NCBI GenBank assembly: GCA_020351025.1
Contig: CP070728.1
Location: 1,827,510 to 1,891,509, forward strand
Direction of reading: 5' to 3'
From: Planctomycetota bacterium
GTDB lineage: Bacteria; Planctomycetota; Phycisphaerae; Sedimentisphaerales; Anaerobacaceae
Length of the DNA: 64,000 nucleotides
Shown here: in pieces, positions 1 to 64,000 of the stretch
Layout of the letters: each line of letters starts with the position of its first letter
Position numbering within the stretch: position 1 is the first letter of the stretch
Made by a program: the position numbers and the translations under genes
The notes under the pieces: model-generated
The model's input: only the letters and a program-made list of their open reading frames with translations
Databases searched by the model: none
What the model was told of the DNA's origin: nothing

Positions 1-309
1 GAATTGAAAATTCTAATAGAAAGTCCGACCAACAGCAGCTACGAATTACAAGCCGACGGCAAACAAATGCGTTTGCATTTTGCAGTTGACGCCGACGAAC
101 GTTTTTTCCCGGTCTCGCTTGCCTCTATGCTCAGCAAATATTTACGGGAACTTCTGGTTGATAATATAAACCGCTACTTTGTAAGTCATTGTTCCCAGTT
201 AAGACCTACCGCCGGATACTGGAAAGACGGCTTGCGTTTCATCGATGACCTAAAAAAGAATATCCCACACGTCAGCTTTGATAGCAACCGCTTAATCCGC
301 AGCCGGTGA
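1..309 (+). CDS. hypothetical protein, C-terminal fragment (frame open to the left window edge)
   Basis: Frame 1 is open from nt 1 (ELKILIESPT...) to TGA at 307-309. No family motif recognised. Confidence 0.4.
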   Translation, partial: ELKILIESPTNSSYELQADGKQMRLHFAVDADERFFPVSLASMLSKYLRELLVDNINRYFVSHCSQLRPTAGYWKDGLRFIDDLKKNIPHVSFDSNRLIRSR

Positions 310-617
310 AAAACAATGAGGCAAAAAAAGGAGACTTGGGCATCTAACTAATTACAAAATCGTCACCCTGTCTCCTTGCCGCGAGTTACTTTATCTCTTG
401 TCTGGCCAAACCGCCCAACTCGCAACAATTATAATATACAGAAAACTATAAAGTCTGTCAATATGTACTGTGTATAATGGCAACCTTGGCATCTGATTAA
501 GATGACCGCAGTAAAGCACAAAGCATAATATGGTTAAGGTATCATGACAAAGGGGCTGGCATACTATCCAAATAGAGAAATAGGCAAAGAAGCTCTCTGC
601 CACCTATTGTACAGCAA

Positions 618-1400
618 TCAATAAAGCTTTTTTATCCAATCCGGCATGTCATCTTCAGTCGGGGCATCCTCGTAATCGTAGCCTCTATGCCAGGGAAAAG
701 TCCACAGGTCTGGAATCCTTACCTTCCTGATAGAGTAATCCATAAAGAGCATATTTATAAACCCATCATGCCGGTTCAGACAGAAGTGTGCCATATCATC
801 AGCTGTACCCTCAAACCCACCAGGGTAACTCGGAATCAAATCATCAGCTTCTGCCCAGGCCTGGTCCCACCAGGCGTCCCCAAGAAGCGGTATAGAAGAC
901 TGGCCTTTAACATTGGTACTCCTCCAGTATTTTGTGGGATTACCGGCATCCCGAATATCCGAACCGTATGTCTCCCCTGTGTTGAATGTTGGATTACTAA
1001 CCCATGCATTTATCCCATAGCTGCCATAAAAACCGTCAGGAAACCAAGTGGGCCCCCAGGTTCCATAATTACCATATCCCTCCCACGGATTTTTATCAGG
1101 GTCAGTGGCCATCGGGCAACACAACAGAGACCTATCTTTGTAGTATGGCTCCATTACAGCCCACCAATCGTCTCTCCAGTCGCCGGTAACTCGACTCGGC
1201 ATAAAACTGCCATGGTAATCATCCGTATACATTGTAAAGAAAGAACCCCATTGTTTCTCATTCGACATACACATAGCCGCTTTTGTCAGCTTCCTTGCCT
1301 TTGCCAGTGTCGGCATCAGTACAGACATAAGCAGCGCAATAATGGCTATGACAACCAAAAGCTCTATCAACGTAAACCCAGTTAGAAATCTTTTATTCAC
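618..1400 (-). CDS. DUF1559-type protein with prepilin-type N-terminal cleavage/methylation domain (type II secretion pseudopilin-like)
   Basis: N-terminus FTLIELLVVIAIIALLMSVLMPTLAKARK is the classic prepilin methylation motif plus hydrophobic helix. C-terminal H-x9-D motif (RHDGFINMLFMDYS) is typical of planctomycete DUF1559 proteins. Apparent GTG start. Confidence 0.85.
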   Translation of the reverse strand: MNKRFLTGFTLIELLVVIAIIALLMSVLMPTLAKARKLTKAAMCMSNEKQWGSFFTMYTDDYHGSFMPSRVTGDWRDDWWAVMEPYYKDRSLLCCPMATDPDKNPWEGYGNYGTWGPTWFPDGFYGSYGINAWVSNPTFNTGETYGSDIRDAGNPTKYWRSTNVKGQSSIPLLGDAWWDQAWAEADDLIPSYPGGFEGTADDMAHFCLNRHDGFINMLFMDYSIRKVRIPDLWTFPWHRGYDYEDAPTEDDMPDWIKKLY

Positions 1401-1741
1401 CCCTATGGCCCTTGGTCTTTTACGAGGCTTACCCCATTAGAAATATTTATGTATAATAGGCTAAAACCTTTTCGCACGCATATAAGCTTTTTCTGCATGC
1501 TGAAAGAAGTATCTCTTCAAGAATCGCTATTCCCTTATACTTATAACAAATTCTGACTGTTTTTTCAGAATAAAAATCCTCCTCTCAACCTTGATGCGCG
1601 AATAAGGGACTTTAGCATCTATGTAAGAACACCGCAGCTAAGCAAAATAGGTATAACCAAGGTATAAGATACTGCCCCCATAATAATGTCGAAATGCAGA
1701 AACGAGCAAAAAACTACCCGCTACATATTGTCGAGCAATCT

Positions 1742-2506
1742 TTAAAGTAGTTTTTTGAGCCAAAGCGGGTAGTCTTCCTCTAGCGGGGCCTCCTCCGTAT
1801 CGGTCATTCTATTCCAGTTCAGGGGCCACAGGTCCTTAATATGTATCTTCCTAACAGTGTAATCCATAAAGAGCATGTTTATCCATCCATCATGTCGCAG
1901 GACAACGAAATGTGCGAGGTCATCACCTCCAATTCCCTCAAACTCACCAGGATAAGTCGGAATCCAATCGAAGGCTTCCGCCCAAGACTGGTCCCACCAG
2001 CCGTCCCCAAGCAGTGGGATGGTAGATTGATTTTTAACATTAGTACTCCTCCAGTATTTTGCGGGGTCACCATAATCCGCCACTTCTCCTGTTTTGAGTA
2101 CCGGATTACAAACCCATTCATTTATGCAATAGCTTCCATAAAAACCATCAGGGTACCAGTCGGGCCCCCAAGTCCCGTAGTTACCATAACCCTCCCAAGG
2201 ATTTTTATCAGGGTCATCGGCCATGGGGCAGCACAATAGAGCCCTGTTCTTGTAGTACGGCTCCAGTACAGCCCACCAACATTGGGTTGGCCAGTTAACT
2301 GATGAACCCCCCATAAAGGAGCCGTGGTAATCATCCGTATACATTGAAAAGAAAGAGCCCCATTGCCTCAGGTTCGACATACACATAGCTGATTTTGTTA
2401 ACTTCCTTGCTTTTGCCAGCGTGGGCATCAGTATAGACATAAGCAGCGCAATAATGGCTATTACCACCAAAAGTTCTATTAACGTAAACCCTTTTCGCTT
2501 ATACAT
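1742..2506 (-). CDS. DUF1559-type prepilin-like protein, tandem paralog of 618-1400
   Basis: GFTLIELLVVIAIIALLMSILMPTLAKARK and RHDGWINMLFMDYT motifs. Start moved to the ATG at 2506 (MYKRKGFTLIELL) because GAGGAG lies about 10 nt upstream; the longest ORF would start at 2524. Confidence 0.85.
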   Translation of the reverse strand: MYKRKGFTLIELLVVIAIIALLMSILMPTLAKARKLTKSAMCMSNLRQWGSFFSMYTDDYHGSFMGGSSVNWPTQCWWAVLEPYYKNRALLCCPMADDPDKNPWEGYGNYGTWGPDWYPDGFYGSYCINEWVCNPVLKTGEVADYGDPAKYWRSTNVKNQSTIPLLGDGWWDQSWAEAFDWIPTYPGEFEGIGGDDLAHFVVLRHDGWINMLFMDYTVRKIHIKDLWPLNWNRMTDTEEAPLEEDYPLWLKKLL

Positions 2507-2872
2507 AAAACACATACTCCTCATTCTTACAGGATAATCTTTTCATAAATACAATTCTCTTATAACAAAATCCAACTGCTTCTCCAACATAAAAATCTGA
2601 GCGTTTTCTCAAAAAACCCGATTTTATCGGAATTTCGGCTTTAAACCAACATCGTCATGCACAAGCCAAAAAGTAAAGACACAGCCAAACGCTCCTCAGC
2701 CTTTAGCTCAGCAGCAAGTGAATCCTGCCTTTGCTGTTAAAACCCATTCATCCTGTCAAGCTCTCGCCGCTCGATATAAAAGATGCGCAAAAACAGCGAT
2801 GTGTTCCATAAATTTCACATTTTTACACACGGAAAAGGTTAAGGGATTATTGACTTCTACAGCCTAAGTTCT

Positions 2873-3886
2873 TTATTTGCAGACCCTTAGGACGGCGGCA
2901 GCTCGCAGCTTGGAATGCTTCAACCGGATTAGCACTTCGTTGGCTTGGGCCAACGGAAATTCCTCAATGGTAGGAACGATAGGAATTTGGGCTGCTAATG
3001 GCAGGAATTCCTCAGCGTCCCGGCGAGTAACATTAGCGACGCTTTTTATTTCCCTTTCGAACCAAAGATATTTGGCATAATCCAGCACCGGCACGGGTGT
3101 TTCTTTGCGAATCGCATTAATGACTAATCGTCCGCCTTTATCCAGAACAGCCAAGGCATCGCGGACACACTCTCCAACGGGCGTAAAATCCATTGCCTTG
3201 TTCAACTTCTCTGGTGGCTGTTTACCAGAACGACCCGTCCACGCAGCACCAAGACTTTCTGCTAACCTCGCGTGTTCTTCCGTTTTGGTAAAGACAAAAA
3301 CAGGACTGTTGGGAAATTTATACCTGATTATCTGAATTACGATATGGGCTGAAGCTCCGAAGCCAAATAGGCCGATAGTTTGACCATCGGCGACCTCAGC
3401 TAACCTGAGAGTGCGATATCCGATTACGCCGGCGCATAGAAGTGGCGCAGCTTCAGAATCCGAAAACCTCTCCGGAATACGATAAACGAAATCCTCTGGA
3501 ACAACCAGATATTCTGCGTAGCCGCCATCGACGTCCTTACCGGTCCACTTGGCAGCATTACAGAGATTCTCATTGCCCGTTTGGCAAAAATCACATTTGC
3601 CACAAGCCCAATAGAGCCAGGTAATGCCCACCCGGTCGCCCGTTTCGAATTTTGTTGCAGCTTTCCCCCTATCTGCCACCATCCCAACTATCTGGTGACC
3701 GAGAACTATAGGTACCTTCTTTGGTATTAGCCTGCCTTCAACTTCATCAAGGTCTGTATGGCAGGCACCACAAACTAAAGTTCTAACAAGGATTTGATTA
3801 TCCTCAGGGACAGGAACTGGCAAATCAACAGCTTCTAAAGGCTTCGCTTCAACAGGGGAGGTTTGGTTCAAGACCATTGCCTTCAT
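2873..3886 (-). CDS. zinc-dependent alcohol dehydrogenase (MDR superfamily)
   Basis: Catalytic-Zn motif GACHTDLD and GHQIVG, structural-Zn cluster CGKCDFCQTGNENLC, and Rossmann motif GLFGFGASAH. Start placed at MKAMVLNQ (ATG 3886), giving an ATGA overlap with the upstream gene's stop. Confidence 0.9.
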   Translation of the reverse strand: MKAMVLNQTSPVEAKPLEAVDLPVPVPEDNQILVRTLVCGACHTDLDEVEGRLIPKKVPIVLGHQIVGMVADRGKAATKFETGDRVGITWLYWACGKCDFCQTGNENLCNAAKWTGKDVDGGYAEYLVVPEDFVYRIPERFSDSEAAPLLCAGVIGYRTLRLAEVADGQTIGLFGFGASAHIVIQIIRYKFPNSPVFVFTKTEEHARLAESLGAAWTGRSGKQPPEKLNKAMDFTPVGECVRDALAVLDKGGRLVINAIRKETPVPVLDYAKYLWFEREIKSVANVTRRDAEEFLPLAAQIPIVPTIEEFPLAQANEVLIRLKHSKLRAAAVLRVCK

Positions 3887-4413
3887 TTTGAGATTTCCTG
3901 CTTCAGCTGGTTTTCGAATACCTCGTAGCTTTCCCGGCCGAAAAGGCAAAAGACAACTTTATCAAGGCCGGTTTGGACTTTGAGATAATCGATAGTTGTT
4001 CTAAGCATGATTTCGGAACATCTCTGGATGGGAAAGCCAAAAACACCCGTGCTGATTGCGGGCAATGAAATGCTTTTTATACCTTCCTTGTCCGCTAATT
4101 TAAGTGAATTAAGGGTTGCGTTTTTTAACTTTTCGTCTTCATCACCCTCACCCATTTGCGGCCCAACAGCGTGAATAACGTACTTCGCTTTCAAATTACC
4201 AGCGGTTGTTTTAACGGCCCCACCGACAAAAGTTCCGCCTATCTTGTTACACTCTTGCTGTATTTGTGGGCCGCCTTTGCTTCTGATTGCTCCAGCCAAG
4301 CCCCCACCTAAAATCAATCGAGCGTTGGCAGCATTGACGACTGCCTCCGTTGGCATTTCCGTAATATCGCCCTCGACCAACTCCAGAACGCAATCATCGA
4401 TATTTACTCTCAT
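3883..4413 (-). CDS. macro domain protein (ADP-ribose binding / O-acetyl-ADP-ribose deacetylase-like)
   Basis: VEGDITEMPTEAVVNAAN...GGGLAGAI and HAVGP, plus SISLPAISTGVFGFP, are the canonical macro-domain motifs. Confidence 0.85.
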   Translation of the reverse strand: MRVNIDDCVLELVEGDITEMPTEAVVNAANARLILGGGLAGAIRSKGGPQIQQECNKIGGTFVGGAVKTTAGNLKAKYVIHAVGPQMGEGDEDEKLKNATLNSLKLADKEGIKSISLPAISTGVFGFPIQRCSEIMLRTTIDYLKVQTGLDKVVFCLFGRESYEVFENQLKQEISK

Positions 4414-4448
4414 AGCATCAGTCTATACTGATTAAGATAAAAACAAAA

Positions 4449-4522
4449 AGGCGGCGGCCGGATTCGAACCGGCGAATAACGGTTTTGCAAACCGTCGCCT
4501 TAGGCCTCTTGGCTACGCCGCC
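4449..4522 (-). tRNA. tRNA-Cys (GCA)
   Basis: The reverse complement folds as a cloverleaf: acceptor GGCGGCG/CGCCGCC, anticodon arm ACGGT-TTGCAAA-ACCGT (anticodon GCA), T arm GCCGG-TTCGAAT-CCGGC. 74 nt, CCA not encoded. Confidence 0.9.
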
Positions 4523-4893
4523 AAACTCAAAATCTCCACTTATTTTACCTGCAAGCGGACGATTTTGCAATAAAATCTTAACCTTACTTTACACCATTGC
4601 ATAAGACATTATAGGACTTTCCTTGCAATATTTTTGCAGAATGAGCGTCTATACTTTATATAACAAAACTCGAGCTAAAGGTCTAACCTCAGAGCTTTTT
4701 CCAGCATATGTTGTTTAATTTGAGCATTTTATTGAACAGCATCGTATGAAATCTACTATAAATAACTAAATTTGCGGGTGCCTATAGATACCATAGTTGG
4801 TTTTTAGCTTTTTTTTCGGAAGCTTTTCTTGTATAATGGTATAAACACAGATGCTCTATTGTGCAAACGGGGATTATAGTGGAGAAGGGCTTT

Positions 4894-6525
4894 ATGTTGT
4901 GTAATTTTAGGTTAATCACGTTATTGTGTGGTGGGCTGTGCACTGCTATTATTCTTGGCATGACCGGTGCGTGCAGCCCTGAGTATTACAAGGCCGAAGC
5001 AGACGAAGAAGTATACAATATTATCGATAGCAAATGGCAGGGCAGCTTCGGCCGAAAGGCAAATTATACCGTCAGCGACGTACCACCATCACCAAATGAC
5101 ATCCAAATTGAAGAGCCTGTCCCATCATCAAAAGTTTTAAGTCTTGCAAAGGCTGTCGCTATAGCTACTGCACATAACCGGGATTATCAAAAGCAAAAAG
5201 AAGACCTTTATTTAAAGGCACTTGATTTAACACTCGAAAGGCATCAGTTCGCACGACAATGGTTCGGAACCATTGACGCAAAGTACTTAAGACATCCTGT
5301 CCCGGGACGGGACAATGACGAGGAGGAGCTCAAGATTAGCGGTGATAACACTAAGCTCGGCTTTACACAACTATTGGCCGATGGAGCTATAGTTAGCGCC
5401 GGCATCGGATTCGATTGGGCACGCTTTCTTACCGGCGACCCGAGTACCTCACTTGGTTCGGTTCTAAGTGCCAGCATAACACAGCCGTTGCTGCGAGGTG
5501 CCGGCCGAAGAATCGCTCAGGAGAACCTGACACAATCTGAGCGGAATGCTCTCTATGAGATACGCTCCTTCAACCGTTTCCGCCAGGAGTTTGTTGTTTC
5601 TATTGTAAACGACTACTACCGCGTCCTGCAGCAAAGAGACAAAGTAACCAATGCCGAGAATAATTATAAAAGAGTCCTCAAATCAAAAGAACGCCTGGAG
5701 ATGGAGCTAAAAGCCGGAATAAGGACACGCATCGATGTGGATGAGACAGAGCAAAATGTCTTAAGAGCACAAAATAACTACGTCGAAGCTCAGCAGCGTT
5801 ACGAACAGAGTCTTGATGAATTTAAAATAAGGTTGTCCTTACCAACCGACGCTGACATAGAACTGGACCAGAATGAGTTAAATGCGCTAGAGAAGATTGG
5901 GATAAGCGAGCCCAATTATACACCAGATGCAGCAATTGAAACGGCATTACTTCAACGTCTGGACCTGGCCAACACAAGAGACCAGGTCGATGACGCGGTG
6001 CGTAAAGTCATAGTAACGGCAGACGGCCTCGGCGCTGAACTAAACCTTACAGGCGGAATTGATGTAGGCTCAAGAGAGAAAACCGACATTGACAGTTTGC
6101 AATTCCATGATGGAACATATACATTAGGCCTATCGGGAGACCTGCCGCTTGACAGAAAAGAAGAACGCAATATCTATCGCACGGCGATAATAGCATTGGA
6201 GCGGCAACAAAGGGAATATGACAACGAAATGGACAATGTCAAACTAAATGTACGCCAGGCCTATCGCCAACTTATAGAAAAAGCCGAGACTTACAAAATC
6301 CAAAAATTGAGTTTGGACCTAGCTGAAAGGCGGGTTGAGAGTAACGAACTGTTATTGGATGCAGGACGAGTGACGGTGCGAATCTTGCTGGAGTCGGAGG
6401 ACGCTCTCGTAGAAGCCCAAAATAATGTTACGGCCGCCTTAGTTGACCACGCTATTGCAAAGTTGAGTTTTTTCAGAGATGTTGGTATTCTGCAGGTCAT
6501 GCCTGACGGAATGTGGGAACAATAA
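4894..6525 (+). CDS. TolC-family outer membrane efflux protein (probable lipoprotein)
   Basis: Two-repeat coiled alpha/beta organisation typical of OMF proteins (LTQSERNALYEIRSFNRF..., LSLDLAERRVESNELLLDAGR...). The N-terminus ends in a GAC lipobox-like Cys. Start placed at ATG 4894, preceded by GGAGAAGGG; the longest ORF starts at GTG 4861. Confidence 0.8.
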   Translation: MLCNFRLITLLCGGLCTAIILGMTGACSPEYYKAEADEEVYNIIDSKWQGSFGRKANYTVSDVPPSPNDIQIEEPVPSSKVLSLAKAVAIATAHNRDYQKQKEDLYLKALDLTLERHQFARQWFGTIDAKYLRHPVPGRDNDEEELKISGDNTKLGFTQLLADGAIVSAGIGFDWARFLTGDPSTSLGSVLSASITQPLLRGAGRRIAQENLTQSERNALYEIRSFNRFRQEFVVSIVNDYYRVLQQRDKVTNAENNYKRVLKSKERLEMELKAGIRTRIDVDETEQNVLRAQNNYVEAQQRYEQSLDEFKIRLSLPTDADIELDQNELNALEKIGISEPNYTPDAAIETALLQRLDLANTRDQVDDAVRKVIVTADGLGAELNLTGGIDVGSREKTDIDSLQFHDGTYTLGLSGDLPLDRKEERNIYRTAIIALERQQREYDNEMDNVKLNVRQAYRQLIEKAETYKIQKLSLDLAERRVESNELLLDAGRVTVRILLESEDALVEAQNNVTAALVDHAIAKLSFFRDVGILQVMPDGMWEQ

Positions 6526-6531
6526 AGAAAT

Positions 6532-8193
6532 ATGACTAACCAGGATAATACAACGAAAGTAAAAAGCATCAAAAAACAAGATAATCAGCCTGCTGGTAAA
6601 TTGGCGCCTCTAAAATGGCTGCGCCGGGTCTTGATTATCGCAGTTGTTGTTGTGATTGCAGGCGCGGGTGTATTCGTGTTTCTGCGCCGGGCATCTGGTA
6701 GGCTTAGTGAATCAAATAAGGAAGCAACAACATTTACTGTGCGCCGCGATAATCTGCCTATCAACGTAACTGAAAGCGGCGGCATTAAAGCCCTTAATTC
6801 AAAAGACATTAAGTCCGAGGTGGAAGGTCAGACAACTATAACCAGTATTGTTGATGAAGGCACAATTATCACGCCGAATGATGTTAATAACGGCAAAGTG
6901 CTTGTCGAGCTTGATTCCTCGGAAATAGAACAAAAGCTAACGCAACAGGAAATTGCCTTTTTAAACGCAGAGGCCAGCCTCACTGAAGCAAAGGAGTCGC
7001 TTGATATCCAGAAAAAACAAAACGACAGTGACATCAAAGCTGGCCAGATGAAGGTCAGGTTTTCACTGATGGACGTGCATAAATACTTCGGCAAGAATGC
7101 TGCTGAAAAACTTATGTCGGCTTCGGCAAACCCAGGCCACGAGCACAATGAAATCGCGTCACTGATTGAGGACCCCCACCTCGGTGGCGAGGCTCTACAG
7201 AAACTCAGAGAACTGGAAGGGGATATTAAATTAAAAAGACAGGAACTCAAGCTCGCCAACAACAAATTAGAGTGGACGGAGAAGCTTTACCAGAAAGAAT
7301 ATGTGTCGCTCAACCAGAAGGAAGCGGACAGTTTGGAAAAAGAAACGAAAGATATTGCATGGGAAAAGGCCAAAACGGCAAAGGATTTGTTTGTAAAATA
7401 CGAGTTCCCAAAACAGGCTGAGAAACTCCTCAGCGACTACGAAGAGGCCAAGCGAGAGTTGGAACGCGTCGAGGCCAGCGCCCGCTCAAAGTTGGCACAG
7501 GCACAGGCCAAACTCGACAGCAATGAAGCCACACATGCATTGCAGAAAAAGCGACTTGAAAAGCTGCAAAAACAATTCGAGGCTTGTACAATCAGAGCTC
7601 CTGCCACAGGACAGGTAGTATATGCATCAAGTCTAATGGAGGGCTGGTGGAGAAGCCGCAACATGATTGAGGTTGGAGCAGAAATCAGAGAACGTCAAAA
7701 GATTATATTCATCCCCGACCCTTCGGTTATGAAGATAGAGGTTAAAATTCACGAGACGTGGATTGATAAGGTTCAGCCGGGCCAAAAAGCAAATATAACC
7801 ATCGTAGCGTTCCCGGATAAAACTTTCACTGGCGAGGTGCTGAAAAAAGCACCTTTAGCAGACCCTGAAGAATGGCTCAATCCCGACCATAAGGTCTACG
7901 CAACCGACGTGAGGCTTGATGGAGCACACGACTTCATCAAGACCGGTATGACAGCAAAGGTCGAGATAAACATCGACGAACTGCATGATGTTCTCATTGT
8001 GCCGATACAGGCGGTTGTCACATTAGAGGGAAAAAAGGTCTGCTATTGTTTAAGTAATGGTGGCCATGAGAAGCGTGAGGTTGAAACAGGCTCGTTCAAC
8101 GACGACTTCGTTGAGATAAAAAGCGGTTTGGCTGAAGGCCAGAAAGTGTTGCTTAACCCGCCTCGCCCCGGCGAGTCAGAGGCAGCGAGCTAA
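6532..8193 (+). CDS. HlyD/MacA-type periplasmic adaptor (membrane fusion protein) with long coiled-coil hairpin
   Basis: N-terminal TM anchor, long coiled-coil, barrel-sandwich and beta-barrel motifs (CTIRAPATGQVVY, MTAKVEINI, VLIVPIQAV). Sits between the OMF and the ABC genes. Confidence 0.85.
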   Translation: MTNQDNTTKVKSIKKQDNQPAGKLAPLKWLRRVLIIAVVVVIAGAGVFVFLRRASGRLSESNKEATTFTVRRDNLPINVTESGGIKALNSKDIKSEVEGQTTITSIVDEGTIITPNDVNNGKVLVELDSSEIEQKLTQQEIAFLNAEASLTEAKESLDIQKKQNDSDIKAGQMKVRFSLMDVHKYFGKNAAEKLMSASANPGHEHNEIASLIEDPHLGGEALQKLRELEGDIKLKRQELKLANNKLEWTEKLYQKEYVSLNQKEADSLEKETKDIAWEKAKTAKDLFVKYEFPKQAEKLLSDYEEAKRELERVEASARSKLAQAQAKLDSNEATHALQKKRLEKLQKQFEACTIRAPATGQVVYASSLMEGWWRSRNMIEVGAEIRERQKIIFIPDPSVMKIEVKIHETWIDKVQPGQKANITIVAFPDKTFTGEVLKKAPLADPEEWLNPDHKVYATDVRLDGAHDFIKTGMTAKVEINIDELHDVLIVPIQAVVTLEGKKVCYCLSNGGHEKREVETGSFNDDFVEIKSGLAEGQKVLLNPPRPGESEAAS

Positions 8194-8243
8194 AAAGTGT
8201 AAAAAGTAAGCAAACCTACACAAATCATCAAGGTCTGGGTTCA

Positions 8244-8933
8244 ATGGCTGTAGTTGAAATTGAGAAACTATGTAAGATATATACGATAGGTTCGGTTCAA
8301 TTACCTGCCCTGAATAATATTGACTTGAGTATCGAAGAGGGGCGGTACATAGCCATTATGGGGCCCAGCGGGTCGGGAAAATCCACGTTACTCAATATGA
8401 TTGGCTGCCTTGACAGACCTACCAGCGGCCGATACTGTATAGGTGGAGAAGATGTCTCGAAACTTAATGATGATGAGCTATCACTAATCCGCGGCAAACG
8501 TATCGGCTTTATATTCCAATCCTACAATCTCATTGGCCAACTCAACGTCATAGAGAACATAGAGCTTCCAATGTTTTATCAGGGGTTTTCCGAGCGTGAA
8601 AGTGCCGAACGTGCCAAGGAATTAGCCACAATGGTAGGCCTTGGCGACAGACTCAAACATCGGCCTACCGAACTTAGCGGCGGCGAACAGCAAAGAGTGG
8701 CGATTGCCAGGTCGCTCGCAAATGACCCGCTGATTATTCTGGCAGATGAGCCTACCGGCAATCTGGATTCGGAAAGCGGCGCTGAAATTCTGAGTATTCT
8801 CGATGATTTGCATCGGCAGCACAAAACGCTGGTTGTTGTCACCCATGATGAGCACATAAGCAAAAGGGCCGAGAGGACTATACAGCTTCTCGACGGACGA
8901 ATTGACAGGCAAGAGTGTAACCACGAACGGTAG
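8244..8933 (+). CDS. ABC transporter ATP-binding protein (MacB/LolD-type)
   Basis: Walker [10 protein letters not shown], signature [15 protein letters not shown], Walker [10 protein letters not shown]-loop VVVTHD. Confidence 0.95.
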
Positions 8934-8938
8934 TTTAA

Positions 8939-10240
8939 ATGCATTGGATTAACGTTAAAAAGACGGTTAAATTAGGTATCAAAAGTCTTTGGATGCACAG
9001 ACTCCGCTCGACGCTGACGATGCTGGGTGTGGTTTTTGGTGTCTGTTCGGTGATTGCAATGCTTGCGATAGGCGAAGGTGCCAGTCAGGAAGCGCAGGAG
9101 GCCATAGCACGGCTTGGGAGCACGAATCTAATTGTTGAAACGGTTAAGCCGCCCCAGGAGCAGACCGACACCGGTGATACGCAGACCGTGCGAAAGTATG
9201 GCCTGACCTATGCAGATGCCGAATCCATTCGCAACACGATACCCGAGGTCGAAGTAGTTGTCCCCATTCGCGAGATAGACCAGGAAGCGCGATACCTTAA
9301 TCGCAAGGCAGCTATCAAAATCATGGGGACAATTCCGTGGTATACAGAGATTTCTCCGGTTCAACTGACACGTGGCCGGTTTTTAAGCAGCACCGATTTG
9401 CACCATCAGCTGGCAGTTTGCGTTATTGATGACCAGGTGGCCCGCAAGCTTTTCACCTTCGATGACCCTCTTGGACTGGATGTCCGAATTCGTGGCAGCT
9501 ATTATCGAGTGGTAGGAATTGCTTCTAAAACAGCACCTGCAGGAATGTCAGATACTTTCGGGACACAGGCAGCTAAAACCATTGAAAGCACCGGTGGCGT
9601 GGCGGGTAATATTTATATTCCGCTCACGACAGCAAAGAGTCGGTTCAGTGAGTTCGCTTATCAGATAAGCGGCGGCAGTCGCAGCGCAGAAAAAGTGGAA
9701 CTGCAGAAAATTATTGTAAAGGTCAACTCAAACGAACAGGTCCTGTCAACTCAGAAGATTATAGTCGCCTTGCTGAATCGACTTCATAAAAAGCAGGACT
9801 ATAATATAGTGGTTCCGCTGGAACTGCTGCGGCAGGCTGCCCGAACAAGGCGAATATTCAGTATTGTTCTCGGCTCAATTGCTGCAATCTCGCTTCTGGT
9901 CGGTGGCATAGGAATTATGAATATTATGCTGGCCACCGTCAGCGAACGCACACGCGAGATTGGCATCCGCCGGGCCCTCGGTGCCAAAAAGCGCGATATT
10001 ATTATTCAATTCCTCTCGGAGACGCTGCTGCTAACGCTCGTTGGAGGCATGCTGGGGATTATCTTAGGCTCTCTTATACCATTTTTGGTAACCTATTTCG
10101 GCCATATGCCTACAGTGATTACGGGCAGCTCACTCGTGTTAGCCTTTGGCATCAGTGCAGCCGTGGGCATAACCTTTGGCTTATACCCGGCCCATCGAGC
10201 CGCAAATATGGACCCAATTGAATCTCTGCGCCACGAATAA
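8939..10240 (+). CDS. ABC transporter permease, MacB/FtsX family with large periplasmic domain
   Basis: N-terminal TM, about 250-aa periplasmic domain, then the FtsX-type C-terminal 3-TM bundle ([19 protein letters not shown]..., [18 protein letters not shown]). Confidence 0.9.
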
Positions 10241-10377
10241 TTCAGCTTTCTGCAGCCATTTCAATCCCAACCTATCAGAACCCCTCAGAAAGTGTCGTTT
10301 TAATGCTCTATCTTCTCCAAATCCAGCAGCATAAAATCCAATAGTAAAAATTTTTGGGAAAATTCGAAAAATTATTC

Positions 10378-10406
10378 TTGACAAATCAGAGTAGCTCCTA
10401 TATAGT
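10378..10406 (+). promoter_or_regulatory. near-consensus sigma70-type promoter (TTGACA-17-TATAGT) with A/T-rich UP-like region
   Basis: TTGACA at 10378-10383, 17-nt spacer, TATAGT at 10401-10406. AT-rich tract immediately upstream. Confidence 0.6.
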
Positions 10407-10412
10407 AGTAAT

Positions 10413-10677
10413 TGTAAGAAAGGAGACCAAGGTAGATAACACCAGCAAGAATGAGAAACCTAAAATTCATTTTTAGAGGTGACATACAGCTTGCTCACGA
10501 GAATTAGCAAATGGACACGGGGCGGAGCATCCTAGTCAGGAAAATAACAAGAAAATGAGGATTTGTCCGCCCTGTTCGGTGCTTATCAAAATCGTGGGTG
10601 CGAGTTGTACCGTTAGGCAACATCGGTTTTGCTTTCCATAACAAAGGGGCCGTCGGAGGAGGGCGGCTCCATTTTTT
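10413..10677 (+). ncRNA. candidate structured small RNA or attenuated leader, class unknown (about 265 nt)
   Basis: Bounded by the promoter above and an intrinsic terminator. Internal long hairpin (GGGCGGA...TCCGCCC with nested ATCCT/AGGAT). No ORF with a plausible RBS. Confidence 0.4.
10646..10677 (+). terminator. rho-independent terminator
   Basis: GGGGCCG (10646-52) pairs with CGGCTCC (10664-70, one G-U), followed by A and T6. Confidence 0.55.
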
Positions 10678-10741
10678 GCATGCAGTACGGGATGTCATCT
10701 TTTGAAATTGCCTCATTATCAGACCACCCACGACGGAAGGT

Positions 10742-10815
10742 GATAAATTGACCTCTGAAATATACGATAAATAAGATAAATTTTTCTTCTCAAAACGGGT
10801 AAGGTTATGTATAAT
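10742..10815 (+). promoter_or_regulatory. candidate fur promoter (TTCTCA-17-TATAAT) preceded by three GATAAAT repeats (Fur-box-like)
   Basis: GATAAAT at 10742-48, 10766-72 and 10775-81. -35 TTCTCA at 10787-92, -10 TATAAT at 10810-15. Confidence 0.4.
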
Positions 10816-10913
10816 TAGGCATAGTTCTAATAAATATCTTAGCTTAAATCATTTTATGTTAACCGGTAGGGGTAGAAAAAATTAGGGAAAAAAAGGTTCA
10901 CATAAAAAGGCAA

Positions 10914-11324
10914 ATGGATGCTTTCCAGGTGATGTGCCGCGAGGCGGGGCTGAAAGTAACACCACAGCGGATGGCAATTTATAAGACTTTGATCCAGTCA
11001 AAAGAGCACCCATCAGCAGATATGGTCTACCGCAAGGTGAGGAAAACTTTTCCAAGTATTTCGCTGGATACGGTCAACAGAACCCTTTTGACTCTGGCTA
11101 AAATCGGTTCTGCTTTCACGGTCGAAGGCTCAGGCGATGTCAAAAGATATGATGGTAACATGGAAAATCATCAGCATTTTAAGTGCCTAAAATGCAAGAG
11201 GATCATAGATTTCCACCACAAACCGTTTGACAATATTCCTGTTCCAAGGAAAATTAACCAAAAGTTCACTGTCTTGAGTAAAACCGTTTATCTTGAGGGC
11301 ATTTGTGATTTATGTAGAGAGTAG
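10914..11324 (+). CDS. Fur-family transcriptional regulator (Fur/Zur/PerR subtype unresolved)
   Basis: Winged-helix N-terminus (GLKVTPQRMAIYKTL), HQHFKCLKC and C-terminal CDLC structural-Zn pairs. Confidence 0.85.
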   Translation: MDAFQVMCREAGLKVTPQRMAIYKTLIQSKEHPSADMVYRKVRKTFPSISLDTVNRTLLTLAKIGSAFTVEGSGDVKRYDGNMENHQHFKCLKCKRIIDFHHKPFDNIPVPRKINQKFTVLSKTVYLEGICDLCRE

Positions 11325-11740
11325 AGGGGCAAATAAAAAATACCCGTCCCGGATGCAAGTGCCGACCATTACAAGCGTTGCTAAACACGCCCACTCCCTT
11401 AATCTCAATAAATTTCTTTCGATTCATACCCAGTGAAGACACCTAAATAAAATTTCGGTTTTTCATACTGGTAAGTAGCAAAACCTAAAAAACACAAAAA
11501 AGGCAAATGAACCAAGGTATCACCGCGGCTCTTTTCTAATAACATTTCTGACCAAAATGCTGACCTCGTCAGAGGCTTTCCACACGTTTTGCTGGAGGAT
11601 TTTCTTCTGATGAGGGCTGTAACGGGTTGACGCAAGTCAGCTTAGCTAATAGAATTACTTGTTCGCTGTGCTTCTAAATACTGAAAGCTCAGCCAAAACT
11701 GGAACTAAAACACGATCCCTGGAAAAAGAGAAAGAAAACA

Positions 11741-12967
11741 ATGACAAAGATTAATGAGAACTTTTTGAAGCTCCAGGCGGGCTATTTGTTTCCCGAAATC
11801 AGCAGACGCATTCGCACCTTTCAGGCCAAAAATCCTGATGCAAATATAATTAGCTTAGGGATAGGGGACGTTACCCAGCCTTTGGCGCCGGCTATTATCG
11901 AAGCCATGAAAAAGGCTGTTATCGATATGGGAAGTGTTGCCAATTTCCATGGCTACGGCCCGGAGCACGGCTATGATTTTTTAATCAACGCAATAATTGA
12001 GAACGACTTCAAAAACAGAGGTATTGAATTAGACAAAAGTGAGATTTTTATCAGCGACGGAACCAAATGCGATATAGGTAACATCCAGGAGATTTTTGGC
12101 ATAGATAATACAGTCGCAATATCCGACCCCGTATACCCTGTGTATGTCGATAGCAATGTAATGGCCGGCAGAACCGGGCAGGCCAACCAAAATGGCCAGT
12201 ATGACAAATTAATCTATATGCCCTGTACCGCAGAGAATAACTTTCTCCCTGATTTACCCGATACTGAAGTTGATATTATTTACCTGTGCTTCCCAAACAA
12301 TCCTACGGGTGCGGTGGCTCCTAAGGAAGTTTTAAGCAAGTGGGTCGATTTCGCCCACAAAAACAAGGCCATAATCCTTTTTGACGCTGCCTATGAGGCA
12401 TTTATCACCGACCCTGACATACCACATTCAATCTACGAGATTGACGGGGCGAAAGAGGTGGCGATAGAATTTCGCAGTTTCTCTAAAACCGCCGGTTTTA
12501 CCGGCGTTAGATGTGCCTTCACCGTAGTACCAAAGCAACTGAAGGCTTACACAAAAGACGGTAGGGCGCTCGAAGTTAATCCTTTATGGAACAGGCGGCA
12601 TTGTACAAAATTCAACGGCACTTCGTACATCTCACAAGCTGGTGCTGCTGCCACCTACGCACCCGAGGGCAAAAAGCAAACTCGTCAAATTATCAATATT
12701 TATATGAGTAATGCAGCTTTAATTCGCACATCCCTCACAAAGCTCGGCTATGAGGTCTACGGTGGTGTCAATGCACCGTATATCTGGGTGAAGACACCGA
12801 ACGGACTAAGTTCCTGGGATTTCTTCGATAGACTGTTAACAAAGACCAGAGTCGTTGGCACACCCGGCGCAGGCTTCGGACCGGCCGGGGAAGGCTATCT
12901 ACGACTTTCAGCCTTCGCTAAGCCCGAAAGCGTCAAGGAAGCTATGGAGCGATTCACTGGCGTTTAA
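11741..12967 (+). CDS. dapL: LL-diaminopimelate aminotransferase
   Basis: N-terminus [19 protein letters not shown] and the [16 protein letters not shown]-lysine motif are characteristic of DapL. Confidence 0.9.
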
Positions 12968-12991
12968 TTGTCGAGGTAAGGTTCTAATCTA

Positions 12992-14080
12992 ATGGGCAAG
13001 ATGACAACAGCATATATTGGACTGGGCAGCAATGTAGGCAACAGAGAGGAATCTATAAGGGCTGCTCTTAGAATACTCGCCGAAGCAGAGAACATCGAAG
13101 TTGCCCGCATAAGTGAACTGATTGAGACTCCCCCGCTCGGCGGTGCCAACCAGCCGAAATACCTAAATGCAGTTGCCGAGGTCAAGACAACCCTCAGTGC
13201 AGAAAAGCTCCACAAAATACTATTCGACATTGAGTCTACACTTGGCAGAGTAAGAGAAAAAAAATGGTCGCCGAGACTTATCGACTTGGACCTTTTAATA
13301 TTGGGCGGGGTCATTATTAACAGCCCTGATTTAACCGTTCCACATCCACAGATGCATCTGCGCTCATTCGTGCTCCAAAGTCTCTGCGAGCTCAATGGCG
13401 AACTGCTGCACCCTGTTATAAAGGAATCGATAACTGAGTTAGCAGGGCGGCTTGGAGGCGCCGATTTTGTCCTCGATTCCAACCTGCCGCAGCTTATCAG
13501 CGTCGCAGGCATTATCGGCATCGGAAAAACCACCCTGACGAAAAAACTGTCAAATCTGCTCCGCTGCAAACTACTGCTCGAACCGTATGATGCGAACCCT
13601 TTTATGCCGGATGTCTATGCCGGCAAAAAAGAGCTTGCGCTGGACTCGCAGCTATTTTTTCTAACCAGCAGAATCATGCAGCTAAATCATAATACTCTCG
13701 CAGCAGGGCAGATTGCCATCAGCGACTACATCTTCGACAAAGAACCCATCTATGCCAAACAGACACTTACCCCCGAACAATTGAAAACCTATGAGAAGAT
13801 TTATCAGCCATCGCTATCGAAAGTTGCCAAGCCTGTGCTGGTGATATATCTTCAGGACTCAGCCCAAAATTGCTTGGTGCGTATCCACAAGCGTAACCGT
13901 CCTTACGAGCAGCAGATTCAAATGCAGTTTTTAGAAGCTCTAAGATGCGATTACGAAAAGCTTTTAACCAATTGGAAAATCTGCCCTGTCATCCGCATAC
14001 AAATATCGAAATCAGATTATACAAACGATGCTAATGTTGAGCATTTAGCAAATCAAATAAAAAGCTACCTTGCTGTATAA
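12992..14080 (+). CDS. folK: fusion protein: HPPK (FolK) N-terminal domain plus deoxynucleoside-kinase-like P-loop C-terminal domain
   Basis: HPPK motifs YIGLGSNVG, KWSPRLIDLDLL and TVPHP in aa 1-150. From about aa 167: P-loop GIIGIGKTT, LLEPYDANPF and QLFFLTSR, resembling dNK-family kinases. Confidence 0.8.
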   Translation: MGKMTTAYIGLGSNVGNREESIRAALRILAEAENIEVARISELIETPPLGGANQPKYLNAVAEVKTTLSAEKLHKILFDIESTLGRVREKKWSPRLIDLDLLILGGVIINSPDLTVPHPQMHLRSFVLQSLCELNGELLHPVIKESITELAGRLGGADFVLDSNLPQLISVAGIIGIGKTTLTKKLSNLLRCKLLLEPYDANPFMPDVYAGKKELALDSQLFFLTSRIMQLNHNTLAAGQIAISDYIFDKEPIYAKQTLTPEQLKTYEKIYQPSLSKVAKPVLVIYLQDSAQNCLVRIHKRNRPYEQQIQMQFLEALRCDYEKLLTNWKICPVIRIQISKSDYTNDANVEHLANQIKSYLAV

Positions 14081-14174
14081 ACTTAAAAAAATGAAAATTG
14101 GAAGTTCTGAAGTTCTAATAGTAGCACTTAACTAAAATGTAATCAAAATCCTTCTTTTGTTCAGGAAAAAAACC

Positions 14175-15392
14175 ATGGCTAAATCAACTCCAAAAAGCAA
14201 AACTACCAGAAGCACCAAATCCATATCTACCAGATCGATACATGCCGGTGAGCCGAGGAAAAAGTATGCCGATTCATTAACAACGCCTATTATTCAAACT
14301 TCTACCTTCACGTTTAAGAACAGTAAGGCAATTGAAGACTACACCAAAAAGGGCAAGGAGCACTTTGAATACGGCAGATACGGCAATCCCACTGCAAAAA
14401 TTGCTCAAAAGCGCCTTGCTAACCTCGAAGGTGCTGAAGACTGCGTCGTTTTCTCCTCCGGAATGAGTGCGATAACTACGACCATCCTCTCCTTACTCCG
14501 GGCAGGTGACCATATTGTTATCACCGACGACAGCTACAAAAAAACACTTGAATTCTGCAGATCATACTTGAAACAATTCAACATCGAGTGCACCATTGTT
14601 CCATTCGGAAATTATAAAGCTCTTGAGAAAGCAATCAAAAAAAACACGCGTTTTATATTTTCTGAATCACCAACCAACCCTTATTTAAATATCTTCGACC
14701 TTGTCAAGATTAAAAAGATAGCCGATAGGTATAAAGTTCTTACCCTCATAGATAGTACCTTTGCCACTCCTTTTAACCAAAGGCCCATAGAGTTCGGAAT
14801 GGACATCGTTCTGCACAGCTGCACAAAATATCTCGCAGGACATAATGATATCTTGGCTGGTGCTGTACTTGGAAAAAGTGAACTAATTGAAAAAATACGA
14901 AATTTACACAAATCAATGGGCGGACTTATCGACCCCCATTGCTGTTATCTTCTGCTCCGAGGGCTCAAAACATTTCCTTTACGAGTAAAGGAACAAAACA
15001 AATCTGCTTTAAAAATCGCAGAATTCCTTGAGAACCATTTCTGTATCAAAAAAGTTTATTATCCTTTTCTTAAGAGCCATCGTCACTATGAAATAGCAAA
15101 AGAGCAGATGACAGGCGGCGGGGGCGTTGTAACTTTTGAGATAAAAGGCAATCTCAGTACTGCAAAACGATTCCTGGATGCCCTGAAGTTATGCTATATT
15201 GGACCAAGCTTAGGTGGTGTTGAAACGCTGATAACACACCCGGCATTGGTAAGCTACTATGATTATACAAGAAAGCGGCGATATAAGTTAGGCATCACCG
15301 ATACCCTTTTCAGACTTGCCGTCGGATGTGAGGATGTTGAAGATATAATTAAAGACCTACACAGAGCCCTGATAGCAGCCGTGAAAAGGTAA
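14175..15392 (+). CDS. Cys/Met-metabolism PLP-dependent enzyme (cystathionine gamma-synthase/beta-lyase family)
   Basis: YGRYGNPT, SGMSAI and the HSCTKYLAGHND PLP-lysine motif. Start placed at ATG 14175; the longest ORF begins at TTG 14157. Confidence 0.85.
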   Translation: MAKSTPKSKTTRSTKSISTRSIHAGEPRKKYADSLTTPIIQTSTFTFKNSKAIEDYTKKGKEHFEYGRYGNPTAKIAQKRLANLEGAEDCVVFSSGMSAITTTILSLLRAGDHIVITDDSYKKTLEFCRSYLKQFNIECTIVPFGNYKALEKAIKKNTRFIFSESPTNPYLNIFDLVKIKKIADRYKVLTLIDSTFATPFNQRPIEFGMDIVLHSCTKYLAGHNDILAGAVLGKSELIEKIRNLHKSMGGLIDPHCCYLLLRGLKTFPLRVKEQNKSALKIAEFLENHFCIKKVYYPFLKSHRHYEIAKEQMTGGGGVVTFEIKGNLSTAKRFLDALKLCYIGPSLGGVETLITHPALVSYYDYTRKRRYKLGITDTLFRLAVGCEDVEDIIKDLHRALIAAVKR

Positions 15393-15402
15393 ATAACAGA
15401 AA

Positions 15403-16257
15403 GTGGAAGTTGCAAAAACGATAGAATCTGTCAGAAGTCTCGTCAAAGCCGCCCGTAGAGAGGCTAAAAAAATAGGTTTGGTGCCAACAATGGGGGCGCT
15501 TCATATCGGTCATATTTCGCTAATTGAAACAGCAGTGAAAGAATGTGATTTCGTTGTCGTCAGCATTTTTGTTAATCCTACACAGTTTGGCCCCACCGAA
15601 GATTTCGAGAAATATCCACGACCCTTAGAGGCTGATTTGGAAATTTGTAAAAAAGCTGGTATCGATATTGTTTTTGCACCTGCAACAGAGCAGATGTACC
15701 CACGAGAGAATTTTACCTCGGTAAACGTCGAGAAATTAACTGAACAACTTTGCGGCCGCTCTCGCCCGGGACACTTTCGAGGAGTGGCTACCATTTGTGC
15801 AAAGTTATTTAACATCGTGCAACCTGATATCGCATATTTTGGTCAGAAGGATAGCCAGCAGGCAATCGTTATAAAGAAAATGGTTGCCGATTTGAATATG
15901 CCTTTAAGAATTGCTATCTGCCCGACTGTCCGCGAACCTGACGGCCTGGCCGTCAGCAGCAGAAACCAATACCTAACCAAAGAGCAGAAAAAAGAAGCAA
16001 CTTACATTTATAAGTCGCTTCAAAAAGCTCAGGAAATGATCGACGCCGGCATCACAGACTGTGAAACAATTATTAGGCAGATGTACTCAATACTAAATCA
16101 GGCTCCATCAATAAAGATAGAGTACGTCAGCGTAGTCGACGCCGAAACGGTGCAAAACATCGACCAAATCGCCGGCAAGGTTCTCGTAGCAGTCGCCGCC
16201 AGAATTGGGCTGGCAAGGTTAATCGACAACATACTGGTAGACGCCAGCAAACAATAA
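15403..16257 (+). CDS. panC: pantoate--beta-alanine ligase
   Basis: GLVPTMGALHIGHISLI, FVNPTQFGP and YFGQKDSQQ motifs. GTG start. Confidence 0.95.
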   Translation: MEVAKTIESVRSLVKAARREAKKIGLVPTMGALHIGHISLIETAVKECDFVVVSIFVNPTQFGPTEDFEKYPRPLEADLEICKKAGIDIVFAPATEQMYPRENFTSVNVEKLTEQLCGRSRPGHFRGVATICAKLFNIVQPDIAYFGQKDSQQAIVIKKMVADLNMPLRIAICPTVREPDGLAVSSRNQYLTKEQKKEATYIYKSLQKAQEMIDAGITDCETIIRQMYSILNQAPSIKIEYVSVVDAETVQNIDQIAGKVLVAVAARIGLARLIDNILVDASKQ

Positions 16258-16276
16258 TGTATAATGCTACTCAATT

Positions 16277-16633
16277 ATGTTTCTCAAAGTATTAAAAGGC
16301 AAATTACATAGGGCAACTGTTACCGATACAAAGCTGAACTATACAGGCAGTATTGAGATAGACTCGGTACTAATGGAAGCTGCCGGCATTTTGCCTTATG
16401 AGTCTGTCTTGATAGCCGACCTAAACAATGGTAGCAGGTTGGAAACATATGCCGTTCCGGCACAAGCCGATTCCGGACGGGTCCTTATACTCGGTGCAGC
16501 AGCTCACCTCATCAAACCAAAGGACATTATCATTATTCTCAACTTCGGCTTTTTTACACCGGACGAAGCAAAGAAACTTAAACCCAAAATGGTTGTTCTC
16601 GACCAAAATAACAAAATTAAAAAGACTTTGTAA
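16277..16633 (+). CDS. panD: aspartate 1-decarboxylase proenzyme
   Basis: LKGKLHRATVT...NYTGSIEID (Gly-Ser self-cleavage site), ETYAV and GAAAH motifs. Confidence 0.95.
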   Translation: MFLKVLKGKLHRATVTDTKLNYTGSIEIDSVLMEAAGILPYESVLIADLNNGSRLETYAVPAQADSGRVLILGAAAHLIKPKDIIIILNFGFFTPDEAKKLKPKMVVLDQNNKIKKTL

Positions 16634-16665
16634 AAACACTTTTACTTTTTTACTTTTGCTTATTA

Positions 16666-17670
16666 ATGTATCCGCAACTTTTTGAGATACCTTTCATACA
16701 TTGGCCAGTACCAAGCTATGGCTCGATGATGGTTATTGGCTTTCTTGCGGCTGTCTTTCTGATAAGACACCTCAGCCGTGACATCACCCCAGACCCACAA
16801 TTCATCACTAATGCAGCCCTTTATTCACTCATAGCCGGTGTTGTAGGCGCGCGTTTGTTTTTTGTAATCCACTATTTCGACTTGTTGTTTAGAGGGAATT
16901 TGCTCTCGGTTTTTTACATTTGGAAGGGTGGTTTAGAACTTTTAGGAGGCGTGATATCGGCCATCACTGTCATTGCCGTTTATCTCCGGTATCATAAGCT
17001 TCCCGTTCGTCGCTATCTCGATATCCTTGCCATTAGCTTAATGTTAGGGCTTGTGCTCGGCAGAATTGGTTGCTTTCTAAATGGCTGCTGCTTCGGTAAA
17101 CCCACCAATCTGCCATGGGCTGTCCGCTTTCCCTACCATTCACCTCTACACATACACTCACCTGCATATTACAGTCAGGCACACCCGGACCTAAAAAGAA
17201 ATCGACCCAACCCACAGATGGAATTGCCCGCTGATTTCTTCGGCTACTTTAACGAAAATGGTCTGTGGGTCCAGGATTTAAAACCTTACGAACATCTAAC
17301 ACAGGAACAAAAGACTTGGGTCGATAAAGGGCTATACCGCTGTTTACCCGTACACCCCACACAACTTTATTCATCAGTTAATGGCGCATTTTTGTGCCTC
17401 ATACTCTATCTCTTCTGGCGAAGGTCATTAAAGGCAGAAAAAGTAAAAACTAAAAAGCTGTTTACCAAACCCGGCTGCACATTCGGCCTGATGTTCGTAG
17501 TCTACGGCATCACCCGTTTCTTTTTAGAATTTGTCCGTGATGACAATCCTTTTGAATTCGACTGCCTGACAATATCACAGAATATCAGTATCGGTATGAT
17601 AATACTTGGCACTGCATTGATGCTGATATTTGAAAAAATGAAGCCAAAAACCTTCAGTCTGGGCTCTTGA
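16666..17670 (+). CDS. lgt: prolipoprotein diacylglyceryl transferase
   Basis: YGSMMVIGF, GRIGCFLNGCCFGKPT, HPTQLY and RFFLEFVR motifs. About 70-aa periplasmic insertion relative to E. coli Lgt. Confidence 0.9.
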   Translation: MYPQLFEIPFIHWPVPSYGSMMVIGFLAAVFLIRHLSRDITPDPQFITNAALYSLIAGVVGARLFFVIHYFDLLFRGNLLSVFYIWKGGLELLGGVISAITVIAVYLRYHKLPVRRYLDILAISLMLGLVLGRIGCFLNGCCFGKPTNLPWAVRFPYHSPLHIHSPAYYSQAHPDLKRNRPNPQMELPADFFGYFNENGLWVQDLKPYEHLTQEQKTWVDKGLYRCLPVHPTQLYSSVNGAFLCLILYLFWRRSLKAEKVKTKKLFTKPGCTFGLMFVVYGITRFFLEFVRDDNPFEFDCLTISQNISIGMIILGTALMLIFEKMKPKTFSLGS

Positions 17671-17784
17671 ATCTGGAGTCATGGCTCTTTTCCAGTTGAA
17701 CAATTACCAAAATTGACGATACTATATAATAGAGAAATAACAACAGCTTTTAATTTTAACTTTTTACTTTTAAGTTTCTTAACT

Positions 17785-18627
17785 ATGGGCCTTTATGATA
17801 GAGACTATACTCGCGAAAATTTCCAGAACCGATACCGATACGCACCACAGATGCGGATAGGGTTTCCCCAGATCACACCAATGGTTAAATATCTGCTGCT
17901 CATTAACATTGTGGTTTATCTTGTGCAGGTCTTGGCCACAAACGAACTGCTCGTGCGAATGTTTTCACTTTACCCAGCTTCCTTATTGATGGCGCTGCAA
18001 CTGTGGCGACTTGTAACATACCAGTTTTTGCATGGCGGTCTCTTTCATATTCTTTTTAATATGCTTTGTTTATTCTTTTTGGGCTCCTCGCTTGAGCGAC
18101 ACTGGGGCAGCAAAAAATTTCTAATATTTTACCTCGGTTGTGGTATAGCAGGGGGGCTCTTTTACCTGCTGCTGGTTCTAATTAGGTTCCTGCCGGCCCT
18201 GCCTATGATAGGCGCCTCCGGCGCGGTACTCGGCCTGTTAGCTGCTTGTGCAATCCTCTTTCCGCAATTCATAATCTTCATATTTCTTTTCCCTGTACCG
18301 ATAAGAGTCGCGGCAGTCGTTTTCACAGTCATCTACTTTGTCGCTGTAATCACGAGGAGCCCGAATGCCGGTGGAGATGCTGCACATTTAGCTGGTATGG
18401 CTGCAGGAGCTATCTACGTCTTTTCGCCATCTTGGCGAGCCAAATTCAGGACAAAAATCCGGCACAGTACCCGGGAAAAGAAAATCACTGCTGAGCGCAG
18501 CCTGCAAGCCAACGTCGACCGTATCCTGCAAAAGGTCCACAACTCCGGCATACACAGCTTAACGTCTGAAGAAAAAAAGCTCCTCAAAAAAGCCACCGAA
18601 GCCGAACAAAAAAGAACCCGCCTATAA
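17785..18627 (+). CDS. rhomboid-family intramembrane serine protease
   Basis: WRLVTYQFLHGGLFHILFNM, catalytic GASGAVLGLL and later AHLAGMAAG (His). Start placed at ATG 17785 (MGLYDRDY). Confidence 0.9.
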   Translation: MGLYDRDYTRENFQNRYRYAPQMRIGFPQITPMVKYLLLINIVVYLVQVLATNELLVRMFSLYPASLLMALQLWRLVTYQFLHGGLFHILFNMLCLFFLGSSLERHWGSKKFLIFYLGCGIAGGLFYLLLVLIRFLPALPMIGASGAVLGLLAACAILFPQFIIFIFLFPVPIRVAAVVFTVIYFVAVITRSPNAGGDAAHLAGMAAGAIYVFSPSWRAKFRTKIRHSTREKKITAERSLQANVDRILQKVHNSGIHSLTSEEKKLLKKATEAEQKRTRL

Positions 18628-18630
18628 AAA

Positions 18631-18663
18631 ACAAGGGCTTACAGAAAATCCATAAGCCCTTGT
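18631..18663. terminator. bidirectional hairpin terminator between convergent genes
   Basis: ACAAGGGCTTA (18631-41) and TAAGCCCTTGT (18653-63) form a perfect 11-bp stem. A-run upstream, T-rich downstream. Confidence 0.65.
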
Positions 18664-18716
18664 TAATTGTAAGCTCTTAAAGACAAAGCACGAGTCACAA
18701 TTCACGAACCGCCGGT

Positions 18717-19610
18717 CTAATCCCAGTCGATTTTTTCCGTTTGACCCAGCAACTCACCAACTCGGGCTTTCACATGCTCATCTTTAAACGCAGAGTCCTT
18801 CCACTTTCCAGCTTCAGCCTCACTCTGCTTAACCTTTTCCTTTAGTTTCTCGAGTTTTTGAAGCAGTTGCTCATATTCTATTTGTTTCCGCTTCAAAATT
18901 AAATCAAACCTGTTGCTGACCGCCTCTTCCAATTCCGCGATTAACTCCTCCTTGTCATCATCACTTGCAGTCTTAATCTCTTTCAAAAGTGCATCCCTCT
19001 GCTGCTTCAAGTTCAAATCTTCTCTAAGAACTGCGGCTAATTCAGGATTCTCATCCGCCGCCTCTGCAATCCTCCCATATTTTTTTAAACAAAGCCCGAG
19101 TTTTTTCCAATAAAGTTCAGGCCTTGCCTCTCTAAGCTCAGCCAACTCCTTCGCCTTCTCGGGGTAATTTTCTTCGAGCCAATCCATAAGTTGGGCATGT
19201 CTTCTCATACGAGACCGATCGGGCTGCATACCGGGCATCCCAGGCATACCTGGCATTCCGGGCTTTCCAGGCATCCCACGCGGACCAAATCCTCGTTCCC
19301 TATGTTCTCTGAGCCTTCTGCCGAGATGCTCACGCACGGCTTTTCTAAGCTCAGTCTTGAACTTTTCAGCATCTACCTCCCGCAATTGCTCTAACTCTTT
19401 AGCCTTTTCCGCATTGGTTTTTGCAAGCCGCTCCATCATACGCTCGATTCTCTCGTCCGTAAGTTCTCCCCATCTATGCCTGTGTCCCGGCTCATCCTCA
19501 AGCCAAATATCTTCTTTCTCTTTTTCCTCGGCCAGGCACGGCAGGGGGGCAGCAAATAGTATTACTGTTACCGCTAACAATATTGAAATTGTACCGTAAT
19601 GCGTCTTCAT
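18717..19610 (-). CDS. secreted coiled-coil protein with (PGM)n repeat; possible periplasmic stress (Spy/CpxP-like) protein, tentative
   Basis: Signal peptide (ILLAVTVILFAAPLPCLA), an internally duplicated helical module (AEKAKELEQLREVDAEKF / PEKAKELAELREARPELY), an ELTDERIE LTxxQ-like motif and GMPGKPGMPGMPGMPGM. Last gene of the ECF sigma operon. Confidence 0.6.
   Translation of the reverse strand: MKTHYGTISILLAVTVILFAAPLPCLAEEKEKEDIWLEDEPGHRHRWGELTDERIERMMERLAKTNAEKAKELEQLREVDAEKFKTELRKAVREHLGRRLREHRERGFGPRGMPGKPGMPGMPGMPGMQPDRSRMRRHAQLMDWLEENYPEKAKELAELREARPELYWKKLGLCLKKYGRIAEAADENPELAAVLREDLNLKQQRDALLKEIKTASDDDKEELIAELEEAVSNRFDLILKRKQIEYEQLLQKLEKLKEKVKQSEAEAGKWKDSAFKDEHVKARVGELLGQTEKIDWD
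19227..19277 (-). repeat. 9-bp in-frame tandem repeat encoding (PGM)n
   Basis: cat-acc/ccc-ggg/agg units repeated about 5 times on the plus strand. They encode GMPGKPGMPGMPGMPGM (aa 112-128). Confidence 0.8.
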
Positions 19611-19614
19611 TTCT

Positions 19615-20136
19615 TTACCCTTCCCAAAAAGAACTATTAATTTCTTCTAATTCCACTTCAAGTTCAGTTAAATCCGTGAAGCCGTTGCCGCCGTTTTCAC
19701 CAAACTTCACAGCTAAAATCTCGCTTTCAATCTCTTCAACTTCAGCAGTCAAAGTTGCCAGGTCCGCATCTTCATCAGCTAAATGACCGCTCTCCCATAC
19801 CACCTTAGGTATTATTGAGGTAGCAACAATTCTCACAGGCTCACCGTTGCCCTTCTCAAATAACTTTACGCCTACAGCTATCAGCAGGATAACTGCCGCC
19901 GCAATAGCTACTGCCTTATAAGCTCTCCGCCTAAAAGCAGTTGCCTTTTTACGTAGTATCGCCTTTGCAATCTCAGCCTTTATATTACCTACGACCTGTT
20001 CATCAGGCTCAGGGGCTGGGTGCTCAATAAGGATTTGCTCGCCTTTGCGAATATCCTCTATAGCCTGTTCAGCCTCTTTGGAATCGAGAAATTTCTCAAA
20101 TAGCTCCCTGAATTCTTGTTCACCCCGACCGTTCAT
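19615..20136 (-). CDS. putative anti-sigma factor (single-pass membrane protein)
   Basis: 4-nt overlap with the upstream ECF sigma gene. Cytoplasmic N-domain, one TM (AVAIAAAVILLIAVGV), acidic periplasmic tail. No Zn-binding HxxxCxxC motif. Confidence 0.55.
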   Translation of the reverse strand: MNGRGEQEFRELFEKFLDSKEAEQAIEDIRKGEQILIEHPAPEPDEQVVGNIKAEIAKAILRKKATAFRRRAYKAVAIAAAVILLIAVGVKLFEKGNGEPVRIVATSIIPKVVWESGHLADEDADLATLTAEVEEIESEILAVKFGENGGNGFTDLTELEVELEEINSSFWEG

Positions 20137-20678
20137 AATTTTTGCTCCATTAATTCTCGCAGCTTCTTTAATCCCCTGTGTAACTTCGACAACGTAGTTC
20201 CTATCGGCTCAGACCGCATCGCTGCTATTTCTTTAAAACTCACCTGCGAATAAAAACGTAAAATAATCACTTCTCTCGTATCCTCATCTAACTTACCAAG
20301 TCGCTCCTGTAATCTATCAATTTCCTCCTTATCGAATTGTCTGGCTCCCACTGCTTGTGATTCAATTTGCCTCTTCTCCGCTTTGAGCATTCTTTCCCGT
20401 CGCTGTTTACCTCTTAAGTAATCGTGAAAGACATTTGATGCTACCCTGAACAACCACCCTTCGAAAGCCCCGCCTTTGTAGGTGTTAATTCTCTCTACTA
20501 ACTTGACAAATAGCTCACTGAGTAAATCATCACTAACATCACGGCTGCCCGTCAATCGGTAAAAATACCCGTAACAGCGCCTCGCATACATATCAACCAA
20601 TTGTGAAAAGCTGCTTGCATCACCTCTCTTACAGCCAATTATTATCTCAGCTAAATCGTCATTCTCTGCCATATTCAA
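20133..20678 (-). CDS. RNA polymerase ECF-type sigma factor
   Basis: Region 2 (YGYFYRLTGSRDVSDDLLSELFVKL, GWLFRVASNVFHDYLR) and region 4 (REVIILRFYSQVSFKEIAAMRSEPIGTTLSKLHRGLKKLR). Confidence 0.9.
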   Translation of the reverse strand: MNMAENDDLAEIIIGCKRGDASSFSQLVDMYARRCYGYFYRLTGSRDVSDDLLSELFVKLVERINTYKGGAFEGWLFRVASNVFHDYLRGKQRRERMLKAEKRQIESQAVGARQFDKEEIDRLQERLGKLDEDTREVIILRFYSQVSFKEIAAMRSEPIGTTLSKLHRGLKKLRELMEQKL

Positions 20679-20761
20679 GCAATTTTCTCACATATAAAGA
20701 CGCTTTTTATTACCAATTTATTGCATATTTTATAAAAATTGCTACCCTAAGTTTTATATTT

Positions 20762-21049
20762 ATGCAAGGCACAGAAACAGAACATTTTTCGAAAAATACC
20801 TGGCTTACCAAACTAAAACGCACAGCCACCAGTATTTTACCGGTCGACAGGAACCGTAAAGGCACCTGCAAACGCTGCGGAGCCTGCTGCAAACTGCCAA
20901 ATCACTGCCCATTTTTGAGTACCGACAAGCAGGGCCTGTCCAAATGCAAAATCTATCGGTTTCGCCCACTGAACTGCCGAAAATACCCCCGCTCAAAATC
21001 AGAGCTGATTACAGACGATACCTGCGGATATAGTTTCAATGAAAATTGA
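20762..21049 (+). CDS. YkgJ-family cysteine-cluster protein (CxxCxxCC, UPF0153)
   Basis: CKRCGACCKLPNHCPFL...CKIYRFRPLNCRKYP. Start placed at ATG 20762 to avoid overlapping the divergent sigma gene. Confidence 0.75.
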   Translation: MQGTETEHFSKNTWLTKLKRTATSILPVDRNRKGTCKRCGACCKLPNHCPFLSTDKQGLSKCKIYRFRPLNCRKYPRSKSELITDDTCGYSFNEN

Positions 21050-21102
21050 GACAAACAATTGAAATTGCTGCTTTGCAAATCCCTCCGCTGCATGGCTCTT
21101 TA

Positions 21103-21384
21103 TTACTTATTTTCCTCTTCCTCTTCTTCAAGTTTCCAGCCTTCTGATTCGTCTATATCCTCGATTTCGCGTTTCATATATTTGAACATTTTATCCTGCA
21201 ATGGTGCCAGTTTATCATACCACTTAAGCATTCTTTGATAGTTGGCCACCAGCATATCAAGACGGATTAGCTGCCATTTGGCTATACACTCCGCCTCCTT
21301 GATATTAACAAACGGATCACACTTAAATGTCCTTCTCCCGTCAGGACCCATCTCGCAAAGTTCACAATCTTTACACTGAATCAT
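21103..21384 (-). CDS. hypothetical small Cys-rich protein with acidic tail
   Basis: 93-aa ORF: N-terminal CKDCELCE...C...C cluster, helical middle, C-terminal EEEEEENK. No family recognised. Confidence 0.45.
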   Translation of the reverse strand: MIQCKDCELCEMGPDGRRTFKCDPFVNIKEAECIAKWQLIRLDMLVANYQRMLKWYDKLAPLQDKMFKYMKREIEDIDESEGWKLEEEEEENK

Positions 21385-21532
21385 TTTTGCACCAAAATCT
21401 AAATCAGCAAAATATCCAGAGAAAAAATTTGCCTTTTTACCTTCTTTACTTTTAGCCTATCATACCATATATTCTAAACTGTTAAAAGTAATTTCAAATA
21501 TAGATTTTATGGTCGCTTTATTGGAGAGATAA

Positions 21533-21616
21533 ATGGCAAAACCAAGACGCAGACGCAAAGTCGGCAGTAAAAAAAGACAGGCCCGCTGGAAAGTTCGACA
21601 TAAAAAAAGCGGCTAG
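21533..21616 (+). CDS. candidate 27-aa highly basic small protein (below the ORF-track cutoff)
   Basis: GGAGAG at 21523-28, then ATG at 21533. Encodes MAKPRRRRKVGSKKRQARWKVRHKKSG. Composition resembles tiny ribosome-associated proteins. Confidence 0.4.
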   Translation: MAKPRRRRKVGSKKRQARWKVRHKKSG

Positions 21617-21670
21617 CAAGTAACTATATGGCCAGTAGTGGGTAGCACTCCGCTGTCCGCAACCAACAAA

Positions 21671-23263
21671 ATGAAACATCTCAATATAACCTTCAAACCT
21701 GATGGTAAGCGAATTTCTATCCATCAGGGTGCGACATTACTCGAAGCCGCTGGACAGGCAGGCATAATCTTAAATACCGTTTGCGGCGGCAAGGGCATCT
21801 GTGAAAAGTGTATTGTAAATATCGAGCCGACCGGCCAAGACGTCCTGGCCTGTCAGCACCATATTCAAAGCGACCTTATAGTAACAATCCCCATCAGCTC
21901 AAGGTTCTTCGAGCAGAAAATCCTCTCTGAAGGCATCTCTGCAAAACCCAAAGTCCAGCCTGACGTATGGAAAAAATACAAAAAACCAGACTCAACCGAC
22001 AAAATATTTGGCCTGGCCGTTGATATCGGCACCACCACCATCGTCGCAAAATTAGTCGATATGACAAACGGACAATGCCTTGCAACCCAGGCTGACCTAA
22101 ATCCGCAGTGCCGATACGGCGATGATGTTATCAGTAGAATTGCCTACGCTCAAACCGATGCAAAATTGGCTGAACTGAACGCATTGCTCATACAGTGCAT
22201 AAACAAACTGACCGCCCAGCTTTGCAACCAGGTCTCTATAGATGCGACACAAATATACGAAATATCCGCTGTCGGCAATACTACTATGAATCACATCTTT
22301 CAAAAATTTCCCATAACCAGCCTTGGCCTAGCACCGTACAAGCCTTTCTCTGTCGATGCTAAAGACCTGTCACCTGATGAAATAGGCTTGAAAATAAATC
22401 CTGTTGGTAACATACATACCACTAACAACATAGCCGGCTTTGTCGGCTCAGATACTACAGCCGTTGCGCTTGCGGTAGATATAAATTCAGCTCAAGAACC
22501 GACATTAGCGGTTGACATCGGCACAAACGGCGAGCTCGTGCTTGCTGCCTCCCGCAAGCTTTATGCTGCAAGCTGTGCTGCCGGGCCAGCTCTGGAAGGG
22601 GCACGAATCAGCTGTGGCAGCAGGGCGGCAGAGGGTGCAATAGAAGCTGTCGTTGTAAATGAAGATGACATAGATTTGGATGTGATAGGCGGCTGTCCCC
22701 CGCGCTCTATATGCGGCAGCGGCCTGATTGACGCTATGGCAGTATTGTTGGATTTGGGTATTGTGGATACAACCGGAACCTTCGTAGAGCCTGAAAAACT
22801 ACCTGCTGATTTACCTTCCGCCATTCGCTCACGAATCGTCAAACATAACGACCAGTCGGCTTTTTGCTTAGACAGAGCCGCGAACGTAAGTGAGCGGTCC
22901 CTCCTCCTTACTCAGGAGGATATTCGGCAGGTGCAGCTTGCAAAAGCTGCTATACGAACCGGCATAAAACTTTTGCAGAAAAAAATCGGCATTAGCGATA
23001 GCGACATAGAGCAGGTCTTCTTAGCCGGCGCCTTCGGCAACTATATCAGGCGGGAATCGGCCCTGCGTATAGGCCTACTGCCTGCTGTCGCGGTAGAGAA
23101 GATTCGATTTGTCGGCAACGCCGCCAGCAGCGGCGCACAGATGCTCCTTCTAAGCAGCCACTGTCGAGAAAAGGCCAGCAAATTAGCCCAGAAAATTGAA
23201 TACGTCGAACTTGCCAACGAAAAAGACTTCCCGGCCGTCTTTGCAGAATCAATGAGATTCTAA
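21671..23263 (+). CDS. ASKHA-fold protein with N-terminal [2Fe-2S] ferredoxin domain (RACo-like corrinoid activase family, DUF4445)
   Basis: ITFKPDGKRISIHQGATLLEAAGQAGIILNTVCGGKGICEKC ferredoxin module, then ASKHA phosphate motifs (GLAVDIGTTTIV, LAVDIGTNGELVL, AGAFGNY). Start placed at MKHLN. Confidence 0.8.
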   Translation: MKHLNITFKPDGKRISIHQGATLLEAAGQAGIILNTVCGGKGICEKCIVNIEPTGQDVLACQHHIQSDLIVTIPISSRFFEQKILSEGISAKPKVQPDVWKKYKKPDSTDKIFGLAVDIGTTTIVAKLVDMTNGQCLATQADLNPQCRYGDDVISRIAYAQTDAKLAELNALLIQCINKLTAQLCNQVSIDATQIYEISAVGNTTMNHIFQKFPITSLGLAPYKPFSVDAKDLSPDEIGLKINPVGNIHTTNNIAGFVGSDTTAVALAVDINSAQEPTLAVDIGTNGELVLAASRKLYAASCAAGPALEGARISCGSRAAEGAIEAVVVNEDDIDLDVIGGCPPRSICGSGLIDAMAVLLDLGIVDTTGTFVEPEKLPADLPSAIRSRIVKHNDQSAFCLDRAANVSERSLLLTQEDIRQVQLAKAAIRTGIKLLQKKIGISDSDIEQVFLAGAFGNYIRRESALRIGLLPAVAVEKIRFVGNAASSGAQMLLLSSHCREKASKLAQKIEYVELANEKDFPAVFAESMRF

Positions 23264-23290
23264 AAAAGTATAAGAGCACAAGGACAGTGG

Positions 23291-24256
23291 TTACATCGCC
23301 CGTGTATAGGCCAGCAGGTACACCATATATGCGATGTACACGCAGAGCAGCAGAGTACCAGCGACTCGCCCAATGATGCGCCGTCCGATTAGGGCTGCGG
23401 CGGCAAAAACAACACTGACGACAATCATAATCCAATAATCAGTCGCTATGAGGCGATGTCCAATTTCAAATGGTTTAATGGTGCCCGCCGTGCCGACAAC
23501 GAGCAGTGTATTAAAAACATTCGAGCCGACGAGGTTGCCGATGGAAATATCATGCTGGCCTTTAACGGAGGCCGCTATACAGGTTGCCAGCTCCGGCAGA
23601 GAGGTGCCTATTGCGATAATGGTCAGGCCAATAACAGCATTACTCAACCCGATTCGCTCACCTACAAACACCGCACCCCGAACAGCCATATCCGCTCCCA
23701 AGGCCAGCCCTGCCAATCCAATTACAATAAACAACACACTTTTTTTCGTTGTGCGTATTGCGTATTGCGTATTGCATTCGCTGCGCGATGAATTAACGGC
23801 GTCTTTTCGTGCCATATATACGGTTAGAAGTATCAGCGCCGCGAAAATAACCAGCAATACCAGACCCTCCGGCCGTGACAAAAATAAGTTGTGCAGGACA
23901 GGCCATAGTAATAACGCCACAAGTATCATCACTGGTATTTCACGCTGCAACGTCCGCAGTTGAACTCTAATAGGCCGAATAAGAGCTGCTATACCGCCTA
24001 CAAGAGCAAGGTTGGCAATATTAGAGCCGTATACGTTACCTATGGCCACATCCCCTACACCTCGGACAGCAGCAGCAATACTGGCAGCCACCTCTGGGGC
24101 GGAAGTACCCATAGCTACAACGGTTAAACCGACAACAAGAGGGCTTACGCCAAGCTGCCGTGCCAGGGCAACGGCACCTGAGACCAAAAAATCGGCGCAC
24201 TTCCATAGTATTAAAAGTCCGCCAAGCAAAAGTAAGCAAGCCCAGATTATGTTCAT
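23291..24256 (-). CDS. Ca2+/Na+ antiporter (CaCA family, YrbG-like)
   Basis: Two alpha-repeats, GTSAPEVAASI...GNVYGSNIANL and GTSLPELATCI...GNLVGSNVFN. About 10 TM helices. Confidence 0.9.
   Translation of the reverse strand: MNIIWACLLLLGGLLILWKCADFLVSGAVALARQLGVSPLVVGLTVVAMGTSAPEVAASIAAAVRGVGDVAIGNVYGSNIANLALVGGIAALIRPIRVQLRTLQREIPVMILVALLLWPVLHNLFLSRPEGLVLLVIFAALILLTVYMARKDAVNSSRSECNTQYAIRTTKKSVLFIVIGLAGLALGADMAVRGAVFVGERIGLSNAVIGLTIIAIGTSLPELATCIAASVKGQHDISIGNLVGSNVFNTLLVVGTAGTIKPFEIGHRLIATDYWIMIVVSVVFAAAALIGRRIIGRVAGTLLLCVYIAYMVYLLAYTRAM
23753..23773. repeat. heptanucleotide tandem repeat (GCGTATT x3) inside the antiporter central loop
   Basis: gcgtatt at 23753-59, 23760-66 and 23767-73, read directly. 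Confidence 0.9.
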
Positions 24257-24419
24257 TGTTTATACTTTAACAAAAGATACAGAAAGCGGAAAACTGTTTT
24301 TTTTGTCACTTACCAACTCCAACGACGAATCTTAATAGTAGATAGAAACGATTTTCGATTTACAAAAGGCCATTGAGAATTGAAAATCTTAAAATCAAAA
24401 AATTGTAGAATGAAAAACT

Positions 24420-25664
24420 CTATATCTTTCCTACGACCACACAGGCATTATGACCGCCAAAGCCAAAAGAATTGCTCAAGGCAACATTAACTTTTGCCTG
24501 CCGGGCTTTTAGTGGCACATAATCCATTTTAAGGTCGCAGCGCTCATCCTGGTTATCGAGGTTTATAGTGGGGGGGATAATCGACTCATTAATGGCTTTT
24601 ACGCATGCAATAAGCTCAACCGCACCACTTGCTCCAAGTAGATGCCCAAGGCTGCTCTTGGTTGAGCTGACAGCCAACTTATATGCGCGGTCGCCAAAAA
24701 CTGTCTTGATAGCGACGCTTTCAGTAATGTCATTTAGCTCAGTACCTGTCCCGTGTGCGTTGATATAGTCAACTTTTTCTGCTTCAATACGAGCATCAAC
24801 TATCGCAAGCTCCATTGCTTTTGCTGCACCTTCGCCATTTGGCAGGGGTGCAGTAATATGATACCCATCATCGGTAGCCCCGTAGCCAAGAAGCTCAGCG
24901 TATATGCTGGCGGCGCGCTTCTTAGCGTGTTCGTATTCTTCTAAAACGAGAATACCAGCCCCCTCCGAAAGTACAAAGCCGTCCCTGTCTCTATCAAACG
25001 GCCTCGAAGCTGCAACAGGGTCGTTATTTCGAGTGCTCAGTGACCTTGCAGCACAGAAGGAAGCTAATCCTACAGGGGTAAGAGCTGCCTCGGCGCCGCC
25101 GGTTATAACAATGTCGCTTTGACCAGCAAAGATGTTGCAAAAAGCCTCACCAATGGCGTGAGTACCTGAGGCACAGGCGCTGGTAACAGAGAAATTGGAG
25201 CCCCGTAAACCGTACTGAATGGCAATATTACCACAAGCAGCGTTAGCCATAAGCCTAGGAACAGTAAAAGGTGAAAGCTGCCGGGGTCCTTTGTTGAGCA
25301 GCCTAACATGCTGGTCTTCAATTTCCTTAATCCCCCCTATGCCCGTTCCTACAATCACACCTATACGGTAAACATCTTCCTGTGAAAAATCGAGACCACT
25401 ATCATCTATTGCCTGCTTCGCTGCCGCTATAGCAAACTGGCTGAAGCGGTCCATACGCTTGCCTTCGCGACGGTCAATGTATTTCGTTACCTCGAAATTT
25501 TTTATCTCACCGCCAAACTTTACCGGGTATGGACTGACATCAAATGACTCTATATAAGAGATGCCGCTTTTACCGTCGCAAAGGGAGGTAAAAAGTTCAG
25601 CAACGGATTGACCCAAGGCGGTAACACACCCCAGGCCAGTAATAACGACTCGTCTTCTTTTCAT
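24420..25664 (-). CDS. fabF: beta-ketoacyl-ACP synthase II
   Basis: Active-site ACASG, HGTGT and GHLLGASG motifs. Position after acpP. Confidence 0.95.
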   Translation of the reverse strand: MKRRRVVITGLGCVTALGQSVAELFTSLCDGKSGISYIESFDVSPYPVKFGGEIKNFEVTKYIDRREGKRMDRFSQFAIAAAKQAIDDSGLDFSQEDVYRIGVIVGTGIGGIKEIEDQHVRLLNKGPRQLSPFTVPRLMANAACGNIAIQYGLRGSNFSVTSACASGTHAIGEAFCNIFAGQSDIVITGGAEAALTPVGLASFCAARSLSTRNNDPVAASRPFDRDRDGFVLSEGAGILVLEEYEHAKKRAASIYAELLGYGATDDGYHITAPLPNGEGAAKAMELAIVDARIEAEKVDYINAHGTGTELNDITESVAIKTVFGDRAYKLAVSSTKSSLGHLLGASGAVELIACVKAINESIIPPTINLDNQDERCDLKMDYVPLKARQAKVNVALSNSFGFGGHNACVVVGKI

Positions 25665-25682
25665 AACGCTAAACTTAATTTG

Positions 25683-25955
25683 CTATTCCTGGCTTTTGGA
25701 GCGTGCAATATTTGCAATGTAATCGATTGCAGCACCGACTGTCTGGATTTTTTCGGCCTCTTCATCCGGAATGCTCATATCAAATTCGTCTTCAAACTCC
25801 ATTACCAGCTCGACCGTATCCAGGGAGTCGGCATTCAAATCGTTAATAAACGAGGTTTCGCGTGCTATCTCTGATTTGTCAACGCCCATCTGCTCGCTTA
25901 TTATCTCGACCACTCTTTTCTCGATTGCCACAACATCTACTTCATCGGCACTCAC
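25683..25955 (-). CDS. acpP: acyl carrier protein
   Basis: [21 protein letters not shown] phosphopantetheine-Ser motif. Confidence 0.95.
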
Positions 25956-26211
25956 TTGTTTTGTCCTCCATACAAGTTCGAGTTTCTTTCATAACCTCAA
26001 CGTCAACAATCAACGATACTAACCGGCACTAACAACTACACAATCCATTTCCTATTTTGGCAGGTAATACTACCACAAAAGTGCCCATCTACAATATTAT
26101 TTTTTAATTTTTTTACCGTTGCCAATTAATAACCATACATCGATAAATATGACTCAGACAGGCGTATCACTCACCTGAATATCATATCTAACAGCACCAC
26201 GCATTATGAGA

Positions 26212-26952
26212 CTACATTGCCATTCCACCGTCGATACAAAGCACCTGGCCCGTGATATAGCCAGCCTCGTCACTTGCAAGAAACGCAACAGCGTTAGCCA
26301 CGTCATCCACGCTGCCGAATCTTCGCAGCGGTATAATCTGTTTTGCCGCCTCTTTGACAACGTCGGGCAGCTTATCAGTCATCTCTGTAACAATAAAGCC
26401 CGGTGCAACACAATTGGCCGTTATATTCTTTCTGGCAAGCTCACGAGCTACAGTTTTGGTCAAACCGATAAGGCCTGCCTTGCTTGCAGCATAATTACTC
26501 TGGCCGGCATTACCCATCACACCAGCTACTGAGCTTAGACTGATAATGCGGCCGAACTTATTACGCACCATAGACCTTGCTGCAACGCGCATCGCAATAA
26601 ATGCAGCTCGAAGATTAACATCAATGACTTTATCAAAATCCTCGTTGCTCATTTGCAAAAGTAATTTGTCGCGAGTAATACCAGCATTGTTTACCAGGAT
26701 TCCAATACCTTCGTGCTTGGCAGCGAGTGACTCAAGTATTTCAGTAAGCGCATCTGTATCAGTAATATCAACACAGTACGTTTCACAACTAAAGCCAGCC
26801 TGTTTTACAACTTCCTCAAGCTCTTTAAGCTGCTCAGCGTTTATATCTAAGCCGGCAACGATACGGCCTTGCTTCAAAAGTGCAAGAACCACCGCACGAC
26901 CTATACCTCTGGCGGCACCTGTTACAACAGCAAGTCTCTTGTCTGACATCAT
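26212..26952 (-). CDS. fabG: 3-oxoacyl-ACP reductase
   Basis: TGAARGIG, NNAG and the SxnYxxxK triad (SNYAASKAG). fab cluster context. Confidence 0.95.
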   Translation of the reverse strand: MMSDKRLAVVTGAARGIGRAVVLALLKQGRIVAGLDINAEQLKELEEVVKQAGFSCETYCVDITDTDALTEILESLAAKHEGIGILVNNAGITRDKLLLQMSNEDFDKVIDVNLRAAFIAMRVAARSMVRNKFGRIISLSSVAGVMGNAGQSNYAASKAGLIGLTKTVARELARKNITANCVAPGFIVTEMTDKLPDVVKEAAKQIIPLRRFGSVDDVANAVAFLASDEAGYITGQVLCIDGGMAM

Positions 26953-26971
26953 TCTGCGCTCCTGAATAAAC

Positions 26972-27910
26972 TTAACGGTTTAACAATTCGTTTATCGCCT
27001 GCAAAGTGCCGACGTTGATAACTTTTGTTTTTCTATTGATTCTACGCATCAGCCCTGTCAAAACCCTGCCAGGCCCTATCTCATAAAAATTCTCAATCCT
27101 TTCTGCTATAAGTTTTTCCATACATTTTTGCCAGTAAATTGCGTTAGTCAACTGCTTTATTAGGCCTTGTGCTATTTCACTACCTTCTTTGTAATATTCA
27201 GCATTAATATTGGCAATAATTTTGACATCAGAGGGCTCTGAAATCTCAGTTTTTTTCAATGCTTCTTCAAGGGCATCTGCCGCACTTGACATCATCTGAG
27301 TATGAAAAGCGCCGGCCACTTCTAATCGAACTGCTTTTATAGCACCGTACTTTTCTGCCAGCTTTTCCACCCGCTGGCAGGCTGCCTTGCTGCCACTTAC
27401 CACGGTTTGCCCTGGGCAATTGAAATTAACCGCATCCAAAAGCTCACCTTCACTTGCCTCAGCACAAAGCTGATTAATCTTGTCCTCATCAAGGCCAATA
27501 ATACTGACCATTACACCTTCTTTCATTTCAGCAGCAGCCTGCATTGCCTGCCCACGTTTGGCAACCAGCGTAAGTGCATGCTCAAAACCAATTACGCCCG
27601 CAGCATAGAGAGCTGTGTACTCACCCAAACTAAGCCCGGCTGTAACATCCGGCGTTATTTGGCAAGTTGCCGGCTCAGTCCTGAGAACTTCCAAGATGGC
27701 AGCGGAAGTTACGAAAATCGCAGGTTGGGAAATTGCCGTGGTATTTAGCTGTTCCGCAGGCCCTTCGAAACAGATTTTGCTCAAATCAAACCCAAGTATA
27801 TTATCAGCTTTTTGATAAATCTCCGCCGCTACGACGAAAGTCCGAGCAATCTCAACCCCCATCCCAACGACCTGAGCACCTTGTCCCGGAAACAAAAAAG
27901 CTGTCTTCAT
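26972..27910 (-). CDS. fabD: malonyl-CoA-ACP transacylase
   Basis: FLFPGQGAQ, GLSLGEYTAL and AFHT motifs. Start placed at MKTAFLF (27910). Confidence 0.95.
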   Translation of the reverse strand: MKTAFLFPGQGAQVVGMGVEIARTFVVAAEIYQKADNILGFDLSKICFEGPAEQLNTTAISQPAIFVTSAAILEVLRTEPATCQITPDVTAGLSLGEYTALYAAGVIGFEHALTLVAKRGQAMQAAAEMKEGVMVSIIGLDEDKINQLCAEASEGELLDAVNFNCPGQTVVSGSKAACQRVEKLAEKYGAIKAVRLEVAGAFHTQMMSSAADALEEALKKTEISEPSDVKIIANINAEYYKEGSEIAQGLIKQLTNAIYWQKCMEKLIAERIENFYEIGPGRVLTGLMRRINRKTKVINVGTLQAINELLNR

Positions 27911-27950
27911 AATCCGTATCTTGTATCTGTTCTGGTGTCTCAACGAGACA

Positions 27951-28964
27951 CTAAAACTGGATTACATTGGCACCCCACGTTAGTCCTGCTCCGAAGGCTA
28001 CGAAAATGACAATATCACCCCGCTTGATTTTCCCTGCCCTGACGCACTCATCAAAAGCAATAGGCACCGATGCTGCCGATGTATTGCCGTATTCGGTAAT
28101 GTTTAGGTAGACCTTTTCATTAGGCAGGTTTAACCGCTTTGCCGCAGACTCAATAATCCTGGCATTCATCTGGTGTGAAATGACCATGCCAATATCATCA
28201 ATGGTCAACCCACAATGGTCCATACACGCGTTAACAGTCTCGACAATTCGCCTGATGGCCTGCTGATAGACTTCTCTGCCTTTGATTTCCATATATATTT
28301 TGTTGGGGTCCTTCAGTTTCTTGTCAGCTGGATAACGAGAACCGTACGCCTGGCAATTTAACGCCTTCCAGCGGTCCCCATCCGACGACATAGTGCTATA
28401 AATTATCCCCCTTTGCTTACCCTCGCCTCGTTCAAGCACAACTGCACCGGCACCGTCTCCAAAGAGAATACAGCTTGTCCTGTCTTTCCAGTTGGTAATC
28501 TTGGTTAAGGTTTCGGCCCCTATTACAAGAGCTTTTTTACAGCGGCCGCTCTCCAGGAACTGTTGCACAATAGACAGACCATAGACAAAGCCACTGCAAG
28601 CGGCGGCTAAATCAAATACCCATGCTTTCTTCGCCCGCAGAGAACGCTGCACAAAGGACGCCGTTGAAGGGAAAACCATCTCCGGCGTAATAGTAGCAAC
28701 AATGATAAGGTCAAGCTCACCAGCATCAAGGTTAGCCTCAGCCAATGCTCTCTTGGCTGCTTCCGTAGCTAAAAATGCAGTAGTCTCATCGTCAGTGGTA
28801 ATGTGACGAACCTTGATTCCGGTACGGCTTGTAATCCATTCATCTGAAGTGTCAACCTTCTTTGCCAATTCTTCATTCGTTAATTTATTAGCCGGCGCAA
28901 ATGAACCATGACCAGTGATAACTGCGCGATAAGCGAGGCGGCGCTGCTTAACTTCCTTGTTCAT
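27951..28964 (-). CDS. fabH: beta-ketoacyl-ACP synthase III
   Basis: AACSGF active-site Cys, HQMN and GNTSAAS motifs. 17-nt overlap with plsX. Confidence 0.95.
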   Translation of the reverse strand: MNKEVKQRRLAYRAVITGHGSFAPANKLTNEELAKKVDTSDEWITSRTGIKVRHITTDDETTAFLATEAAKRALAEANLDAGELDLIIVATITPEMVFPSTASFVQRSLRAKKAWVFDLAAACSGFVYGLSIVQQFLESGRCKKALVIGAETLTKITNWKDRTSCILFGDGAGAVVLERGEGKQRGIIYSTMSSDGDRWKALNCQAYGSRYPADKKLKDPNKIYMEIKGREVYQQAIRRIVETVNACMDHCGLTIDDIGMVISHQMNARIIESAAKRLNLPNEKVYLNITEYGNTSAASVPIAFDECVRAGKIKRGDIVIFVAFGAGLTWGANVIQF

Positions 28965-29970
28965 TATTTTCCCTTACAGATGTACTCGACAGATACTCAG
29001 CGATTTTATCGTTTATCCTTTCCGTATAGTATTTTTTGGAGGCCAAAATGGCATTCTTTATCGTTCTGCTGTGGCTCGAACCATGACAGATTAGCGCCGT
29101 GCCGTTGACACCGAGCATGAGGGCTCCGCCATATTCATTATAATCATATTTCTTATAAATACGCGCCATCACCGGTTTAAACTTCATAGCAAGTCGCAAC
29201 TTCTCTGCCAAAAGCTCGTGTTTTATCGCCTTAAACAGACCTGCGACAACCCCTTCAGTCAGCTTCAAAATCACATTGCCGACGAAACCGTCACAAATCG
29301 CTACATCACAGACACCTTTGAAAATATCCCTGCCTTCAATATTGCCGACAAAATTCATATTCGGGTCGGATTTCATAAACCCGCGGGTCTTTTTGACGAT
29401 TTCATTGCCCTTCGCATCTTCCTGGCCAATGCTCATAAGCCCGACTCTCGGATTTTCTATACCAAGCAGGTGTTTCGAATATATACTCGCCATCACCCCG
29501 TACTGATAAAGATTTATGGGTTTGCAGGCGATGTTCGCCCCCACATCACATATAGTGACCGGCCCTTCAAAGGTAGGAAATACTACTGCTATGCCCGGAC
29601 GATTGACGCGTGGCAGATTTCTCATCCTTATCTGAAAAGCGGCAACACAGGCACCGGTATTACCTGCTGAAATAACCGCATCGACCCGGCCAAGTTTGGC
29701 TAGCTTGGCTATAATTGCAATCGAGCTTTTGACCTTCCTTCGCAGACTTTCAATCGGAGGCTCATCCATGCCAATAACTTCAGGAGCGTCAAACACACTT
29801 ATCGTGCCCTCGCGGGACCTCAAAGAGGGCAATTGGGGTTCTATTACTTCCCGGGGGCCGACAAGTATCAACTCATCATCTTCGCCAAGCAGCTCAATTG
29901 ATTCCAGAGTCCCCGAGATAATCGCCTCCGGTGCGTTGTCGCCTCCCATTGCATCGATTGCAATTCGCAT
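28948..29970 (-). CDS. plsX: phosphate acyltransferase
   Basis: IAIDAMGGDNAP N-terminus and GGALMLGVNG. Position between rpmF and fabH. Confidence 0.95.
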   Translation of the reverse strand: MRIAIDAMGGDNAPEAIISGTLESIELLGEDDELILVGPREVIEPQLPSLRSREGTISVFDAPEVIGMDEPPIESLRRKVKSSIAIIAKLAKLGRVDAVISAGNTGACVAAFQIRMRNLPRVNRPGIAVVFPTFEGPVTICDVGANIACKPINLYQYGVMASIYSKHLLGIENPRVGLMSIGQEDAKGNEIVKKTRGFMKSDPNMNFVGNIEGRDIFKGVCDVAICDGFVGNVILKLTEGVVAGLFKAIKHELLAEKLRLAMKFKPVMARIYKKYDYNEYGGALMLGVNGTALICHGSSHSRTIKNAILASKKYYTERINDKIAEYLSSTSVRENNEQGS

Positions 29971-29973
29971 TGT

Positions 29974-30162
29974 TTAGCTGCTCTCCTCCTTGCCGAGCTT
30001 TAATGTGATTTTTGGGTTGACATAACCGCAGTTCGTGCACGCTGCGTGGGGCAGCTTGGCCTGGTCACACTTCGGGCAAAGTGAATAATTAACTGCCCTG
30101 AGCCGGTGATGGCTGCGGCGAGTGTGTGTTCTGCTCTTACTGGTTTTCCTTTTAGGTAACAT
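29974..30162 (-). CDS. rpmF: 50S ribosomal protein L32
   Basis: MLPKRKTSKSRTHTRRSHHRL and the CPKC...CTNCG zinc ribbon. Start placed at ATG 30162. Confidence 0.9.
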   Translation of the reverse strand: MLPKRKTSKSRTHTRRSHHRLRAVNYSLCPKCDQAKLPHAACTNCGYVNPKITLKLGKEESS

Positions 30163-30646
30163 TTTCTGCCACTCTATGCATGTTTCAAAAACCACTGAAT
30201 GCCAACGGCTAAAAACTGTCTAAATAGTTAACCACAGGCACTTTGTCAAGGGAAATTTAATGCAATAGACCTTACCAGCCCGAAAAAACACTTGCTGTCA
30301 TTGTGAAAAAGCCGTTTCGAAGCCGACAAAACCAAAAATATCAAAAATCCTTAGAAACTCATTTTAAAATCATTCAGGGATGTGTTAAAATTATACCTTG
30401 ATAAAGTTAAGAAGGCAGGTAAAAAACTATCATAATTTGTTTTTTATTCAGACGTCGTATTTTCCAAGTGGTCTGTTACCCACATCGAATATCTTCCACG
30501 TATTGAGTTGGCTTAAAGAAGGAAAAACTCAAAATTAACGCAACAGAAACCTGCTTTTGCGCATTTTAATAATATAAAAATAAGTTAAAATTTAGGCATA
30601 CAGGTAATTAACGTACCGTCTTAATTTACATTTCAAGGAGGTGAAA

Positions 30647-32650
30647 ATGAAAAGGAATATAAAAAGTTGGAAAGTCACAGCACTACTACTCTTAGCAATC
30701 CAATGTGCGTTGGCACCACAAGTCCTGGCCGGTTCACTCGTTGGCTGGGGGCAGGGGGATAGCCCCGATGGTAACGATTTTATTGCCGTCACTGCCGGTG
30801 CTGGTCATAACTTAGCTCTGAAGTTAAATGGCAGCATCATCGGTTGGGGGAGGAATGATTATGGGCAGACAGAGCCGCCTGATGGCAACAACTTTATGGC
30901 AATAGCCGCAGGTGGCATGCACAGTGTGGCACTCAAGTCAGACGGCAGTATTGATGGCTGGGGCAAAAATGATAACGGTCAAGCTGACCCACCGGACGGT
31001 AATGATTTTGTGGCGATTGCCGCGGGTTACATGCACAGCTTGGCTTTGAAGGCTGATGGAAGGATAGTTGGTTGGGGCTATAGTACGGAAGCTCCGCCAG
31101 ATGGCAACGATTTTGTGGCCATCGCCGCGGGGGGATACCATAGTTTAGCTTTGAAGTCCGACGGTAGTATAGTTGGCTGGGGGGAAAACCAATATAGTCA
31201 AGCCTACCCCACGCCGGATGGTAACGACTTCGTCGCCATCGCCGCTGGGAGGTACCACAGTTTAGCAATGAACTCGGACGGGAGTATTGTCGGCTGGGGC
31301 TATAACGCTTGGGGGCAAGCCAACCCGCCAGACGGCAATGACTTTGTCGTCATTGCCGCAGGCGGATATCACAGTTTGGCGTTAAAGGCAGACGGAAGCA
31401 TCATCGGCTGGGGTGATAACAGGGCGGGCCAGACTAACCCCCCAGATGGTAATTTTGTGGCCGTCACCGCCGGCCTTTGGCACAGCTTAGCCTTGAAGGC
31501 AGATGGAACCATCTTCGAGTGGGGTAGAAACTTGTATGGTCAGGCCGACCCACCAGATGGTTACGATTTTACAGACATTGCCGCAGGGTATTGGCACAGT
31601 TTAGCATTGAAGTCGGACCGTAGCATTGTCGGCTGGGGCAGGAATGATGAGGGGCAAGCTGACCCACCGCACGGCAACGATTTTGCGGCCATTGATGCAG
31701 GTTATTTCTATAGCTTGGCGTTGAAATATGATGGCAACATTGTTGATTGGGGTTACAGTACGGAAGCTCCGCCGAATGGAAACGATTTTACCGCCATTGC
31801 CGCAGGAGGATACCATAGTTTAGCATTAAAGTCGGATGGCAGTATTGTTTGTTGGGGCACTAACAGGTTTGGACAGGCTAACCCCCCGGATGGAAATGAC
31901 TTTGTCGCCATTGCTGCAGGCGGATACCACAGTTTAGCCTTGAAGTCGGACGGCACCATTATCGGCTGGGGCAAAAATGATTATGGTCAGGCTGACCCAC
32001 CAGATAGTAACGATTTTGTCGCCATTACCGCAGGCGGGGAACATAGTTTGGCCTTGAAGTCGGACGGCACCATTATCGGCTGGGGCAATAACATATACGG
32101 TCAGTCTGACTCACCGGATGGAAATGATTTTTTCACCATTGCCGCAGGTGGGGTACATAGTTTAGCATTAAAGTCGAACGGCAGTATTGTGGGCTGGGGC
32201 GAGAACGTTTGGGGTCAGGCTAATCCACCTGACGGGAACGATTTTGTCGCTATCGCCGCAGGCTCGTTCTATAGCTTAGCCATAAAGGAGGCTCTGCCTC
32301 CGATAGAAGCACACATGAAATTTACGCCTAAGACACTAAGTTGCGGCAGCCACAGCAATTGGGTCAAAGCCCATTTTACTCTGCCCGAAGGTATCTTACC
32401 TGAAGATGTCGATGTCAATACGCCAGCTGTAGCTGAGCCTATGGGCACCATATCCGAATATATAAATGTGCTCGGCAGCAACGATGGCTTGGTTAGGCTT
32501 GAGATTGCATTTGGCCGCGAAGCTTTCTGCAGTGCTGTTCCGAACACAAATGATGGCTATTTAGATATTACTGTCACCGGCTATCTCAAGACCGGCCAAC
32601 AATTTTACGGAACAGATACCATCAGAATAATTAACTCGCATTGGCGATAA
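30647..32650 (+). CDS. secreted protein with 14 short RCC1-like beta-propeller repeats and an unnamed 119-aa C-terminal domain
   Basis: Signal peptide, then 14 units of GS(I/V)VGWG.N.YGQ..PPDGNDFVAIAAG..HSLALKSD. AAGGAGG RBS 6 nt before ATG 30647. Confidence 0.85.
   Translation: MKRNIKSWKVTALLLLAIQCALAPQVLAGSLVGWGQGDSPDGNDFIAVTAGAGHNLALKLNGSIIGWGRNDYGQTEPPDGNNFMAIAAGGMHSVALKSDGSIDGWGKNDNGQADPPDGNDFVAIAAGYMHSLALKADGRIVGWGYSTEAPPDGNDFVAIAAGGYHSLALKSDGSIVGWGENQYSQAYPTPDGNDFVAIAAGRYHSLAMNSDGSIVGWGYNAWGQANPPDGNDFVVIAAGGYHSLALKADGSIIGWGDNRAGQTNPPDGNFVAVTAGLWHSLALKADGTIFEWGRNLYGQADPPDGYDFTDIAAGYWHSLALKSDRSIVGWGRNDEGQADPPHGNDFAAIDAGYFYSLALKYDGNIVDWGYSTEAPPNGNDFTAIAAGGYHSLALKSDGSIVCWGTNRFGQANPPDGNDFVAIAAGGYHSLALKSDGTIIGWGKNDYGQADPPDSNDFVAITAGGEHSLALKSDGTIIGWGNNIYGQSDSPDGNDFFTIAAGGVHSLALKSNGSIVGWGENVWGQANPPDGNDFVAIAAGSFYSLAIKEALPPIEAHMKFTPKTLSCGSHSNWVKAHFTLPEGILPEDVDVNTPAVAEPMGTISEYINVLGSNDGLVRLEIAFGREAFCSAVPNTNDGYLDITVTGYLKTGQQFYGTDTIRIINSHWR
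30731..32290 (+). repeat. about 14 tandem coding repeats of roughly 105-120 bp (RCC1-like blades)
   Basis: Periodicity read from the translation (35-39 aa units). Many near-identical DNA stretches such as gatggtaacgattttgt and ggataccacagtttagc. Confidence 0.85.
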
Positions 32651-32684
32651 TATAACGTTTAAAGCTGCTAAAACTAAAATCAAG

Positions 32685-32727
32685 AGGGCTGAGAGGCCAG
32701 AACACTCTCAGCCCTTGTTATTTTTTT
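32685..32727. terminator. bidirectional rho-independent terminator between convergent genes
   Basis: AGGGCTGAGAG (32685-95) and CTCTCAGCCCT (32705-15) form an 11-bp stem, followed by TGTTATTTTTTT. Confidence 0.75.
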
Positions 32728-32765
32728 GTGTAATCCGCATAATCTGCGGTTAAGTATTATTCCAA

Positions 32766-33029
32766 TCACTTTTCTTCTTTTTTTCCCGTCTCGGCTGTTT
32801 CAACCTGGGCTTCTTCAGCTATAGGAGCAGCTTCTTGGGCGGCGGTTTCCTTCGCAGCCTTTCGGCCGGCATGGCTCTTTCGGTGAGCTACTTTCGGCAA
32901 GCCAAACAGAGAGTCACCATCAGACCATCGCTCTTCGTCCTTTAGCTGCTCAATGCGCTCTGTCCGCGAAAGAACATTTCGATGCCTTTTCAAGGCGCCT
33001 TTGACTTTTAATGAACGGTCAATAGACAT
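32766..33029 (-). CDS. small basic protein (resembles the TIGR04137 small-basic-protein family)
   Basis: MSIDRSLKVKGALKRHRNVLSRTERIEQLK...GLPKV pattern recalled from PVC small basic proteins. Lys/Ala/Glu-rich tail. Confidence 0.6.
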   Translation of the reverse strand: MSIDRSLKVKGALKRHRNVLSRTERIEQLKDEERWSDGDSLFGLPKVAHRKSHAGRKAAKETAAQEAAPIAEEAQVETAETGKKEEK

Positions 33030-33049
33030 TCAATATCTCTCCTGAAAAA

Positions 33050-33784
33050 CTATTCGTCAAACTTCATACCGTACGCATCGTGGAAAGGGCTTGAGCCAAA
33101 CGTTTCGTATCCTGAAGGTGCTTTGTACTCAGCACCCAGATGGATTATTTTCTGTTTTGCAAGGTAGCCATCTGTCCCCGGCTTTTCGGGATTCTCGTAT
33201 TTGTCTTTGGTAACGAGATAATACCAGTTGTCGATTCTTCTTACTTCGGTCTCTATCCCGAAACGAGCAAAATACTGACTTACAGGTTCCAAATGAGCCC
33301 TGACCTGATAGGTCTGTATCACGATTCGATTATTGCCCTTTACATCAGCAGGAATTGCGTCCGCCGCAGGTGCAACTGTTGCAGCTGCGGTTTCAGCTGG
33401 AGCAGCCGCTGGCGGGGCACCAGCCGTCGCCTCAGGCGCCACTATCTGGGTGTTTTCCGGCATCTCTGCAACTGAAGCGGCTTGCTTTTGAGCACCCAGA
33501 CTCTGACCAAACCTAAAAACAACCAAAACCAACAGAATAAAGCCCAAAAGCAAGGCAACTGCAAGCTGATATGGTATTGACAACTCAATTCTGTTTACAT
33601 TAAATTGCATGATTTTCGGTCTCTTGGGCCATCTTGTCAGCCTTGAGATTGATGCAAGAGGTTCTGCTGTAACTGGCGTATCCCCATCGGATTCTTCTTG
33701 ATGCAATATCTTGTCGTAGTGTGGCTTAGACCAGGTCTTGCCGATTACCTCATAAAAAGCCTTTTTCTTGCGATTACGTACCAT
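33050..33784 (-). CDS. single-pass membrane protein with Ala/Pro-rich linker and SPOR-like C-terminal domain (tentative)
   Basis: TM LAVALLLGFILLVLVVF, APEATAGAPPAAAPAETAAA linker, and RIVIQTYQVRAHLEPVSQYFARFGIETEVRRIDNWYYLVT, which fits a SPOR-type beta-alpha-beta pattern. Confidence 0.5.
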   Translation of the reverse strand: MVRNRKKKAFYEVIGKTWSKPHYDKILHQEESDGDTPVTAEPLASISRLTRWPKRPKIMQFNVNRIELSIPYQLAVALLLGFILLVLVVFRFGQSLGAQKQAASVAEMPENTQIVAPEATAGAPPAAAPAETAAATVAPAADAIPADVKGNNRIVIQTYQVRAHLEPVSQYFARFGIETEVRRIDNWYYLVTKDKYENPEKPGTDGYLAKQKIIHLGAEYKAPSGYETFGSSPFHDAYGMKFDE

Positions 33785-34030
33785 AATCGCACAAGCCTAA
33801 TTCCCAAAAATACCTGATACGTAGTATTTTATCGGCTAACTCAGGGTTAACAAGCCAAAAACCGGTAAATAAATTGTCCAACCTTTTTTACAATATTTCA
33901 ATATGAATTTCAATGGGAAAGTTTAACGATACGGCAGAGACAGGCCGGAGGCAAATGCATAAATATAGTCAATTCAGGTTAAGTAGGATAGACTAAAAGT
34001 TTTAGTTTTTAGTGCTCTGAAGGGGAAATG

Positions 34031-34140
34031 TTGCAAAAAGTTGCAAAATGTTGCAAAACTCTGCCAAAATAGCGCAAAACGTTGCCAAACTTATACAAAA
34101 CCTTGCGAAACTTATGCAAAAAAGTGCCAAATTTTGCAAG
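34031..34140. repeat. eleven degenerate 10-bp phased units, core TGCnAAA(A)
   Basis: ttgcaaaaag / ttgcaaaatg / ttgcaaaact / ctgccaaaat / agcgcaaaac / gttgccaaac / ttatacaaaa / ccttgcgaaa / cttatgcaaa / aaagtgccaa / attttgcaag fall exactly on successive 10-nt blocks. Confidence 0.85.
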
Positions 34141-34441
34141 CTCCCGCACATTTGATTGAATTTTTGTTCATCTGAAAAATTCAATGAAAATCCGAAATCC
34201 AAAGCACGAAATTCCAAACAAATCCGAAGGACAAAAATACAAAATTCAAAATGAAATAGATAAGCCACAGATTTCACAGAGAAACTTCGTATCTCGAGAA
34301 GCGTGAAGCGTATCCCGATGGAACTGAAAACTTAAAGCTAAAAACGCAAAACCATAATGTTAAATTCAAAATTAAATAGACGCAGAAGTCGCCCAAAACA
34401 AACATAAAAACAAAAAATAAAAAGCAAAATTAATTTTTTGC

Positions 34442-34470
34442 TGGACATTTTCAGGCCATCTTAGTATAAA
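34442..34470 (+). promoter_or_regulatory. candidate promoter TGGACA-17-TATAAA for sRNA candidate A
   Basis: TGGACA at 34442-47, 17-nt spacer, TATAAA at 34465-70. Confidence 0.45.
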
Positions 34471-34476
34471 AAACAC

Positions 34477-34544
34477 GAGGAAACATCAGGGCTGGGTTAT
34501 ATCGCTTTTTCCCCTCTCCCTCCGCTCCCAGCCCTGTTTTTTTT
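34477..34544 (+). ncRNA. candidate small RNA A: long hairpin with C/U-rich loop plus U8 terminator
   Basis: CAGGGCTGGG (34487-96) pairs with CCCAGCCCTG (34527-36). Loop contains TTTTTCCCCTCTCCCTCC. T8 at 34537-44. No upstream plus-strand gene to terminate. Confidence 0.5.
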
Positions 34545-34614
34545 CTGCGCATAGGGTGTTTTTACGGCCTCATTACAGGGCTTTTCCTTCCGGGTCTGCA
34601 ATGGGAGTGTATAT

Positions 34615-34689
34615 AAAAAAAACCCCTGCTTTGAAGGAGGAAGAGGAGGGGAAAAACGCAGGGGCTTTTCAGAAAAATAATTCTTCTAC
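34615..34689 (-). ncRNA. candidate small RNA B (convergent paralog of A): hairpin with C/U-rich loop plus U8 terminator
   Basis: Minus strand reads CCCCUGC-GUUUUUCCCCUCCUCUUCCUCCUUCAAA-GCAGGGG-U8 (stem arms at 34658-64 and 34623-29, U-run at 34615-22). Confidence 0.5.
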
Positions 34690-34695
34690 CAACAC

Positions 34696-34723
34696 ATTTT
34701 ATGTCTTCCACCAGTGAGAGCAA
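34696..34723 (-). promoter_or_regulatory. candidate promoter TTGCTC-16-TAAAAT for sRNA candidate B
   Basis: On the minus strand: TTGCTC (34723-18), 16-nt spacer, TAAAAT (34701-34696). Confidence 0.4.
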
Positions 34724-34888
34724 GAAAAAAATATAAAAAGACGCCTAAGAACATCGAATCCCAGAATTCACACTGGAATCGTGTTTAAATAAGTCTTGGC
34801 TGCCTGAAATGTGGAAGGAGAAAAGAGGGCGAGGCAACTCCTAATTGAGAACCATCGGTGCAGATGGCTTCGGGGCTATAGTTTGCGA

Positions 34889-34916
34889 TTGACGAACAAA
34901 AGTATTTGACTATGAT
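34889..34916 (+). promoter_or_regulatory. candidate promoter TTGACG-16-TATGAT placed for a leaderless aminotransferase mRNA
   Basis: TTGACG at 34889-94, TATGAT at 34911-16. The ATG of the CDS is at 34925, only 8 nt after the -10 hexamer. Confidence 0.45.
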
Positions 34917-34924
34917 GTCGTGAA

Positions 34925-36037
34925 ATGAGAAAGATTGTAGCAGAACGGACAAGCAAAATAGACGCGAGCGGGATAAGAAAGGTCTTTGCACTGGCAGCGG
35001 AGCTTAAGGACCCGGTAAATTTTTCAATAGGTCAGCCTGATTTTGATGTGCCCGAGCCACTGAAAAAGGAGGCAATAAAAGCGATTAAGGCAGGGCAAAA
35101 TAAGTATTCACAGACAGCGGGCGATAGCGTTCTTAAAGAAAAGATAGCGGAGCAGGTAACAAAGGAGTTCGGCTGGTCGGAACCGGCTATACTTGTAGCC
35201 AGCGGTGTCAGCGGGGGGCTGCTACTTGCGTTTATGGCGCTTGTCAATCCGGGGGACGAGGTAATTATACCGGACCCTTATTTTGTAATTTACAAACATG
35301 TGATCAATTTGCTCGGCGGCAAGTGCGTTTTTGTCGACAGCTATCCAGATTTTAAGCTGCCTGTTGAGAAAATCCGTGAGGCAATAACAGAGAAGACGAA
35401 GCTGATTATAGTCAATTCGCCTTGCAATCCAACAGGAGCGGTACATTCGCAAGAACAGATAAAGGCGCTTGCCGAGACAGCCGGTGAAAGAGATATACCT
35501 GTTATGAGTGATGAAATATACGAGAAATTCTGCTACGACGGAAACTGCACAAGTATAGCGAATTACTACGACAAAACGCTTTTGCTTCGGGGTTTCAGCA
35601 AGAGCTACGCGATGGCCGGCTGGCGGCTGGCTTATGCAGCGGCCGGCGAACCGCTTAGGGACGTAATTGAAGAGATGACTAAAATACAGCAATATACCTT
35701 TGTCTGCGCGCCTACACCTTTCCAAAAGGCAGCAATTGCGGCACTGGATTATGATATAAGCGACCTGGTTGGTGCGTACAGGGAAAAAAGAGACCTTCTT
35801 TATGATGGATTACGGGACAAGTTCGAATTGGTCAAGCCGGGCGGGGCATTTTATGCATTCGTTAAGGCCCCAGTAGGGGGGTCGGCGACGGAATTTGTAG
35901 AAAATGCAATTGCCAACAATGTGCTTATCATACCAGGGAATGTATTTAGCGAAAAAGATACGCATTTCAGGATAAGCTATGCAACAAGCAACGAAAAGAT
36001 AAAACGGGGGATAAAGATTCTACGTCGGCTTGCGTAG
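34925..36037 (+). CDS. class I/II pyridoxal-phosphate-dependent aminotransferase (aspartate aminotransferase-like)
   Basis: SGIRKVF, NSPCNPTG and the GFSKSYAMAGWRLAY PLP-lysine motif. Confidence 0.9.
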   Translation: MRKIVAERTSKIDASGIRKVFALAAELKDPVNFSIGQPDFDVPEPLKKEAIKAIKAGQNKYSQTAGDSVLKEKIAEQVTKEFGWSEPAILVASGVSGGLLLAFMALVNPGDEVIIPDPYFVIYKHVINLLGGKCVFVDSYPDFKLPVEKIREAITEKTKLIIVNSPCNPTGAVHSQEQIKALAETAGERDIPVMSDEIYEKFCYDGNCTSIANYYDKTLLLRGFSKSYAMAGWRLAYAAAGEPLRDVIEEMTKIQQYTFVCAPTPFQKAAIAALDYDISDLVGAYREKRDLLYDGLRDKFELVKPGGAFYAFVKAPVGGSATEFVENAIANNVLIIPGNVFSEKDTHFRISYATSNEKIKRGIKILRRLA

Positions 36038-36169
36038 GAAAATCAAAATGCAAAACCGACTTGACCGGATAAGTAAAAGAGGCTAAAAACTACAGCACAA
36101 CTATTAAACGTATTAGGTTTAGGATTTCCGATTCACTATAACTATCCGCTACCACTATAAGGAAGCGAT

Positions 36170-37858
36170 ATGGTCAAAGATATAATTTTTGGCACGGTAG
36201 GGGGGTTAGGTTTGTTTTTATTCGGTATGGAATTGCTATCAGGGGGTCTTAAAAAGGCTGCGGGCCAGAGAATTCGTAAACTGCTTTCATCTCTTACCAA
36301 GCACCGATTAATCGCTATGCTCGTGGGCGCATTTACCACGTGTTTGATACAATCGAGCTCAGCAACAACAGTTATGACAGTTGGCTTTGTTAATGCATCT
36401 CTTTTAACACTGAAGCAGGCCCTGTGCGTTGTTCTTGGAGCGAATGTTGGAACAACCTTTACGGCGTGGCTTGTTTCAGGTTTGGCAGTGTTTAAGATTA
36501 CGACGTATTCGCTGCCAGCCATTGGTTTAGGATTTCTGATACGCGTGCTTGGCAAGACCTCAAAAACGCGCAACACGGGCGAGGTGCTGCTTGGCTTTGG
36601 CATTTTATTTACTGGCATAGATTTTATGAAAATCGGTTTTAGCCCACTACAAGAAAGTCAACAGGTTCAGGCAGTTTTGATATGGCTGGGTAACTATCCG
36701 ATACTGGCGGTTTTGGCGGGGACCGTGGTGACGATGCTACTTCAGAGTAGTTCTGCTACGATAGCAATGATACAAATACTTGCATTTAACGGTGCGTTCG
36801 GGGGTGAATGGTCAGAGGTATTGCGAGTTGCGATACCTTTCATCCTTGGTGATAACATCGGCACAACAATCACCGCCGAGATTGCGGCAATTCGCACATC
36901 TTTGGCCGCCCGTCGAACAGCTCGGGGCCATACCTTATTTAACGTTATAGGCGTGCTTTATATGTTTCCACTGGTATGGGCGGGATGGTACAGCGATGCT
37001 GTCGAATGGATTACGCCGTTTAGATTGTCACAAGGTACGATTATGGTACACATAGCTGTCGCCCACAGCGCATTTAATGTATTTAACACCTTTGTGTTTC
37101 TGCCGCTTATTCCCTGGCTCGAAGCGTTAGTAGTTAAAATCGTCCCAGCGAGGGCTGAGGATGCCATTGCAAAGCCGGTTGTTCTGGAAGAGCACCTTCT
37201 CGAAACGCCGGTAATCGCCCTCGACCAAGCAAGACGTGGAATCGTGCGGATGACGTTGGCGGCAAAGGAAGCTGTTAACCAAGCAATTGAAGGCCTTGAA
37301 AAGGATGACAAGAAAAAGCTTGAATTAACACTGAAAACGGAAGATGCTGTTGATAATTTCCAGTATGAAATCACATCTTATTTAGTTGCGCTTTCCAGGA
37401 AGGAGCTCTCCGATGAGCTATCTGTACAATTGCCTGTACTTTTGCATACGGTTAATGACCTCGAGCGTGTCAGCGACCATGCCGTCAATATTGCCGAAAT
37501 CGCCGAACGAAAAATTGAGCAGAAATTATCCTTTAGTGATTGTGCACTAGCCGAAGCCATACGGTTGAAACAAGAAGTTAATCAAATGCTCGATGGTATT
37601 TCAGCCGCTCTGGAAAATAATGATATTGAGGCGGCCAAATCAGCTCTGGTCAATGAGGAAGCCCTTAACAAGATGCAGATAGACTTTCGTCGCAGCCATG
37701 TTCAGCGTATGAGCGAAGGCCTCTGCTCGCCTGAGGCGGGGCTGATATTTATTGACCTGGTTGACAATGTCGAAAAAATCGGTGACCACCTTACCAATAT
37801 AGCACAAGCGGTAATAGGTGGGCTGCAATGGAATGGTTTCGGAGCGAAAACTCAATAA
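36170..37858 (+). CDS. Na+/phosphate cotransporter family protein with C-terminal PhoU-like domains
   Basis: Duplicated QSSSATT/QSSSATI motifs of the NptA/YjbB family. C-terminal PhoU-like repeats (LERVSDHAVNIAE, VEKIGDHLTNIAQ). Confidence 0.9.
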   Translation: MVKDIIFGTVGGLGLFLFGMELLSGGLKKAAGQRIRKLLSSLTKHRLIAMLVGAFTTCLIQSSSATTVMTVGFVNASLLTLKQALCVVLGANVGTTFTAWLVSGLAVFKITTYSLPAIGLGFLIRVLGKTSKTRNTGEVLLGFGILFTGIDFMKIGFSPLQESQQVQAVLIWLGNYPILAVLAGTVVTMLLQSSSATIAMIQILAFNGAFGGEWSEVLRVAIPFILGDNIGTTITAEIAAIRTSLAARRTARGHTLFNVIGVLYMFPLVWAGWYSDAVEWITPFRLSQGTIMVHIAVAHSAFNVFNTFVFLPLIPWLEALVVKIVPARAEDAIAKPVVLEEHLLETPVIALDQARRGIVRMTLAAKEAVNQAIEGLEKDDKKKLELTLKTEDAVDNFQYEITSYLVALSRKELSDELSVQLPVLLHTVNDLERVSDHAVNIAEIAERKIEQKLSFSDCALAEAIRLKQEVNQMLDGISAALENNDIEAAKSALVNEEALNKMQIDFRRSHVQRMSEGLCSPEAGLIFIDLVDNVEKIGDHLTNIAQAVIGGLQWNGFGAKTQ

Positions 37859-38084
37859 AGTATAGGACACATTTACCAACAATTACCAAAAATTGGTTGA
37901 CCAATTTAGCTAAAACTACCGTGGAATTAGTAACCTATAGCGTTTAGGATACAGTGTTTAGGATTTTTGTTTTATACAACTAACCGCTATCTCTTTAGGG
38001 CATTTAGATGGTTAAATTGCTAGATATATCAGCGTTATACATAAATTCGGTTATATTAACCTTTGAAATTTTAAGGAGAGGATA

Positions 38085-38759
38085 ATGTCAGTTTTAGAGA
38101 AATTTTTTGCTCCTTCGCCATTCGTAGGGCTGCAGGAACACGCAAAAAAGGTACATGAGTGTGTCGAACTTCTGCGTCCTTTAACGAATGCGCTGCTAGC
38201 GGAAGAATCTGATAAGCTCGAAGAACTACACAACCAGATGTCAAAGACTGAGCATGAAGCGGACCTAATCAAGACGGAACTTCGCGACAGGATAAGCAAG
38301 ATGTACTTTTTATCGGTGGGGCGGCTGGAATTGAGCGAGTTTTTGGCGTATCAGGACGATGTGGCAGATTCGGCGGAGGATTTTGCGGTGGTGCTCCTTC
38401 TTCGCAAGACGAAACTTCCGGAAGAACTGAAGGCGGACTTTACAGCCTTTGTCGAACAAGTAATCACCGTTAGTGAGCACTTAATGGAGCTGACGAATAA
38501 GCTTTCGACCGTTGCTGAAGCTGCCTTTTCGGGCGAAGAAGCTGAGGAAATGCTTAAAGCTATTACAAGAATTGGTGAAGAAGAATGGCAAGCCGACCGT
38601 CTGGAGAGAAAATTTGCGAGACACCTTTATAGTATAGAAGATAAACTCGACCCGGTAACAATTATGTTCCTCGATAAGTATTGCGAAACACTTGGTCGAA
38701 TATCAAACAACGCGGAAAAAACCGCTAAATATCTTCGACTTATCATTCGCAAGAAATAG
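38085..38759 (+). CDS. DUF47/TIGR00153 family protein (PhoU-like partner of PiT transporters)
   Basis: N-terminus FFAPSPFVGLQEHAKKVHECV and HEADLIKTELR. Immediately upstream of the PiT gene. Confidence 0.85.
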   Translation: MSVLEKFFAPSPFVGLQEHAKKVHECVELLRPLTNALLAEESDKLEELHNQMSKTEHEADLIKTELRDRISKMYFLSVGRLELSEFLAYQDDVADSAEDFAVVLLLRKTKLPEELKADFTAFVEQVITVSEHLMELTNKLSTVAEAAFSGEEAEEMLKAITRIGEEEWQADRLERKFARHLYSIEDKLDPVTIMFLDKYCETLGRISNNAEKTAKYLRLIIRKK

Positions 38760-38783
38760 TCCCACTGGAGGAGCAAAGTAGGC

Positions 38784-40028
38784 GTGGAAATCCTTGTTGT
38801 TATAGCAATCATAATTGGTGCCTATATGGCCTGGAATATTGGCGCCAACGACGTGGCCAACTCCATGGCTTGCGCGGTCGGGTCAAAATCGCTAAGTATC
38901 TTCTGGGCGATAGTGCTGGCGGGTATATGTAATTTTTGTGGCGCTGTGCTTGTCGGCAGCGCCGTTACTGACACGGTTCGCAAGGGAATAATAGACACGC
39001 AGGCCTTCACACACGACCCTTATATGCTGGCGCACGGTATGGTTTGCGCGTTGCTTGCGGCAGCGGTGTGGCTGAATCTGGCAACCTACTTTGGGATGCC
39101 GGTATCAACAACACATTCTATTGTAGGAGCCGTCGTCGGTTTTGGAATCCTACAGGCCGGAATCGGACACATTTACTGGGGCAAGCTCGTGCAGATTGTA
39201 GCGAGCTGGTTTATCTCGCCGCTGGCAGGTGGGATTATGGCCTTTATCACATTCAAATTGATATCACGGTATATACTCGGGGTTGAAAAACCGGCGATAG
39301 CAGCGCGGAATGGCGTGCCGGTATGTGTGTTTTTTACGTTTGCCATATTGATTTTGGCCATTATTTACAAGGGTTTGAAAAACCTTCATTTAGATTTAAA
39401 AGGTCCAGAAGCACTGGCTTTGAGCATTCTCGGAGGTATTATCGCCTCAGCAATCTCAATATTTCTTGTTAGAAGAAGCCGCAATTGTGACGGTGAACTA
39501 TCCTTTGAAGAGCAGTTAGCCCAGGTGGAGAAAATCTTTGCAGTTTTGGTAATAATCACATCGTGCACGGTGGCCTTTGCACAGGGAGCTAATGATGTAG
39601 CCAATGCAATTGGGCCGTTGGCAGCGGTAGTTGAAATCGTCAAGAACAACGCCATACCCGGTAAGGTTCCTGTAAGTATAAAGCTATTAGTTCTTGGCGG
39701 GCTTGGCATCGCTGTCGGTCTTGCTATGTTTGGGTATCGAGTAATGCGTGTTGTTGGGACAAAGGTGACGGAAATCACACCTTCACGTGGTGTTGCGGCC
39801 AGCTTAAGCGGTATGGCAACGGTTTTAGCGTGTTCAAAAATGGGGCTGCCGGTATCGACCACTCACACTTTGGTAGGGGCAATAATAGGTGTGGGACTGG
39901 CCCGTGGTATCACGGCCATCGACCGCAGAGTAGTTGGTTCGATTTTTACGTCCTGGTTCGCTACCGTTCCGGCCGCTGCGATTCTGACCATATTCTTTTA
40001 CCTGGTCGGGAAATGGTTATTTTGGTAA
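38784..40028 (+). CDS. inorganic phosphate transporter, PiT family
   Basis: Two GANDVAN signature repeats (NIGANDVANSMA, QGANDVANAIGP) and VSTTHS/VSTTHT. GTG start. Confidence 0.95.
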   Translation: MEILVVIAIIIGAYMAWNIGANDVANSMACAVGSKSLSIFWAIVLAGICNFCGAVLVGSAVTDTVRKGIIDTQAFTHDPYMLAHGMVCALLAAAVWLNLATYFGMPVSTTHSIVGAVVGFGILQAGIGHIYWGKLVQIVASWFISPLAGGIMAFITFKLISRYILGVEKPAIAARNGVPVCVFFTFAILILAIIYKGLKNLHLDLKGPEALALSILGGIIASAISIFLVRRSRNCDGELSFEEQLAQVEKIFAVLVIITSCTVAFAQGANDVANAIGPLAAVVEIVKNNAIPGKVPVSIKLLVLGGLGIAVGLAMFGYRVMRVVGTKVTEITPSRGVAASLSGMATVLACSKMGLPVSTTHTLVGAIIGVGLARGITAIDRRVVGSIFTSWFATVPAAAILTIFFYLVGKWLFW

Positions 40029-40085
40029 GCAAACCGAAAATAGTTTTCATTGCTAATTTGGCGAAGTAGAGGTAAAATTCCAAGT

Positions 40086-41624
40086 ATGAAGAGGTTACTT
40101 TGTAAATTTGCGATGGTTTTGCCGTGTGTACTATTTGTTCTGGCAGGGGCGTCAGGAACCGAAGAGGAGGTCTCCAGTTTAGACTTGTCACCTACAAAAG
40201 CAGCGGTGATTGTCTGTAAAGGGATGATTGACGATGGGCTGTATAAGTCGATACAGCGCAGGACCGAGATGGCGCTTGATGAGGGGGCGGAATACTTAGT
40301 CTACGAAATAAGCACATACGGGGGTCTTCTTCAATCGGGTGATGATATATCCAAGTATTTTATCCTTGATGTGGCCAAGAAGGGCAAGACAGTTGCCTAT
40401 ATAACGACGGAAGCCATATCAGCTGGCGCAATGATAAGCGTGTCGTGTCAGGACATAATAATGCTCGAAAACACAACGATAGGGGATTGCGCTCCGATGC
40501 AGATAGGCGCTAAACTTGAAGGTGTCGAGCGGGAAAAAGTCGAGAGCTTCACACGGGCGGCTTTTATGCGGGCTGCAGAAGCAAACAGGTATCCAGAGGC
40601 ATTGCTCAAGGCAATGGTAAGTATGCAAATCGAAGTATACCGCGTGAAGAATCTGGAAAGCAGCGAATATGAATTTTACGAAACCGACAAACTTCCTAAA
40701 GACGCCAATCAGTATGACCTGCAGAACAAGGAACTAATTGTTAAAGATGATGAGCTTTTGACTCTGACGGCTTCACAGGCGTTTGAATATGGTATAGCAA
40801 GGGCAAAGGTCAGCAATCTGGAAGAGGCAATGGAGTTTTTAGCCAAGCGTGACGCTGTAACTTTTGTTGGTGAACCAAGGGTACTTGAGACTATGTGGTC
40901 TGAAGAGATGGTTCGCTGGCTGAATTCCCCGGCAGTAATGGGTGTGCTCATTATGCTTGCCTTGCTTGGGGTGTATATTGAATTCAACACGCCTGGTGTT
41001 GGCCTGGCGGGATTGGTTGCAGTTATATGCTTTGCGATTATCATCGGCAGCAAATACCTCGTGGGAATGGCAAATTGGGTTGAAGTAGCGTTATTTGTCG
41101 TAGGGGTGCTTCTGCTTCTCGTTGAGATTTTCGTGCTGCCTGGCTTTGGAATTGCGGGCTTTATGGGAATAATGTGCATATTAGCGGGTCTGTTCGGCAT
41201 GCTTATCAAGAATCCACCGGATAAATTGCCGTGGCCTCAGACGCAGCCGGATTGGCAAATATTCATAGATGGTATCTGGGCGCTGTCGCTTGGCTTTGTA
41301 GGATTTATTATTTTGGCGTGGCTTCTGACAAAATACCTGCCTAAGCTGCAGTTTCTCAGCGGCCTTATACTTGTGCCGGCTGCTGCGAAGCGGGGCGGTG
41401 AAATGGAGGTCAGTATGACTGCGCCTCCTGAAAGCAGAACGATGGATTTAAACTTGGGTGACATCGGTGAGGTAGTTTCGACACTGCGGCCTGCAGGAAA
41501 AGCAAAATTCGATGAGAAAATAGTCGATTGTGTAGCGCAGGCTGAGTTCTTGGAGAAAGGAACCAAGGTTGAGATAGCCGAGATTCATGGTAACAGGGTT
41601 ATTGTAAAATCTGCAGAAGACTGA
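40086..41624 (+). CDS. NfeD-family membrane-bound ClpP-class serine protease (long form)
   Basis: Signal/anchor, ClpP-like domain (TYGGLLQSGDDI, AISAGAMISVSC), 4-5 TM helices, and a C-terminal OB-fold (GEVVSTLRPAGKAKFDEKIVDCVAQAEFLEKGTKVEI). Start at ATG 40086. Confidence 0.85.
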   Translation: MKRLLCKFAMVLPCVLFVLAGASGTEEEVSSLDLSPTKAAVIVCKGMIDDGLYKSIQRRTEMALDEGAEYLVYEISTYGGLLQSGDDISKYFILDVAKKGKTVAYITTEAISAGAMISVSCQDIIMLENTTIGDCAPMQIGAKLEGVEREKVESFTRAAFMRAAEANRYPEALLKAMVSMQIEVYRVKNLESSEYEFYETDKLPKDANQYDLQNKELIVKDDELLTLTASQAFEYGIARAKVSNLEEAMEFLAKRDAVTFVGEPRVLETMWSEEMVRWLNSPAVMGVLIMLALLGVYIEFNTPGVGLAGLVAVICFAIIIGSKYLVGMANWVEVALFVVGVLLLLVEIFVLPGFGIAGFMGIMCILAGLFGMLIKNPPDKLPWPQTQPDWQIFIDGIWALSLGFVGFIILAWLLTKYLPKLQFLSGLILVPAAAKRGGEMEVSMTAPPESRTMDLNLGDIGEVVSTLRPAGKAKFDEKIVDCVAQAEFLEKGTKVEIAEIHGNRVIVKSAED

Positions 41625-41738
41625 GCTGAACAGTTGTTACAAAAGTTCCAAGTAAAATGTAATAATATTATGAAGTCGTTTGGAATTTAAATTGCCACGG
41701 CCTAAAGGCTTCGCAATGACTTGATTAGGGGCAAACTT

Positions 41739-42233
41739 ATGGATTGGTGGCTTGTATTCGCAATTTTTTTGTATTTCGCTGCGGCAGCTTTGATAATAGC
41801 TGAGGTGTTCGTACCAAGCGGGGGGATAATAAGTATCTGCGCGCTGGCGTGTTTAGTGGGGGGGGTAGTAATATTTTTCCGGCACAGCACCACAGCAGGG
41901 TGGGTGGGTGTAATTATTGCCGTTGTAATGATACCTACGGTTATTATAATTGCTTATAAGATATTTCCGAGGACTCGATTCGGCAAGAGCGTGATACTTG
42001 CACCCCCGGAACGTCAGAAGGGTGATGCAGTCCCCGATACGTCAGAAATAAAAGAGCTTCTCGGAGCCGAGGGCGTGGTTCTTACGCCTTTGCGGCCGGT
42101 GGGAATGTGCGATTTTTCAGGACAAAGAGTTGAATGCGTTGCCGAAGGCGGTTATGTTGATAAAGACAAGAAGGTAAAGGTTATAAACGTAGAAAGCACA
42201 CAAGTAACTGTTCGTGTAATAGAGGAAAGTTAA
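41739..42233 (+). CDS. NfeD-like short form (TM helices plus C-terminal OB-fold)
   Basis: Three TM helices, then GAEGVVLTPLRPVGMCDFSGQRVECVAEGGYVDKDKKVKVI, typical of the NfeD C-terminal domain. Start at ATG 41739. Confidence 0.8.
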   Translation: MDWWLVFAIFLYFAAAALIIAEVFVPSGGIISICALACLVGGVVIFFRHSTTAGWVGVIIAVVMIPTVIIIAYKIFPRTRFGKSVILAPPERQKGDAVPDTSEIKELLGAEGVVLTPLRPVGMCDFSGQRVECVAEGGYVDKDKKVKVINVESTQVTVRVIEES

Positions 42234-42248
42234 TGAAAGGGCAAAAAC

Positions 42249-43262
42249 ATGTATGACTTAACAAACATACTCCTGGTGGAAGGTGAGGCCCCAAGAGTTT
42301 TTGGAGTGGCAATTCTGGTCATTCTTATACTTGTAGTATTAATACTGTTGCTGCTATTTATAAAATTTTTCAGGCTATGGCTACAGGCCAGATTATCGCG
42401 GGCCGATGTGAAATTTTCCGAGCTTATTGGGATGTGGCTTCGAAAGGTCGATACAAGGACTATTGTACTGAGTAAAATAACTGCGATTCAGGCAGGTCTA
42501 ACACTAACGACGCAGGACTTGGAGAGCCATTATTTAGCAGGGGGGCGGGTGCCGAACGTTGTACGGGCTTTGATAGCCGCCAACAGGGCAAACATCGAGT
42601 TGACTTTGAAAACAGCTACTGCAATCGATTTGGCAGGGCGTGATATTCTCGAAGCCGTGCAGACGAGCGTCAATCCGAAGGTAATCGACTGTCCGAGCCC
42701 TGAGAAGGGCAAAGAAACTGTGGACGCGGTTGCCCAAGACGGCATTCAATTAAAGGCCAAGGCGCGGGTAACGGTGCGCGCGAATATTGAACGACTGATA
42801 GGCGGAGCAACACAAGAGACAATTATTGCGCGTGTCGGCGAGGGGATTGTAACGACTATAGGCAGTGCGATAACATATAAAAGCGTTCTTGAAAATCCGG
42901 ATGAGATTTCGAAGGCGGTTTTGTCGAAGGGACTGGATGCGGGGACGGCTTATGAGATTCTCTCTATCGATATAGCAGACGTTGACGTGGGGACAAACGT
43001 TGGGGCACAACTTCAGGCTGCCCAAGCTGAGGCTGATATGCGAAGGGCAAAGGCTGAGGCAGAAAAACGGCGAGCAATGGCAGTTGCACGCGAGCAGGAG
43101 ATGAGGGCGATGGTGGTAGAGAACGAGGCAAAGGTGCCGCTTGCTATAGCGGAGGCCTTTCAGAAGGGCAACCTCGGGATTATGGACTACTACCGGCTGA
43201 AAAATATAAGCGCCGATACCTCGATGCGAGAGTCTATTGCGAAGCCGAAAAAGAAAGAATAA
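42249..43262 (+). CDS. floA: flotillin-like protein FloA (UPF0365/YqfA, SPFH superfamily)
   Basis: N-terminal [30 protein letters not shown], a long Ala/Glu-rich helix and C-terminal [14 protein letters not shown]. Follows the NfeD genes as in Bacillus yqeZ-floA. Confidence 0.85.
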
Positions 43263-43304
43263 CAAGCAAGACCAAAGACCACAGACTCAAGGCACAGATG
43301 TAAT

Positions 43305-43907
43305 ATGGACCATTTTTTGGCACAAGTAATTGTGGCAGCCCGTGACAATGGTATGGAGCGGTGGACGAACATACTTTTTGTTGTGGTAGTAGGGATTTTC
43401 TGGCTGGTCGGGGGCATTCTGAAGGCAAGGGCAAATAAGGCAGCACAGAAGGGTGAGAAACGAGAGCCCCATGAGCCAGCACGGAAACCTCCCGACCGTG
43501 AGAGGCTCTTAGAGAAACAAGTGCTTAAGCAAGCTCGTCGTCCTGTAGGTCCTGCACAGCGGCGAAAAATGGTTCGTCCTCAGCCGATACGGCGAAAGGT
43601 GACTGCTGAAATGGAACAGGCCATTGAGCTGCCCACCTTAGAGCCGATGGAGGTATCAAAAGTGGCAGCACCGATGCCGAAACTTGCGCCTGAGCTGGGA
43701 GAACTTCCAGAGTTTACTACCGATGAAGCTGTTGAAAAGCTGGGAGAGAGGCGAGCTGCTATGGCTGAGGAAATACCGCAGGCAAAATATCTTCCTGAAC
43801 TCTTGATAGACTATGACGACCCTGAGAAGCTGCGGCGGGCGATACTGCATTATGAAATCTTAGGCAAGCCTTTATCGATGCGGAGGCCGTCAGAACATAT
43901 GATATAA
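43305..43907 (+). CDS. hypothetical single-pass membrane protein, Arg/Pro-rich, conserved-looking C-terminal LRRAILHYEILGKPLSMR
   Basis: ORF with one TM (ILFVVVVGIFWLVGGIL) and a low-complexity basic region. Last gene of the flotillin module. Confidence 0.55.
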   Translation: MDHFLAQVIVAARDNGMERWTNILFVVVVGIFWLVGGILKARANKAAQKGEKREPHEPARKPPDRERLLEKQVLKQARRPVGPAQRRKMVRPQPIRRKVTAEMEQAIELPTLEPMEVSKVAAPMPKLAPELGELPEFTTDEAVEKLGERRAAMAEEIPQAKYLPELLIDYDDPEKLRRAILHYEILGKPLSMRRPSEHMI

Positions 43908-44057
43908 ATGATTTTGTGGGTGATTGGTGGGGGACTCAATTTTTGCGCGATAACTAACGTCCCATAATATATGTTATGTTTCATTGGGCTTCTGTTTTTG
44001 GCCAAATGGAAACGTTGGGTGATTTTTGGTTTATGCGGGGTATTTCGCAGCGTTTGT

Positions 44058-45719
44058 CTATAATTGATTATTGTTCAGCGCCTGTGCGGTTGTGTCAGAA
44101 AGATTGTCCCACATAGCTGCGGCTCTATCCAACAATCCGAGATTTTGAAGAACTACAGAGATGTTAATTGGTGCATCGGTACTTGCGAAATTATCTTCCA
44201 GTAACCGGTCAAGATCAATAAGCGAGGATGCAAACCTTATCCTGTCACAATAAAGTAAAGCCACCTTATAATGCAGTTCGAGCGTATCCTTATCAAGACC
44301 CTCAGGGACGGTTAGCTGCTCAAGTGCAGCGGCCTTTTGTTCGGTCTCAAACAGGCAGACAGCAAGTTTGCTCCTGGCTCTTGTATATGTGGGATTTATC
44401 TCCAAGGCACTTTGAAATGCCCTCATCGCCTCGTTCATTCTTCCGATGTTCATCATTAAGACACCAAGCCTGTACCACAAATCGGGGTTTTGCGGCCTTT
44501 CATTAATTTGGCGCTGATGTGCGGCGATGACGGCCTCGATAAGCTTAGTTGAGTCATCCTCTTTGTGAGAGAACAAAGTTGAACCAAGGTTTATTTTGAA
44601 TTGCAAGCTGGCTGTTTCAGCAAACAATACAGAGCTATTTGGCTGAATTGCCGCTGCAAGGGATAAGGTCGTTAATGACCCTAAGGCATCACCAGCTAAT
44701 TTTTGCGCGATTGCCAAGCCGATATACGCATCAACTATCTGGTCGTTTATTTCGACGGCCCTGTTGAACTGTTGTGCAGCAAGCTGTTCAGCGTTTATCT
44801 GCAAATATTGTGTCCCAAGCTTTATGGTGGCCTCGAGAAAAGCCGGCCGGATACGAACTGCCTCTTCATACTGGGAAACAGCTTCATCGGTGGCACCGAG
44901 CATAGCAAGAATATCAGCACGCTTTAACAACAGGTCCGCCCTGTCAGGCTGGATTTCCAGCATATCTTCAATCTGTTCGAGTGCTTCGTGAGGCTGGCCG
45001 GCTTCGAGGAGCTGGTTTACACAGTCTGCCTCAACCTGAAAATTGTCCGGATGTATCAAGATGGCGGTGTTAAAGGTTTCAATGGCTCTAAGATATGCGG
45101 TGTTGGCGATATAGAGATGACCGAGCGTAACAAGAGTTGATATGTCATCGGGGTATTCGTACCTCAACATTTCGTATTCAGCTATGGCCTTTGCGAGCTG
45201 TCCATTTTTGAAATAGACGGCGGCCAATCGCTGTCTTGGCAGCTGTAAATAGTTTTTAAATTTGAGGCAATCCTGATAAAATTCGACAGCCTGAGCTTCT
45301 TTGCCGAGTCGTTCATAACAGTGGCCCAGAGCATAAAGAGCTATCGTATTGTTTGGCTGGCGCATATAGACCGAGTTCAATTCTTCGATGGCGTTTTGCA
45401 ACTGGTTATTATGAAGGGCTATCGCAGCTGCTGCCATCCGCCCGAACGTGCAGGAAGGATTTTCAAAAAGATACAGTCTTATCTGCTCCTGGGCTGCATT
45501 GGTCTTTCGGCTGCTCATTAGCTTGATGACTTTATTGAGCTGTTGATACTGCTGCAAATCGATATCGATGGGTTTGGCCGAATCCAGCCAATGCCATATC
45601 AAGTCGGCTGTATCGACCGCTATCGCCCTACCGAGAATTTCCAGCAATCTGCCCATAAATTCGCTACTCGTATCTTGTATCTCGCATGCAGGGTTCGGGG
45701 TCAGATTCACCCTCTCCAC
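44058..45719 (-). CDS. tetratricopeptide-repeat (TPR) protein
   Basis: Multiple 34-aa TPR units (for example ALYALGHCYERLGKEAQAVEFYQDCLKFKNY, WYRLGVLMMNIGRMNEAMRAFQSALEINP). Confidence 0.85.
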   Translation of the reverse strand: MERVNLTPNPACEIQDTSSEFMGRLLEILGRAIAVDTADLIWHWLDSAKPIDIDLQQYQQLNKVIKLMSSRKTNAAQEQIRLYLFENPSCTFGRMAAAAIALHNNQLQNAIEELNSVYMRQPNNTIALYALGHCYERLGKEAQAVEFYQDCLKFKNYLQLPRQRLAAVYFKNGQLAKAIAEYEMLRYEYPDDISTLVTLGHLYIANTAYLRAIETFNTAILIHPDNFQVEADCVNQLLEAGQPHEALEQIEDMLEIQPDRADLLLKRADILAMLGATDEAVSQYEEAVRIRPAFLEATIKLGTQYLQINAEQLAAQQFNRAVEINDQIVDAYIGLAIAQKLAGDALGSLTTLSLAAAIQPNSSVLFAETASLQFKINLGSTLFSHKEDDSTKLIEAVIAAHQRQINERPQNPDLWYRLGVLMMNIGRMNEAMRAFQSALEINPTYTRARSKLAVCLFETEQKAAALEQLTVPEGLDKDTLELHYKVALLYCDRIRFASSLIDLDRLLEDNFASTDAPINISVVLQNLGLLDRAAAMWDNLSDTTAQALNNNQL

Positions 45720-45949
45720 TAATCTCTAATTGGAATATCGACAATAGGGCTGGGTGTATTAACCTGTGATTTGGCAATTAGTTAGTTGAAAGTCTATTTT
45801 AGCTGGCGTATATGGCGATTGTGTGTAATGTAGGGATTATTGCGGTCCTAAAGGAAGATTTGCGGACTTTAGCCTCCACCTGCCCTGCTATTATAAAAGG
45901 CGACTTTTTGGCGACAAAATAGGTCTATAAACACCGTAAACAGACTAAG

Positions 45950-45976
45950 CGCCAGCCACCTCGCTGGCGGTTTTTT
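45950..45976. terminator. hairpin plus T6; a better terminator on the plus strand, possibly bidirectional
   Basis: CGCCAGC (45950-56) pairs with GCTGGCG (45963-69), followed by G and T6 (45971-76). Confidence 0.4.
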
Positions 45977-46023
45977 GCTACAAACAGGAAATTTGAGAAA
46001 AAGGTCAGATGCCCCCTGCTTTG

Positions 46024-46512
46024 CTACTTTGAATCTGACTTTGCAGTTTGGGCCTGTTTTTCTATCTCGCTTAAATATGCTAATGTGCGCTCAAGTTTGT
46101 CACGCAGGTGCTTTAATTTCAGCATAGTCCTAACGCGCGTGATAAGCTCCAGTTTATTTACGGGCTTACTTATAAAATCATCTGTGCCTGAGTCGATACC
46201 GCGTTCAATGTCACCGAATTCATTAAGTGCCGTTACCATTATTATAGGGATATCGCTGGTTTTGGGGGCCTTTTTTACTCTCTTGCAGACCTCAAAGCCG
46301 CTCATTTTGGGCATCATAACGTCAAGCAAAATTAAATCAGGAGGCTGTTTGGAAATAATTTCCAAGGCCTCCAGCCCATCGTGCGCAGGGATAGTCTCAC
46401 AGTCCATATCCTCAAGATATGCCTGCAGGAGTTCAAGATTAGGTATATTGTCATCAACAACCAGTACCACGGGAGTTTTGTCCTGCTGCTTATCGGATTT
46501 CATTGGTTTCAT
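46024..46512 (-). CDS. stand-alone response regulator receiver (CheY-like) with short C-terminal coiled coil
   Basis: VLVVDDN, phospho-acceptor context DLILLDVMMPKMSGF, VTAL and KP motifs. No output domain. Confidence 0.9.
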   Translation of the reverse strand: MKPMKSDKQQDKTPVVLVVDDNIPNLELLQAYLEDMDCETIPAHDGLEALEIISKQPPDLILLDVMMPKMSGFEVCKRVKKAPKTSDIPIIMVTALNEFGDIERGIDSGTDDFISKPVNKLELITRVRTMLKLKHLRDKLERTLAYLSEIEKQAQTAKSDSK

Positions 46513-46692
46513 AGGAAACTGCTCCTATCTGTTTATCAGCGTTTAGGGGATAGTCTTATTTTATTAATAGCACCAAAAACCACCTGCGATTAAAGCGAAC
46601 AAACAAGGATATGTCAACCTAATCTTTTGTTCAGTGGACCAAACAGCTGGTTTTTACGGTTTATGTTCGACCCGGCAGCTATAACAGATGAT

Positions 46693-47997
46693 TTATGCTC
46701 TCGGATAAAGAGCGATTTGATTTGCGCCGTCGACAGCAATAATCTTAGCAGTGGGCTTTTCGGCAATCCACCCGTCCACAACTTCTTGCGGCTTTTGTAC
46801 AGGATGCAGATGTGCCGCCTGGATGAGATTATCGGGTATCTGCGAATATATCCAAATTCGCCGTAATCGTTTTATCATTTGAGCAAATTTATAGGGCTTG
46901 TGACTGAATAGCTTGTACTGACTTTTAATTGATTGAAGAACCTGATCGATGGGAGCGGTCAGCCGGTTGTAAAAGTTCTCCATCGTCAGCTCAGCACCGA
47001 TACCATTCGGACACGCCGACAGAAATAGTACCTCACCGCCATCTTTGACAGCGCTTTTTGTAAGTTCCAGGGCTCTTTGGGCAATGTATAGGTCGATGTC
47101 ATTGGGAAATCCTCCCGGCGAGACGACCATGTGGTCAACGGAATCTACCGCGTGTGAGTTCATCCTATCAACTACGTCAAAAGCTGCTTTACTAACCTTC
47201 TCTGCAAGCCCGAATCGCGTCCACCAAATCCTGCCCGAATTGCTGATAGTAACAAGTGTATAGACCGGCCGGTCCTTTACAATCAGTCGCATCGCCTCAA
47301 GCTGGTCGGCAGCAATCGGGTTGGCACATCTTGCTTTGTCACTGTGGAAGGGATGAAGTCCAAACGTGGATTTTTCATCAAGCGCTAAACTGTGGTTCTG
47401 CTCAGTCGTGCTATATGCGCATATGCCGGGCACAAAGTTTTTGACCGGATTACAATAGCCGGCAAAGTAGTGACACTTCACATCGGAGAGCACCAAGAAG
47501 ATCTGGGCATCATCGGCTTTAGCGTTAAACAACACTTCTGTACCATAGGATGTTCGACCGGCATTAATGAGACTATCCTGGTGGTAGTTGTGAACATGGA
47601 TTTGGTAATCAGAAATGCCGGCTTTAGCAGCAAATTTATCTATCTGCTGCTTAATTGTAATATTTTCCGCGGTTTCAGCATCGTGTGTTCCGGTGCAAAT
47701 AATGAACCGAACCAGTGAAGCATTATCTAATACGGGTAAGAGTTGTCCAAATACATCAGCAAGTGGCATATCGCGCGTGCCGTCATCAAGCAGGACACAA
47801 AGACGCTTACCCGCAATATTCTTGTGGAAATCATCCCTTTGCTTACATTCCAAGGACTGGTTTAGAAGTGTTATATTGTCGGCCTGCTGCCCACCTCGCC
47901 ACGGTCGTATTACCTCAGCAATATTTTTGTCGGGTATCTGCAGAGTTACAAAGGCCTTACCATAGTGAAAGTCAATTTCCATATGGGAAACTTTCAA
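46693..47997 (-). CDS. LarA-like (lactate racemase family, DUF2088) protein
   Basis: Aligns by eye to L. plantarum LarA key positions: CTGTHD (His108 region), KCHYFAGY...K (His174/Lys184 region) and QNHS (His200 region). Confidence 0.75.
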   Translation of the reverse strand: MKVSHMEIDFHYGKAFVTLQIPDKNIAEVIRPWRGGQQADNITLLNQSLECKQRDDFHKNIAGKRLCVLLDDGTRDMPLADVFGQLLPVLDNASLVRFIICTGTHDAETAENITIKQQIDKFAAKAGISDYQIHVHNYHQDSLINAGRTSYGTEVLFNAKADDAQIFLVLSDVKCHYFAGYCNPVKNFVPGICAYSTTEQNHSLALDEKSTFGLHPFHSDKARCANPIAADQLEAMRLIVKDRPVYTLVTISNSGRIWWTRFGLAEKVSKAAFDVVDRMNSHAVDSVDHMVVSPGGFPNDIDLYIAQRALELTKSAVKDGGEVLFLSACPNGIGAELTMENFYNRLTAPIDQVLQSIKSQYKLFSHKPYKFAQMIKRLRRIWIYSQIPDNLIQAAHLHPVQKPQEVVDGWIAEKPTAKIIAVDGANQIALYPRA

Positions 47998-48006
47998 TTA
48001 GCCACT

Positions 48007-51000
48007 TCATACGTTCTCGTGGATTGTAGCTTCTTTTATCCAGCAGTACAAGACCGGCACAACAAGCATAGTAAGTACCTCAATGGTCATTCCTCCAAAA
48101 GAAGGTATAGCCATCGGTACCATAATGTCAGAGCCCCGCCCTGTTGATGTAAGTACTGGGATAAGTGCAAGGACTGTTGTAGCAGTTGTCATAAGACAGG
48201 GTCGGATTCTGCGTCTCCCGGCTTCAACTACAGCCTGACGAACACGGTCGATGCCCTTGGGTTTTTTGCTGCGGAATGACTGTTCCAGATACGTACACAT
48301 TACAACGCCGTCGTCCGATGCAATTCCAAACAGTGCAAGAAAACCCACCCATACAGCAACGCTCAGATTAATCGGATGCACTTGGAAAAGCTGGCGCATA
48401 TTGACGCCGAACACACTGAAGTCAAGAAACCACGGCTGTGCATAAAACCATATCATCAAGAACCCCCCTGCCCAAGCGACGATGATTCCTGAAAAGACCA
48501 ATCCACTCGTTGTTACCGAGCGAAACTGGAAATACAGAATTATGAATATGATGAAAAGCGCCAAAGGTATGACTATCAGAAGTGTCTTTTGTGCGCGAAC
48601 CTGATTTTCATACGTCCCAGCGAAGGTGTAACTGACACCCTCAGGTACAAGAAACTGTCCTGCGGCAATTTTTTCGTCCAAATACTGCTGGCATTGTTCA
48701 ACAACATCGACCTCGGCATACCCGGTTTTTTTGTCAAATACGACGTATCCAACAAGAAATGTGTCCTCACTCTTTATGGCCTGCGGCCCGCGGATATAGC
48801 GAATCTCAGCTATCTGTATAAGCGGTATCTGCGCCCCATCGGCAGCTGGAACCAAGATTCTGCCGAGGGTTTCAATCTGGTCTCGCAGTTCCCGCATATA
48901 CCTGACTCTGACGGGGTATCGCTCGCGTCCTTCAACAGTAGTGGTAATGCGTCTACCGCCTATAGCAACTTCAATAACATCCTGAACCTGGCGAACGTTA
49001 ATACCATATCGAGCTATAGCATCACGATCTATATCAATCTCAATGTAAGGCTTGCCGACGATGCGGTCGGCTATTACTGTGGCGGGCTCAACAGAGGGGA
49101 CTTCTTTCAAAAAGCGTTCAATCTCCAAACCGACACGCTCGATTGCATCGAGGTCCGGGCCTTTGACCTTTACCCCCATTGGTGCGCGCATTCCACTTTG
49201 GAGCATAACTATCCGTGCTGCGATAGGCTGGAGCTTCGGTGCGCTGGTGGTGCCAGGGATTTCACCGGTCTGGACTATTTCGTTCCAGATGTCATCGGGA
49301 CTTTTAATATGGTCACGCCATTGTCTAAACGGTCGACCATAGTCGTCACATATGAGCTGGCCATTCTCATCACGAACAAATTCTCTTTTTTTCTTATCAT
49401 AACGGAAACGAAGGCGCCGGCCATCCTTATCAGTGATATACTCGGACTTGTAATTAATAACGGTTTCGACCATTGATATCGGTGCAGGGTCAAGAGGGGA
49501 TTCAACTCGGCCAATCTTACCAATTACAGACTCTATCTCGGGAATTGACTGAAATGCAGCATCCTGCTTTTGTAATATATCCAGGCACTCTCCAATAGAG
49601 GCGTGAGGCATAGTGGTTGGCATATAGAGAAATGAGCCTTCATCCAAAGGCGGCATAAACTCTTTGCCAAGCCCCCGCCATATCATTATGCCCGCAACGA
49701 CAAGGCAGGCTGGTATTAATAAAAACTTCCCTTTGTTGGCCAAACACCATATTAAAATCCGCGCGTAAAATTTTTGAAAAATCCTGAAAAATAGCAGCAA
49801 ACCGCCAATAAGAAAGCCCACAAATATAAGGTTACGAACGAGGCCCTTAGCCGGCCCAAGCGGCAACCAATGACCGGTAAGTATTACGCCAACGAGGACA
49901 ATTGCGGCTACGTTAGTAATTAAAGGCATAGAGCTGTTTACTTTCTCCGGAATGCGAGTGCGAAGAAGATGATAAAGTCCGATTGCGGCGATAACAACTC
50001 CTATCCACCAAGCAAGCGAAAGAGCTGCTATGACAGCAGCGACAATTAATAACCCGCCCAGAATGTATCGCTTTATCTTTTTGACAATGGCTTTTCTTGT
50101 GAAAAGCACGTGAGCAGCGGGCGGGATGATAGTTAGTGCAACTATTAGCGAAGCAATCAAGGCAAAGGTTTTTGTAAAGGCAAGAGGCTTAAAGAGCTTT
50201 CCTTCAGGCCCTGTCATTGTAAAGACCGGCAAAAAGCCAACGACGGTAGTCAGAACTGCAGTTAAAACGGCACTTCCAACTTCGCTGGCAGCGCGGAAAA
50301 CAACCTCGAGCTTGTTATCGTCGGGCCCTGCCTCATCGAGGTGTTTTAAAATGTTCTCAGAAATCACTATCGCCATATCAACCATAGTGCCGATGGCTAT
50401 CGCGATGCCGGAAAGAGCCACAATGTTGGCATCGACACGAAAGACCTTCATTGCGATAAAACACATCAGTATCGCTAAAGGCAGCAAGGAGCTTATGAGG
50501 ATTGAGCTTCTCAGATGCATGACCAAAACGATGACTACGATAATAGTAACCAGTACTTCGTCTGTAAGGGCTGTATTTAATGTACCTAAGGTTTCGTAAA
50601 TAAGTCCGGTGCGGTCATAAAACGGCACAATCATTACCTGTGAAACCGTCCCGTCAGGTAAAGTCTTCTTGGGAAGCCCTGGCGAAATCTCTTTAATTTT
50701 GGCTTTTACATTCTTAATGGCTTCAAGTGGGTTATAGCCGTAGCGTACAACAACCACACCACCAACAGCCTCAGCTCCGCCCTTGTCCAGTGCCCCCCGC
50801 CGCAGCGCAGGCCCATATGAAACTTTCGCTACATCTTTAATGTAAATTGGGACATTCTCATTTACCTTTATAACTGTTCGTTCTATGTCTGACAAATTCT
50901 CGATAAATCCAAGCCCGCGGATTACATATTCAACCTTGTTTATTTCTATCGTTCGCGCGCCAACATCGATATTAGAAGCTTTCACAGCCTTGAATATGTC

Positions 51001-51696
51001 ACCGAGCCCAACTTTGTAGGCGCGCATCGCATCGGGGTCGACATCTATCTGATATTCTCTGGTATAGCCCCCTACCGAAGCTACTTCACTGACCCCCCGG
51101 GCACCGAGTAAACTGTATCGGACATACCAATCCTGGATAGTACGCAGCTCATCCAAATCCCACCCGCCGGTGGGGTTGCCGCTGCCGTCGCGTCCTTCAA
51201 GGGTGTACCAGAAAACTTGTCCCAAGGCGGTGGCATCAGGCCCCAATGCGGGCTGGACCCCCTCAGGAAGCGTTCCTGCAGGCAAGGAATTTAGCTTCTC
51301 AAGAACCCTGCTGCGTGACCAGTAAAACTCTGCATCTTCTTCAAATATTATGTAAATGCTTGAGAAGCCAAAAAACGAGTAGCTGCGCACCGTCCTTACG
51401 CTGGGGATACCAAGTAGTGATACGGTCAGCGGATATGTAATCTGGTCCTCTACGTCTTGAGGAGAACGCCCCATCCACGCGGTAAAAACTATCTGCTGGT
51501 TTTCACCGATATCGGGAATGGCATCGACAGGGACGGGTGCACGCGGCAGCCCCCAGAGCTCCCAATCAAAGGGGGCAACTCCAACGCCCCACCCGACAAC
51601 AAGCACCACAAACAGCCCAACTACCAACTTGTTATCAAGGCAAAACCGTATTATTCTGTCTATCCAAGACCTTTCCCGGTTGCTTGATGCATCCAT
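48007..51696 (-). CDS. heavy-metal-efflux RND permease (CusA/CzcA family), enlarged 1229-aa form
   Basis: The N-terminal region aligns to CusA (AIPDIGENQQIVFTAWMGRSPQDVEDQITYPLT...YWSRSRVLEKLN). 12 canonical TMs plus extra hydrophobic segments between TM6 and TM7. Confidence 0.9.
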   Translation of the reverse strand: MDASSNRERSWIDRIIRFCLDNKLVVGLFVVLVVGWGVGVAPFDWELWGLPRAPVPVDAIPDIGENQQIVFTAWMGRSPQDVEDQITYPLTVSLLGIPSVRTVRSYSFFGFSSIYIIFEEDAEFYWSRSRVLEKLNSLPAGTLPEGVQPALGPDATALGQVFWYTLEGRDGSGNPTGGWDLDELRTIQDWYVRYSLLGARGVSEVASVGGYTREYQIDVDPDAMRAYKVGLGDIFKAVKASNIDVGARTIEINKVEYVIRGLGFIENLSDIERTVIKVNENVPIYIKDVAKVSYGPALRRGALDKGGAEAVGGVVVVRYGYNPLEAIKNVKAKIKEISPGLPKKTLPDGTVSQVMIVPFYDRTGLIYETLGTLNTALTDEVLVTIIVVIVLVMHLRSSILISSLLPLAILMCFIAMKVFRVDANIVALSGIAIAIGTMVDMAIVISENILKHLDEAGPDDNKLEVVFRAASEVGSAVLTAVLTTVVGFLPVFTMTGPEGKLFKPLAFTKTFALIASLIVALTIIPPAAHVLFTRKAIVKKIKRYILGGLLIVAAVIAALSLAWWIGVVIAAIGLYHLLRTRIPEKVNSSMPLITNVAAIVLVGVILTGHWLPLGPAKGLVRNLIFVGFLIGGLLLFFRIFQKFYARILIWCLANKGKFLLIPACLVVAGIMIWRGLGKEFMPPLDEGSFLYMPTTMPHASIGECLDILQKQDAAFQSIPEIESVIGKIGRVESPLDPAPISMVETVINYKSEYITDKDGRRLRFRYDKKKREFVRDENGQLICDDYGRPFRQWRDHIKSPDDIWNEIVQTGEIPGTTSAPKLQPIAARIVMLQSGMRAPMGVKVKGPDLDAIERVGLEIERFLKEVPSVEPATVIADRIVGKPYIEIDIDRDAIARYGINVRQVQDVIEVAIGGRRITTTVEGRERYPVRVRYMRELRDQIETLGRILVPAADGAQIPLIQIAEIRYIRGPQAIKSEDTFLVGYVVFDKKTGYAEVDVVEQCQQYLDEKIAAGQFLVPEGVSYTFAGTYENQVRAQKTLLIVIPLALFIIFIILYFQFRSVTTSGLVFSGIIVAWAGGFLMIWFYAQPWFLDFSVFGVNMRQLFQVHPINLSVAVWVGFLALFGIASDDGVVMCTYLEQSFRSKKPKGIDRVRQAVVEAGRRRIRPCLMTTATTVLALIPVLTSTGRGSDIMVPMAIPSFGGMTIEVLTMLVVPVLYCWIKEATIHENV

Positions 51697-51723
51697 TCCT
51701 TCACTCGTATAATTGTCGGACCT

Positions 51724-52026
51724 TTAGTCCTTAAACTGGGGCAACTTAGCAATATACTTCTCGGGGTCGGCCTTGAACTTCTCCGCGCAGCCCGAACAGC
51801 AAAAATAAACTTTTTTGCCTTTGTATTCCGTGTAGATATCCTTGTTGATGGCTTCTCCCATAATCGGGCAAATTGTCTGCTCGAACACAGCAGAAGTAAT
51901 CTCATTGCTTTCCACTGGTGCAGCTGGTTCTGACTTCTTCTTGCAGCCATTGAACACAAACATCACGACTAACAAGAGACCTGCCAGAATGATTATCGTG
52001 CTCAATTTTTTCATTTGGCCATTCAT
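51724..52026 (-). CDS. YHS-domain lipoprotein (putative periplasmic metal-binding protein)
   Basis: Lipobox FNGC. YHS/TRASH motif CPIMGEAINKDIYTEYKGKKVYFCCSGCAEKFKADPEKY. Confidence 0.8.
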   Translation of the reverse strand: MNGQMKKLSTIIILAGLLLVVMFVFNGCKKKSEPAAPVESNEITSAVFEQTICPIMGEAINKDIYTEYKGKKVYFCCSGCAEKFKADPEKYIAKLPQFKD

Positions 52027-52062
52027 TTTATTTACCTTTCAAAATATAGTTTCAGTTTCGAT

Positions 52063-53553
52063 TTAATGAACATGGCCACTGTGACCTATGGAAATTTCTT
52101 CTCCTTTTGGGTTCATCATACTGGGCTTTGCCTGGATCTGAAGTGCCGAGTCAATCTTGAAGTTGCCGTGTGTTACGACAATTTCTCCCTCAGCTAATCC
52201 GGATTCTACGATATAATAGTCCTCTGTCCTTGGGCCAAGCATTATCTCGCGACCCTCATAAGTTGGCTTCTCTGCCGGCACTTGAACATAAACGACAGCG
52301 CGTTTTCCTGTAATCAAAGGGGCTGATGCAGGGATAACCAAAGGTGCTTCGCTGGGTGTATCAAGCTTGACATAGCCAAGGGATTCAGTGGTTACCAAAT
52401 CCATACCGCAGATATCACAACTGCCGGCTTTTGCTTTTACAACATCCGGGTGCATAGGACAAATCCATTTGCCGGCCATTTCAGGGTCCATAACCATACC
52501 ACTGCCAGCGATATTTGAGTAAGCGACAGCTCTGACAAACATTTCGGGTTTTAGCTTGCCCTCGGGATTACCAACATTAACTCGCAGCTTAACGGTCCTT
52601 GTTTTGACACCAACAATGGGGTCGATAAACGTAATTGTGCCCTTGAAAGTCTCTCCGGGATAAGCCTGAGTTGTAAATTCAACTTCCTGGCCATATCGAA
52701 CCCAGGGCAGGTCGGATTCGTAAGCATCCAATTTAACCCACAGGCGCGAGAGGTCCGCGATGGTGTAGATATGTGTACCTGTATCAACATACATACCTTC
52801 GCTAGCGTTTTTATGAATGACGACGCCACCAATAGGTGCGTAGATTGTTATGTGCTCGACCGGCACACCGGTTTTTTCGATGTCACCAATCTGCTGTTGT
52901 GTCAGACCGAGCAGCCGCATTTTTCCCCTAGCTGCTTCAAGAGTTGCCAGTATCGACCTGTTGATAAGTTCCGACCCCCCTGGCTTTATATTCCCTGCGG
53001 CCTTAACTGCCTGCAGCAGTTCCGCCTGTGCACTGATTAATTGCGGGCTGTAGAGGTAAACCATATGGTCGCCCTTGTTGACGGTAATTCCGGTGAAATC
53101 GACATAGAGGCGGTCGATTCTGCCGGGCACCCAGGCTGTTATGTTTTTGACGCGCGTTTCATCGTAATCTATTTTGCCAACCATTCGTATCTCGGCGGTA
53201 ACAAATTTTCTCACCACCAGCGTAGTTTCAATCTCCATCAACTTTATGGCTTCTTCGGAAAAAGAAATTTGTCTTTCTTCAATAAGGCCGCTGGTAGATA
53301 CAGGAATCAAATCCATAAAACAAATTGGGCACTTGCCCAGCTTGGGCTGGCGAATCTGTGGGTGCATTGAACAGGTCCACTCCTGTGAAACAGCCTGCTG
53401 TACGAGATGTTCGTGCTCTGCAGTAGCTGGAGGTTCTTGCAAAAGCGACCTAAAGAAATAACCTGCAAAAAGAGCTACGACCACCAAGATTGTGCTCTTT
53501 AACTTTCGACCGCTAAGAATCGATTTGACACTTTTTATACCCATATCAGCCAC
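52063..53553 (-). CDS. RND periplasmic adaptor (CusB-like) carrying two heavy-metal-binding finger motifs
   Basis: WTCSMHPQIRQPKLGKCPICFMDL and WICPMHPDVVKAKAGSCDICGMDL, with an MFP barrel-sandwich core (IYAPIGGVVI, VKLRVNV). Confidence 0.85.
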   Translation of the reverse strand: MADMGIKSVKSILSGRKLKSTILVVVALFAGYFFRSLLQEPPATAEHEHLVQQAVSQEWTCSMHPQIRQPKLGKCPICFMDLIPVSTSGLIEERQISFSEEAIKLMEIETTLVVRKFVTAEIRMVGKIDYDETRVKNITAWVPGRIDRLYVDFTGITVNKGDHMVYLYSPQLISAQAELLQAVKAAGNIKPGGSELINRSILATLEAARGKMRLLGLTQQQIGDIEKTGVPVEHITIYAPIGGVVIHKNASEGMYVDTGTHIYTIADLSRLWVKLDAYESDLPWVRYGQEVEFTTQAYPGETFKGTITFIDPIVGVKTRTVKLRVNVGNPEGKLKPEMFVRAVAYSNIAGSGMVMDPEMAGKWICPMHPDVVKAKAGSCDICGMDLVTTESLGYVKLDTPSEAPLVIPASAPLITGKRAVVYVQVPAEKPTYEGREIMLGPRTEDYYIVESGLAEGEIVVTHGNFKIDSALQIQAKPSMMNPKGEEISIGHSGHVH

Positions 53554-53701
53554 CTGTGCCTTAGTTACTATACTATTTCCGTAGGATTTCTGTTCGATAT
53601 AAATGTTGTGTTATTAGCATCATCAATGGTTTCTTCCTTCTTATTGGCGCTTTTAATTTGCCCCCACAAACGATTCCTCCAAACAGCGAACAAAACTCGA
53701 T

Positions 53702-54025
53702 TTAGCCAAACAAAACTAAAACCAATATGCCGTGTGTAAAGCCCAAGATGACAGAAATTATTGCAAGAGTCAGGTGGAGCTTAAGGAACCTCCGGCCGAG
53801 TTTTCTGCGAAACAGACCCGTCAATAAAGTCGCACTAACAAAGGTCAAGGTGGCTATTCCCAATGGCTCGACCATAAAAAACACCGAGAAAGATCTACCA
53901 TTCTCGTCCTCCTGGCTGGCCTGTTCTCCAGCTAAAACGTTTTTCAGAAACCAATTGTTCAAAGCAAAGCCTGAAAAGATGATTATCACCAGAATCAGCA
54001 ACATATGAGATTTCATTTTTAGCAT
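53702..54025 (-). CDS. hypothetical small membrane protein (3 predicted TM, two His in the last helix)
   Basis: 107-aa ORF between the OMF and MFP genes. Hydrophobic segments and LKLHLTLAIISVILGFTHGI. Confidence 0.5.
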   Translation of the reverse strand: MLKMKSHMLLILVIIIFSGFALNNWFLKNVLAGEQASQEDENGRSFSVFFMVEPLGIATLTFVSATLLTGLFRRKLGRRFLKLHLTLAIISVILGFTHGILVLVLFG

Positions 54026-54057
54026 CCCATTAAGAGAAATTTCACAAAAAAGTTTAT

Positions 54058-55371
54058 TTACTCTTCCGCAGACTCTCTTGCATCTGTTGTCAGCTCCCTA
54101 CCGACAAGCATCTCAAGCTCAGCGAGTTTTTGCTGATTGTCCGTTATTGCCCTCTCATATTGCAACTGAAAATTAAGAACGGTTCGCTGAGCATCTATTA
54201 AACTTAGAAAATCTATAGTACCGGCCCGGTATGCGGTTTCAGATGCCTCGAGCAGTTCCTCAGCCTTTAGTACAAGCACATCGCTATACAGTTTTATTTT
54301 CCTGCTGCTATCTTCAAGTTCATAAAGAACCTGCTCAGCACGCGCGACAATTGTATTTTCGGCTTCGGTCCGCTGCTGCTCGGTCTTTCTAAGAACCGAC
54401 TTTGCCTGCTGCTCTGCAGCTTTATAGCTTTCACTCCAGATCGGCAGATTCATTGAAAACATCAAGATGACCGGGTCCCGACCGCTATCTGACACACCCT
54501 GGCTGACGGCGCCTCCTGTTTCAATCCAGTCGAGTCCGACTCCAACATCGGGGTAGAACTGCTTCTTTGCCAGTTCAAGTTTGCTCTTGGCTGCTGTTAC
54601 TTCAAAGTCAATCGCTGCAAGCTCAGGATTTATCTGCTTCAGTAGCGTAATTATCTCTTGTCGCCCTACGACTACCCGTCTTAGCTCCTCCTTTACCGGC
54701 CACGGCAACAGCTCAGAACTTTGACGGTTAAGGATGGAATTAAGCTTGGCCACGATAGGCTTTCTGAGTTCCTCCAAGCTCTTGAGCACGTCCTCAAGCT
54801 TGGCAAGCTCCACCTGCGCACGTATTACATCAGGGTGAGTTCCAGCAGCTGCCATATATCTTGTTCGCGTAACCTCCTCAAAATGCTTCAACAACTCAAG
54901 GTTATGCTTTGCTATTTTCACGGCGGAGGCAAGATACAGGTATTCATAAAACGCCTCTTTGACCTGCCAAAACAGCTTAAGCTTTTCTGCCTCATACCTC
55001 TTTCTTGCTGCCTTTGCCTCAGCAGATGCTGCATCTGTTCTTGCTTCAATCTTACCGAACCACGGAAATACCTGCATTATGCCGAACTTGTGTCTCTGGG
55101 GCCCGACTCTGGTTTCAACCTCTCTGATAAAATAGCTGTAGGTAAACTTAGGGTCCGGCAAAGCCTGAGCCTGGGGGATTTTCTCTATGGCGGCTTTCCA
55201 TCGCTCAAAGGTAGCCTTAAGGCTGGCATTATTAAGGGCTGAGTATCGCAAGTAATCCTGCAATTGCCGCGGGGTATTACTGTCGGATGGCTTCTGGGAG
55301 ATACCAGCGAAACAACTCGTTCCGATTAAAGTTAGTACAATCGCACTGAAAAGAAGTACACTCCCCTTCAC
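54058..55371 (-). CDS. TolC-family outer membrane factor of the metal efflux cluster
   Basis: Signal peptide and duplicated OMF repeat pattern (LRYSALNNASLKATFERWKAA..., LSLIDAQRTVLNFQLQYERA). Confidence 0.85.
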   Translation of the reverse strand: MKGSVLLFSAIVLTLIGTSCFAGISQKPSDSNTPRQLQDYLRYSALNNASLKATFERWKAAIEKIPQAQALPDPKFTYSYFIREVETRVGPQRHKFGIMQVFPWFGKIEARTDAASAEAKAARKRYEAEKLKLFWQVKEAFYEYLYLASAVKIAKHNLELLKHFEEVTRTRYMAAAGTHPDVIRAQVELAKLEDVLKSLEELRKPIVAKLNSILNRQSSELLPWPVKEELRRVVVGRQEIITLLKQINPELAAIDFEVTAAKSKLELAKKQFYPDVGVGLDWIETGGAVSQGVSDSGRDPVILMFSMNLPIWSESYKAAEQQAKSVLRKTEQQRTEAENTIVARAEQVLYELEDSSRKIKLYSDVLVLKAEELLEASETAYRAGTIDFLSLIDAQRTVLNFQLQYERAITDNQQKLAELEMLVGRELTTDARESAEE

Positions 55372-55592
55372 TTCTTACCTCCTTGTACTCACATTTCAAA
55401 AAAACGATTCTCAACCACAATACTATCATTCCCAAGTTTACTTTTGTCAAGCACTAAAACCTTGACCTAAACAGCCTTTTCACCGCTTGCACCAAAACAA
55501 GACTTTTGACTTGTTTTTTGAGCTTTGACATGTAAAATGGTTGACAGTTTTAGCGCCAAACAATTATTTTTGAAGTTTCTATAGTTAGCGTA

Positions 55593-55664
55593 GGGCCCGT
55601 AGCTCAGCGGCAGAGCAGTGGACTCATAATCCATTGGTCGTAGGTTCAAATCCTACCGGGCCCA
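55593..55664 (+). tRNA. tRNA with CAT anticodon (elongator Met or lysidine-modified Ile2; not initiator)
   Basis: Cloverleaf: GGGCCCG acceptor, anticodon arm GTGGA-CTCATAA-TCCAT, T arm GTAGG-TTCAAAT-CCTAC. No 3xGC anticodon stem and no 1:72 mismatch. Confidence 0.9.
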
Positions 55665-55713
55665 GTAATAGTTAACGGTTGATAGTTCTTAGTGAAAAGC
55701 AGAAACTTGTTTT

Positions 55714-55786
55714 GGGCGATTAGCTCAGCTGGCAGAGCAGCTGACTCTTAATCAGCCGGTCGCAGGTTCGAATCCTGCATCGCCCA
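55714..55786 (+). tRNA. tRNA-Lys (CTT)
   Basis: Acceptor GGGCGAT/ATCGCCC, anticodon arm GCTGA-CTCTTAA-TCAGC, T arm GCAGG-TTCGAAT-CCTGC. Confidence 0.9.
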
Positions 55787-55921
55787 TTCTCATACAAAAA
55801 GAAATTATTTGGGTAATGTTCGAATCTTACGAATGTCTACAAATATTCTTACCATTCGGTTAAAAACCCTTCCAACTACATTTCAAAAGACGAGCCGATT
55901 GATTCGGCAATTCAAACCTTC

Positions 55922-55950
55922 TTGCCCTCGACGTTTATATTTGCTAAAAT
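55922..55950 (+). promoter_or_regulatory. candidate promoter TTGCCC-17-TAAAAT for the 56054-63257 operon
   Basis: TTGCCC at 55922-27, 17-nt spacer, TAAAAT at 55945-50. Confidence 0.35.
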
Positions 55951-56053
55951 AATCAAAATGTAATTACGCAAGAAGTCTTTGTCGATTAAAGTTAAATATC
56001 GAACAACAGGGAGAAATACTCCAATTCGGTTTTTCGTTATGGGAAAAAAGTAA

Positions 56054-58198
56054 ATGTTAGTGAGTCAGCGGTGTAAAAATCTTAAGTTTCTGTTTCTGGC
56101 AATTGTAATTGTTCTGACAATACCCACTCAAGCACAGGCGTATATTGGGCCGGGAGCCGGCTTTGCGGTGGTGGGCTCATTTTTGGTGATGTTTACCGCC
56201 CTTCTGTCGGCGCTGTTGGCGTTATTTACCTGGCCGATGCGCTATCTTATTCGAGCAATTCGCGGTCGACATGCTTTTGCTCGTAGTAGGGTTAAGAAAT
56301 TTGTGATACTTGGGCTGGATGGTATGGATTATGCAATGACAGAGAAAATGCTCTCAGAAGGCAAACTTCCCAATCTGGTGAAGCTTCGCGACCAGGCTTG
56401 TTTCAAGCCGCTCGCAACAACCATCCCTACCATTTCACCGGTTGCTTGGTCATCGTTTCAAACCGGTTCTAATCCTGCTAAACACAATATCTTTGATTTT
56501 CTCACACGTGATAAGCGCAATTATCAGCCGCGCCTAAGCTCAGTGGATATCAGAGGACCGCGACGAAAAATAACTCTGGGCAAGTACCAATTTCCTCTCG
56601 GCAAAGCTGATATTCGTCTTCTCCGCAAAGGAAAGCCATTTTGGAAGACGCTCGGCGAGCATGGAATATTTAGCAGTGTCATCCGCGTGCCGATTACATT
56701 TCCGCCAGAGAAGTTCCACGGCGTGCAACTCTCAGGCATGTGCGTTCCTGACCTGCGCGGCACACAAGGGATGTTTTCCTTTTACACCACAAAAAAAGAA
56801 GACAAAGTGGAGCACACCGGCGGAGAAAATTTTTACGTTACGAAGAACGGCAACAGTGTAAAGGCGGAGCTTATCGGTTCAACGAACCCCCTGCGTAAAG
56901 ATAACAGCATTTTAAAATGTCCCTTTGAAGTCACTATCAAAGATGAGAACTCAGCAGATATCAAGATTGGCAGGGATAGTTACACACTCGAAAAAGACGT
57001 ATATACCAATTGGATAAAAGTCAGCTTCAGAGCTGCTCCTGGTATAAAGGTTTATGGTATATGTAAGTTTCTTTTGCTAAGTGCTGCTCCCGAATTTGAG
57101 TTGTACGTTACACCCATTAACATCGACCCCGAAAAACCCGCTATGCCCATTTCGCACCCTGCGATTTACTCCACTTATCTTGCCAAGCGGCAAGGGTCTT
57201 TTGCAACGTTAGGTCTGGCTGAAGACAGCTGGGCTCTTAACGAAAAAGTTCTAATCGACAATAGTTTTTTACATCAATGCATTGAGACAGACCAAGAGCG
57301 TGAGAAGATGTTTTTTGATGCCCTTGACAAAATCAAACACGGCCTGTGTGTTTGCGTTTTTGATGGTACCGACCGCATCCAACACACTTTCTGGAGAGAC
57401 ATAGATGAGGAGCATCCTGCCAACCGGGAACAGGAGCAAAGACCACAGCGTAACATTATTGAAGAACTATATCAACGTATGGACATTTTAGTCGGCAAAA
57501 CGCTGGCTAAGTGCAAGGGGAAAGATACTATTTTGATGATTATCTCAGACCACGGATTTAACACATTTCGCCACGGTGTTGACTTAAACCGCTGGCTCGA
57601 AGAAAACGGCTATCTAAAGGTTAAGGACAGCCAGCGCAACAAAAAGCATCTTGAGTGTGTTGACTGGTCGAAAAGCCGAGCTTTCGCTATCGGTTTGGCT
57701 GGTATTTTTCTTAACCTAAAGGGCAGGGAAGCGCAGGGGATAGTAGAACCGGGTGCCGAGGCTGCCCAACTGCGCAATGAAATAGCTAAGAAGCTGATAG
57801 AGTTAAACGATGCTGAACATGGCCAGAGGGCAATCAAACAGGTTTACAATGCAATGGAAGTTTACCAAGGGCCATACAAGAATGAAGCACCCGATTTGAT
57901 TGTAGGTTACAACCGGGGTTATCGCGCATCATGGGAGACTGCGATTGGTCAGGTAACTGATAAAATCTTCCACGATAATACCAAAGCCTGGAGCGGCGAC
58001 CACTGCATTGACCACAGTCTTGTTCCGGGTGTTCTTTTCTGCAACCGGGCGATTACCACAGAGCATCCCAGACTTATGGATATAGGGCCGACAGTCCTGG
58101 ATATGTTCGGCGTCGCAGTACCGAGGTATATGGATGGAAAACCACTGGCAGTGACTGATGTTGATGGCAATAAGAACCGCAAGAAACAGGCCAAATGA
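56054..58198 (+). CDS. alkaline-phosphatase-superfamily protein (type I phosphodiesterase/NPP-like), membrane anchored
   Basis: FVILGLDGMDY metal-site Asp, TTIPTISPVAWSSFQTG nucleophile region, ISDHGF and WSGDHC distal metal motifs. N-terminus has two hydrophobic segments, then an R/K-rich stretch. Confidence 0.8.
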   Translation: MLVSQRCKNLKFLFLAIVIVLTIPTQAQAYIGPGAGFAVVGSFLVMFTALLSALLALFTWPMRYLIRAIRGRHAFARSRVKKFVILGLDGMDYAMTEKMLSEGKLPNLVKLRDQACFKPLATTIPTISPVAWSSFQTGSNPAKHNIFDFLTRDKRNYQPRLSSVDIRGPRRKITLGKYQFPLGKADIRLLRKGKPFWKTLGEHGIFSSVIRVPITFPPEKFHGVQLSGMCVPDLRGTQGMFSFYTTKKEDKVEHTGGENFYVTKNGNSVKAELIGSTNPLRKDNSILKCPFEVTIKDENSADIKIGRDSYTLEKDVYTNWIKVSFRAAPGIKVYGICKFLLLSAAPEFELYVTPINIDPEKPAMPISHPAIYSTYLAKRQGSFATLGLAEDSWALNEKVLIDNSFLHQCIETDQEREKMFFDALDKIKHGLCVCVFDGTDRIQHTFWRDIDEEHPANREQEQRPQRNIIEELYQRMDILVGKTLAKCKGKDTILMIISDHGFNTFRHGVDLNRWLEENGYLKVKDSQRNKKHLECVDWSKSRAFAIGLAGIFLNLKGREAQGIVEPGAEAAQLRNEIAKKLIELNDAEHGQRAIKQVYNAMEVYQGPYKNEAPDLIVGYNRGYRASWETAIGQVTDKIFHDNTKAWSGDHCIDHSLVPGVLFCNRAITTEHPRLMDIGPTVLDMFGVAVPRYMDGKPLAVTDVDGNKNRKKQAK

Positions 58199-58217
58199 TA
58201 CAAAGGAGCGCCAAATA

Positions 58218-60257
58218 ATGCCCAACACAGATAAAGGCAAGCTTAATCGAAGAGAGTTTCTAAAGCGGTCAGCCGTCACGGCAGCAGCGGTTAGCACAGG
58301 CTTCGGCATCAAGCGGGTCTATGCGGCAAAGAAAAAACGCCTAGGTACAGGAAAGAAGGTGATTGTAATCGGCATTGACGGTATGGACCCGCGTCTGTCC
58401 GAACAGATAATGAATGCTGGGAAGCTGCCGAATTTCGATAAGCTTCGCAAACTGGGGGGATTTCACGTGCTGGGCACAAGCATCCCACCGCAAAGTCCCG
58501 TGGCTTGGGCCAACTTTATAAATGGTGCCGGGCCGGGTTCACATGGAATCTTTGACTTTATTCACCGACATCCCGAAAAACAGTGTGTTCCATTTTTCGC
58601 TATGGCCGAAACCGTTGAAGGCGAAGGCTATTGGGAAATAGGAAACCACAAGCTGCAATTGGATTTCTGGCCCTTCAATCACAAACGCACTGCTACCCTG
58701 CTGCGGCGCCAAGGAACACCCTTCTGGGATTATCTCAATGAAGCAGATATCTGCTCGACCTTTTACAATTTGCCTTCAAACTACCCACCGAGTGAATCCA
58801 AGCATGGCTACCATCAGTGTTTAGCAGGTATGGGAACACCTGACTTGCTGGGCACTTATGGAACCTATCAACACTTTGCTGAGGATGGACCGCTCCTAAC
58901 TAAGGATGAAGGCGGCGGCAAACGCTCCATGCTTTTCTTCGAGAATGAAACAGCACAGGCAAAATTAATTGGACCACGAAACAATTTGCTCAAAATACCT
59001 GAACCAGCTGTTATCAACTTCTCTGTGTATCGTGATATCGGGGCCAAAGCAGCTGTTATCGAAATCCAGAAACATCGAATCGTTCTCAAAGAAGGACAGT
59101 GGAGCCGCTGGGTAAAGCTGGATTTCGAAATGTCAACACCCGCATTTATGCCCAATAAACACATCCGCGGAATATGCCGTTTCTATCTGCAGGAGGTAAG
59201 CCCTAACTTCAGGTTGTATGTAAGTCCCATCAATGCTGACCCGTCTGACTCAGCTTTAAAGCTTACTGAGCCACCGGAGTTTATTAAAGAAATTTCAAAT
59301 AGATTGGAATTATTCTACACTACCGGATTTCAGGAAGACCATAAGGCATTATCAAACAAAGTATTCACTGATGAAGAATATCGCACCCAGGCCGATTATG
59401 TACTCAAGGAACGGCTTAACCTGCTTAACTACGCTCTCGAAAACTATGATGATGGTCTTCTTTTCTTCTATTTTTCCAGCACTGATTTGCAGGCCCATAT
59501 GTTCTGGTGGGACACAGATGAAGAACATCCGACACGCTCCGCCGACGACGCTATAAAGTACTTCGACCACCTTAAGGGTATTTATCGTAAATTGGATTCG
59601 GTCGTGGGAGATATTCTGAAGCGATATAGTGACAAGGCCACCATTATTGTGATGAGTGACCACGGCTTTGCAAATTTCAAAAGGCAATTTAACCTTAACA
59701 GCTGGCTGCGTGAAAATGGTTATATTCAACCAACTGATAGTACTTCAATCTTACGTGACGTCGATTGGTCGAAAACCAAAGCATATGCATTGGGTATAAA
59801 CGGTTTATACCTCAACCTCAAAGGACGCGAGCGAGATGGTATCGTAGAGGCCGGCCAAGAACGCGAAAAGCTTATTGAGGAATTGATAAGCAAACTCGAA
59901 GCAGTTAAAGATGTCAACGGCAGAAGTGTTATTCGCAAAGTCCACCGCACAGATAAGGCATATAGCGGTCCTGCAACTGAACTTGCTCCGGATATGATTG
60001 TAGGCTACCATCGTGGCTACCGGGCGTCCTGGGCCACCTGTCTCGGAGATATGACAACAGAGGTGCTGCTGGACAACGACTCTGCCTGGAGTGCAGACCA
60101 TTGTGCCGATGCTTCAGAAGTGCCGGGAGTTATCTTCAGTAATAAACCCATTGGTGCTGGTGCTCCGTTTCTAATAGATGTAGCTCCGTCGATTCTAACA
60201 GAATTTGGATTAAAAATCCCGTCCTCAATGGCGGGTAGAAACATCTTCACGACATAA
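58218..60257 (+). CDS. alkaline-phosphatase-superfamily protein, paralog of 56054-58198, with twin-arginine signal
   Basis: NRREFLKRSAVTAAAVSTGFG Tat motif. VIVIGIDGMDP, TSIPPQSPVAWANF, MSDHGF and WSADHC. AAGGAG RBS before ATG 58218. Confidence 0.8.
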   Translation: MPNTDKGKLNRREFLKRSAVTAAAVSTGFGIKRVYAAKKKRLGTGKKVIVIGIDGMDPRLSEQIMNAGKLPNFDKLRKLGGFHVLGTSIPPQSPVAWANFINGAGPGSHGIFDFIHRHPEKQCVPFFAMAETVEGEGYWEIGNHKLQLDFWPFNHKRTATLLRRQGTPFWDYLNEADICSTFYNLPSNYPPSESKHGYHQCLAGMGTPDLLGTYGTYQHFAEDGPLLTKDEGGGKRSMLFFENETAQAKLIGPRNNLLKIPEPAVINFSVYRDIGAKAAVIEIQKHRIVLKEGQWSRWVKLDFEMSTPAFMPNKHIRGICRFYLQEVSPNFRLYVSPINADPSDSALKLTEPPEFIKEISNRLELFYTTGFQEDHKALSNKVFTDEEYRTQADYVLKERLNLLNYALENYDDGLLFFYFSSTDLQAHMFWWDTDEEHPTRSADDAIKYFDHLKGIYRKLDSVVGDILKRYSDKATIIVMSDHGFANFKRQFNLNSWLRENGYIQPTDSTSILRDVDWSKTKAYALGINGLYLNLKGRERDGIVEAGQEREKLIEELISKLEAVKDVNGRSVIRKVHRTDKAYSGPATELAPDMIVGYHRGYRASWATCLGDMTTEVLLDNDSAWSADHCADASEVPGVIFSNKPIGAGAPFLIDVAPSILTEFGLKIPSSMAGRNIFTT

Positions 60258-60300
60258 ACGAAACTTTTATAGCACGATAGATAATAAGGGAGTTAAACAA

Positions 60301-60486
60301 ATGGCAAAGATTAAGATTGATTCGAATCTATTTGAGCGTGTGAAAAAAGCAACTGAAACTGCGGGATACAGCAGCGTGGAGGAGTTTATTACCCATATCA
60401 TCGAAAAGGAGCTTGCCAAATTCGAAAGTGACCAAACAGACGAAAAAGTAGCGGACCAGCTTCGCGGGCTGGGGTATATCGAATGA
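60301..60486 (+). CDS. small ribbon-helix-helix-like protein (tentative)
   Basis: 61 aa. KIKIDSNLFERVKKATETAGYSSVEEFITHIIEKEL fits a beta-alpha-alpha RHH pattern. Acidic linker, C-terminal LRGLGYIE. ATGA overlap with the next gene. Confidence 0.55.
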   Translation: MAKIKIDSNLFERVKKATETAGYSSVEEFITHIIEKELAKFESDQTDEKVADQLRGLGYIE

Positions 60487-61328
60487 TGCATTTCTTAACC
60501 CAAATCATAAATTGGATTAACGTACCGCTAAATGCTGCAGGTAAATTTTTGTCAATTCCGGTTTGCTCACTGCCGGGGTGGTTATCGAACACATTAATTT
60601 CAGCGGTAACAGGAGTGGTTCTACTAATTATTTTCAAATACACTTCTAACCAAAAAGCCATCGGGCGGGTCAGGGACAATATCAAGGCTGATATGCTTGC
60701 CTTGAAACTGTTCAAAGACAGTATTACAGTGACATTACAATCACAGGGCCGAGTTTTTAAGGGAGCTTTTCAGCTTTTGTTTCATGCTGTCAAACCAATG
60801 CTGGTGATGATTATTCCGGTATCTTTACTGTTGGCACAGATGGGCACATGGTACCAGTCGCGGCCGTTGCTGCCTGGTGAAGAGACAGTTGTGACCTTGC
60901 GGTTTAACAGTGACATCGAAGGGCCTTGGCCTAAAGTTGACATTGAACCCACCACAGCAGTTGACGTAACATCAGGGCCGGTTAGAATTTTCAGTAAAAA
61001 GGAAATATGCTGGAAAATAAGAGCACTTGAAGGCGGATACCACCGTATAATTGTTCAAGTAGGCCAGCGGCAGATTGATAAGGAACTTGCAATCGGCGAT
61101 GGTTTTATGCGGATAAGCCCCGAACGACCTCGTTGGCACTGGGCCGATATTCTGCTTTATCCCGGGGAGAAACCTTTTGGTCCCGATTCCGTGGTCCAGT
61201 CCATCAGCATTGAGTATCCGCAGCGGCCGTCCCGAACAAGTGGCACCGACTGGTGGCTGGGGTATTTCTTTGTTGCCTCGCTGGTCTTTGCCTTAATATT
61301 CAAGCCGTTCCTAAAGGTAAGGATATAA
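60483..61328 (+). CDS. hypothetical membrane protein (2 N-terminal TM, extracytoplasmic beta-rich domain, C-terminal TM)
   Basis: ORF translationally coupled on both sides. Hydrophobic segments AVTGVVLLIIF, MLVMIIPVSLLLA and WWLGYFFVASLVFALIF. Confidence 0.6.
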   Translation: MMHFLTQIINWINVPLNAAGKFLSIPVCSLPGWLSNTLISAVTGVVLLIIFKYTSNQKAIGRVRDNIKADMLALKLFKDSITVTLQSQGRVFKGAFQLLFHAVKPMLVMIIPVSLLLAQMGTWYQSRPLLPGEETVVTLRFNSDIEGPWPKVDIEPTTAVDVTSGPVRIFSKKEICWKIRALEGGYHRIIVQVGQRQIDKELAIGDGFMRISPERPRWHWADILLYPGEKPFGPDSVVQSISIEYPQRPSRTSGTDWWLGYFFVASLVFALIFKPFLKVRI

Positions 61329-63257
61329 ATGGATAAAAGGCCGAAAAAATTTTATATCCTCTTCATTAGTGTGGTTTTGATACTGGTTACCCTTTCAGTT
61401 TTTTGGCAAGTACGCTCTCACGAGTTCATATCCTTTGACGATAACATGTACATTTACAATAACAGTCAGGTAACAGCCGGCCTGACACGAGAGAGCCTTG
61501 CCTGGGCATTCACCACAACACACGCCTTTAACTGGCATCCGCTGACATGGATGTCACATATGCTGGACTGTGAGCTTTACGGTTTGGACGCCGGCGGTCA
61601 TCATTTTACGAACGTGCTGTTTCATATAGCCAACACCGTGCTGCTGTTGCTGGTACTGAATCGTATGACACGAAATCTGTGGCCCAGCGTATTTGTTGCT
61701 GCTGCTTTTGCCCTGCACCCGCTTCATGTGGAGTCCGTCGCCTGGGCATCGGAACGCAAGGATGTGCTTAGCACTTTTTTCTGGATGCTCACGATGTGGG
61801 CTTATGTTCGTTACGTTGAACGTCGAGAGATTAAAAGATATATTGTAATAATATTGGTCTTCACTCTTGGCCTTATGGCCAAGCAGATGCTGGTTACACT
61901 GCCGTTTGTGCTGCTTCTTTTAGACTACTGGCCCCTTGGGCGGCTCAAATTTGAAAAACAATGTTTCCGCAATTCCGCTCGGGAATGTATTGTAGAAAAA
62001 CTGCCTCTTTTGCTGCTGTCTGCGGTTGCCGGCATAGTAATATATCTTGTCCAGCATGCTGTGGATATCGTAAAATCTACAAAAGACTATCCCCTGTCTG
62101 CGCGTATTACAAATGCGCTAGCAGCTTATATAACATATATCGGCAAGATGCTGTGGCCTACCCGCTTGGCAATCTTCTATCCGCATCCGGGCAAAGATTT
62201 GCCGGTATGGCAAAGTGTCGGAGCAGCTCTATTATTGGTACTTATAACAGCAGCTATATTCTGGAAGATACGTCGGCGTCCCTATCTTGCTGTCGGCTGG
62301 CTGTGGTACTTAGGCACCCTTGTACCCGTTATTGGGCTGGTCCAGATCGGGTTGCAGGCTCTCGCTGACCGATACACCTATATTCCCCTGATTGGTTTAT
62401 TCATGATTATTGCATGGGGCACTGCCGATATTCTTGCTCGGCTGCGTTATCGAAAAGTAGTCCTTTCCATAACTGGGCTACTATTGCTTTTAATTATGGC
62501 AGTTATGTCCTGGTTTCAAGTCAGTTACTGGCGCAATGGTATGACACTGTATGGGCATGGAACGGAAGTGGTTCCAAATAATACATGGACACGCTATTAT
62601 TTGGGGGAAGAGCTTGTTCTCAGGGGCCGACTCGATGAAGCTATTAAACATTTTAAAGAATCGCTGCGAATCGAGCCGGATTGTGCCTATACGAAGTATT
62701 TTCTGGGAAGCGTACTTCTCCGACAAGGTAAAATTGACGAGGCCATAAAAGTTTATGAAGAACTCCTGCCGAAACTGCCTGACAATATAGCTGCCGCCGA
62801 TATGCCGGATGTTAAACTTGTCAGGAAGGGTAAGCTGGGGGAAATTATCAACTTGTACACCAAAGGACACGTCAATTTGGGTATAGCACTTAGCCAACAA
62901 GGTAAACTTGATGAAGCTATCAAGCACTATACTGAGGCACTGCGAATTAGGCCGGACTTCGCCGTGGCACATACCAACTTAGGACACGCTCTGGCTCGCC
63001 AAGGCAAGCTTGAGGAAGCTATTACACACTACGCCGAGGCATTGCACCTCAACCCAACCTCAACCGAAGCTCACTACTACTTGGCTTATGTTTTGTATGA
63101 ACAGGGCAAGATTAATGAGGCTATTACTTTCGCTGAAAAGGCATTAGTTCTGGCTGAATCCTCAAATCAGAAAAAAATAGCAGAGGAAATTCGAAAAAGC
63201 CTGCGTTTATATAAGGATAAAGCAGACGCCCCATCCATCGAGTCTTCTGCAAAATGA
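61329..63257 (+). CDS. TMTC-like GT-C-fold glycosyltransferase (DUF1736/PMT_2-like membrane domain) with C-terminal TPR repeats
   Basis: N-terminal FISFDDNMYIYNN acidic motif, WHPLTWMSHMLD, GHHFTNVLFHIANT and FALHPLHVESVAWASERKD, about 11 TM helices, then 5-6 TPRs (EAIKHYTEALRIRPDFAVAHTNLGHAL...). Confidence 0.75.
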   Translation: MDKRPKKFYILFISVVLILVTLSVFWQVRSHEFISFDDNMYIYNNSQVTAGLTRESLAWAFTTTHAFNWHPLTWMSHMLDCELYGLDAGGHHFTNVLFHIANTVLLLLVLNRMTRNLWPSVFVAAAFALHPLHVESVAWASERKDVLSTFFWMLTMWAYVRYVERREIKRYIVIILVFTLGLMAKQMLVTLPFVLLLLDYWPLGRLKFEKQCFRNSARECIVEKLPLLLLSAVAGIVIYLVQHAVDIVKSTKDYPLSARITNALAAYITYIGKMLWPTRLAIFYPHPGKDLPVWQSVGAALLLVLITAAIFWKIRRRPYLAVGWLWYLGTLVPVIGLVQIGLQALADRYTYIPLIGLFMIIAWGTADILARLRYRKVVLSITGLLLLLIMAVMSWFQVSYWRNGMTLYGHGTEVVPNNTWTRYYLGEELVLRGRLDEAIKHFKESLRIEPDCAYTKYFLGSVLLRQGKIDEAIKVYEELLPKLPDNIAAADMPDVKLVRKGKLGEIINLYTKGHVNLGIALSQQGKLDEAIKHYTEALRIRPDFAVAHTNLGHALARQGKLEEAITHYAEALHLNPTSTEAHYYLAYVLYEQGKINEAITFAEKALVLAESSNQKKIAEEIRKSLRLYKDKADAPSIESSAK

Positions 63258-63475
63258 ATCTGGACTCAAATTGAAGTTATATTCTGCATCTTTTTCATTG
63301 TCTCAAGGCGAGGAATCAAGCTTTTCCAGTGGCTTTTGCTTTCGAAACTACTTCTGAAGGTGCGAATATAATTTTCTTTCAATAAACTGCCATAATTGTT
63401 TTGAGAAGTCGCACTATGGTGTGCTGCTTATCAATATTTGGTGGAGGACCTGAATTTTCCTGCAGTTGACGAAAG

Positions 63476-64000
63476 TCATCCTGCCGCCGGGCACAACTGA
63501 TTTCTGATATTTTCCAATTTGCCGAAACACACAAGTTCATCACCCAATATAATTTTAGTGTTTGCTGAAGGGTTAGGTATCGTCGTGTCGGCACGTATTA
63601 TGGCTAAAACTGTAATGTCACTTTTTCTTAACTGTGATTCCGATAATTTCTTTTCAAGTATGGAACTGCCGCCATCGACAGCAACTCTCGATACGCCATA
63701 CCCACCGGTTGCTACTAATAGTTCTTCAAAAGATACAGACTTAATAATATCTCTTTTTACAATACGCTTCCTTAAAGCATTTGTAAACTTTCGAGCGAAC
63801 TTAGTGTTAGTAAAAACCTTATAGATAACGTATATAGCAACAGCAATAACTGTCAAATTTATCCACGGCATCACACCGGGCGAGACAAAATCAGACAAAA
63901 GGGGAATCTCGATAATTGGTGGTCTTAAAGTATTGGCAAAAGTCGCTATCATAGTAACAAGTCCCGCGTGTCCCAGAACAATAAGAACCGAGGCGATACG
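63476..64000 (-). CDS. membrane protein with TrkA-C (RCK C-terminal) domain, N-terminally truncated by the window edge
   Basis: YGVSRVAVDGGSSILEKKLSESQLRKSDITVLAIIRADTTIPNPSANTKIILGDELVCFG matches the TrkA_C pattern. The frame stays open and hydrophobic upstream of the first Met to nt 64000. Confidence 0.7.
   Translation of the reverse strand, partial: RIASVLIVLGHAGLVTMIATFANTLRPPIIEIPLLSDFVSPGVMPWINLTVIAVAIYVIYKVFTNTKFARKFTNALRKRIVKRDIIKSVSFEELLVATGGYGVSRVAVDGGSSILEKKLSESQLRKSDITVLAIIRADTTIPNPSANTKIILGDELVCFGKLENIRNQLCPAAG

Follow-up and report, generated by a model that had tools for sequence, protein, structure and literature searches.

Does the 1,140-bp gap that separates two divergently transcribed genes in this planctomycete genome hold two further genes, each encoding a small regulatory RNA? 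The host is an uncultivated, Sedimentisphaerales-like member of the Phycisphaerae, represented by a metagenome-assembled genome of more than 2.2 Mb; the whole 64-kb stretch analysed here is termed the window. Inside the gap lie two convergent units, A on the plus strand and B on the minus strand, each of which comprises: a pair of promoter-like hexamers; a GC-rich hairpin with a long C/U-rich loop; and a run of eight T (Table 1). Their strong conservation in related genomes makes it most likely that A and B are genes for two small regulatory RNAs, and they are treated below as candidates.

The anatomy that a first-pass annotation had described for both units, from hexamers and spacing through stem and loop to the terminal T8, is correct and can be read directly at the coordinates of Table 1. 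Hairpin A folds at a minimum free energy (MFE) of -22.8 kcal/mol (z = -3.4) and hairpin B at -21.9 kcal/mol (z = -3.35); in each case 0 of 200 shuffled sequences fold as well, and the loop is fully unpaired. A weak 5' hairpin in the leader of RNA B (34665-34689) is not claimed as an element, since it seemingly covaries yet is not predicted in relatives L081 or L089.

Both flanking genes are read away from the gap, so neither hairpin ends an annotated gene; gene coordinates and strands bear out what the earlier reading had held on this point. The promoter of the aminotransferase gene ends 8 nt 5' of its ATG (34925), which implies a leaderless mRNA, and the possession of its own promoter argues against A or B serving as its leader.

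Table 1. Features of the gap and its borders (window coordinates)
Feature	Position	Strand	Description and basis
Flanking gene	33050-33784	-	ORF listing
Unit A upstream block TTTTTTGCTGGACA	34434-34447	+	Contains -35; cross-lineage conservation starts here
Unit A -35, TGGACA	34442-34447	+	Sequence, conserved block
Unit A -10, TATAAA	34465-34470	+	17 nt after -35
Predicted RNA A, ~65 nt	34478-34544	+	5' end placed from position of -10; short leader
Unit A stem CAGGGCTGGG / CCCAGCCCTG	34487-34496 / 34527-34536	+	10 bp, 8 G-C pairs
Unit A loop TTATATCGCTTTTTCCCCTCTCCCTCCGCT	34497-34526	+	30 nt, C/U-rich
Unit A T8 (U8 in RNA)	34537-34544	+	Directly 3' of stem
Spacer separating the two convergent terminators	34545-34614		Drifts in relatives
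Predicted RNA B, ~75 nt	34615-34689	-	5' end predicted; AU-rich leader
Unit B U8 (A8 on +)	34615-34622	-	Directly 3' of stem
Unit B stem CCCCTGC/GCAGGGG	34623-34629 / 34658-34664	-	7 bp, 6 G-C pairs
Unit B loop GUUUUUCCCCUCCUCUUCCUCCUUCAAA	34630-34657	-	28 nt, C/U-rich
Unit B -10, TAAAAT	34696-34701	-	Sequence
Unit B -35, TTGCTC (GAGCAA on +)	34718-34723	-	16 nt from -10
Aminotransferase promoter TTGACG-16-TATGAT	34889-34916	+	Sigma-70 scan, conserved in relatives; context, outside the units
Flanking gene, class I/II aminotransferase	34925-36037	+	ORF listing

The wider surroundings show several further features. Just 5' of the aminotransferase -35 is a third G-rich tract, missing in L091, and A taken together with B gives an imperfect inverted repeat of 18 nt with 83% complementarity. 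There is a GC-skew minimum near 30 kb, and phased repeats occupy 34022-34140; a replication origin was rejected, as DnaA boxes are not enriched (16 sites versus 14.75 expected) and the neighbourhood carries fab and phosphate-transport genes. A tRNA/tmRNA search finds none near the A/B region, and the gathering-level Rfam matches in the window are three tRNAs only.

Conservation of the units in related genomes

Related loci were drawn from independent JGI, ENA and NCBI assemblies, and about 1 Mb of related DNA was searched. Seven further lineages (82-89% protein identity) carry the A-B block ahead of the same aminotransferase gene, and two more (77-81%) have unit A without B. Carriers of both units are L081-087, L089, L090, L170 and L091; L111 and L025/L128 carry A only. 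Distribution is patchy, with about 160 related loci devoid of the units at this position, and the organisms that carry them are known from metagenome-assembled genomes only.

Four-fold sites of the neighbouring aminotransferase gene give the background against which this conservation can be read. Their identity to the window is 53-63% in the lineages with both units, 0.42 in L111 and 0.37 in L025. In the lineages with both units, the stem and loop of A are 97-100% identical to the window, the stems of B 100% and the loop of B 61-93%. Absence from relatives had been named as grounds for discarding the hairpins; they occur in related genomes and are conserved far above four-fold sites. The spacer that separates the two units is 39-70% identical in the same lineages, with large indels and, in L170, a 27-nt palindromic insertion; its sole kept part is TGCGCATA, just 3' of the U-tract of A.

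Conservation begins exactly at the T6GCTGGACA block of A, and the DNA upstream is unrelated in every lineage, indicating that the unit is independent of any upstream gene. The p244-p87 gene pair is inverted in this genome, and A of L111 is set apart from the aminotransferase gene by about 400 nt without similarity. A and B are inherited vertically at one locus. A covariance model of unit A (R1) scores the homologues at 93-97 bits, the L111 copy at 63.6 bits and the L025/L128 copies at 35 bits, and the corresponding model of unit B (R2) finds B homologues only, at 79-106 bits.

In the A stem, 98.9% of cells are paired across the alignment. One of the ten pairs is doubly changed, by a compensatory A-U to G-C replacement, and five show one-sided changes of the G.U type; altogether six G.U/U.G substitutions occur in four lineages. 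Since such changes would be A.C mismatches on the opposite strand, they favour an RNA read from the plus strand. Because the stems hardly vary, covariation is not significant: the values observed for the A stem are matched in 107 of 500 shuffles, and the B stem is invariant.

The putative promoters show a similar pattern of fixed and drifting parts. The -35 block of A is 92-100% identical to the window in seven relatives, and the homologous upstream blocks read TTTTTTGGTTGACG in L111 and CTCTTGACT in L025. All aligned copies keep the TATAA of its -10, whereas identity in the adjoining 15-nt spacer is 33-60%. The promoter of B reads TTGCAC-16-TACAAT, TTGCTC-16-TATAAT or TTGCTT-16-TATAAT in relatives, its -35 being 83-100% and its spacer 36-57% identical. 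Overall, the hexamers of the two units are 71-100% conserved at a constant spacing of 16-17 nt while the spacers drift (33-60%). The final T of a -10 element is usually conserved; the TATAAA of A lacks it, and the -35 of B (TTGCTC) matches the consensus at three of six positions. Of the promoters first proposed from the letters alone, the hexamers are thus retained across drifting spacers, and a generic sigma-70 scan of the window lists neither promoter.

Copy number, kinship and predicted targets

The exact 11-mer TTTTTCCCCTC occurs in the window only in loops A and B. That the loops share it is correct for this genome and particular to it: the B loop of relatives reads GUCUUUCCCUCC... or AUCUUCCCUCC.... 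The A loop keeps the conserved core CUCCCUCCGC and the B loop a conserved CCCUCCUCUU(U)CCUCC; what all copies of A and B have in common is CCCUCC, within which lies the CCUCC that had been noted in each loop. The loops are 23-30 nt long and unpaired in the MFE folds of all homologues.

When hairpins were sought that combine a long loop of pyrimidines with a run of T, only A and B came up in the 64-kb window and only A/B homologues in the ~1 Mb of related DNA. No further copies appear in the window with the 11-mer at one mismatch, with hairpin scanners or with R1 and R2 run with filters off; R1 and R2 find syntenic copies only in the ~1 Mb of related loci, and viral contig collections hold no A/B match. 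An extra R1 match at 32677-32726 is an ordinary short-loop bidirectional terminator, in which the model fits a shorter stem around 13 nt and the full stem encloses about 9 nt; R1 matches in L013 and L141 are ordinary terminators also. A dispersed REP/MITE-like element, which the first-pass annotation had named as a possible undoing of its proposal, was rejected on this single locus in the window and related DNA.

The same annotation had proposed A and B as candidate paralogs. Their stems are unrelated and the likeness is confined to a low-complexity loop. B receives only 15.4 bits (E = 0.17) from model R1, and R2 does not list A (E<=5); common descent of the two is not demonstrable from these comparisons.

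If A and B are independent non-coding sRNA genes whose C/U-rich terminator loop is the functional seed, antisense to mRNA 5' regions, a reading to which we give an even chance, their action would involve: initiation by a sigma-70-type promoter a few nt (A) or ~25 nt (B) before the GC-rich hairpin; termination by the hairpin and U-tract, yielding RNAs of ~65 nt (A, plus strand) and ~75 nt (B, minus strand); antisense pairing of the loop with purine-rich stretches of the GGAGG(G) type, located in the 5' regions of mRNAs; and, as a result, a block to 30S binding or altered mRNA stability. The functional part would be the large 23-30-nt terminator loop, with its invariant CCCUCC core that includes the anti-Shine-Dalgarno (anti-SD) motif CCUCC. 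This loop is purine-poor and therefore unstructured. We infer the transcription of the units, the ends of the RNAs, their mode of pairing and their targets.

That the loops would occlude GGAGG sites is a reasonable supposition. A 4-mer SD core is present at ~10 of 47 window gene starts, crudely placed, versus 9% in random 17-nt windows; within the window, SD is thus the minority feature that had been surmised. GGAGG itself is not enriched (81 sites versus ~97 expected). When both loops were paired by RNAduplex with both strands of the 64-kb window, the duplexes were no better than with shuffled loops, the top non-self duplexes (-25 to -28 kcal/mol) lying at the level of the top sites of shuffled loops. 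The same is true of the RCC1 gene that had been named as a possible target. Accordingly, of the original proposal, the candidate sRNA genes find support, while the occlusion of GGAGG stays a sensible conjecture. Among the neighbouring genes, the 5' regions of AT, NaPi, PhoU_div, PHO4 and NfeD look alike whether or not a lineage has the units; an apparent signal in the AT 5' region was rejected because its source is a G-run that precedes the -10 element, within the promoter spacer.

Competing explanations

A variant of the sRNA reading would have A and B act as anti-SD mimics whose long open loops, with CCCUCC/CCUCC exposed, compete with the 3' tail of 16S rRNA for that minority of mRNAs with a strong GGAGG site in this SD-poor lineage, the two forming a post-transcriptional 'SD regulon' switch. 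We consider this unlikely.

Next, and also unlikely, the RNAs may be made but bind protein through their loops, which would act as sponges or decoys for some factor that recognises pyrimidines or poly(C), for instance ribosomal protein S1, a KH-domain protein of the KhpA/B type or a cold-shock protein. Loops this long (23-30 nt) and almost free of purines are unusual, and the entire 30-nt A loop, well beyond a 6-8-nt seed, is invariant at ~40% synonymous divergence; the window also offers no convincing mRNA partner. The data name no protein partner, however, and loop length and flanks vary among A, L111, L025 and B. Only CCCUCC is common to the loops, which a short pairing seed fits better than a protein decoy, and base-pairing is how the C/U-rich terminator loops of characterised RNAs work (PMC4132741, PMC8295292).

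Marginally less probable still, the units could be mere terminators or insulators against read-through around the aminotransferase gene, with fortuitous promoters and loops devoid of any function in trans. An intrinsic terminator typically has a loop of 3-8 nt and closes the transcription unit of a gene on its 3' side. A and B share its GC stem and U-tract but not its short loop (30 and 28 nt); a terminator scan that allows loops of 3-8 nt does not list A and lists B only as a 5-bp sub-hairpin. In relatives, the B hairpin is followed by U4-5 on the plus strand and could stop plus-strand read-through, and in the ancestral arrangement A follows the p244-p87 genes and is co-directional with them; the silence of the generic promoter scan also suits this explanation. 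It leaves unexplained, however, why the loop is 97-100% conserved where neutral sites are at 53-63%. Ordinary terminators nearby have loops of ~4-9 nt (4-6 nt in L013, L141 and L081), so conserved loops of 23-30 nt are not needed for termination. Moreover, the -35 and -10 hexamers are kept at fixed spacing amid drifting spacers, A and its upstream block persist after the upstream genes have been replaced or inverted, and those genes have terminators of their own (L081 201-235; window 32677-32726).

A signal at the level of DNA, with the palindromes and the polypyrimidine/polypurine tracts serving for protein binding or recombination, such as operators of the aminotransferase promoter, H-DNA tracts or inverted-repeat remnants of a mobile element, is very unlikely. 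A rearrangement hot spot, at which several contigs end, bounds the block upstream, and the third G-rich tract beside the aminotransferase -35 and the 18-nt A/B inverted repeat could be taken as parts of such a signal. Against this, the G.U-type substitutions of the A stem are compatible with pairing in plus-strand RNA only; neither the 64 kb, the ~1 Mb of related DNA nor the viral contigs hold extra copies; inheritance is vertical at a single locus; the third tract is absent from L091; and A stands without B in L111 and L025.

Least probable, and only barely credible, is that the units control the aminotransferase gene in cis, as its leader or attenuator, or encode small peptides: the conserved linkage to that gene is tight, mechanical 53-aa ORFs cross the region on both strands and, in L081 and L083, a gene caller predicts one of 93 aa, but the gene has its own conserved near-consensus promoter abutting the ATG, the terminator of A directly follows the promoter of A with no alternative antiterminator, B lies on the opposite strand, ~400 nt of unrelated sequence parts A from the gene in L111, no start codon is placed after a purine tract in either unit, and 1-nt indels in the B loop, together with spacer indels of which some are no multiple of three, interrupt every ORF, so that none is conserved across the region.

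Comparison with known small RNAs

Regulation by sRNAs is almost unexplored in the Planctomycetota: the whole PVC group accounts for 8 distinct Rfam sRNA families, versus 345 in Proteobacteria (PMC9029176). A and B offer compact, precisely bounded candidates, in which promoter, seed and terminator are delimited by comparative data. If CCCUCC does target GGAGG-type sites, they would show how SD-led genes are tuned where most genes lack an SD. Should the candidates fail, they would still be instructive about how far promoter-hairpin-U-tail anatomy and conservation can be trusted.

The units match no known RNA family. In the region 33700-35000, Rfam 15 shows RsaE (RF01820), LhrC and RepG to be absent even at E<=10, and E-value scans of this region, L025 and L111 return no family and only a sub-threshold match to the atoC RNA motif (RF01733). 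This best Rfam match scores 22.0 bits for unit B and 20.5 bits for unit A of L025, with a gathering threshold of 50. The motif is found in delta-proteobacteria and is likely cis-regulatory for atoC-type genes (Weinberg et al. 2010, PMC2864571). Its Rfam consensus resembles A and B in that it ends in a terminator-like hairpin, with the loop uuuCCCUCC, followed by a U-run; A and B differ in their taxon, in the upstream hairpin and in forming a free-standing convergent pair.

The closest parallels are of principle. In Listeria monocytogenes, the multicopy LhrC1-5 RNAs carry redundant CUCCC/UCCC motifs, one of them in the terminator loop, and block translation by pairing with AG-rich SD sequences (PMC4132741). 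The loops of A and B likewise carry UCCC/CUCCC in a terminator loop. Whereas the three CU sites of LhrC are spread over two hairpins and a linker, each unit here is essentially one hairpin with a longer loop of 23-30 nt; and in place of tandem copies there are two convergent ones, in a different phylum, with no sequence or covariance-model similarity to LhrC.

RepG of Helicobacter pylori uses the C/U-rich loop of its terminator as a seed to bind a G-rich mRNA leader, and its second stem-loop alone suffices (PMC8295292). A and B resemble it as conserved candidate sRNAs with a C/U-rich terminator loop. RepG is single copy, however, and the sequences are unrelated, with no Rfam match; its target is a homopolymeric G-repeat, whereas neither such a repeat nor another outstanding partner was found in the window.

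UCCC motifs of RsaE, RNAIII and SprD bind SD regions, as summarised in PMC4132741. The use of an unpaired C-rich motif for SD occlusion, as far as that summary describes the RsaE/RoxS principle, is what is predicted for A and B. To the same extent, RsaE/RoxS differs in presenting several short C-rich motifs, placed in linkers and small loops, on a multi-hairpin RNA of ~100 nt, compared with one long loop on an RNA of 65-75 nt here. The setting also differs: unlike the Firmicutes of RsaE/RoxS, the host lineage of A and B has an SD at a minority of genes. sRNAs that bind Hfq typically end in at least seven U residues (PMC5558911). Taken in aggregate, these comparisons are best read as placing A and B in what would be a new sRNA family, built on a C/U-rich-loop principle already known from LhrC, RepG and RsaE.

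Two convergent promoter-hairpin units at a single locus

Units A and B are two minimal promoter-hairpin-U-tail units at a single locus, and direct reading of the window sequence agrees with the anatomy proposed for them in the first-pass annotation. They lie in a 1,140-bp gap between p244 and AT, a class I/II aminotransferase gene; the gene coordinates and strands confirm that both neighbours are transcribed away from the gap. The hairpins fold as drawn, with entirely unpaired loops and MFEs of -22.8 (A) and -21.9 (B) kcal/mol (z ~ -3.4; 0/200 shuffles as stable). Directly 3' of the unit A U-tract, all lineages with both units carry a palindromic octamer, for which locus L111 has GTGCGCAAATTGCGCG.

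Features of the units and their surroundings, with identity to the window in each of seven relatives carrying both units
Feature	Position	Strand	Sequence or structure	Identity
A -35	34442-34447	+	TGGACA	92-100% (block TTTTTTGCTGGACA)
A promoter spacer		+	17 nt	33-60%
A -10	34465-34470	+	TATAAA	71-86%
A stem	34487-34496 / 34527-34536	+	10 bp, CAGGGCTGGG / CCCAGCCCTG	97-100% (stem + loop)
A loop		+	30 nt, 87% pyrimidine
A U-tract	34537-34544	+	T8
Octamer	34545-34552		(A/C)TGCGCAT
Inter-unit spacer			large indels	39-70%
B U-tract	34622-34615	-	U8
B stem		-	7 bp, CCCCUGC/GCAGGGG	100%
B loop		-	28 nt, GUUUUUCCCCUCCUCUUCCUCCUUCAAA	61-93%
B -10	34701-34696	-	TAAAAT
B promoter spacer		-	16 nt	36-57%
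B -35	34723-34718	-	TTGCTC	83-100%
Bidirectional terminator	32677-32726		AGGGCTGAG/CTCAGCCCT, loop ~9 nt
p244-p87 pair	32766-33784
p244	33050-33784	-
Phased repeats	34022-34140		7-9 copies TGC(A/C)AAA / GTTGCAAAA
41-nt direct repeat	34220-34260 / 34340-34380		ending AAATTCAAAAT(G/T)AAATAGA
Purine-rich tract	34806-34837		GGAAGGAGAAAAGAGGGCGAGG
AT promoter	34889-34927 region	+	TTGACG-16-TATGAT
AT	34925-36037	+

Distribution and selection

The closest genomes to the window are labelled Phycisphaerae or Sedimentisphaerales. Comparison covered 173 loci around AT orthologues, ~1 Mb in total. The full block, in the order A promoter, hairpin A, spacer, hairpin B, B promoter, AT promoter, ATG, precedes AT in each of the close relatives that were compared, which come from independent assemblies. 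These lineages have AT identities of 87-89% (L081-083, L084, L085-087, L089), 84% (L090, L170) and 82% (L091). Unit A occurs without B in L111 (AT 81%; TTGACG-16-TAAAAT, stem GACGGGGCUGGGC/GUCCGGCCCUGUU, loop GAUCCUCUUUUCCUCUCCCUCCGCAG) and in L025 = L128 (AT 77-78%; TTGACT-17-TATATA, stem GAACGGGGCUGG/CCAGCCUCGUUC, loop UUUCCUCCCUCCUCCCUCCGCAU). The ~160 other AT loci (AT 74-84%) have neither unit at this position. In L170 alone, a 27-nt perfect palindrome between A and B (1063-1089, CCCCGTTAGAAAAGTTTTCTAACGGGG) resembles a miniature insertion.

Four-fold degenerate sites of AT serve as the neutral reference: their identity to the window is 0.53-0.63 in lineages with both units, 0.42 in L111 and 0.37 in L025. 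Beside these values, the identities in the table bear the mark of purifying selection on the hexamers, the stems and the single-stranded C/U loops. The B -10 element reaches consensus TATAAT in L090, L091 and L170. Retained hexamers, free spacers and a frozen hairpin form the pattern that a small transcribed gene would predict.

Structural support comes from maintained pairing and strand asymmetry, without significant covariation. When nine distinct A sequences are aligned to R1, the covariance model of unit A, 98.9% of stem cells are paired and a compensatory change, from A-U to G-C, is seen at one pair. The covariation check suggested from the first reading finds pairing maintained but not significance: 107/500 shuffles score as high, the stem being nearly invariant. 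Six substitutions yield G·U or U·G pairs; in a minus-strand transcript these would be A·C mismatches, which favours a plus-strand RNA for A. The B stem is invariant, and a weak 5' hairpin of B is predicted in some homologues only.

Genomic setting

Conservation begins exactly at the T6GCTGGACA block of unit A. On its 5' side each lineage carries different, unrelated DNA, and two contigs break off at this block or no more than ~40 nt from it; together with the p244-p87 inversion, this marks a rearrangement hot spot. The p244-p87 pair encodes a membrane protein, without a Pfam match and SPOR-like by eye in its C-terminal part, and a small basic protein. The pair is inverted in the window; in at least 13 relatives it shares the orientation of AT and points towards it (L001, L005, L007, L009, L015, L020, L042, L056, L060, L065, L068, L069, L070). 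This inversion and the unrelated 5' DNA argue that unit A is independent of upstream genes and carries its own promoter-like block.

On the other side, 8 nt separate the end of the AT promoter from the ATG, implying that the AT mRNA is leaderless in the window and L081-L089. In L090 (355-451), L091 (2425-2501) and L170 (1290-1383), AT has instead a ~60-nt leader of tandem 8-mers (ATTAGCGA/ATTAGTGA/ATTAGCAA). Just upstream of the AT -35 is a third purine-rich tract, GA-rich on the plus and CU-rich on the minus strand, where it can fold into a weak hairpin (7 bp, 26-nt CU loop) lacking a U-tract. L081-L089 have GAGAGGGGAGGGCAGGG here, L090 and L170 have a G-rich version, and L091 lacks the tract.

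Towards p244, the gap holds repeats with 10-11-bp phasing, resembling A-tract bends or iterons; no comparable cluster occurs among the 173 related loci. A direct repeat, its two copies 120 nt apart and 73% identical, sits in strongly A-rich DNA 5' of unit A. The cumulative GC skew of the window has its minimum near 30 kb, where gene orientation shifts from mostly minus to mostly plus, near plsX-fabH-fabD-fabG-fabF and phosphate-transport genes; DnaA-box-like sites in the window are not enriched (16 vs 14.75 expected).

Identity of the units and possible mode of action

Termination does not explain the long loops, since ordinary terminators of the same genomes are short-looped (4-6 nt in L013, L141 and L081 examples). 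At the opposite edge of the inverted segment, the terminator that separates p87 from the RCC1-repeat gene has a stem closely resembling that of unit A (AGGGCTGGG/CCCAGCCCT), with a short, ordinary loop. A leader of AT is ruled out by the gene's own promoter, and a conserved ORF by 1-nt B-loop indels and irregular spacer indels that break all frames. Neither tRNA nor tmRNA is found at the units, and viral collections hold no copies. No other element of this shape appears in the 64-kb window by 11-mer, hairpin and R1/R2 scans (R2 being the unit B model), and the proposed search for further copies, extended with both models to the ~1 Mb of related loci, yields no dispersed copies beyond the single locus. 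The comparative evidence of conserved hexamers, stems and loops at one locus supports the original reading of candidate sRNA genes.

CCCUCC is present in all copies of A and B; A-type loops have CUCCCUCCGC in common and B-type loops CCCUCCUCUU(U)CCUCC. The 11-mer UUUUUCCCCUC, originally described as common to both loops, is so in the window genome only. The stems are unrelated; R1 gives B 15 bits and R2 does not match A. Common descent of the two units is possible on these data.

A and B would be transcribed into RNAs of ~65 and ~75 nt, whose C/U loops may act as seeds pairing with GGAGG(G)-like, purine-rich sites. The idea that an SD precedes only a subset of genes roughly holds: with crude start calls, a 4-mer core precedes ~10/47 gene starts vs 9% of random 17-nt windows, and a 5-mer core 7/47 vs 3%. 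GGAGG overall is not enriched in the window, real and shuffled loops reach equal duplex energies when paired against the window, which lends no target support, and no lineage-specific target signal is seen in neighbouring genes.

No Rfam family matches the units. The best match is the delta-proteobacterial atoC motif, at 20-22 bits vs a gathering score of 50, whose terminator-like hairpin likewise has a CCCUCC loop. Transcription and loop seeding are proposed because of characterised precedents. LhrC uses CU-rich sites, one in a terminator loop, to block the SD, and SD regions are likewise bound by sRNAs with UCCC motifs, RsaE among them (PMC4132741); in RepG, a C/U-rich terminator loop is enough for regulation (PMC8295292); and sRNAs that bind Hfq typically have a long U-tail (PMC5558911). 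An anti-SD mode of action is plausible by analogy. A and B form a candidate sRNA family that would be new and narrowly distributed, yet of a known mechanistic kind, in Planctomycetota, for which very few sRNAs have been described (PMC9029176).

Follow-up and report, generated by a model that had tools for sequence, protein, structure and literature searches.

A conserved four-gene membrane module with paired NPP-clade metalloenzymes in Planctomycetota and Desulfobacterota

Two alkaline-phosphatase-superfamily enzymes (AP1 and AP2), a small DNA-binding-like protein (S61) and a membrane protein (M281) are encoded by four genes which form a widely conserved, undescribed membrane module and travel as a set, both inside the Planctomycetota and the Desulfobacterota and from one phylum to the other. 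In the window, i.e., the whole 64,000-nucleotide stretch of planctomycetotal DNA analyzed here, these genes are followed by a fifth one, GT-C/TPR, which is a lineage-specific accessory and no part of the conserved module. Our reading is that the window contains the conserved four-gene inner-membrane module with GT-C/TPR added at the 3' end in its own lineage.

Organization of the locus

All five open reading frames described in an earlier sequence-only reading were found in their places on the plus strand by an ORF check of the window (Table 1), and the tight gene stacking claimed there matches base for base at every junction. The TGA stop of AP1 is at 58198, AAGGAG stands 8 nt 5' of the AP2 ATG (58218), AP2 and S61 are spaced by 43 nt with GGGAG ahead of the S61 ATG at 60301, the S61 stop and the M281 start share ATGA (60483-60486), and the TAA of M281 abuts the ATG of GT-C/TPR (61326-61331). 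An alternative longer AP2 frame starts at 58158; the start at 58218 is favored because all orthologs begin just ahead of the twin-arginine motif. Since each of the five genes has hundreds to thousands of homologs, they are real genes rather than chance ORFs. Likewise, the domain content named before (two AP-family proteins, a membrane protein and a GT-C/TPR protein) was confirmed by Pfam matches, hydropathy and AF2 models.

Table 1. Features of the gene cluster (positions counted from the first letter of the window)
Feature	Position	Strand	Length	Remark
Promoter-like element TTGCCC-17 nt-(TG)TAAAAT	55922..55950	+		consensus scan; ~100 nt 5' of AP1
AP1	56054-58198	+	714 aa	
AP2	58218-60257	+	679 aa	
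S61	60301-60486	+	61 aa	
M281	60483-61328	+	281 aa	
GT-C/TPR	61329-63257	+	642 aa	

The five-gene cluster is bounded on both sides, upstream by tRNA-Met and tRNA-Lys genes (55593-55787) with a divergent CusCBA-like operon beyond them, and downstream by a convergent TrkA_C gene. The promoter-like element likely marks the start of the transcription unit; its score alone was no better than shuffled background in the consensus scan, and about 120 nt around it are conserved with the matching upstream region of locus L085. An Rfam search of the leader returned no riboswitch.

Conservation of the four-gene core

Of the 61 informative species-level loci, i.e., those with enough upstream DNA, 50 have AP1-AP2-S61-M281 intact and collinear, and in 8 others the core genes are present in pieces. 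The core-bearing loci come from Planctomycetota and Desulfobacterota, with the modules of the latter nesting at three or more places within a Phycisphaerae-like clade. Orthologs share 57-79% identity for AP1 and 58-79% for AP2, and AP1 and AP2 orthologs about 36% with each other across loci. The co-conservation expected by the sequence-only reading thus holds for four genes in two phyla, but not for GT-C/TPR. Its statement that no described system has such a composition stands, as the module gave no specific family match in Pfam, NCBIfam or PADLOC searches and no system of like composition was found in the literature searched.

The paired AP enzymes

AP1 and AP2 are anciently duplicated metalloenzymes of the NPP clade of the alkaline phosphatase superfamily. 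They match PF01663 (Phosphodiest) with 99.5 and 111 bits, respectively (cut-off 23 bits), and share 37% identity in the window. Judged from ortholog alignments, the two-metal site is complete in both, with Ser/Thr retained as nucleophile. In 15 AP1 orthologs, residues D89, N145, D440, H444, D499, H500, D649, and H650 are invariant and Ser or Thr occupies the nucleophile position 128; in 16 AP2 orthologs, R11, R12, the serine of PQSPVAW and all metal ligands are invariant.

The two enzymes appear to stand on opposite membrane sides, the sidedness of AP1, AP2, and M281 being based on hydropathy, the positive-inside rule and signal motifs. The N-terminus of AP1 comprises a signal-like helix (aa 12-29) closing in AQA, the sequence YIGPGAGFA (aa 30-38; nt 56141-56167), which is invariant among orthologs and was found in no ORF other than AP1 in the loci or the window, and a transmembrane helix (aa 39-60, hydropathy). 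Because the 22 residues after this helix (aa 61-82) include ten Arg/Lys and the catalytic domain comes directly thereafter, this domain is predicted to lie on the cytoplasmic face with a very short linker to its anchor. AP2 carries the twin-arginine (Tat) signal NRREFLK (aa 10-16), which scores 19.0 bits against TIGR01409 (cut-off 16.7) and under the cut-off of Pfam TAT_signal, and its catalytic domain begins about 10 residues past the signal region. AP2 would be exported in folded form via Tat and probably acts at the periplasmic face.

By sequence, no close structural relative of AP1 was found: phmmer gave no solved protein at E<=0.01, and an ortholog profile yielded just marginal AP-superfamily matches (best E about 1e-3). 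The AF2 model of AP1 is of low confidence (pLDDT 58.5), and therefore its resemblance to PafA, SPAP, Xac NPP, ENPP6/5/1/7, and PhnA in structure comparison denotes superfamily membership only; ENPP6 and ENPP7 are lipid-active NPPs.

M281 and S61

Hydropathy places three transmembrane segments in M281 (TM1 aa 33-51, TM2 aa 98-116, TM3 aa 255-279), with a Lys/Arg-rich helical hairpin (aa 52-97) between TM1 and TM2, and the AF2 model (pLDDT 69.6 overall, about 85 across the beta domain) contains a conserved Ig-like beta-sandwich at aa 134-243. Profile evidence assigns M281 to the DUF106/Ylp1/EMC3-type proteins of the Oxa1 superfamily, with the Ig-like domain as an insert in the outward loop. The sole PDB match of the family profile (49 sequences) is MJ0480 (5c8j; E=3.2e-8), collinear across TM1, the coiled coil, TM2, and TM3, and PF01956 (EMC3_TMCO1) is matched by 6 of the 49 family members (best E=2.2e-5) and not by the M281 of the window itself. 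Relatives are independently labeled DUF106 in JGI annotation, and the family amounts to 2299 clusters at 50% identity. A Foldseek search with the M281 model, whose helical part is of low confidence, returned Ig-like domains only, e.g., SbsC and filamin, and recovered no Oxa1-family structure. The hairpin is predicted to be cytoplasmic and the Ig domain periplasmic, which would offer a surface on each side of the membrane. Both the Oxa1-superfamily identity of M281 and the opposite facing of the two AP paralogs were absent from the sequence-only reading.

In S61, an alignment of 20 orthologs reveals an N-terminal strand-helix-helix resembling ribbon-helix-helix (RHH) proteins, an acidic linker and an invariant C-terminal tail LRGLGYIE (nt 60460-60483). 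Its earlier designation as RHH-like agrees with the best PDB profile match, the NikR RHH domain (2bj1), and with Pfam RHH_1, but weakly, as the former has E=0.015 and the latter lies under the cut-off (E=0.064). S61 is missing only in L041, where AP1 is absent as well, and in L054 and L070, where AP1 is truncated or frameshifted; AP2 and M281 are intact in these three MAG loci, two of which possibly contain assembly errors. We infer that S61 is a cytoplasmic RHH-type protein working with AP1.

The GT-C/TPR gene

GT-C/TPR combines a polytopic GT-C (PMT_2/GT39-like) membrane domain (aa 1-~400), with FISFDD after TM1, and C-terminal TPRs (aa ~420-612). Its proposed likeness to TMTC proteins is consistent with the Pfam matches to PMT_2 (31.4 bits, cut-off 26.1) and strongly to TPR families, but the TMTC-specific DUF1736 was not detected, and a search by sequence gave no PDB match. 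Some relatives are named 'protein O-mannosyl-transferase' or 'glycosyltransferase family 39' in source annotations. The family is huge and multi-copy, counting at least 8000 members and frequently several on one contig, and homologs at 64% identity sit in unrelated gene contexts.

Beside the core, the gene occurs only in the closest relatives of the window and on one Desulfobacterium scaffold. An ortholog of 88% identity takes the same position in L089, and one of 68% identity in L085 is separated from M281 by another PMT_2 gene; within the four close-relative lineages, L089 and L085/L086 carry GT-C/TPR and L083 and L087 do not. Near the 81 species-level loci, a homolog was found once, in L027 (53% identity, 6 kb from the core), and is absent from the other 80, which contradicts the earlier proposal of a five-gene unit and a unit built around the GT-C enzyme. 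The TAAATG abutment of M281 and GT-C/TPR is restricted to the window and L089 and is probably derived, because of the extra gene at this place in L085.

Neighboring genes and sulfuryl transfer

A census of the 116 genes immediately adjacent to the core yielded Sulfotransfer_3 (22 genes) and Sulfotransfer_1 (17), which are overlapping matches to the same sulfotransferase genes, as well as Sulfatase (11), TPR (7), and Arylsulfotransferase (7), with no further family recurring. Of the 53 loci that span 12 kb or more, 41 carry one or more such neighbors and 12 carry none. The recurring neighbors are sulfotransferases, ASST-like proteins (matching PF05935 with 85 bits), Thr-type sulfatase-fold/TPR proteins, CysD/CysN, and a SulP permease, not glycosyltransferases. 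In L079, the order is ASST-AP1-AP2-S61-M281-ST190-SulP, all in one direction, where ST190 (190 aa) resembles cytosolic PAPS sulfotransferases. The sulfatase-fold neighbors are unlikely to be true sulfatases because Thr-x-P-S-H replaces the Cys/Ser-x-P-x-R formylglycine motif. DUF1501 genes are also common around the module. Since no sulfur-transfer gene is present across the 64 kb of the window, the link between module and sulfur is an association in other genomes.

Proposed mechanism and alternative explanations

The architecture of the module is solid; its chemistry we infer. A possible explanation, to which we give a little less than an even chance, is that the module works from both sides of the membrane on a phosphoester or sulfoester bound to it and is joined by decorating enzymes that differ between lineages. 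This substrate could be the head group of a lipid or an intermediate linked to one, and AP1 would make or trim the ester at the inner leaflet. An Oxa1-like hydrophilic groove in M281 might pass the polar group across the membrane or present it on the other side. Members of the Oxa1 superfamily act on small polar stretches as these cross the bilayer (PMC5868721), and YidC has also been described as a lipid scramblase (PMC11997395). AP2 would dock on the Ig domain of M281 and hydrolyze or transfer the group at the outer leaflet; by analogy, a chemistry of the EptA/LtaS kind, i.e., phospho-head group transfer, is proposed. The substrate or the final acceptor would be decorated by accessory enzymes, which may be sulfuryl-transferring in most genomes (the 190-aa PAPS-type sulfotransferase and ASST-like proteins, with CysDN or SulP in some loci), Thr-type sulfatase-fold/TPR enzymes elsewhere, and a polyprenyl-phosphate-sugar-dependent GT-C/TPR enzyme in the window. 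Through S61, transcription of the operon might respond to the state of AP1.

It is unlikely that the module serves nutrient scavenging, with secreted AP2 freeing phosphate (or sulfate) from organic esters, AP1 acting likewise on imported compounds, the other two genes being incidental and the sulfatase- and ASST-like neighbors reflecting a polysaccharide-degrading lifestyle. Pho-type scavenging enzymes of the AP family typically carry a Tat signal, PafA and SPAP, two phosphate monoesterases, are among the best structural matches, and sulfatase-fold and DUF1501 genes are common nearby. Nevertheless, enzymes for scavenging are mostly encoded singly and their linkage is patchy, whereas here four genes are collinear in two phyla, including a paralog predicted to be tethered facing inward and an insertase-like protein. 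Moreover, the commonest neighbor is a cytoplasmic PAPS-type sulfotransferase, with CysDN, which is biosynthetic and not degradative, and the motif of the sulfatase-fold neighbors disfavors true sulfatases. The invariant AP1 anchor with its very short translocated loop and the position of M281 in the DUF106/Ylp1 branch of the Oxa1 superfamily would also suit a dedicated insertase or chaperone for the N-terminal hairpin of AP1, without a part in the chemistry of independently acting enzymes. This is rather improbable given that M281 is kept beside AP2 in L041 without AP1 and in L054 and L070 with damaged AP1, that its conserved periplasmic Ig-like domain would be superfluous for AP1 insertion, and that AP2 goes by Tat and not by an insertase.

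Hydrolysis of APS, PAPS or the by-product PAP at both faces by the two NPP-type enzymes, supporting or limiting local sulfation by neighboring sulfotransferases, would be in line with the strong association of the module with PAPS-type sulfotransferases, CysD/CysN, and SulP permease; NPP-clade enzymes cut nucleotide pyrophosphate-type bonds, and the structural matches include Xac NPP and ENPP1. We consider such a housekeeping role improbable as well, as many carriers, the window included, are without a nearby sulfotransferase or Cys gene, and a substrate in the cytoplasm, such as PAPS or PAP, would not account for the invariant periplasmic AP2 or for the Ig domain of M281. The sequence-only reading itself envisaged one five-gene pathway, in which GT-C/TPR would be the central transferase and the AP enzymes would supply or remove phospho-groups on the same envelope target. 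For this speak the tight junction in the window, the same arrangement in L089, the ortholog in the same neighborhood in L085/L086 and L027, and the usual reliance of both GT-C and Thr-type sulfatase-fold enzymes on lipid-linked donors at the outer face, as known for the ArnT/PMT and EptA/LtaS families. As a general model, it is largely refuted because co-conservation split off GT-C/TPR, and the gene's absence from nearly all species-level loci and from half of the close-relative lineages, the unrelated contexts of other members of its large family, and the probably derived abutment make it very improbable.

Comparison with known systems

The NPP/PafA/PhnA clade (Xanthomonas NPP, ENPP1-7, PafA, phosphonoacetate hydrolase) provides the best structural matches and shares PF01663, the bimetallo ligand set and the Ser/Thr nucleophile with AP1 and AP2. 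In contrast to this clade, AP1 and AP2 are about 700 aa long with a 250-residue beta-rich insert and form an obligate paralog pair, of which one member is predicted to be tethered facing inward and the other to be Tat-exported. EptA/LptA, LtaS, OpgB, and BcsG are likewise membrane-anchored AP-superfamily enzymes with a Ser/Thr nucleophile and act on the outer face of the inner membrane, where they transfer phospho-head groups. However, they have the PF00884 sulfatase fold, a multi-helix N-terminal membrane domain and no cytoplasmic paralog, whereas AP1 and AP2 belong to PF01663; the PF00884/TPR proteins near the module are separate, optional neighbors.

With TMTC/PMT-type GT-C O-mannosyltransferases, GT-C/TPR shares a PMT_2 domain followed by TPRs and an acidic DD motif after TM1. 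The ASST-like neighbors are comparable to the periplasmic aryl-sulfate sulfotransferase AssT of E. coli and the SULT-like 190-aa neighbors to PAPS-dependent cytosolic sulfotransferases, both kinds of genes being absent from the window; to our knowledge, neither paired NPP-type enzymes nor a DUF106 protein is part of any known sulfation system. Finally, M281 shares the three-TM core and the basic cytoplasmic hairpin between TM1 and TM2 with archaeal Ylp1 (MJ0480) and eukaryotic EMC3, TMCO1, and GET1. Unlike these proteins, it is bacterial, DUF106 having been described as archaeal and eukaryotic (PMC5868721), carries an Ig-like domain of ~110 residues in the outward loop between TM2 and TM3, and is encoded in a specialized operon instead of as a general insertase.

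Conservation of the Module

The genes AP1 and AP2 (alkaline-phosphatase-family paralogs), S61 (a 61-aa protein) and M281 (a 281-aa membrane protein) travel together outside this genome, and the GT-C/TPR gene following them in the window rarely accompanies them. Thus, of the five-gene envelope-modification operon put forward in the sequence-only reading, the conserved unit is formed by four genes. The underlying locus set was obtained by scanning an alignment of M281 relatives against one genome per species, which resulted in 80 loci, and was extended by an exact-protein look-up adding L001 and L002, the latter being the same stretch as L004, to 81 distinct species-level loci. These span Phycisphaerae/Sedimentisphaerales, Pirellulales, Isosphaeraceae, Gemmataceae, Planctomycetaceae and several Desulfobacterota. 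According to tblastn of the five window proteins against the loci, order and orientation of AP1, AP2, S61 and M281 are kept wherever the contig extends far enough; among the 61 loci that include 4.7 kb or more of upstream DNA, the four genes are intact and collinear in 50 and appear as split matches in 8, and S61 is missing from 3. In a neighbor-joining tree of M281, a Planctomycetia clade is separated from a Phycisphaerae-like clade. Within the Phycisphaerae-like clade, Desulfobacterota sequences are nested at least three times, once beside the window. Unless the Desulfobacterota contigs were mis-binned, the module moved between phyla as a unit. A role as a defense system was rejected, with PADLOC matching nothing beyond generic TPR models.

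Gene Layout and Boundaries

All five ORFs were found on the plus strand at the positions previously proposed (see the table of features), with M281 corresponding to locus tag JSV82_08375 by exact protein match. The junctions were likewise confirmed, comprising an AAGGAG site 8 nt 5' of the ATG of AP2, a gap of 43 nt containing GGGAG before S61, the ATGA overlap of S61 and M281, and the TAA of M281 directly followed by the ATG of the GT-C/TPR gene. With an alternative upstream ATG (window 58158-58217), AP2 would be 20 codons longer and run into the 3' end of AP1; both the AAGGAG site and the positions at which the orthologs begin favor the start at 58218. On the minus strand, a 74-aa ORF (window 60267-60491) overlaps S61 and was grouped with other reverse-strand ORFs in a crude clustering of the locus ORFs; it is treated as a by-product of sense-strand conservation and not as a gene.

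Features of the window and of related loci (window positions unless a locus is named; LGY motif, L-x-x-L-G-Y-[IVLMF])
Feature	Location	Strand	Remarks
Metal-efflux operon	48007-55371	-	CusA-like RND pump of 1229 aa, CusB-like protein, outer-membrane efflux protein
tRNA-Met(CAT) and tRNA-Lys(CTT)	55593-55787		directly upstream of module
AP1	56054-58198	+	ORF
YIGPGAGFA	56141-56167	+	AP1 aa 30-38, invariant in all AP1 orthologs
AP2	58218-60257	+	ORF
S61	60301-60486	+	61-aa ORF
LGY motif in S61	60460-60483	+	invariant C-terminal tail
M281	60483-61328	+	281-aa ORF
GT-C/TPR	61329-63257	+	642-aa ORF
Locus without S61	L041:289-5703		AP1 absent
Locus without S61	L054:4246-10846		AP1 internally deleted, fused in frame to AP2 (1109-aa ORF)
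Locus without S61	L070:5710-10843		AP1 frameshifted
LGY motif in short sulfatase-fold neighbors	L009, L011, L019, L025, L027		extreme C-terminus
LGY motif in ASST-like proteins	L062, L079		within a segment of the protein
LGY motif in CysD-like protein	L023:4558-5370		C-terminus

The cluster is limited upstream by the tRNA genes and a divergent CusCBA-like efflux operon, and downstream by a convergent TrkA_C gene. The efflux operon, whose CusB-like membrane-fusion protein (496 aa) carries heavy-metal-binding domains and whose outer-membrane efflux protein measures 437 aa, is oriented divergently to the tRNA genes and has no relation to the module; small ORFs lie within its region at 51724-52026 and 53702-54025. 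A tRNA-Lys-like sequence also occurs at the equivalent position of the relative L087 (~3350-3600), and the synteny of tRNA and module therefore predates the GT-C insertion. Searching Rfam for a leader riboswitch or other RNA gave the two known tRNAs alone. Promoter and terminator scans yielded counts no higher than background, their sole useful outcome being one promoter-like site conserved with L085, and leader repeats considered as RHH operators gave short matches at chance level alone.

The GT-C/TPR Gene

The last gene of the window cluster had been described as TMTC-like. Its product indeed combines a PMT_2 domain (31.4 bits, cut-off 26.1) with C-terminal TPRs (TPR_1, 135 bits), but the TMTC-specific DUF1736 was not found, with PMT_2 being the sole membrane-domain match at E<=1. 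For the membrane domain, sequence searches gave no informative solved-structure match, and a structure search with the full-length protein was swamped by TPR matches. Near the module, the GT-C membrane domain was detected in a single one of the 81 species-level loci (L027, 6 kb downstream). Two of the four close-relative lineages of the window possess the gene: L089 exhibits the same abutment to M281 with a GT-C that is 88% identical, and L085/L086 contain an ortholog of 68% identity with a different PMT_2 gene between it and M281. From L083 and L087 the GT-C gene is entirely absent. More distant homologs (64% identity) sit in unrelated neighborhoods, and the family numbers no fewer than 8000 members, with multiple copies frequently located on one contig. 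Judging by this distribution, the gene is a recent, lineage-restricted accessory of the core. It should not be annotated as a member of the system, which corrects an over-reading. The usual, module-independent context of the family can be seen in L091:7001-12058, where a distant homolog belongs to a cluster of the order UDP-glucose dehydrogenase, GT-C-TPR, GT2, GT-C-TPR; this would fit a use of polyprenyl-phosphate sugars from the GT2 enzyme.

AP1 and AP2

Both paralogs match PF01663 (Phosphodiest/NPP) with 99.5 bits (AP1) and 111 bits (AP2) at a cut-off of 23, and share 37% identity. Residues corresponding to the bimetallo site of NPP are invariant in 15 AP1 and 16 AP2 orthologs, the conserved site residues being D89, S/T128, N145, D440, H444, D499, H500, D649 and H650 in AP1 and D54, S93, D423, H427, D481, H482, D627 and H628 in AP2; the nucleophile position is occupied by Ser with the exception of one Thr among the AP1 sequences. 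Roles as metal ligands and nucleophile, assigned by motif analogy, are presumably those known from NPP. AP1 and AP2 can accordingly be regarded as PF01663 members with a predicted two-metal site. For AP1, AF2 produced a poor model (pLDDT 58.5, shallow alignment) that is usable at superfamily level alone; with it, Foldseek ranked PafA, Xanthomonas NPP, SPAP, ENPP6/5/1/7 and PhnA first, at E-values of about 5e-6 and TM-scores of merely 0.2-0.4. Sequence searches of solved structures gave no informative match for AP1, and the source annotations of homologs are nothing finer than "alkaline phosphatase family," "nucleotide pyrophosphatase" or "predicted AlkP superfamily phosphohydrolase/phosphomutase." Orthologs are 57-79% identical and cross-paralog identity amounts to ~36%, so that the duplication is old, with both copies maintained.

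The N-termini of the paralogs differ. AP1 starts with a signal-peptide-like helix, usually ending in A-x-A, which resembles a signal-peptidase site, followed by the invariant YIGPGAGFA, a strongly hydrophobic helix and a stretch with ten Arg/Lys in 22 residues, immediately after which the first catalytic strand begins. Because of the positive-inside rule, the catalytic domain is predicted at the cytoplasmic face, close to the membrane, and this placement should hold whether the first helix is cleaved or uncleaved. The YIGPGAG motif is absent from every other ORF of the loci and the window. Cleavage of the signal-like helix, should it occur, would leave the mature AP1 with an N-terminal Tyr exposed on the periplasmic side; that this Tyr acts as a sulfate acceptor is speculation. 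AP2 features the twin-arginine motif NRREFLK with R11 and R12 invariant in 16 orthologs, exceeds the cut-off of the Tat signal model TIGR01409 (19.0 vs. 16.7), stays under that of Pfam TAT_signal (17.6 vs. 22.7) and begins its catalytic domain within ~10 residues of the signal region. AP2 is hence a predicted Tat-exported protein and, given the anchor features of AP1, the paralogs are predicted to work at opposite faces of one membrane.

M281

M281 contains hydrophobic segments at residues 33-51, 98-116 and 255-279 and a Lys/Arg-rich, helical region at 52-97, and thereby resembles the DUF106/Ylp1/EMC3/TMCO1 branch in having three TM segments at its core and, linking TM1 to TM2, a basic helical hairpin predicted to be cytoplasmic. 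A profile of close relatives matched the archaeal YidC-like MJ0480 (5c8j) best among PDB entries (E=0.0058). The whole family comprises 2299 clusters (exhaustive search, 50% identity), and for a profile of 49 diverse members MJ0480 was the sole PDB match (E=3.2e-8, 36.3 bits), with a collinear alignment over TM1, coiled coil and TM2 and a weaker match of TM3. Pfam PF01956 (EMC3_TMCO1) was matched individually by six of these 49 members (best E=2.2e-5), and was unmatched by the M281 of the window and by 19 close relatives. Several relatives carry the JGI label "DUF106 family." In the AF2 model (pLDDT 69.6) a beta-sandwich at 134-243 is confident; Foldseek returned generic Ig-like domains alone and no YidC, Ylp1 or EMC3, a weak test given a pLDDT of ~50-75 in the helical part. 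The link to Oxa1 is therefore drawn from the profiles, as the structure route saw only the Ig domain. M281 was placed, as a putative bacterial representative, in the DUF106/Ylp1/EMC3 branch of the Oxa1 superfamily; an Ig-like domain is inserted in its predicted outward TM2-TM3 loop. In the literature, no description was found of bacterial DUF106 members or of the AP1-AP2-S61-M281 operon, in agreement with the statement that no system of this composition had been described.

S61

Neither S61 nor M281 was assigned to a specific Pfam, NCBIfam or PADLOC family. The N-terminal pattern of S61 is conserved (MAKIKID / LYDRAKKAAEAAG / YSSVEEFI, with G22 invariant) and reads as a strand, helix A, a Gly-containing turn and helix B. 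Matches to Pfam RHH_1 (E=0.064; 13.7 bits, under the cut-off of 20.5) and, as top PDB match of the S61 profile, to the RHH domain of NikR (E=0.015) weakly suggest an RHH fold. In the three loci without S61 (L041, L054, and L070), AP2 and M281 are intact. This sample of three MAG loci, in which AP1 could lie elsewhere in the genome, suggests that S61 may work with AP1, and M281 with AP2. A toxin-antitoxin pair, as considered for an RHH gene overlapping a membrane-protein gene, was rejected, since S61-M281 never occurs without AP2 in the 81 loci.

At the C-terminus, LRGLGYIE is invariant. The corresponding LGY motif, L-x-x-L-G-Y-[IVLMF], was counted 52 times among the 1028 ORFs of the loci, compared to 2.2 occurrences expected from shuffles, and was also observed at the junction of sulfatase domain and TPRs in long sulfatase-fold proteins. 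Internal look-alikes are WLEENGYL in AP1 and WLRENGYI in AP2. The motif may represent a shared helix-strand docking unit; that the S61 tail serves as a TPR-binding peptide is speculative.

Sulfuryl-Transfer Neighbors

In a neighbor survey, all neighboring ORFs were clustered and a Pfam census of the 116 nearest neighbors was taken; few families recur. The most frequent is a ~190-aa sulfotransferase: in about 26 loci it directly follows M281 in the same orientation, and 31 loci contain a homolog at any position. It matches Sulfotransfer_3 and Sulfotransfer_1, with a profile nearest to cytosolic PAPS-dependent SULTs. Furthermore, an ASST-like aryl-sulfotransferase lies directly 5' of AP1 in 17 loci, 16 loci encode sulfatase-fold proteins, frequently as TPR fusions, and CysD and CysN are present in 5 and 4 loci, respectively. 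At least one of these recurrent neighbors is found in 41 of the 53 loci of at least 12 kb. The fullest sulfur-linked version was observed in a Gemmata MAG (L079:3536-13565), where ASST-like gene, AP1, AP2, S61, M281, 190-aa sulfotransferase and a SulP/STAS sulfate permease follow each other co-directionally. True sulfatases exhibit a C/S-x-P-x-R signature; the sulfatase-fold neighbors carry T-L-P-S/A-H instead, which suggests enzymes of the phospho-transfer type and not formylglycine sulfatases.

The window contains no sulfotransferase, ASST-like, sulfatase-fold or CysD/CysN neighbor within its 64 kb. In L083, L085, L087 and L089, one or two convergent sulfatase-fold/TPR genes separate the module from the TrkA_C gene; the equivalent interval of the window (63258-63475) measures only 218 nt and harbors no such gene.

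Proposed Function and Outlook

The architecture of the module and its conservation were observed directly, its sidedness and pairings are predicted from sequence, and its chemistry is a proposal, according to which the module would be a two-sided ester-processing system. At the inner leaflet, AP1 would have as its substrate a phospho- or sulfo-ester bound to the membrane, M281 would pass or present the polar group by means of its Oxa1-type groove, and AP2, docked via the Ig domain of M281, would hydrolyze or transfer this group at the outer leaflet. Lineage-specific accessory enzymes would add sulfate, phospho- or glycosyl groups, the GT-C/TPR protein being the accessory of the window, and S61 may feed back on transcription. 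A pair of opposite-face AP enzymes suggests a two-step, trans-membrane ester chemistry, and an uncharacterized sulfation (or phosphate/sulfate exchange) pathway is indicated by the consistent association with sulfotransferases of the PAPS and aryl-sulfate types.

Several rival explanations have to be weighed against this proposal. The five-gene pathway built around the GT-C enzyme finds its basis in the contiguous genes of the window and of L089, and meets the rarity of that gene beside the module elsewhere; the sequence-only reading was right in recognizing a real, conserved and undescribed membrane system, whose membership and likely chemistry differ from what it proposed. A purely biogenetic role of M281 would be in keeping with its Oxa1-type profile matches. 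As a mere dedicated insertase for the AP1 anchor, M281 was downgraded, since it persists beside AP2 where AP1 is gone, and the loss of S61 with AP1 while AP2 and M281 stay intact argues against that function alone. Scavenging of phosphate or sulfate and sulfonucleotide housekeeping are further rivals.

A more far-reaching form of the ester-processing proposal is one to which we would give a small chance: a specialized EMC3/Ylp1-type protein, in two bacterial phyla, would be the transmembrane hub of a group-transfer machine and not a general insertase, its groove handing the polar head group of a phospho- or sulfo-ester from the inward-facing AP enzyme to the paralog exported by Tat. If true, sulfate or phosphate esters would reach the envelope across the inner membrane by a path not known before. 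The module is carried by Planctomycetota abundant in sediments and by sulfate-reducing Desulfobacterota, groups of importance to marine sulfur and carbon cycling.

Compared to known systems, every component of the module falls in a known superfamily. A pair of AP paralogs, both predicted to be catalytically intact and facing each other across one membrane, is unusual for the AP superfamily. DUF106 proteins were described from archaea and eukaryotes, their clients having few helices and small translocated regions (PMC5868721), and the large bacterial M281 family, found in one conserved operon, offers a natural and specialized context to probe roles of the Oxa1 fold beyond protein insertion.
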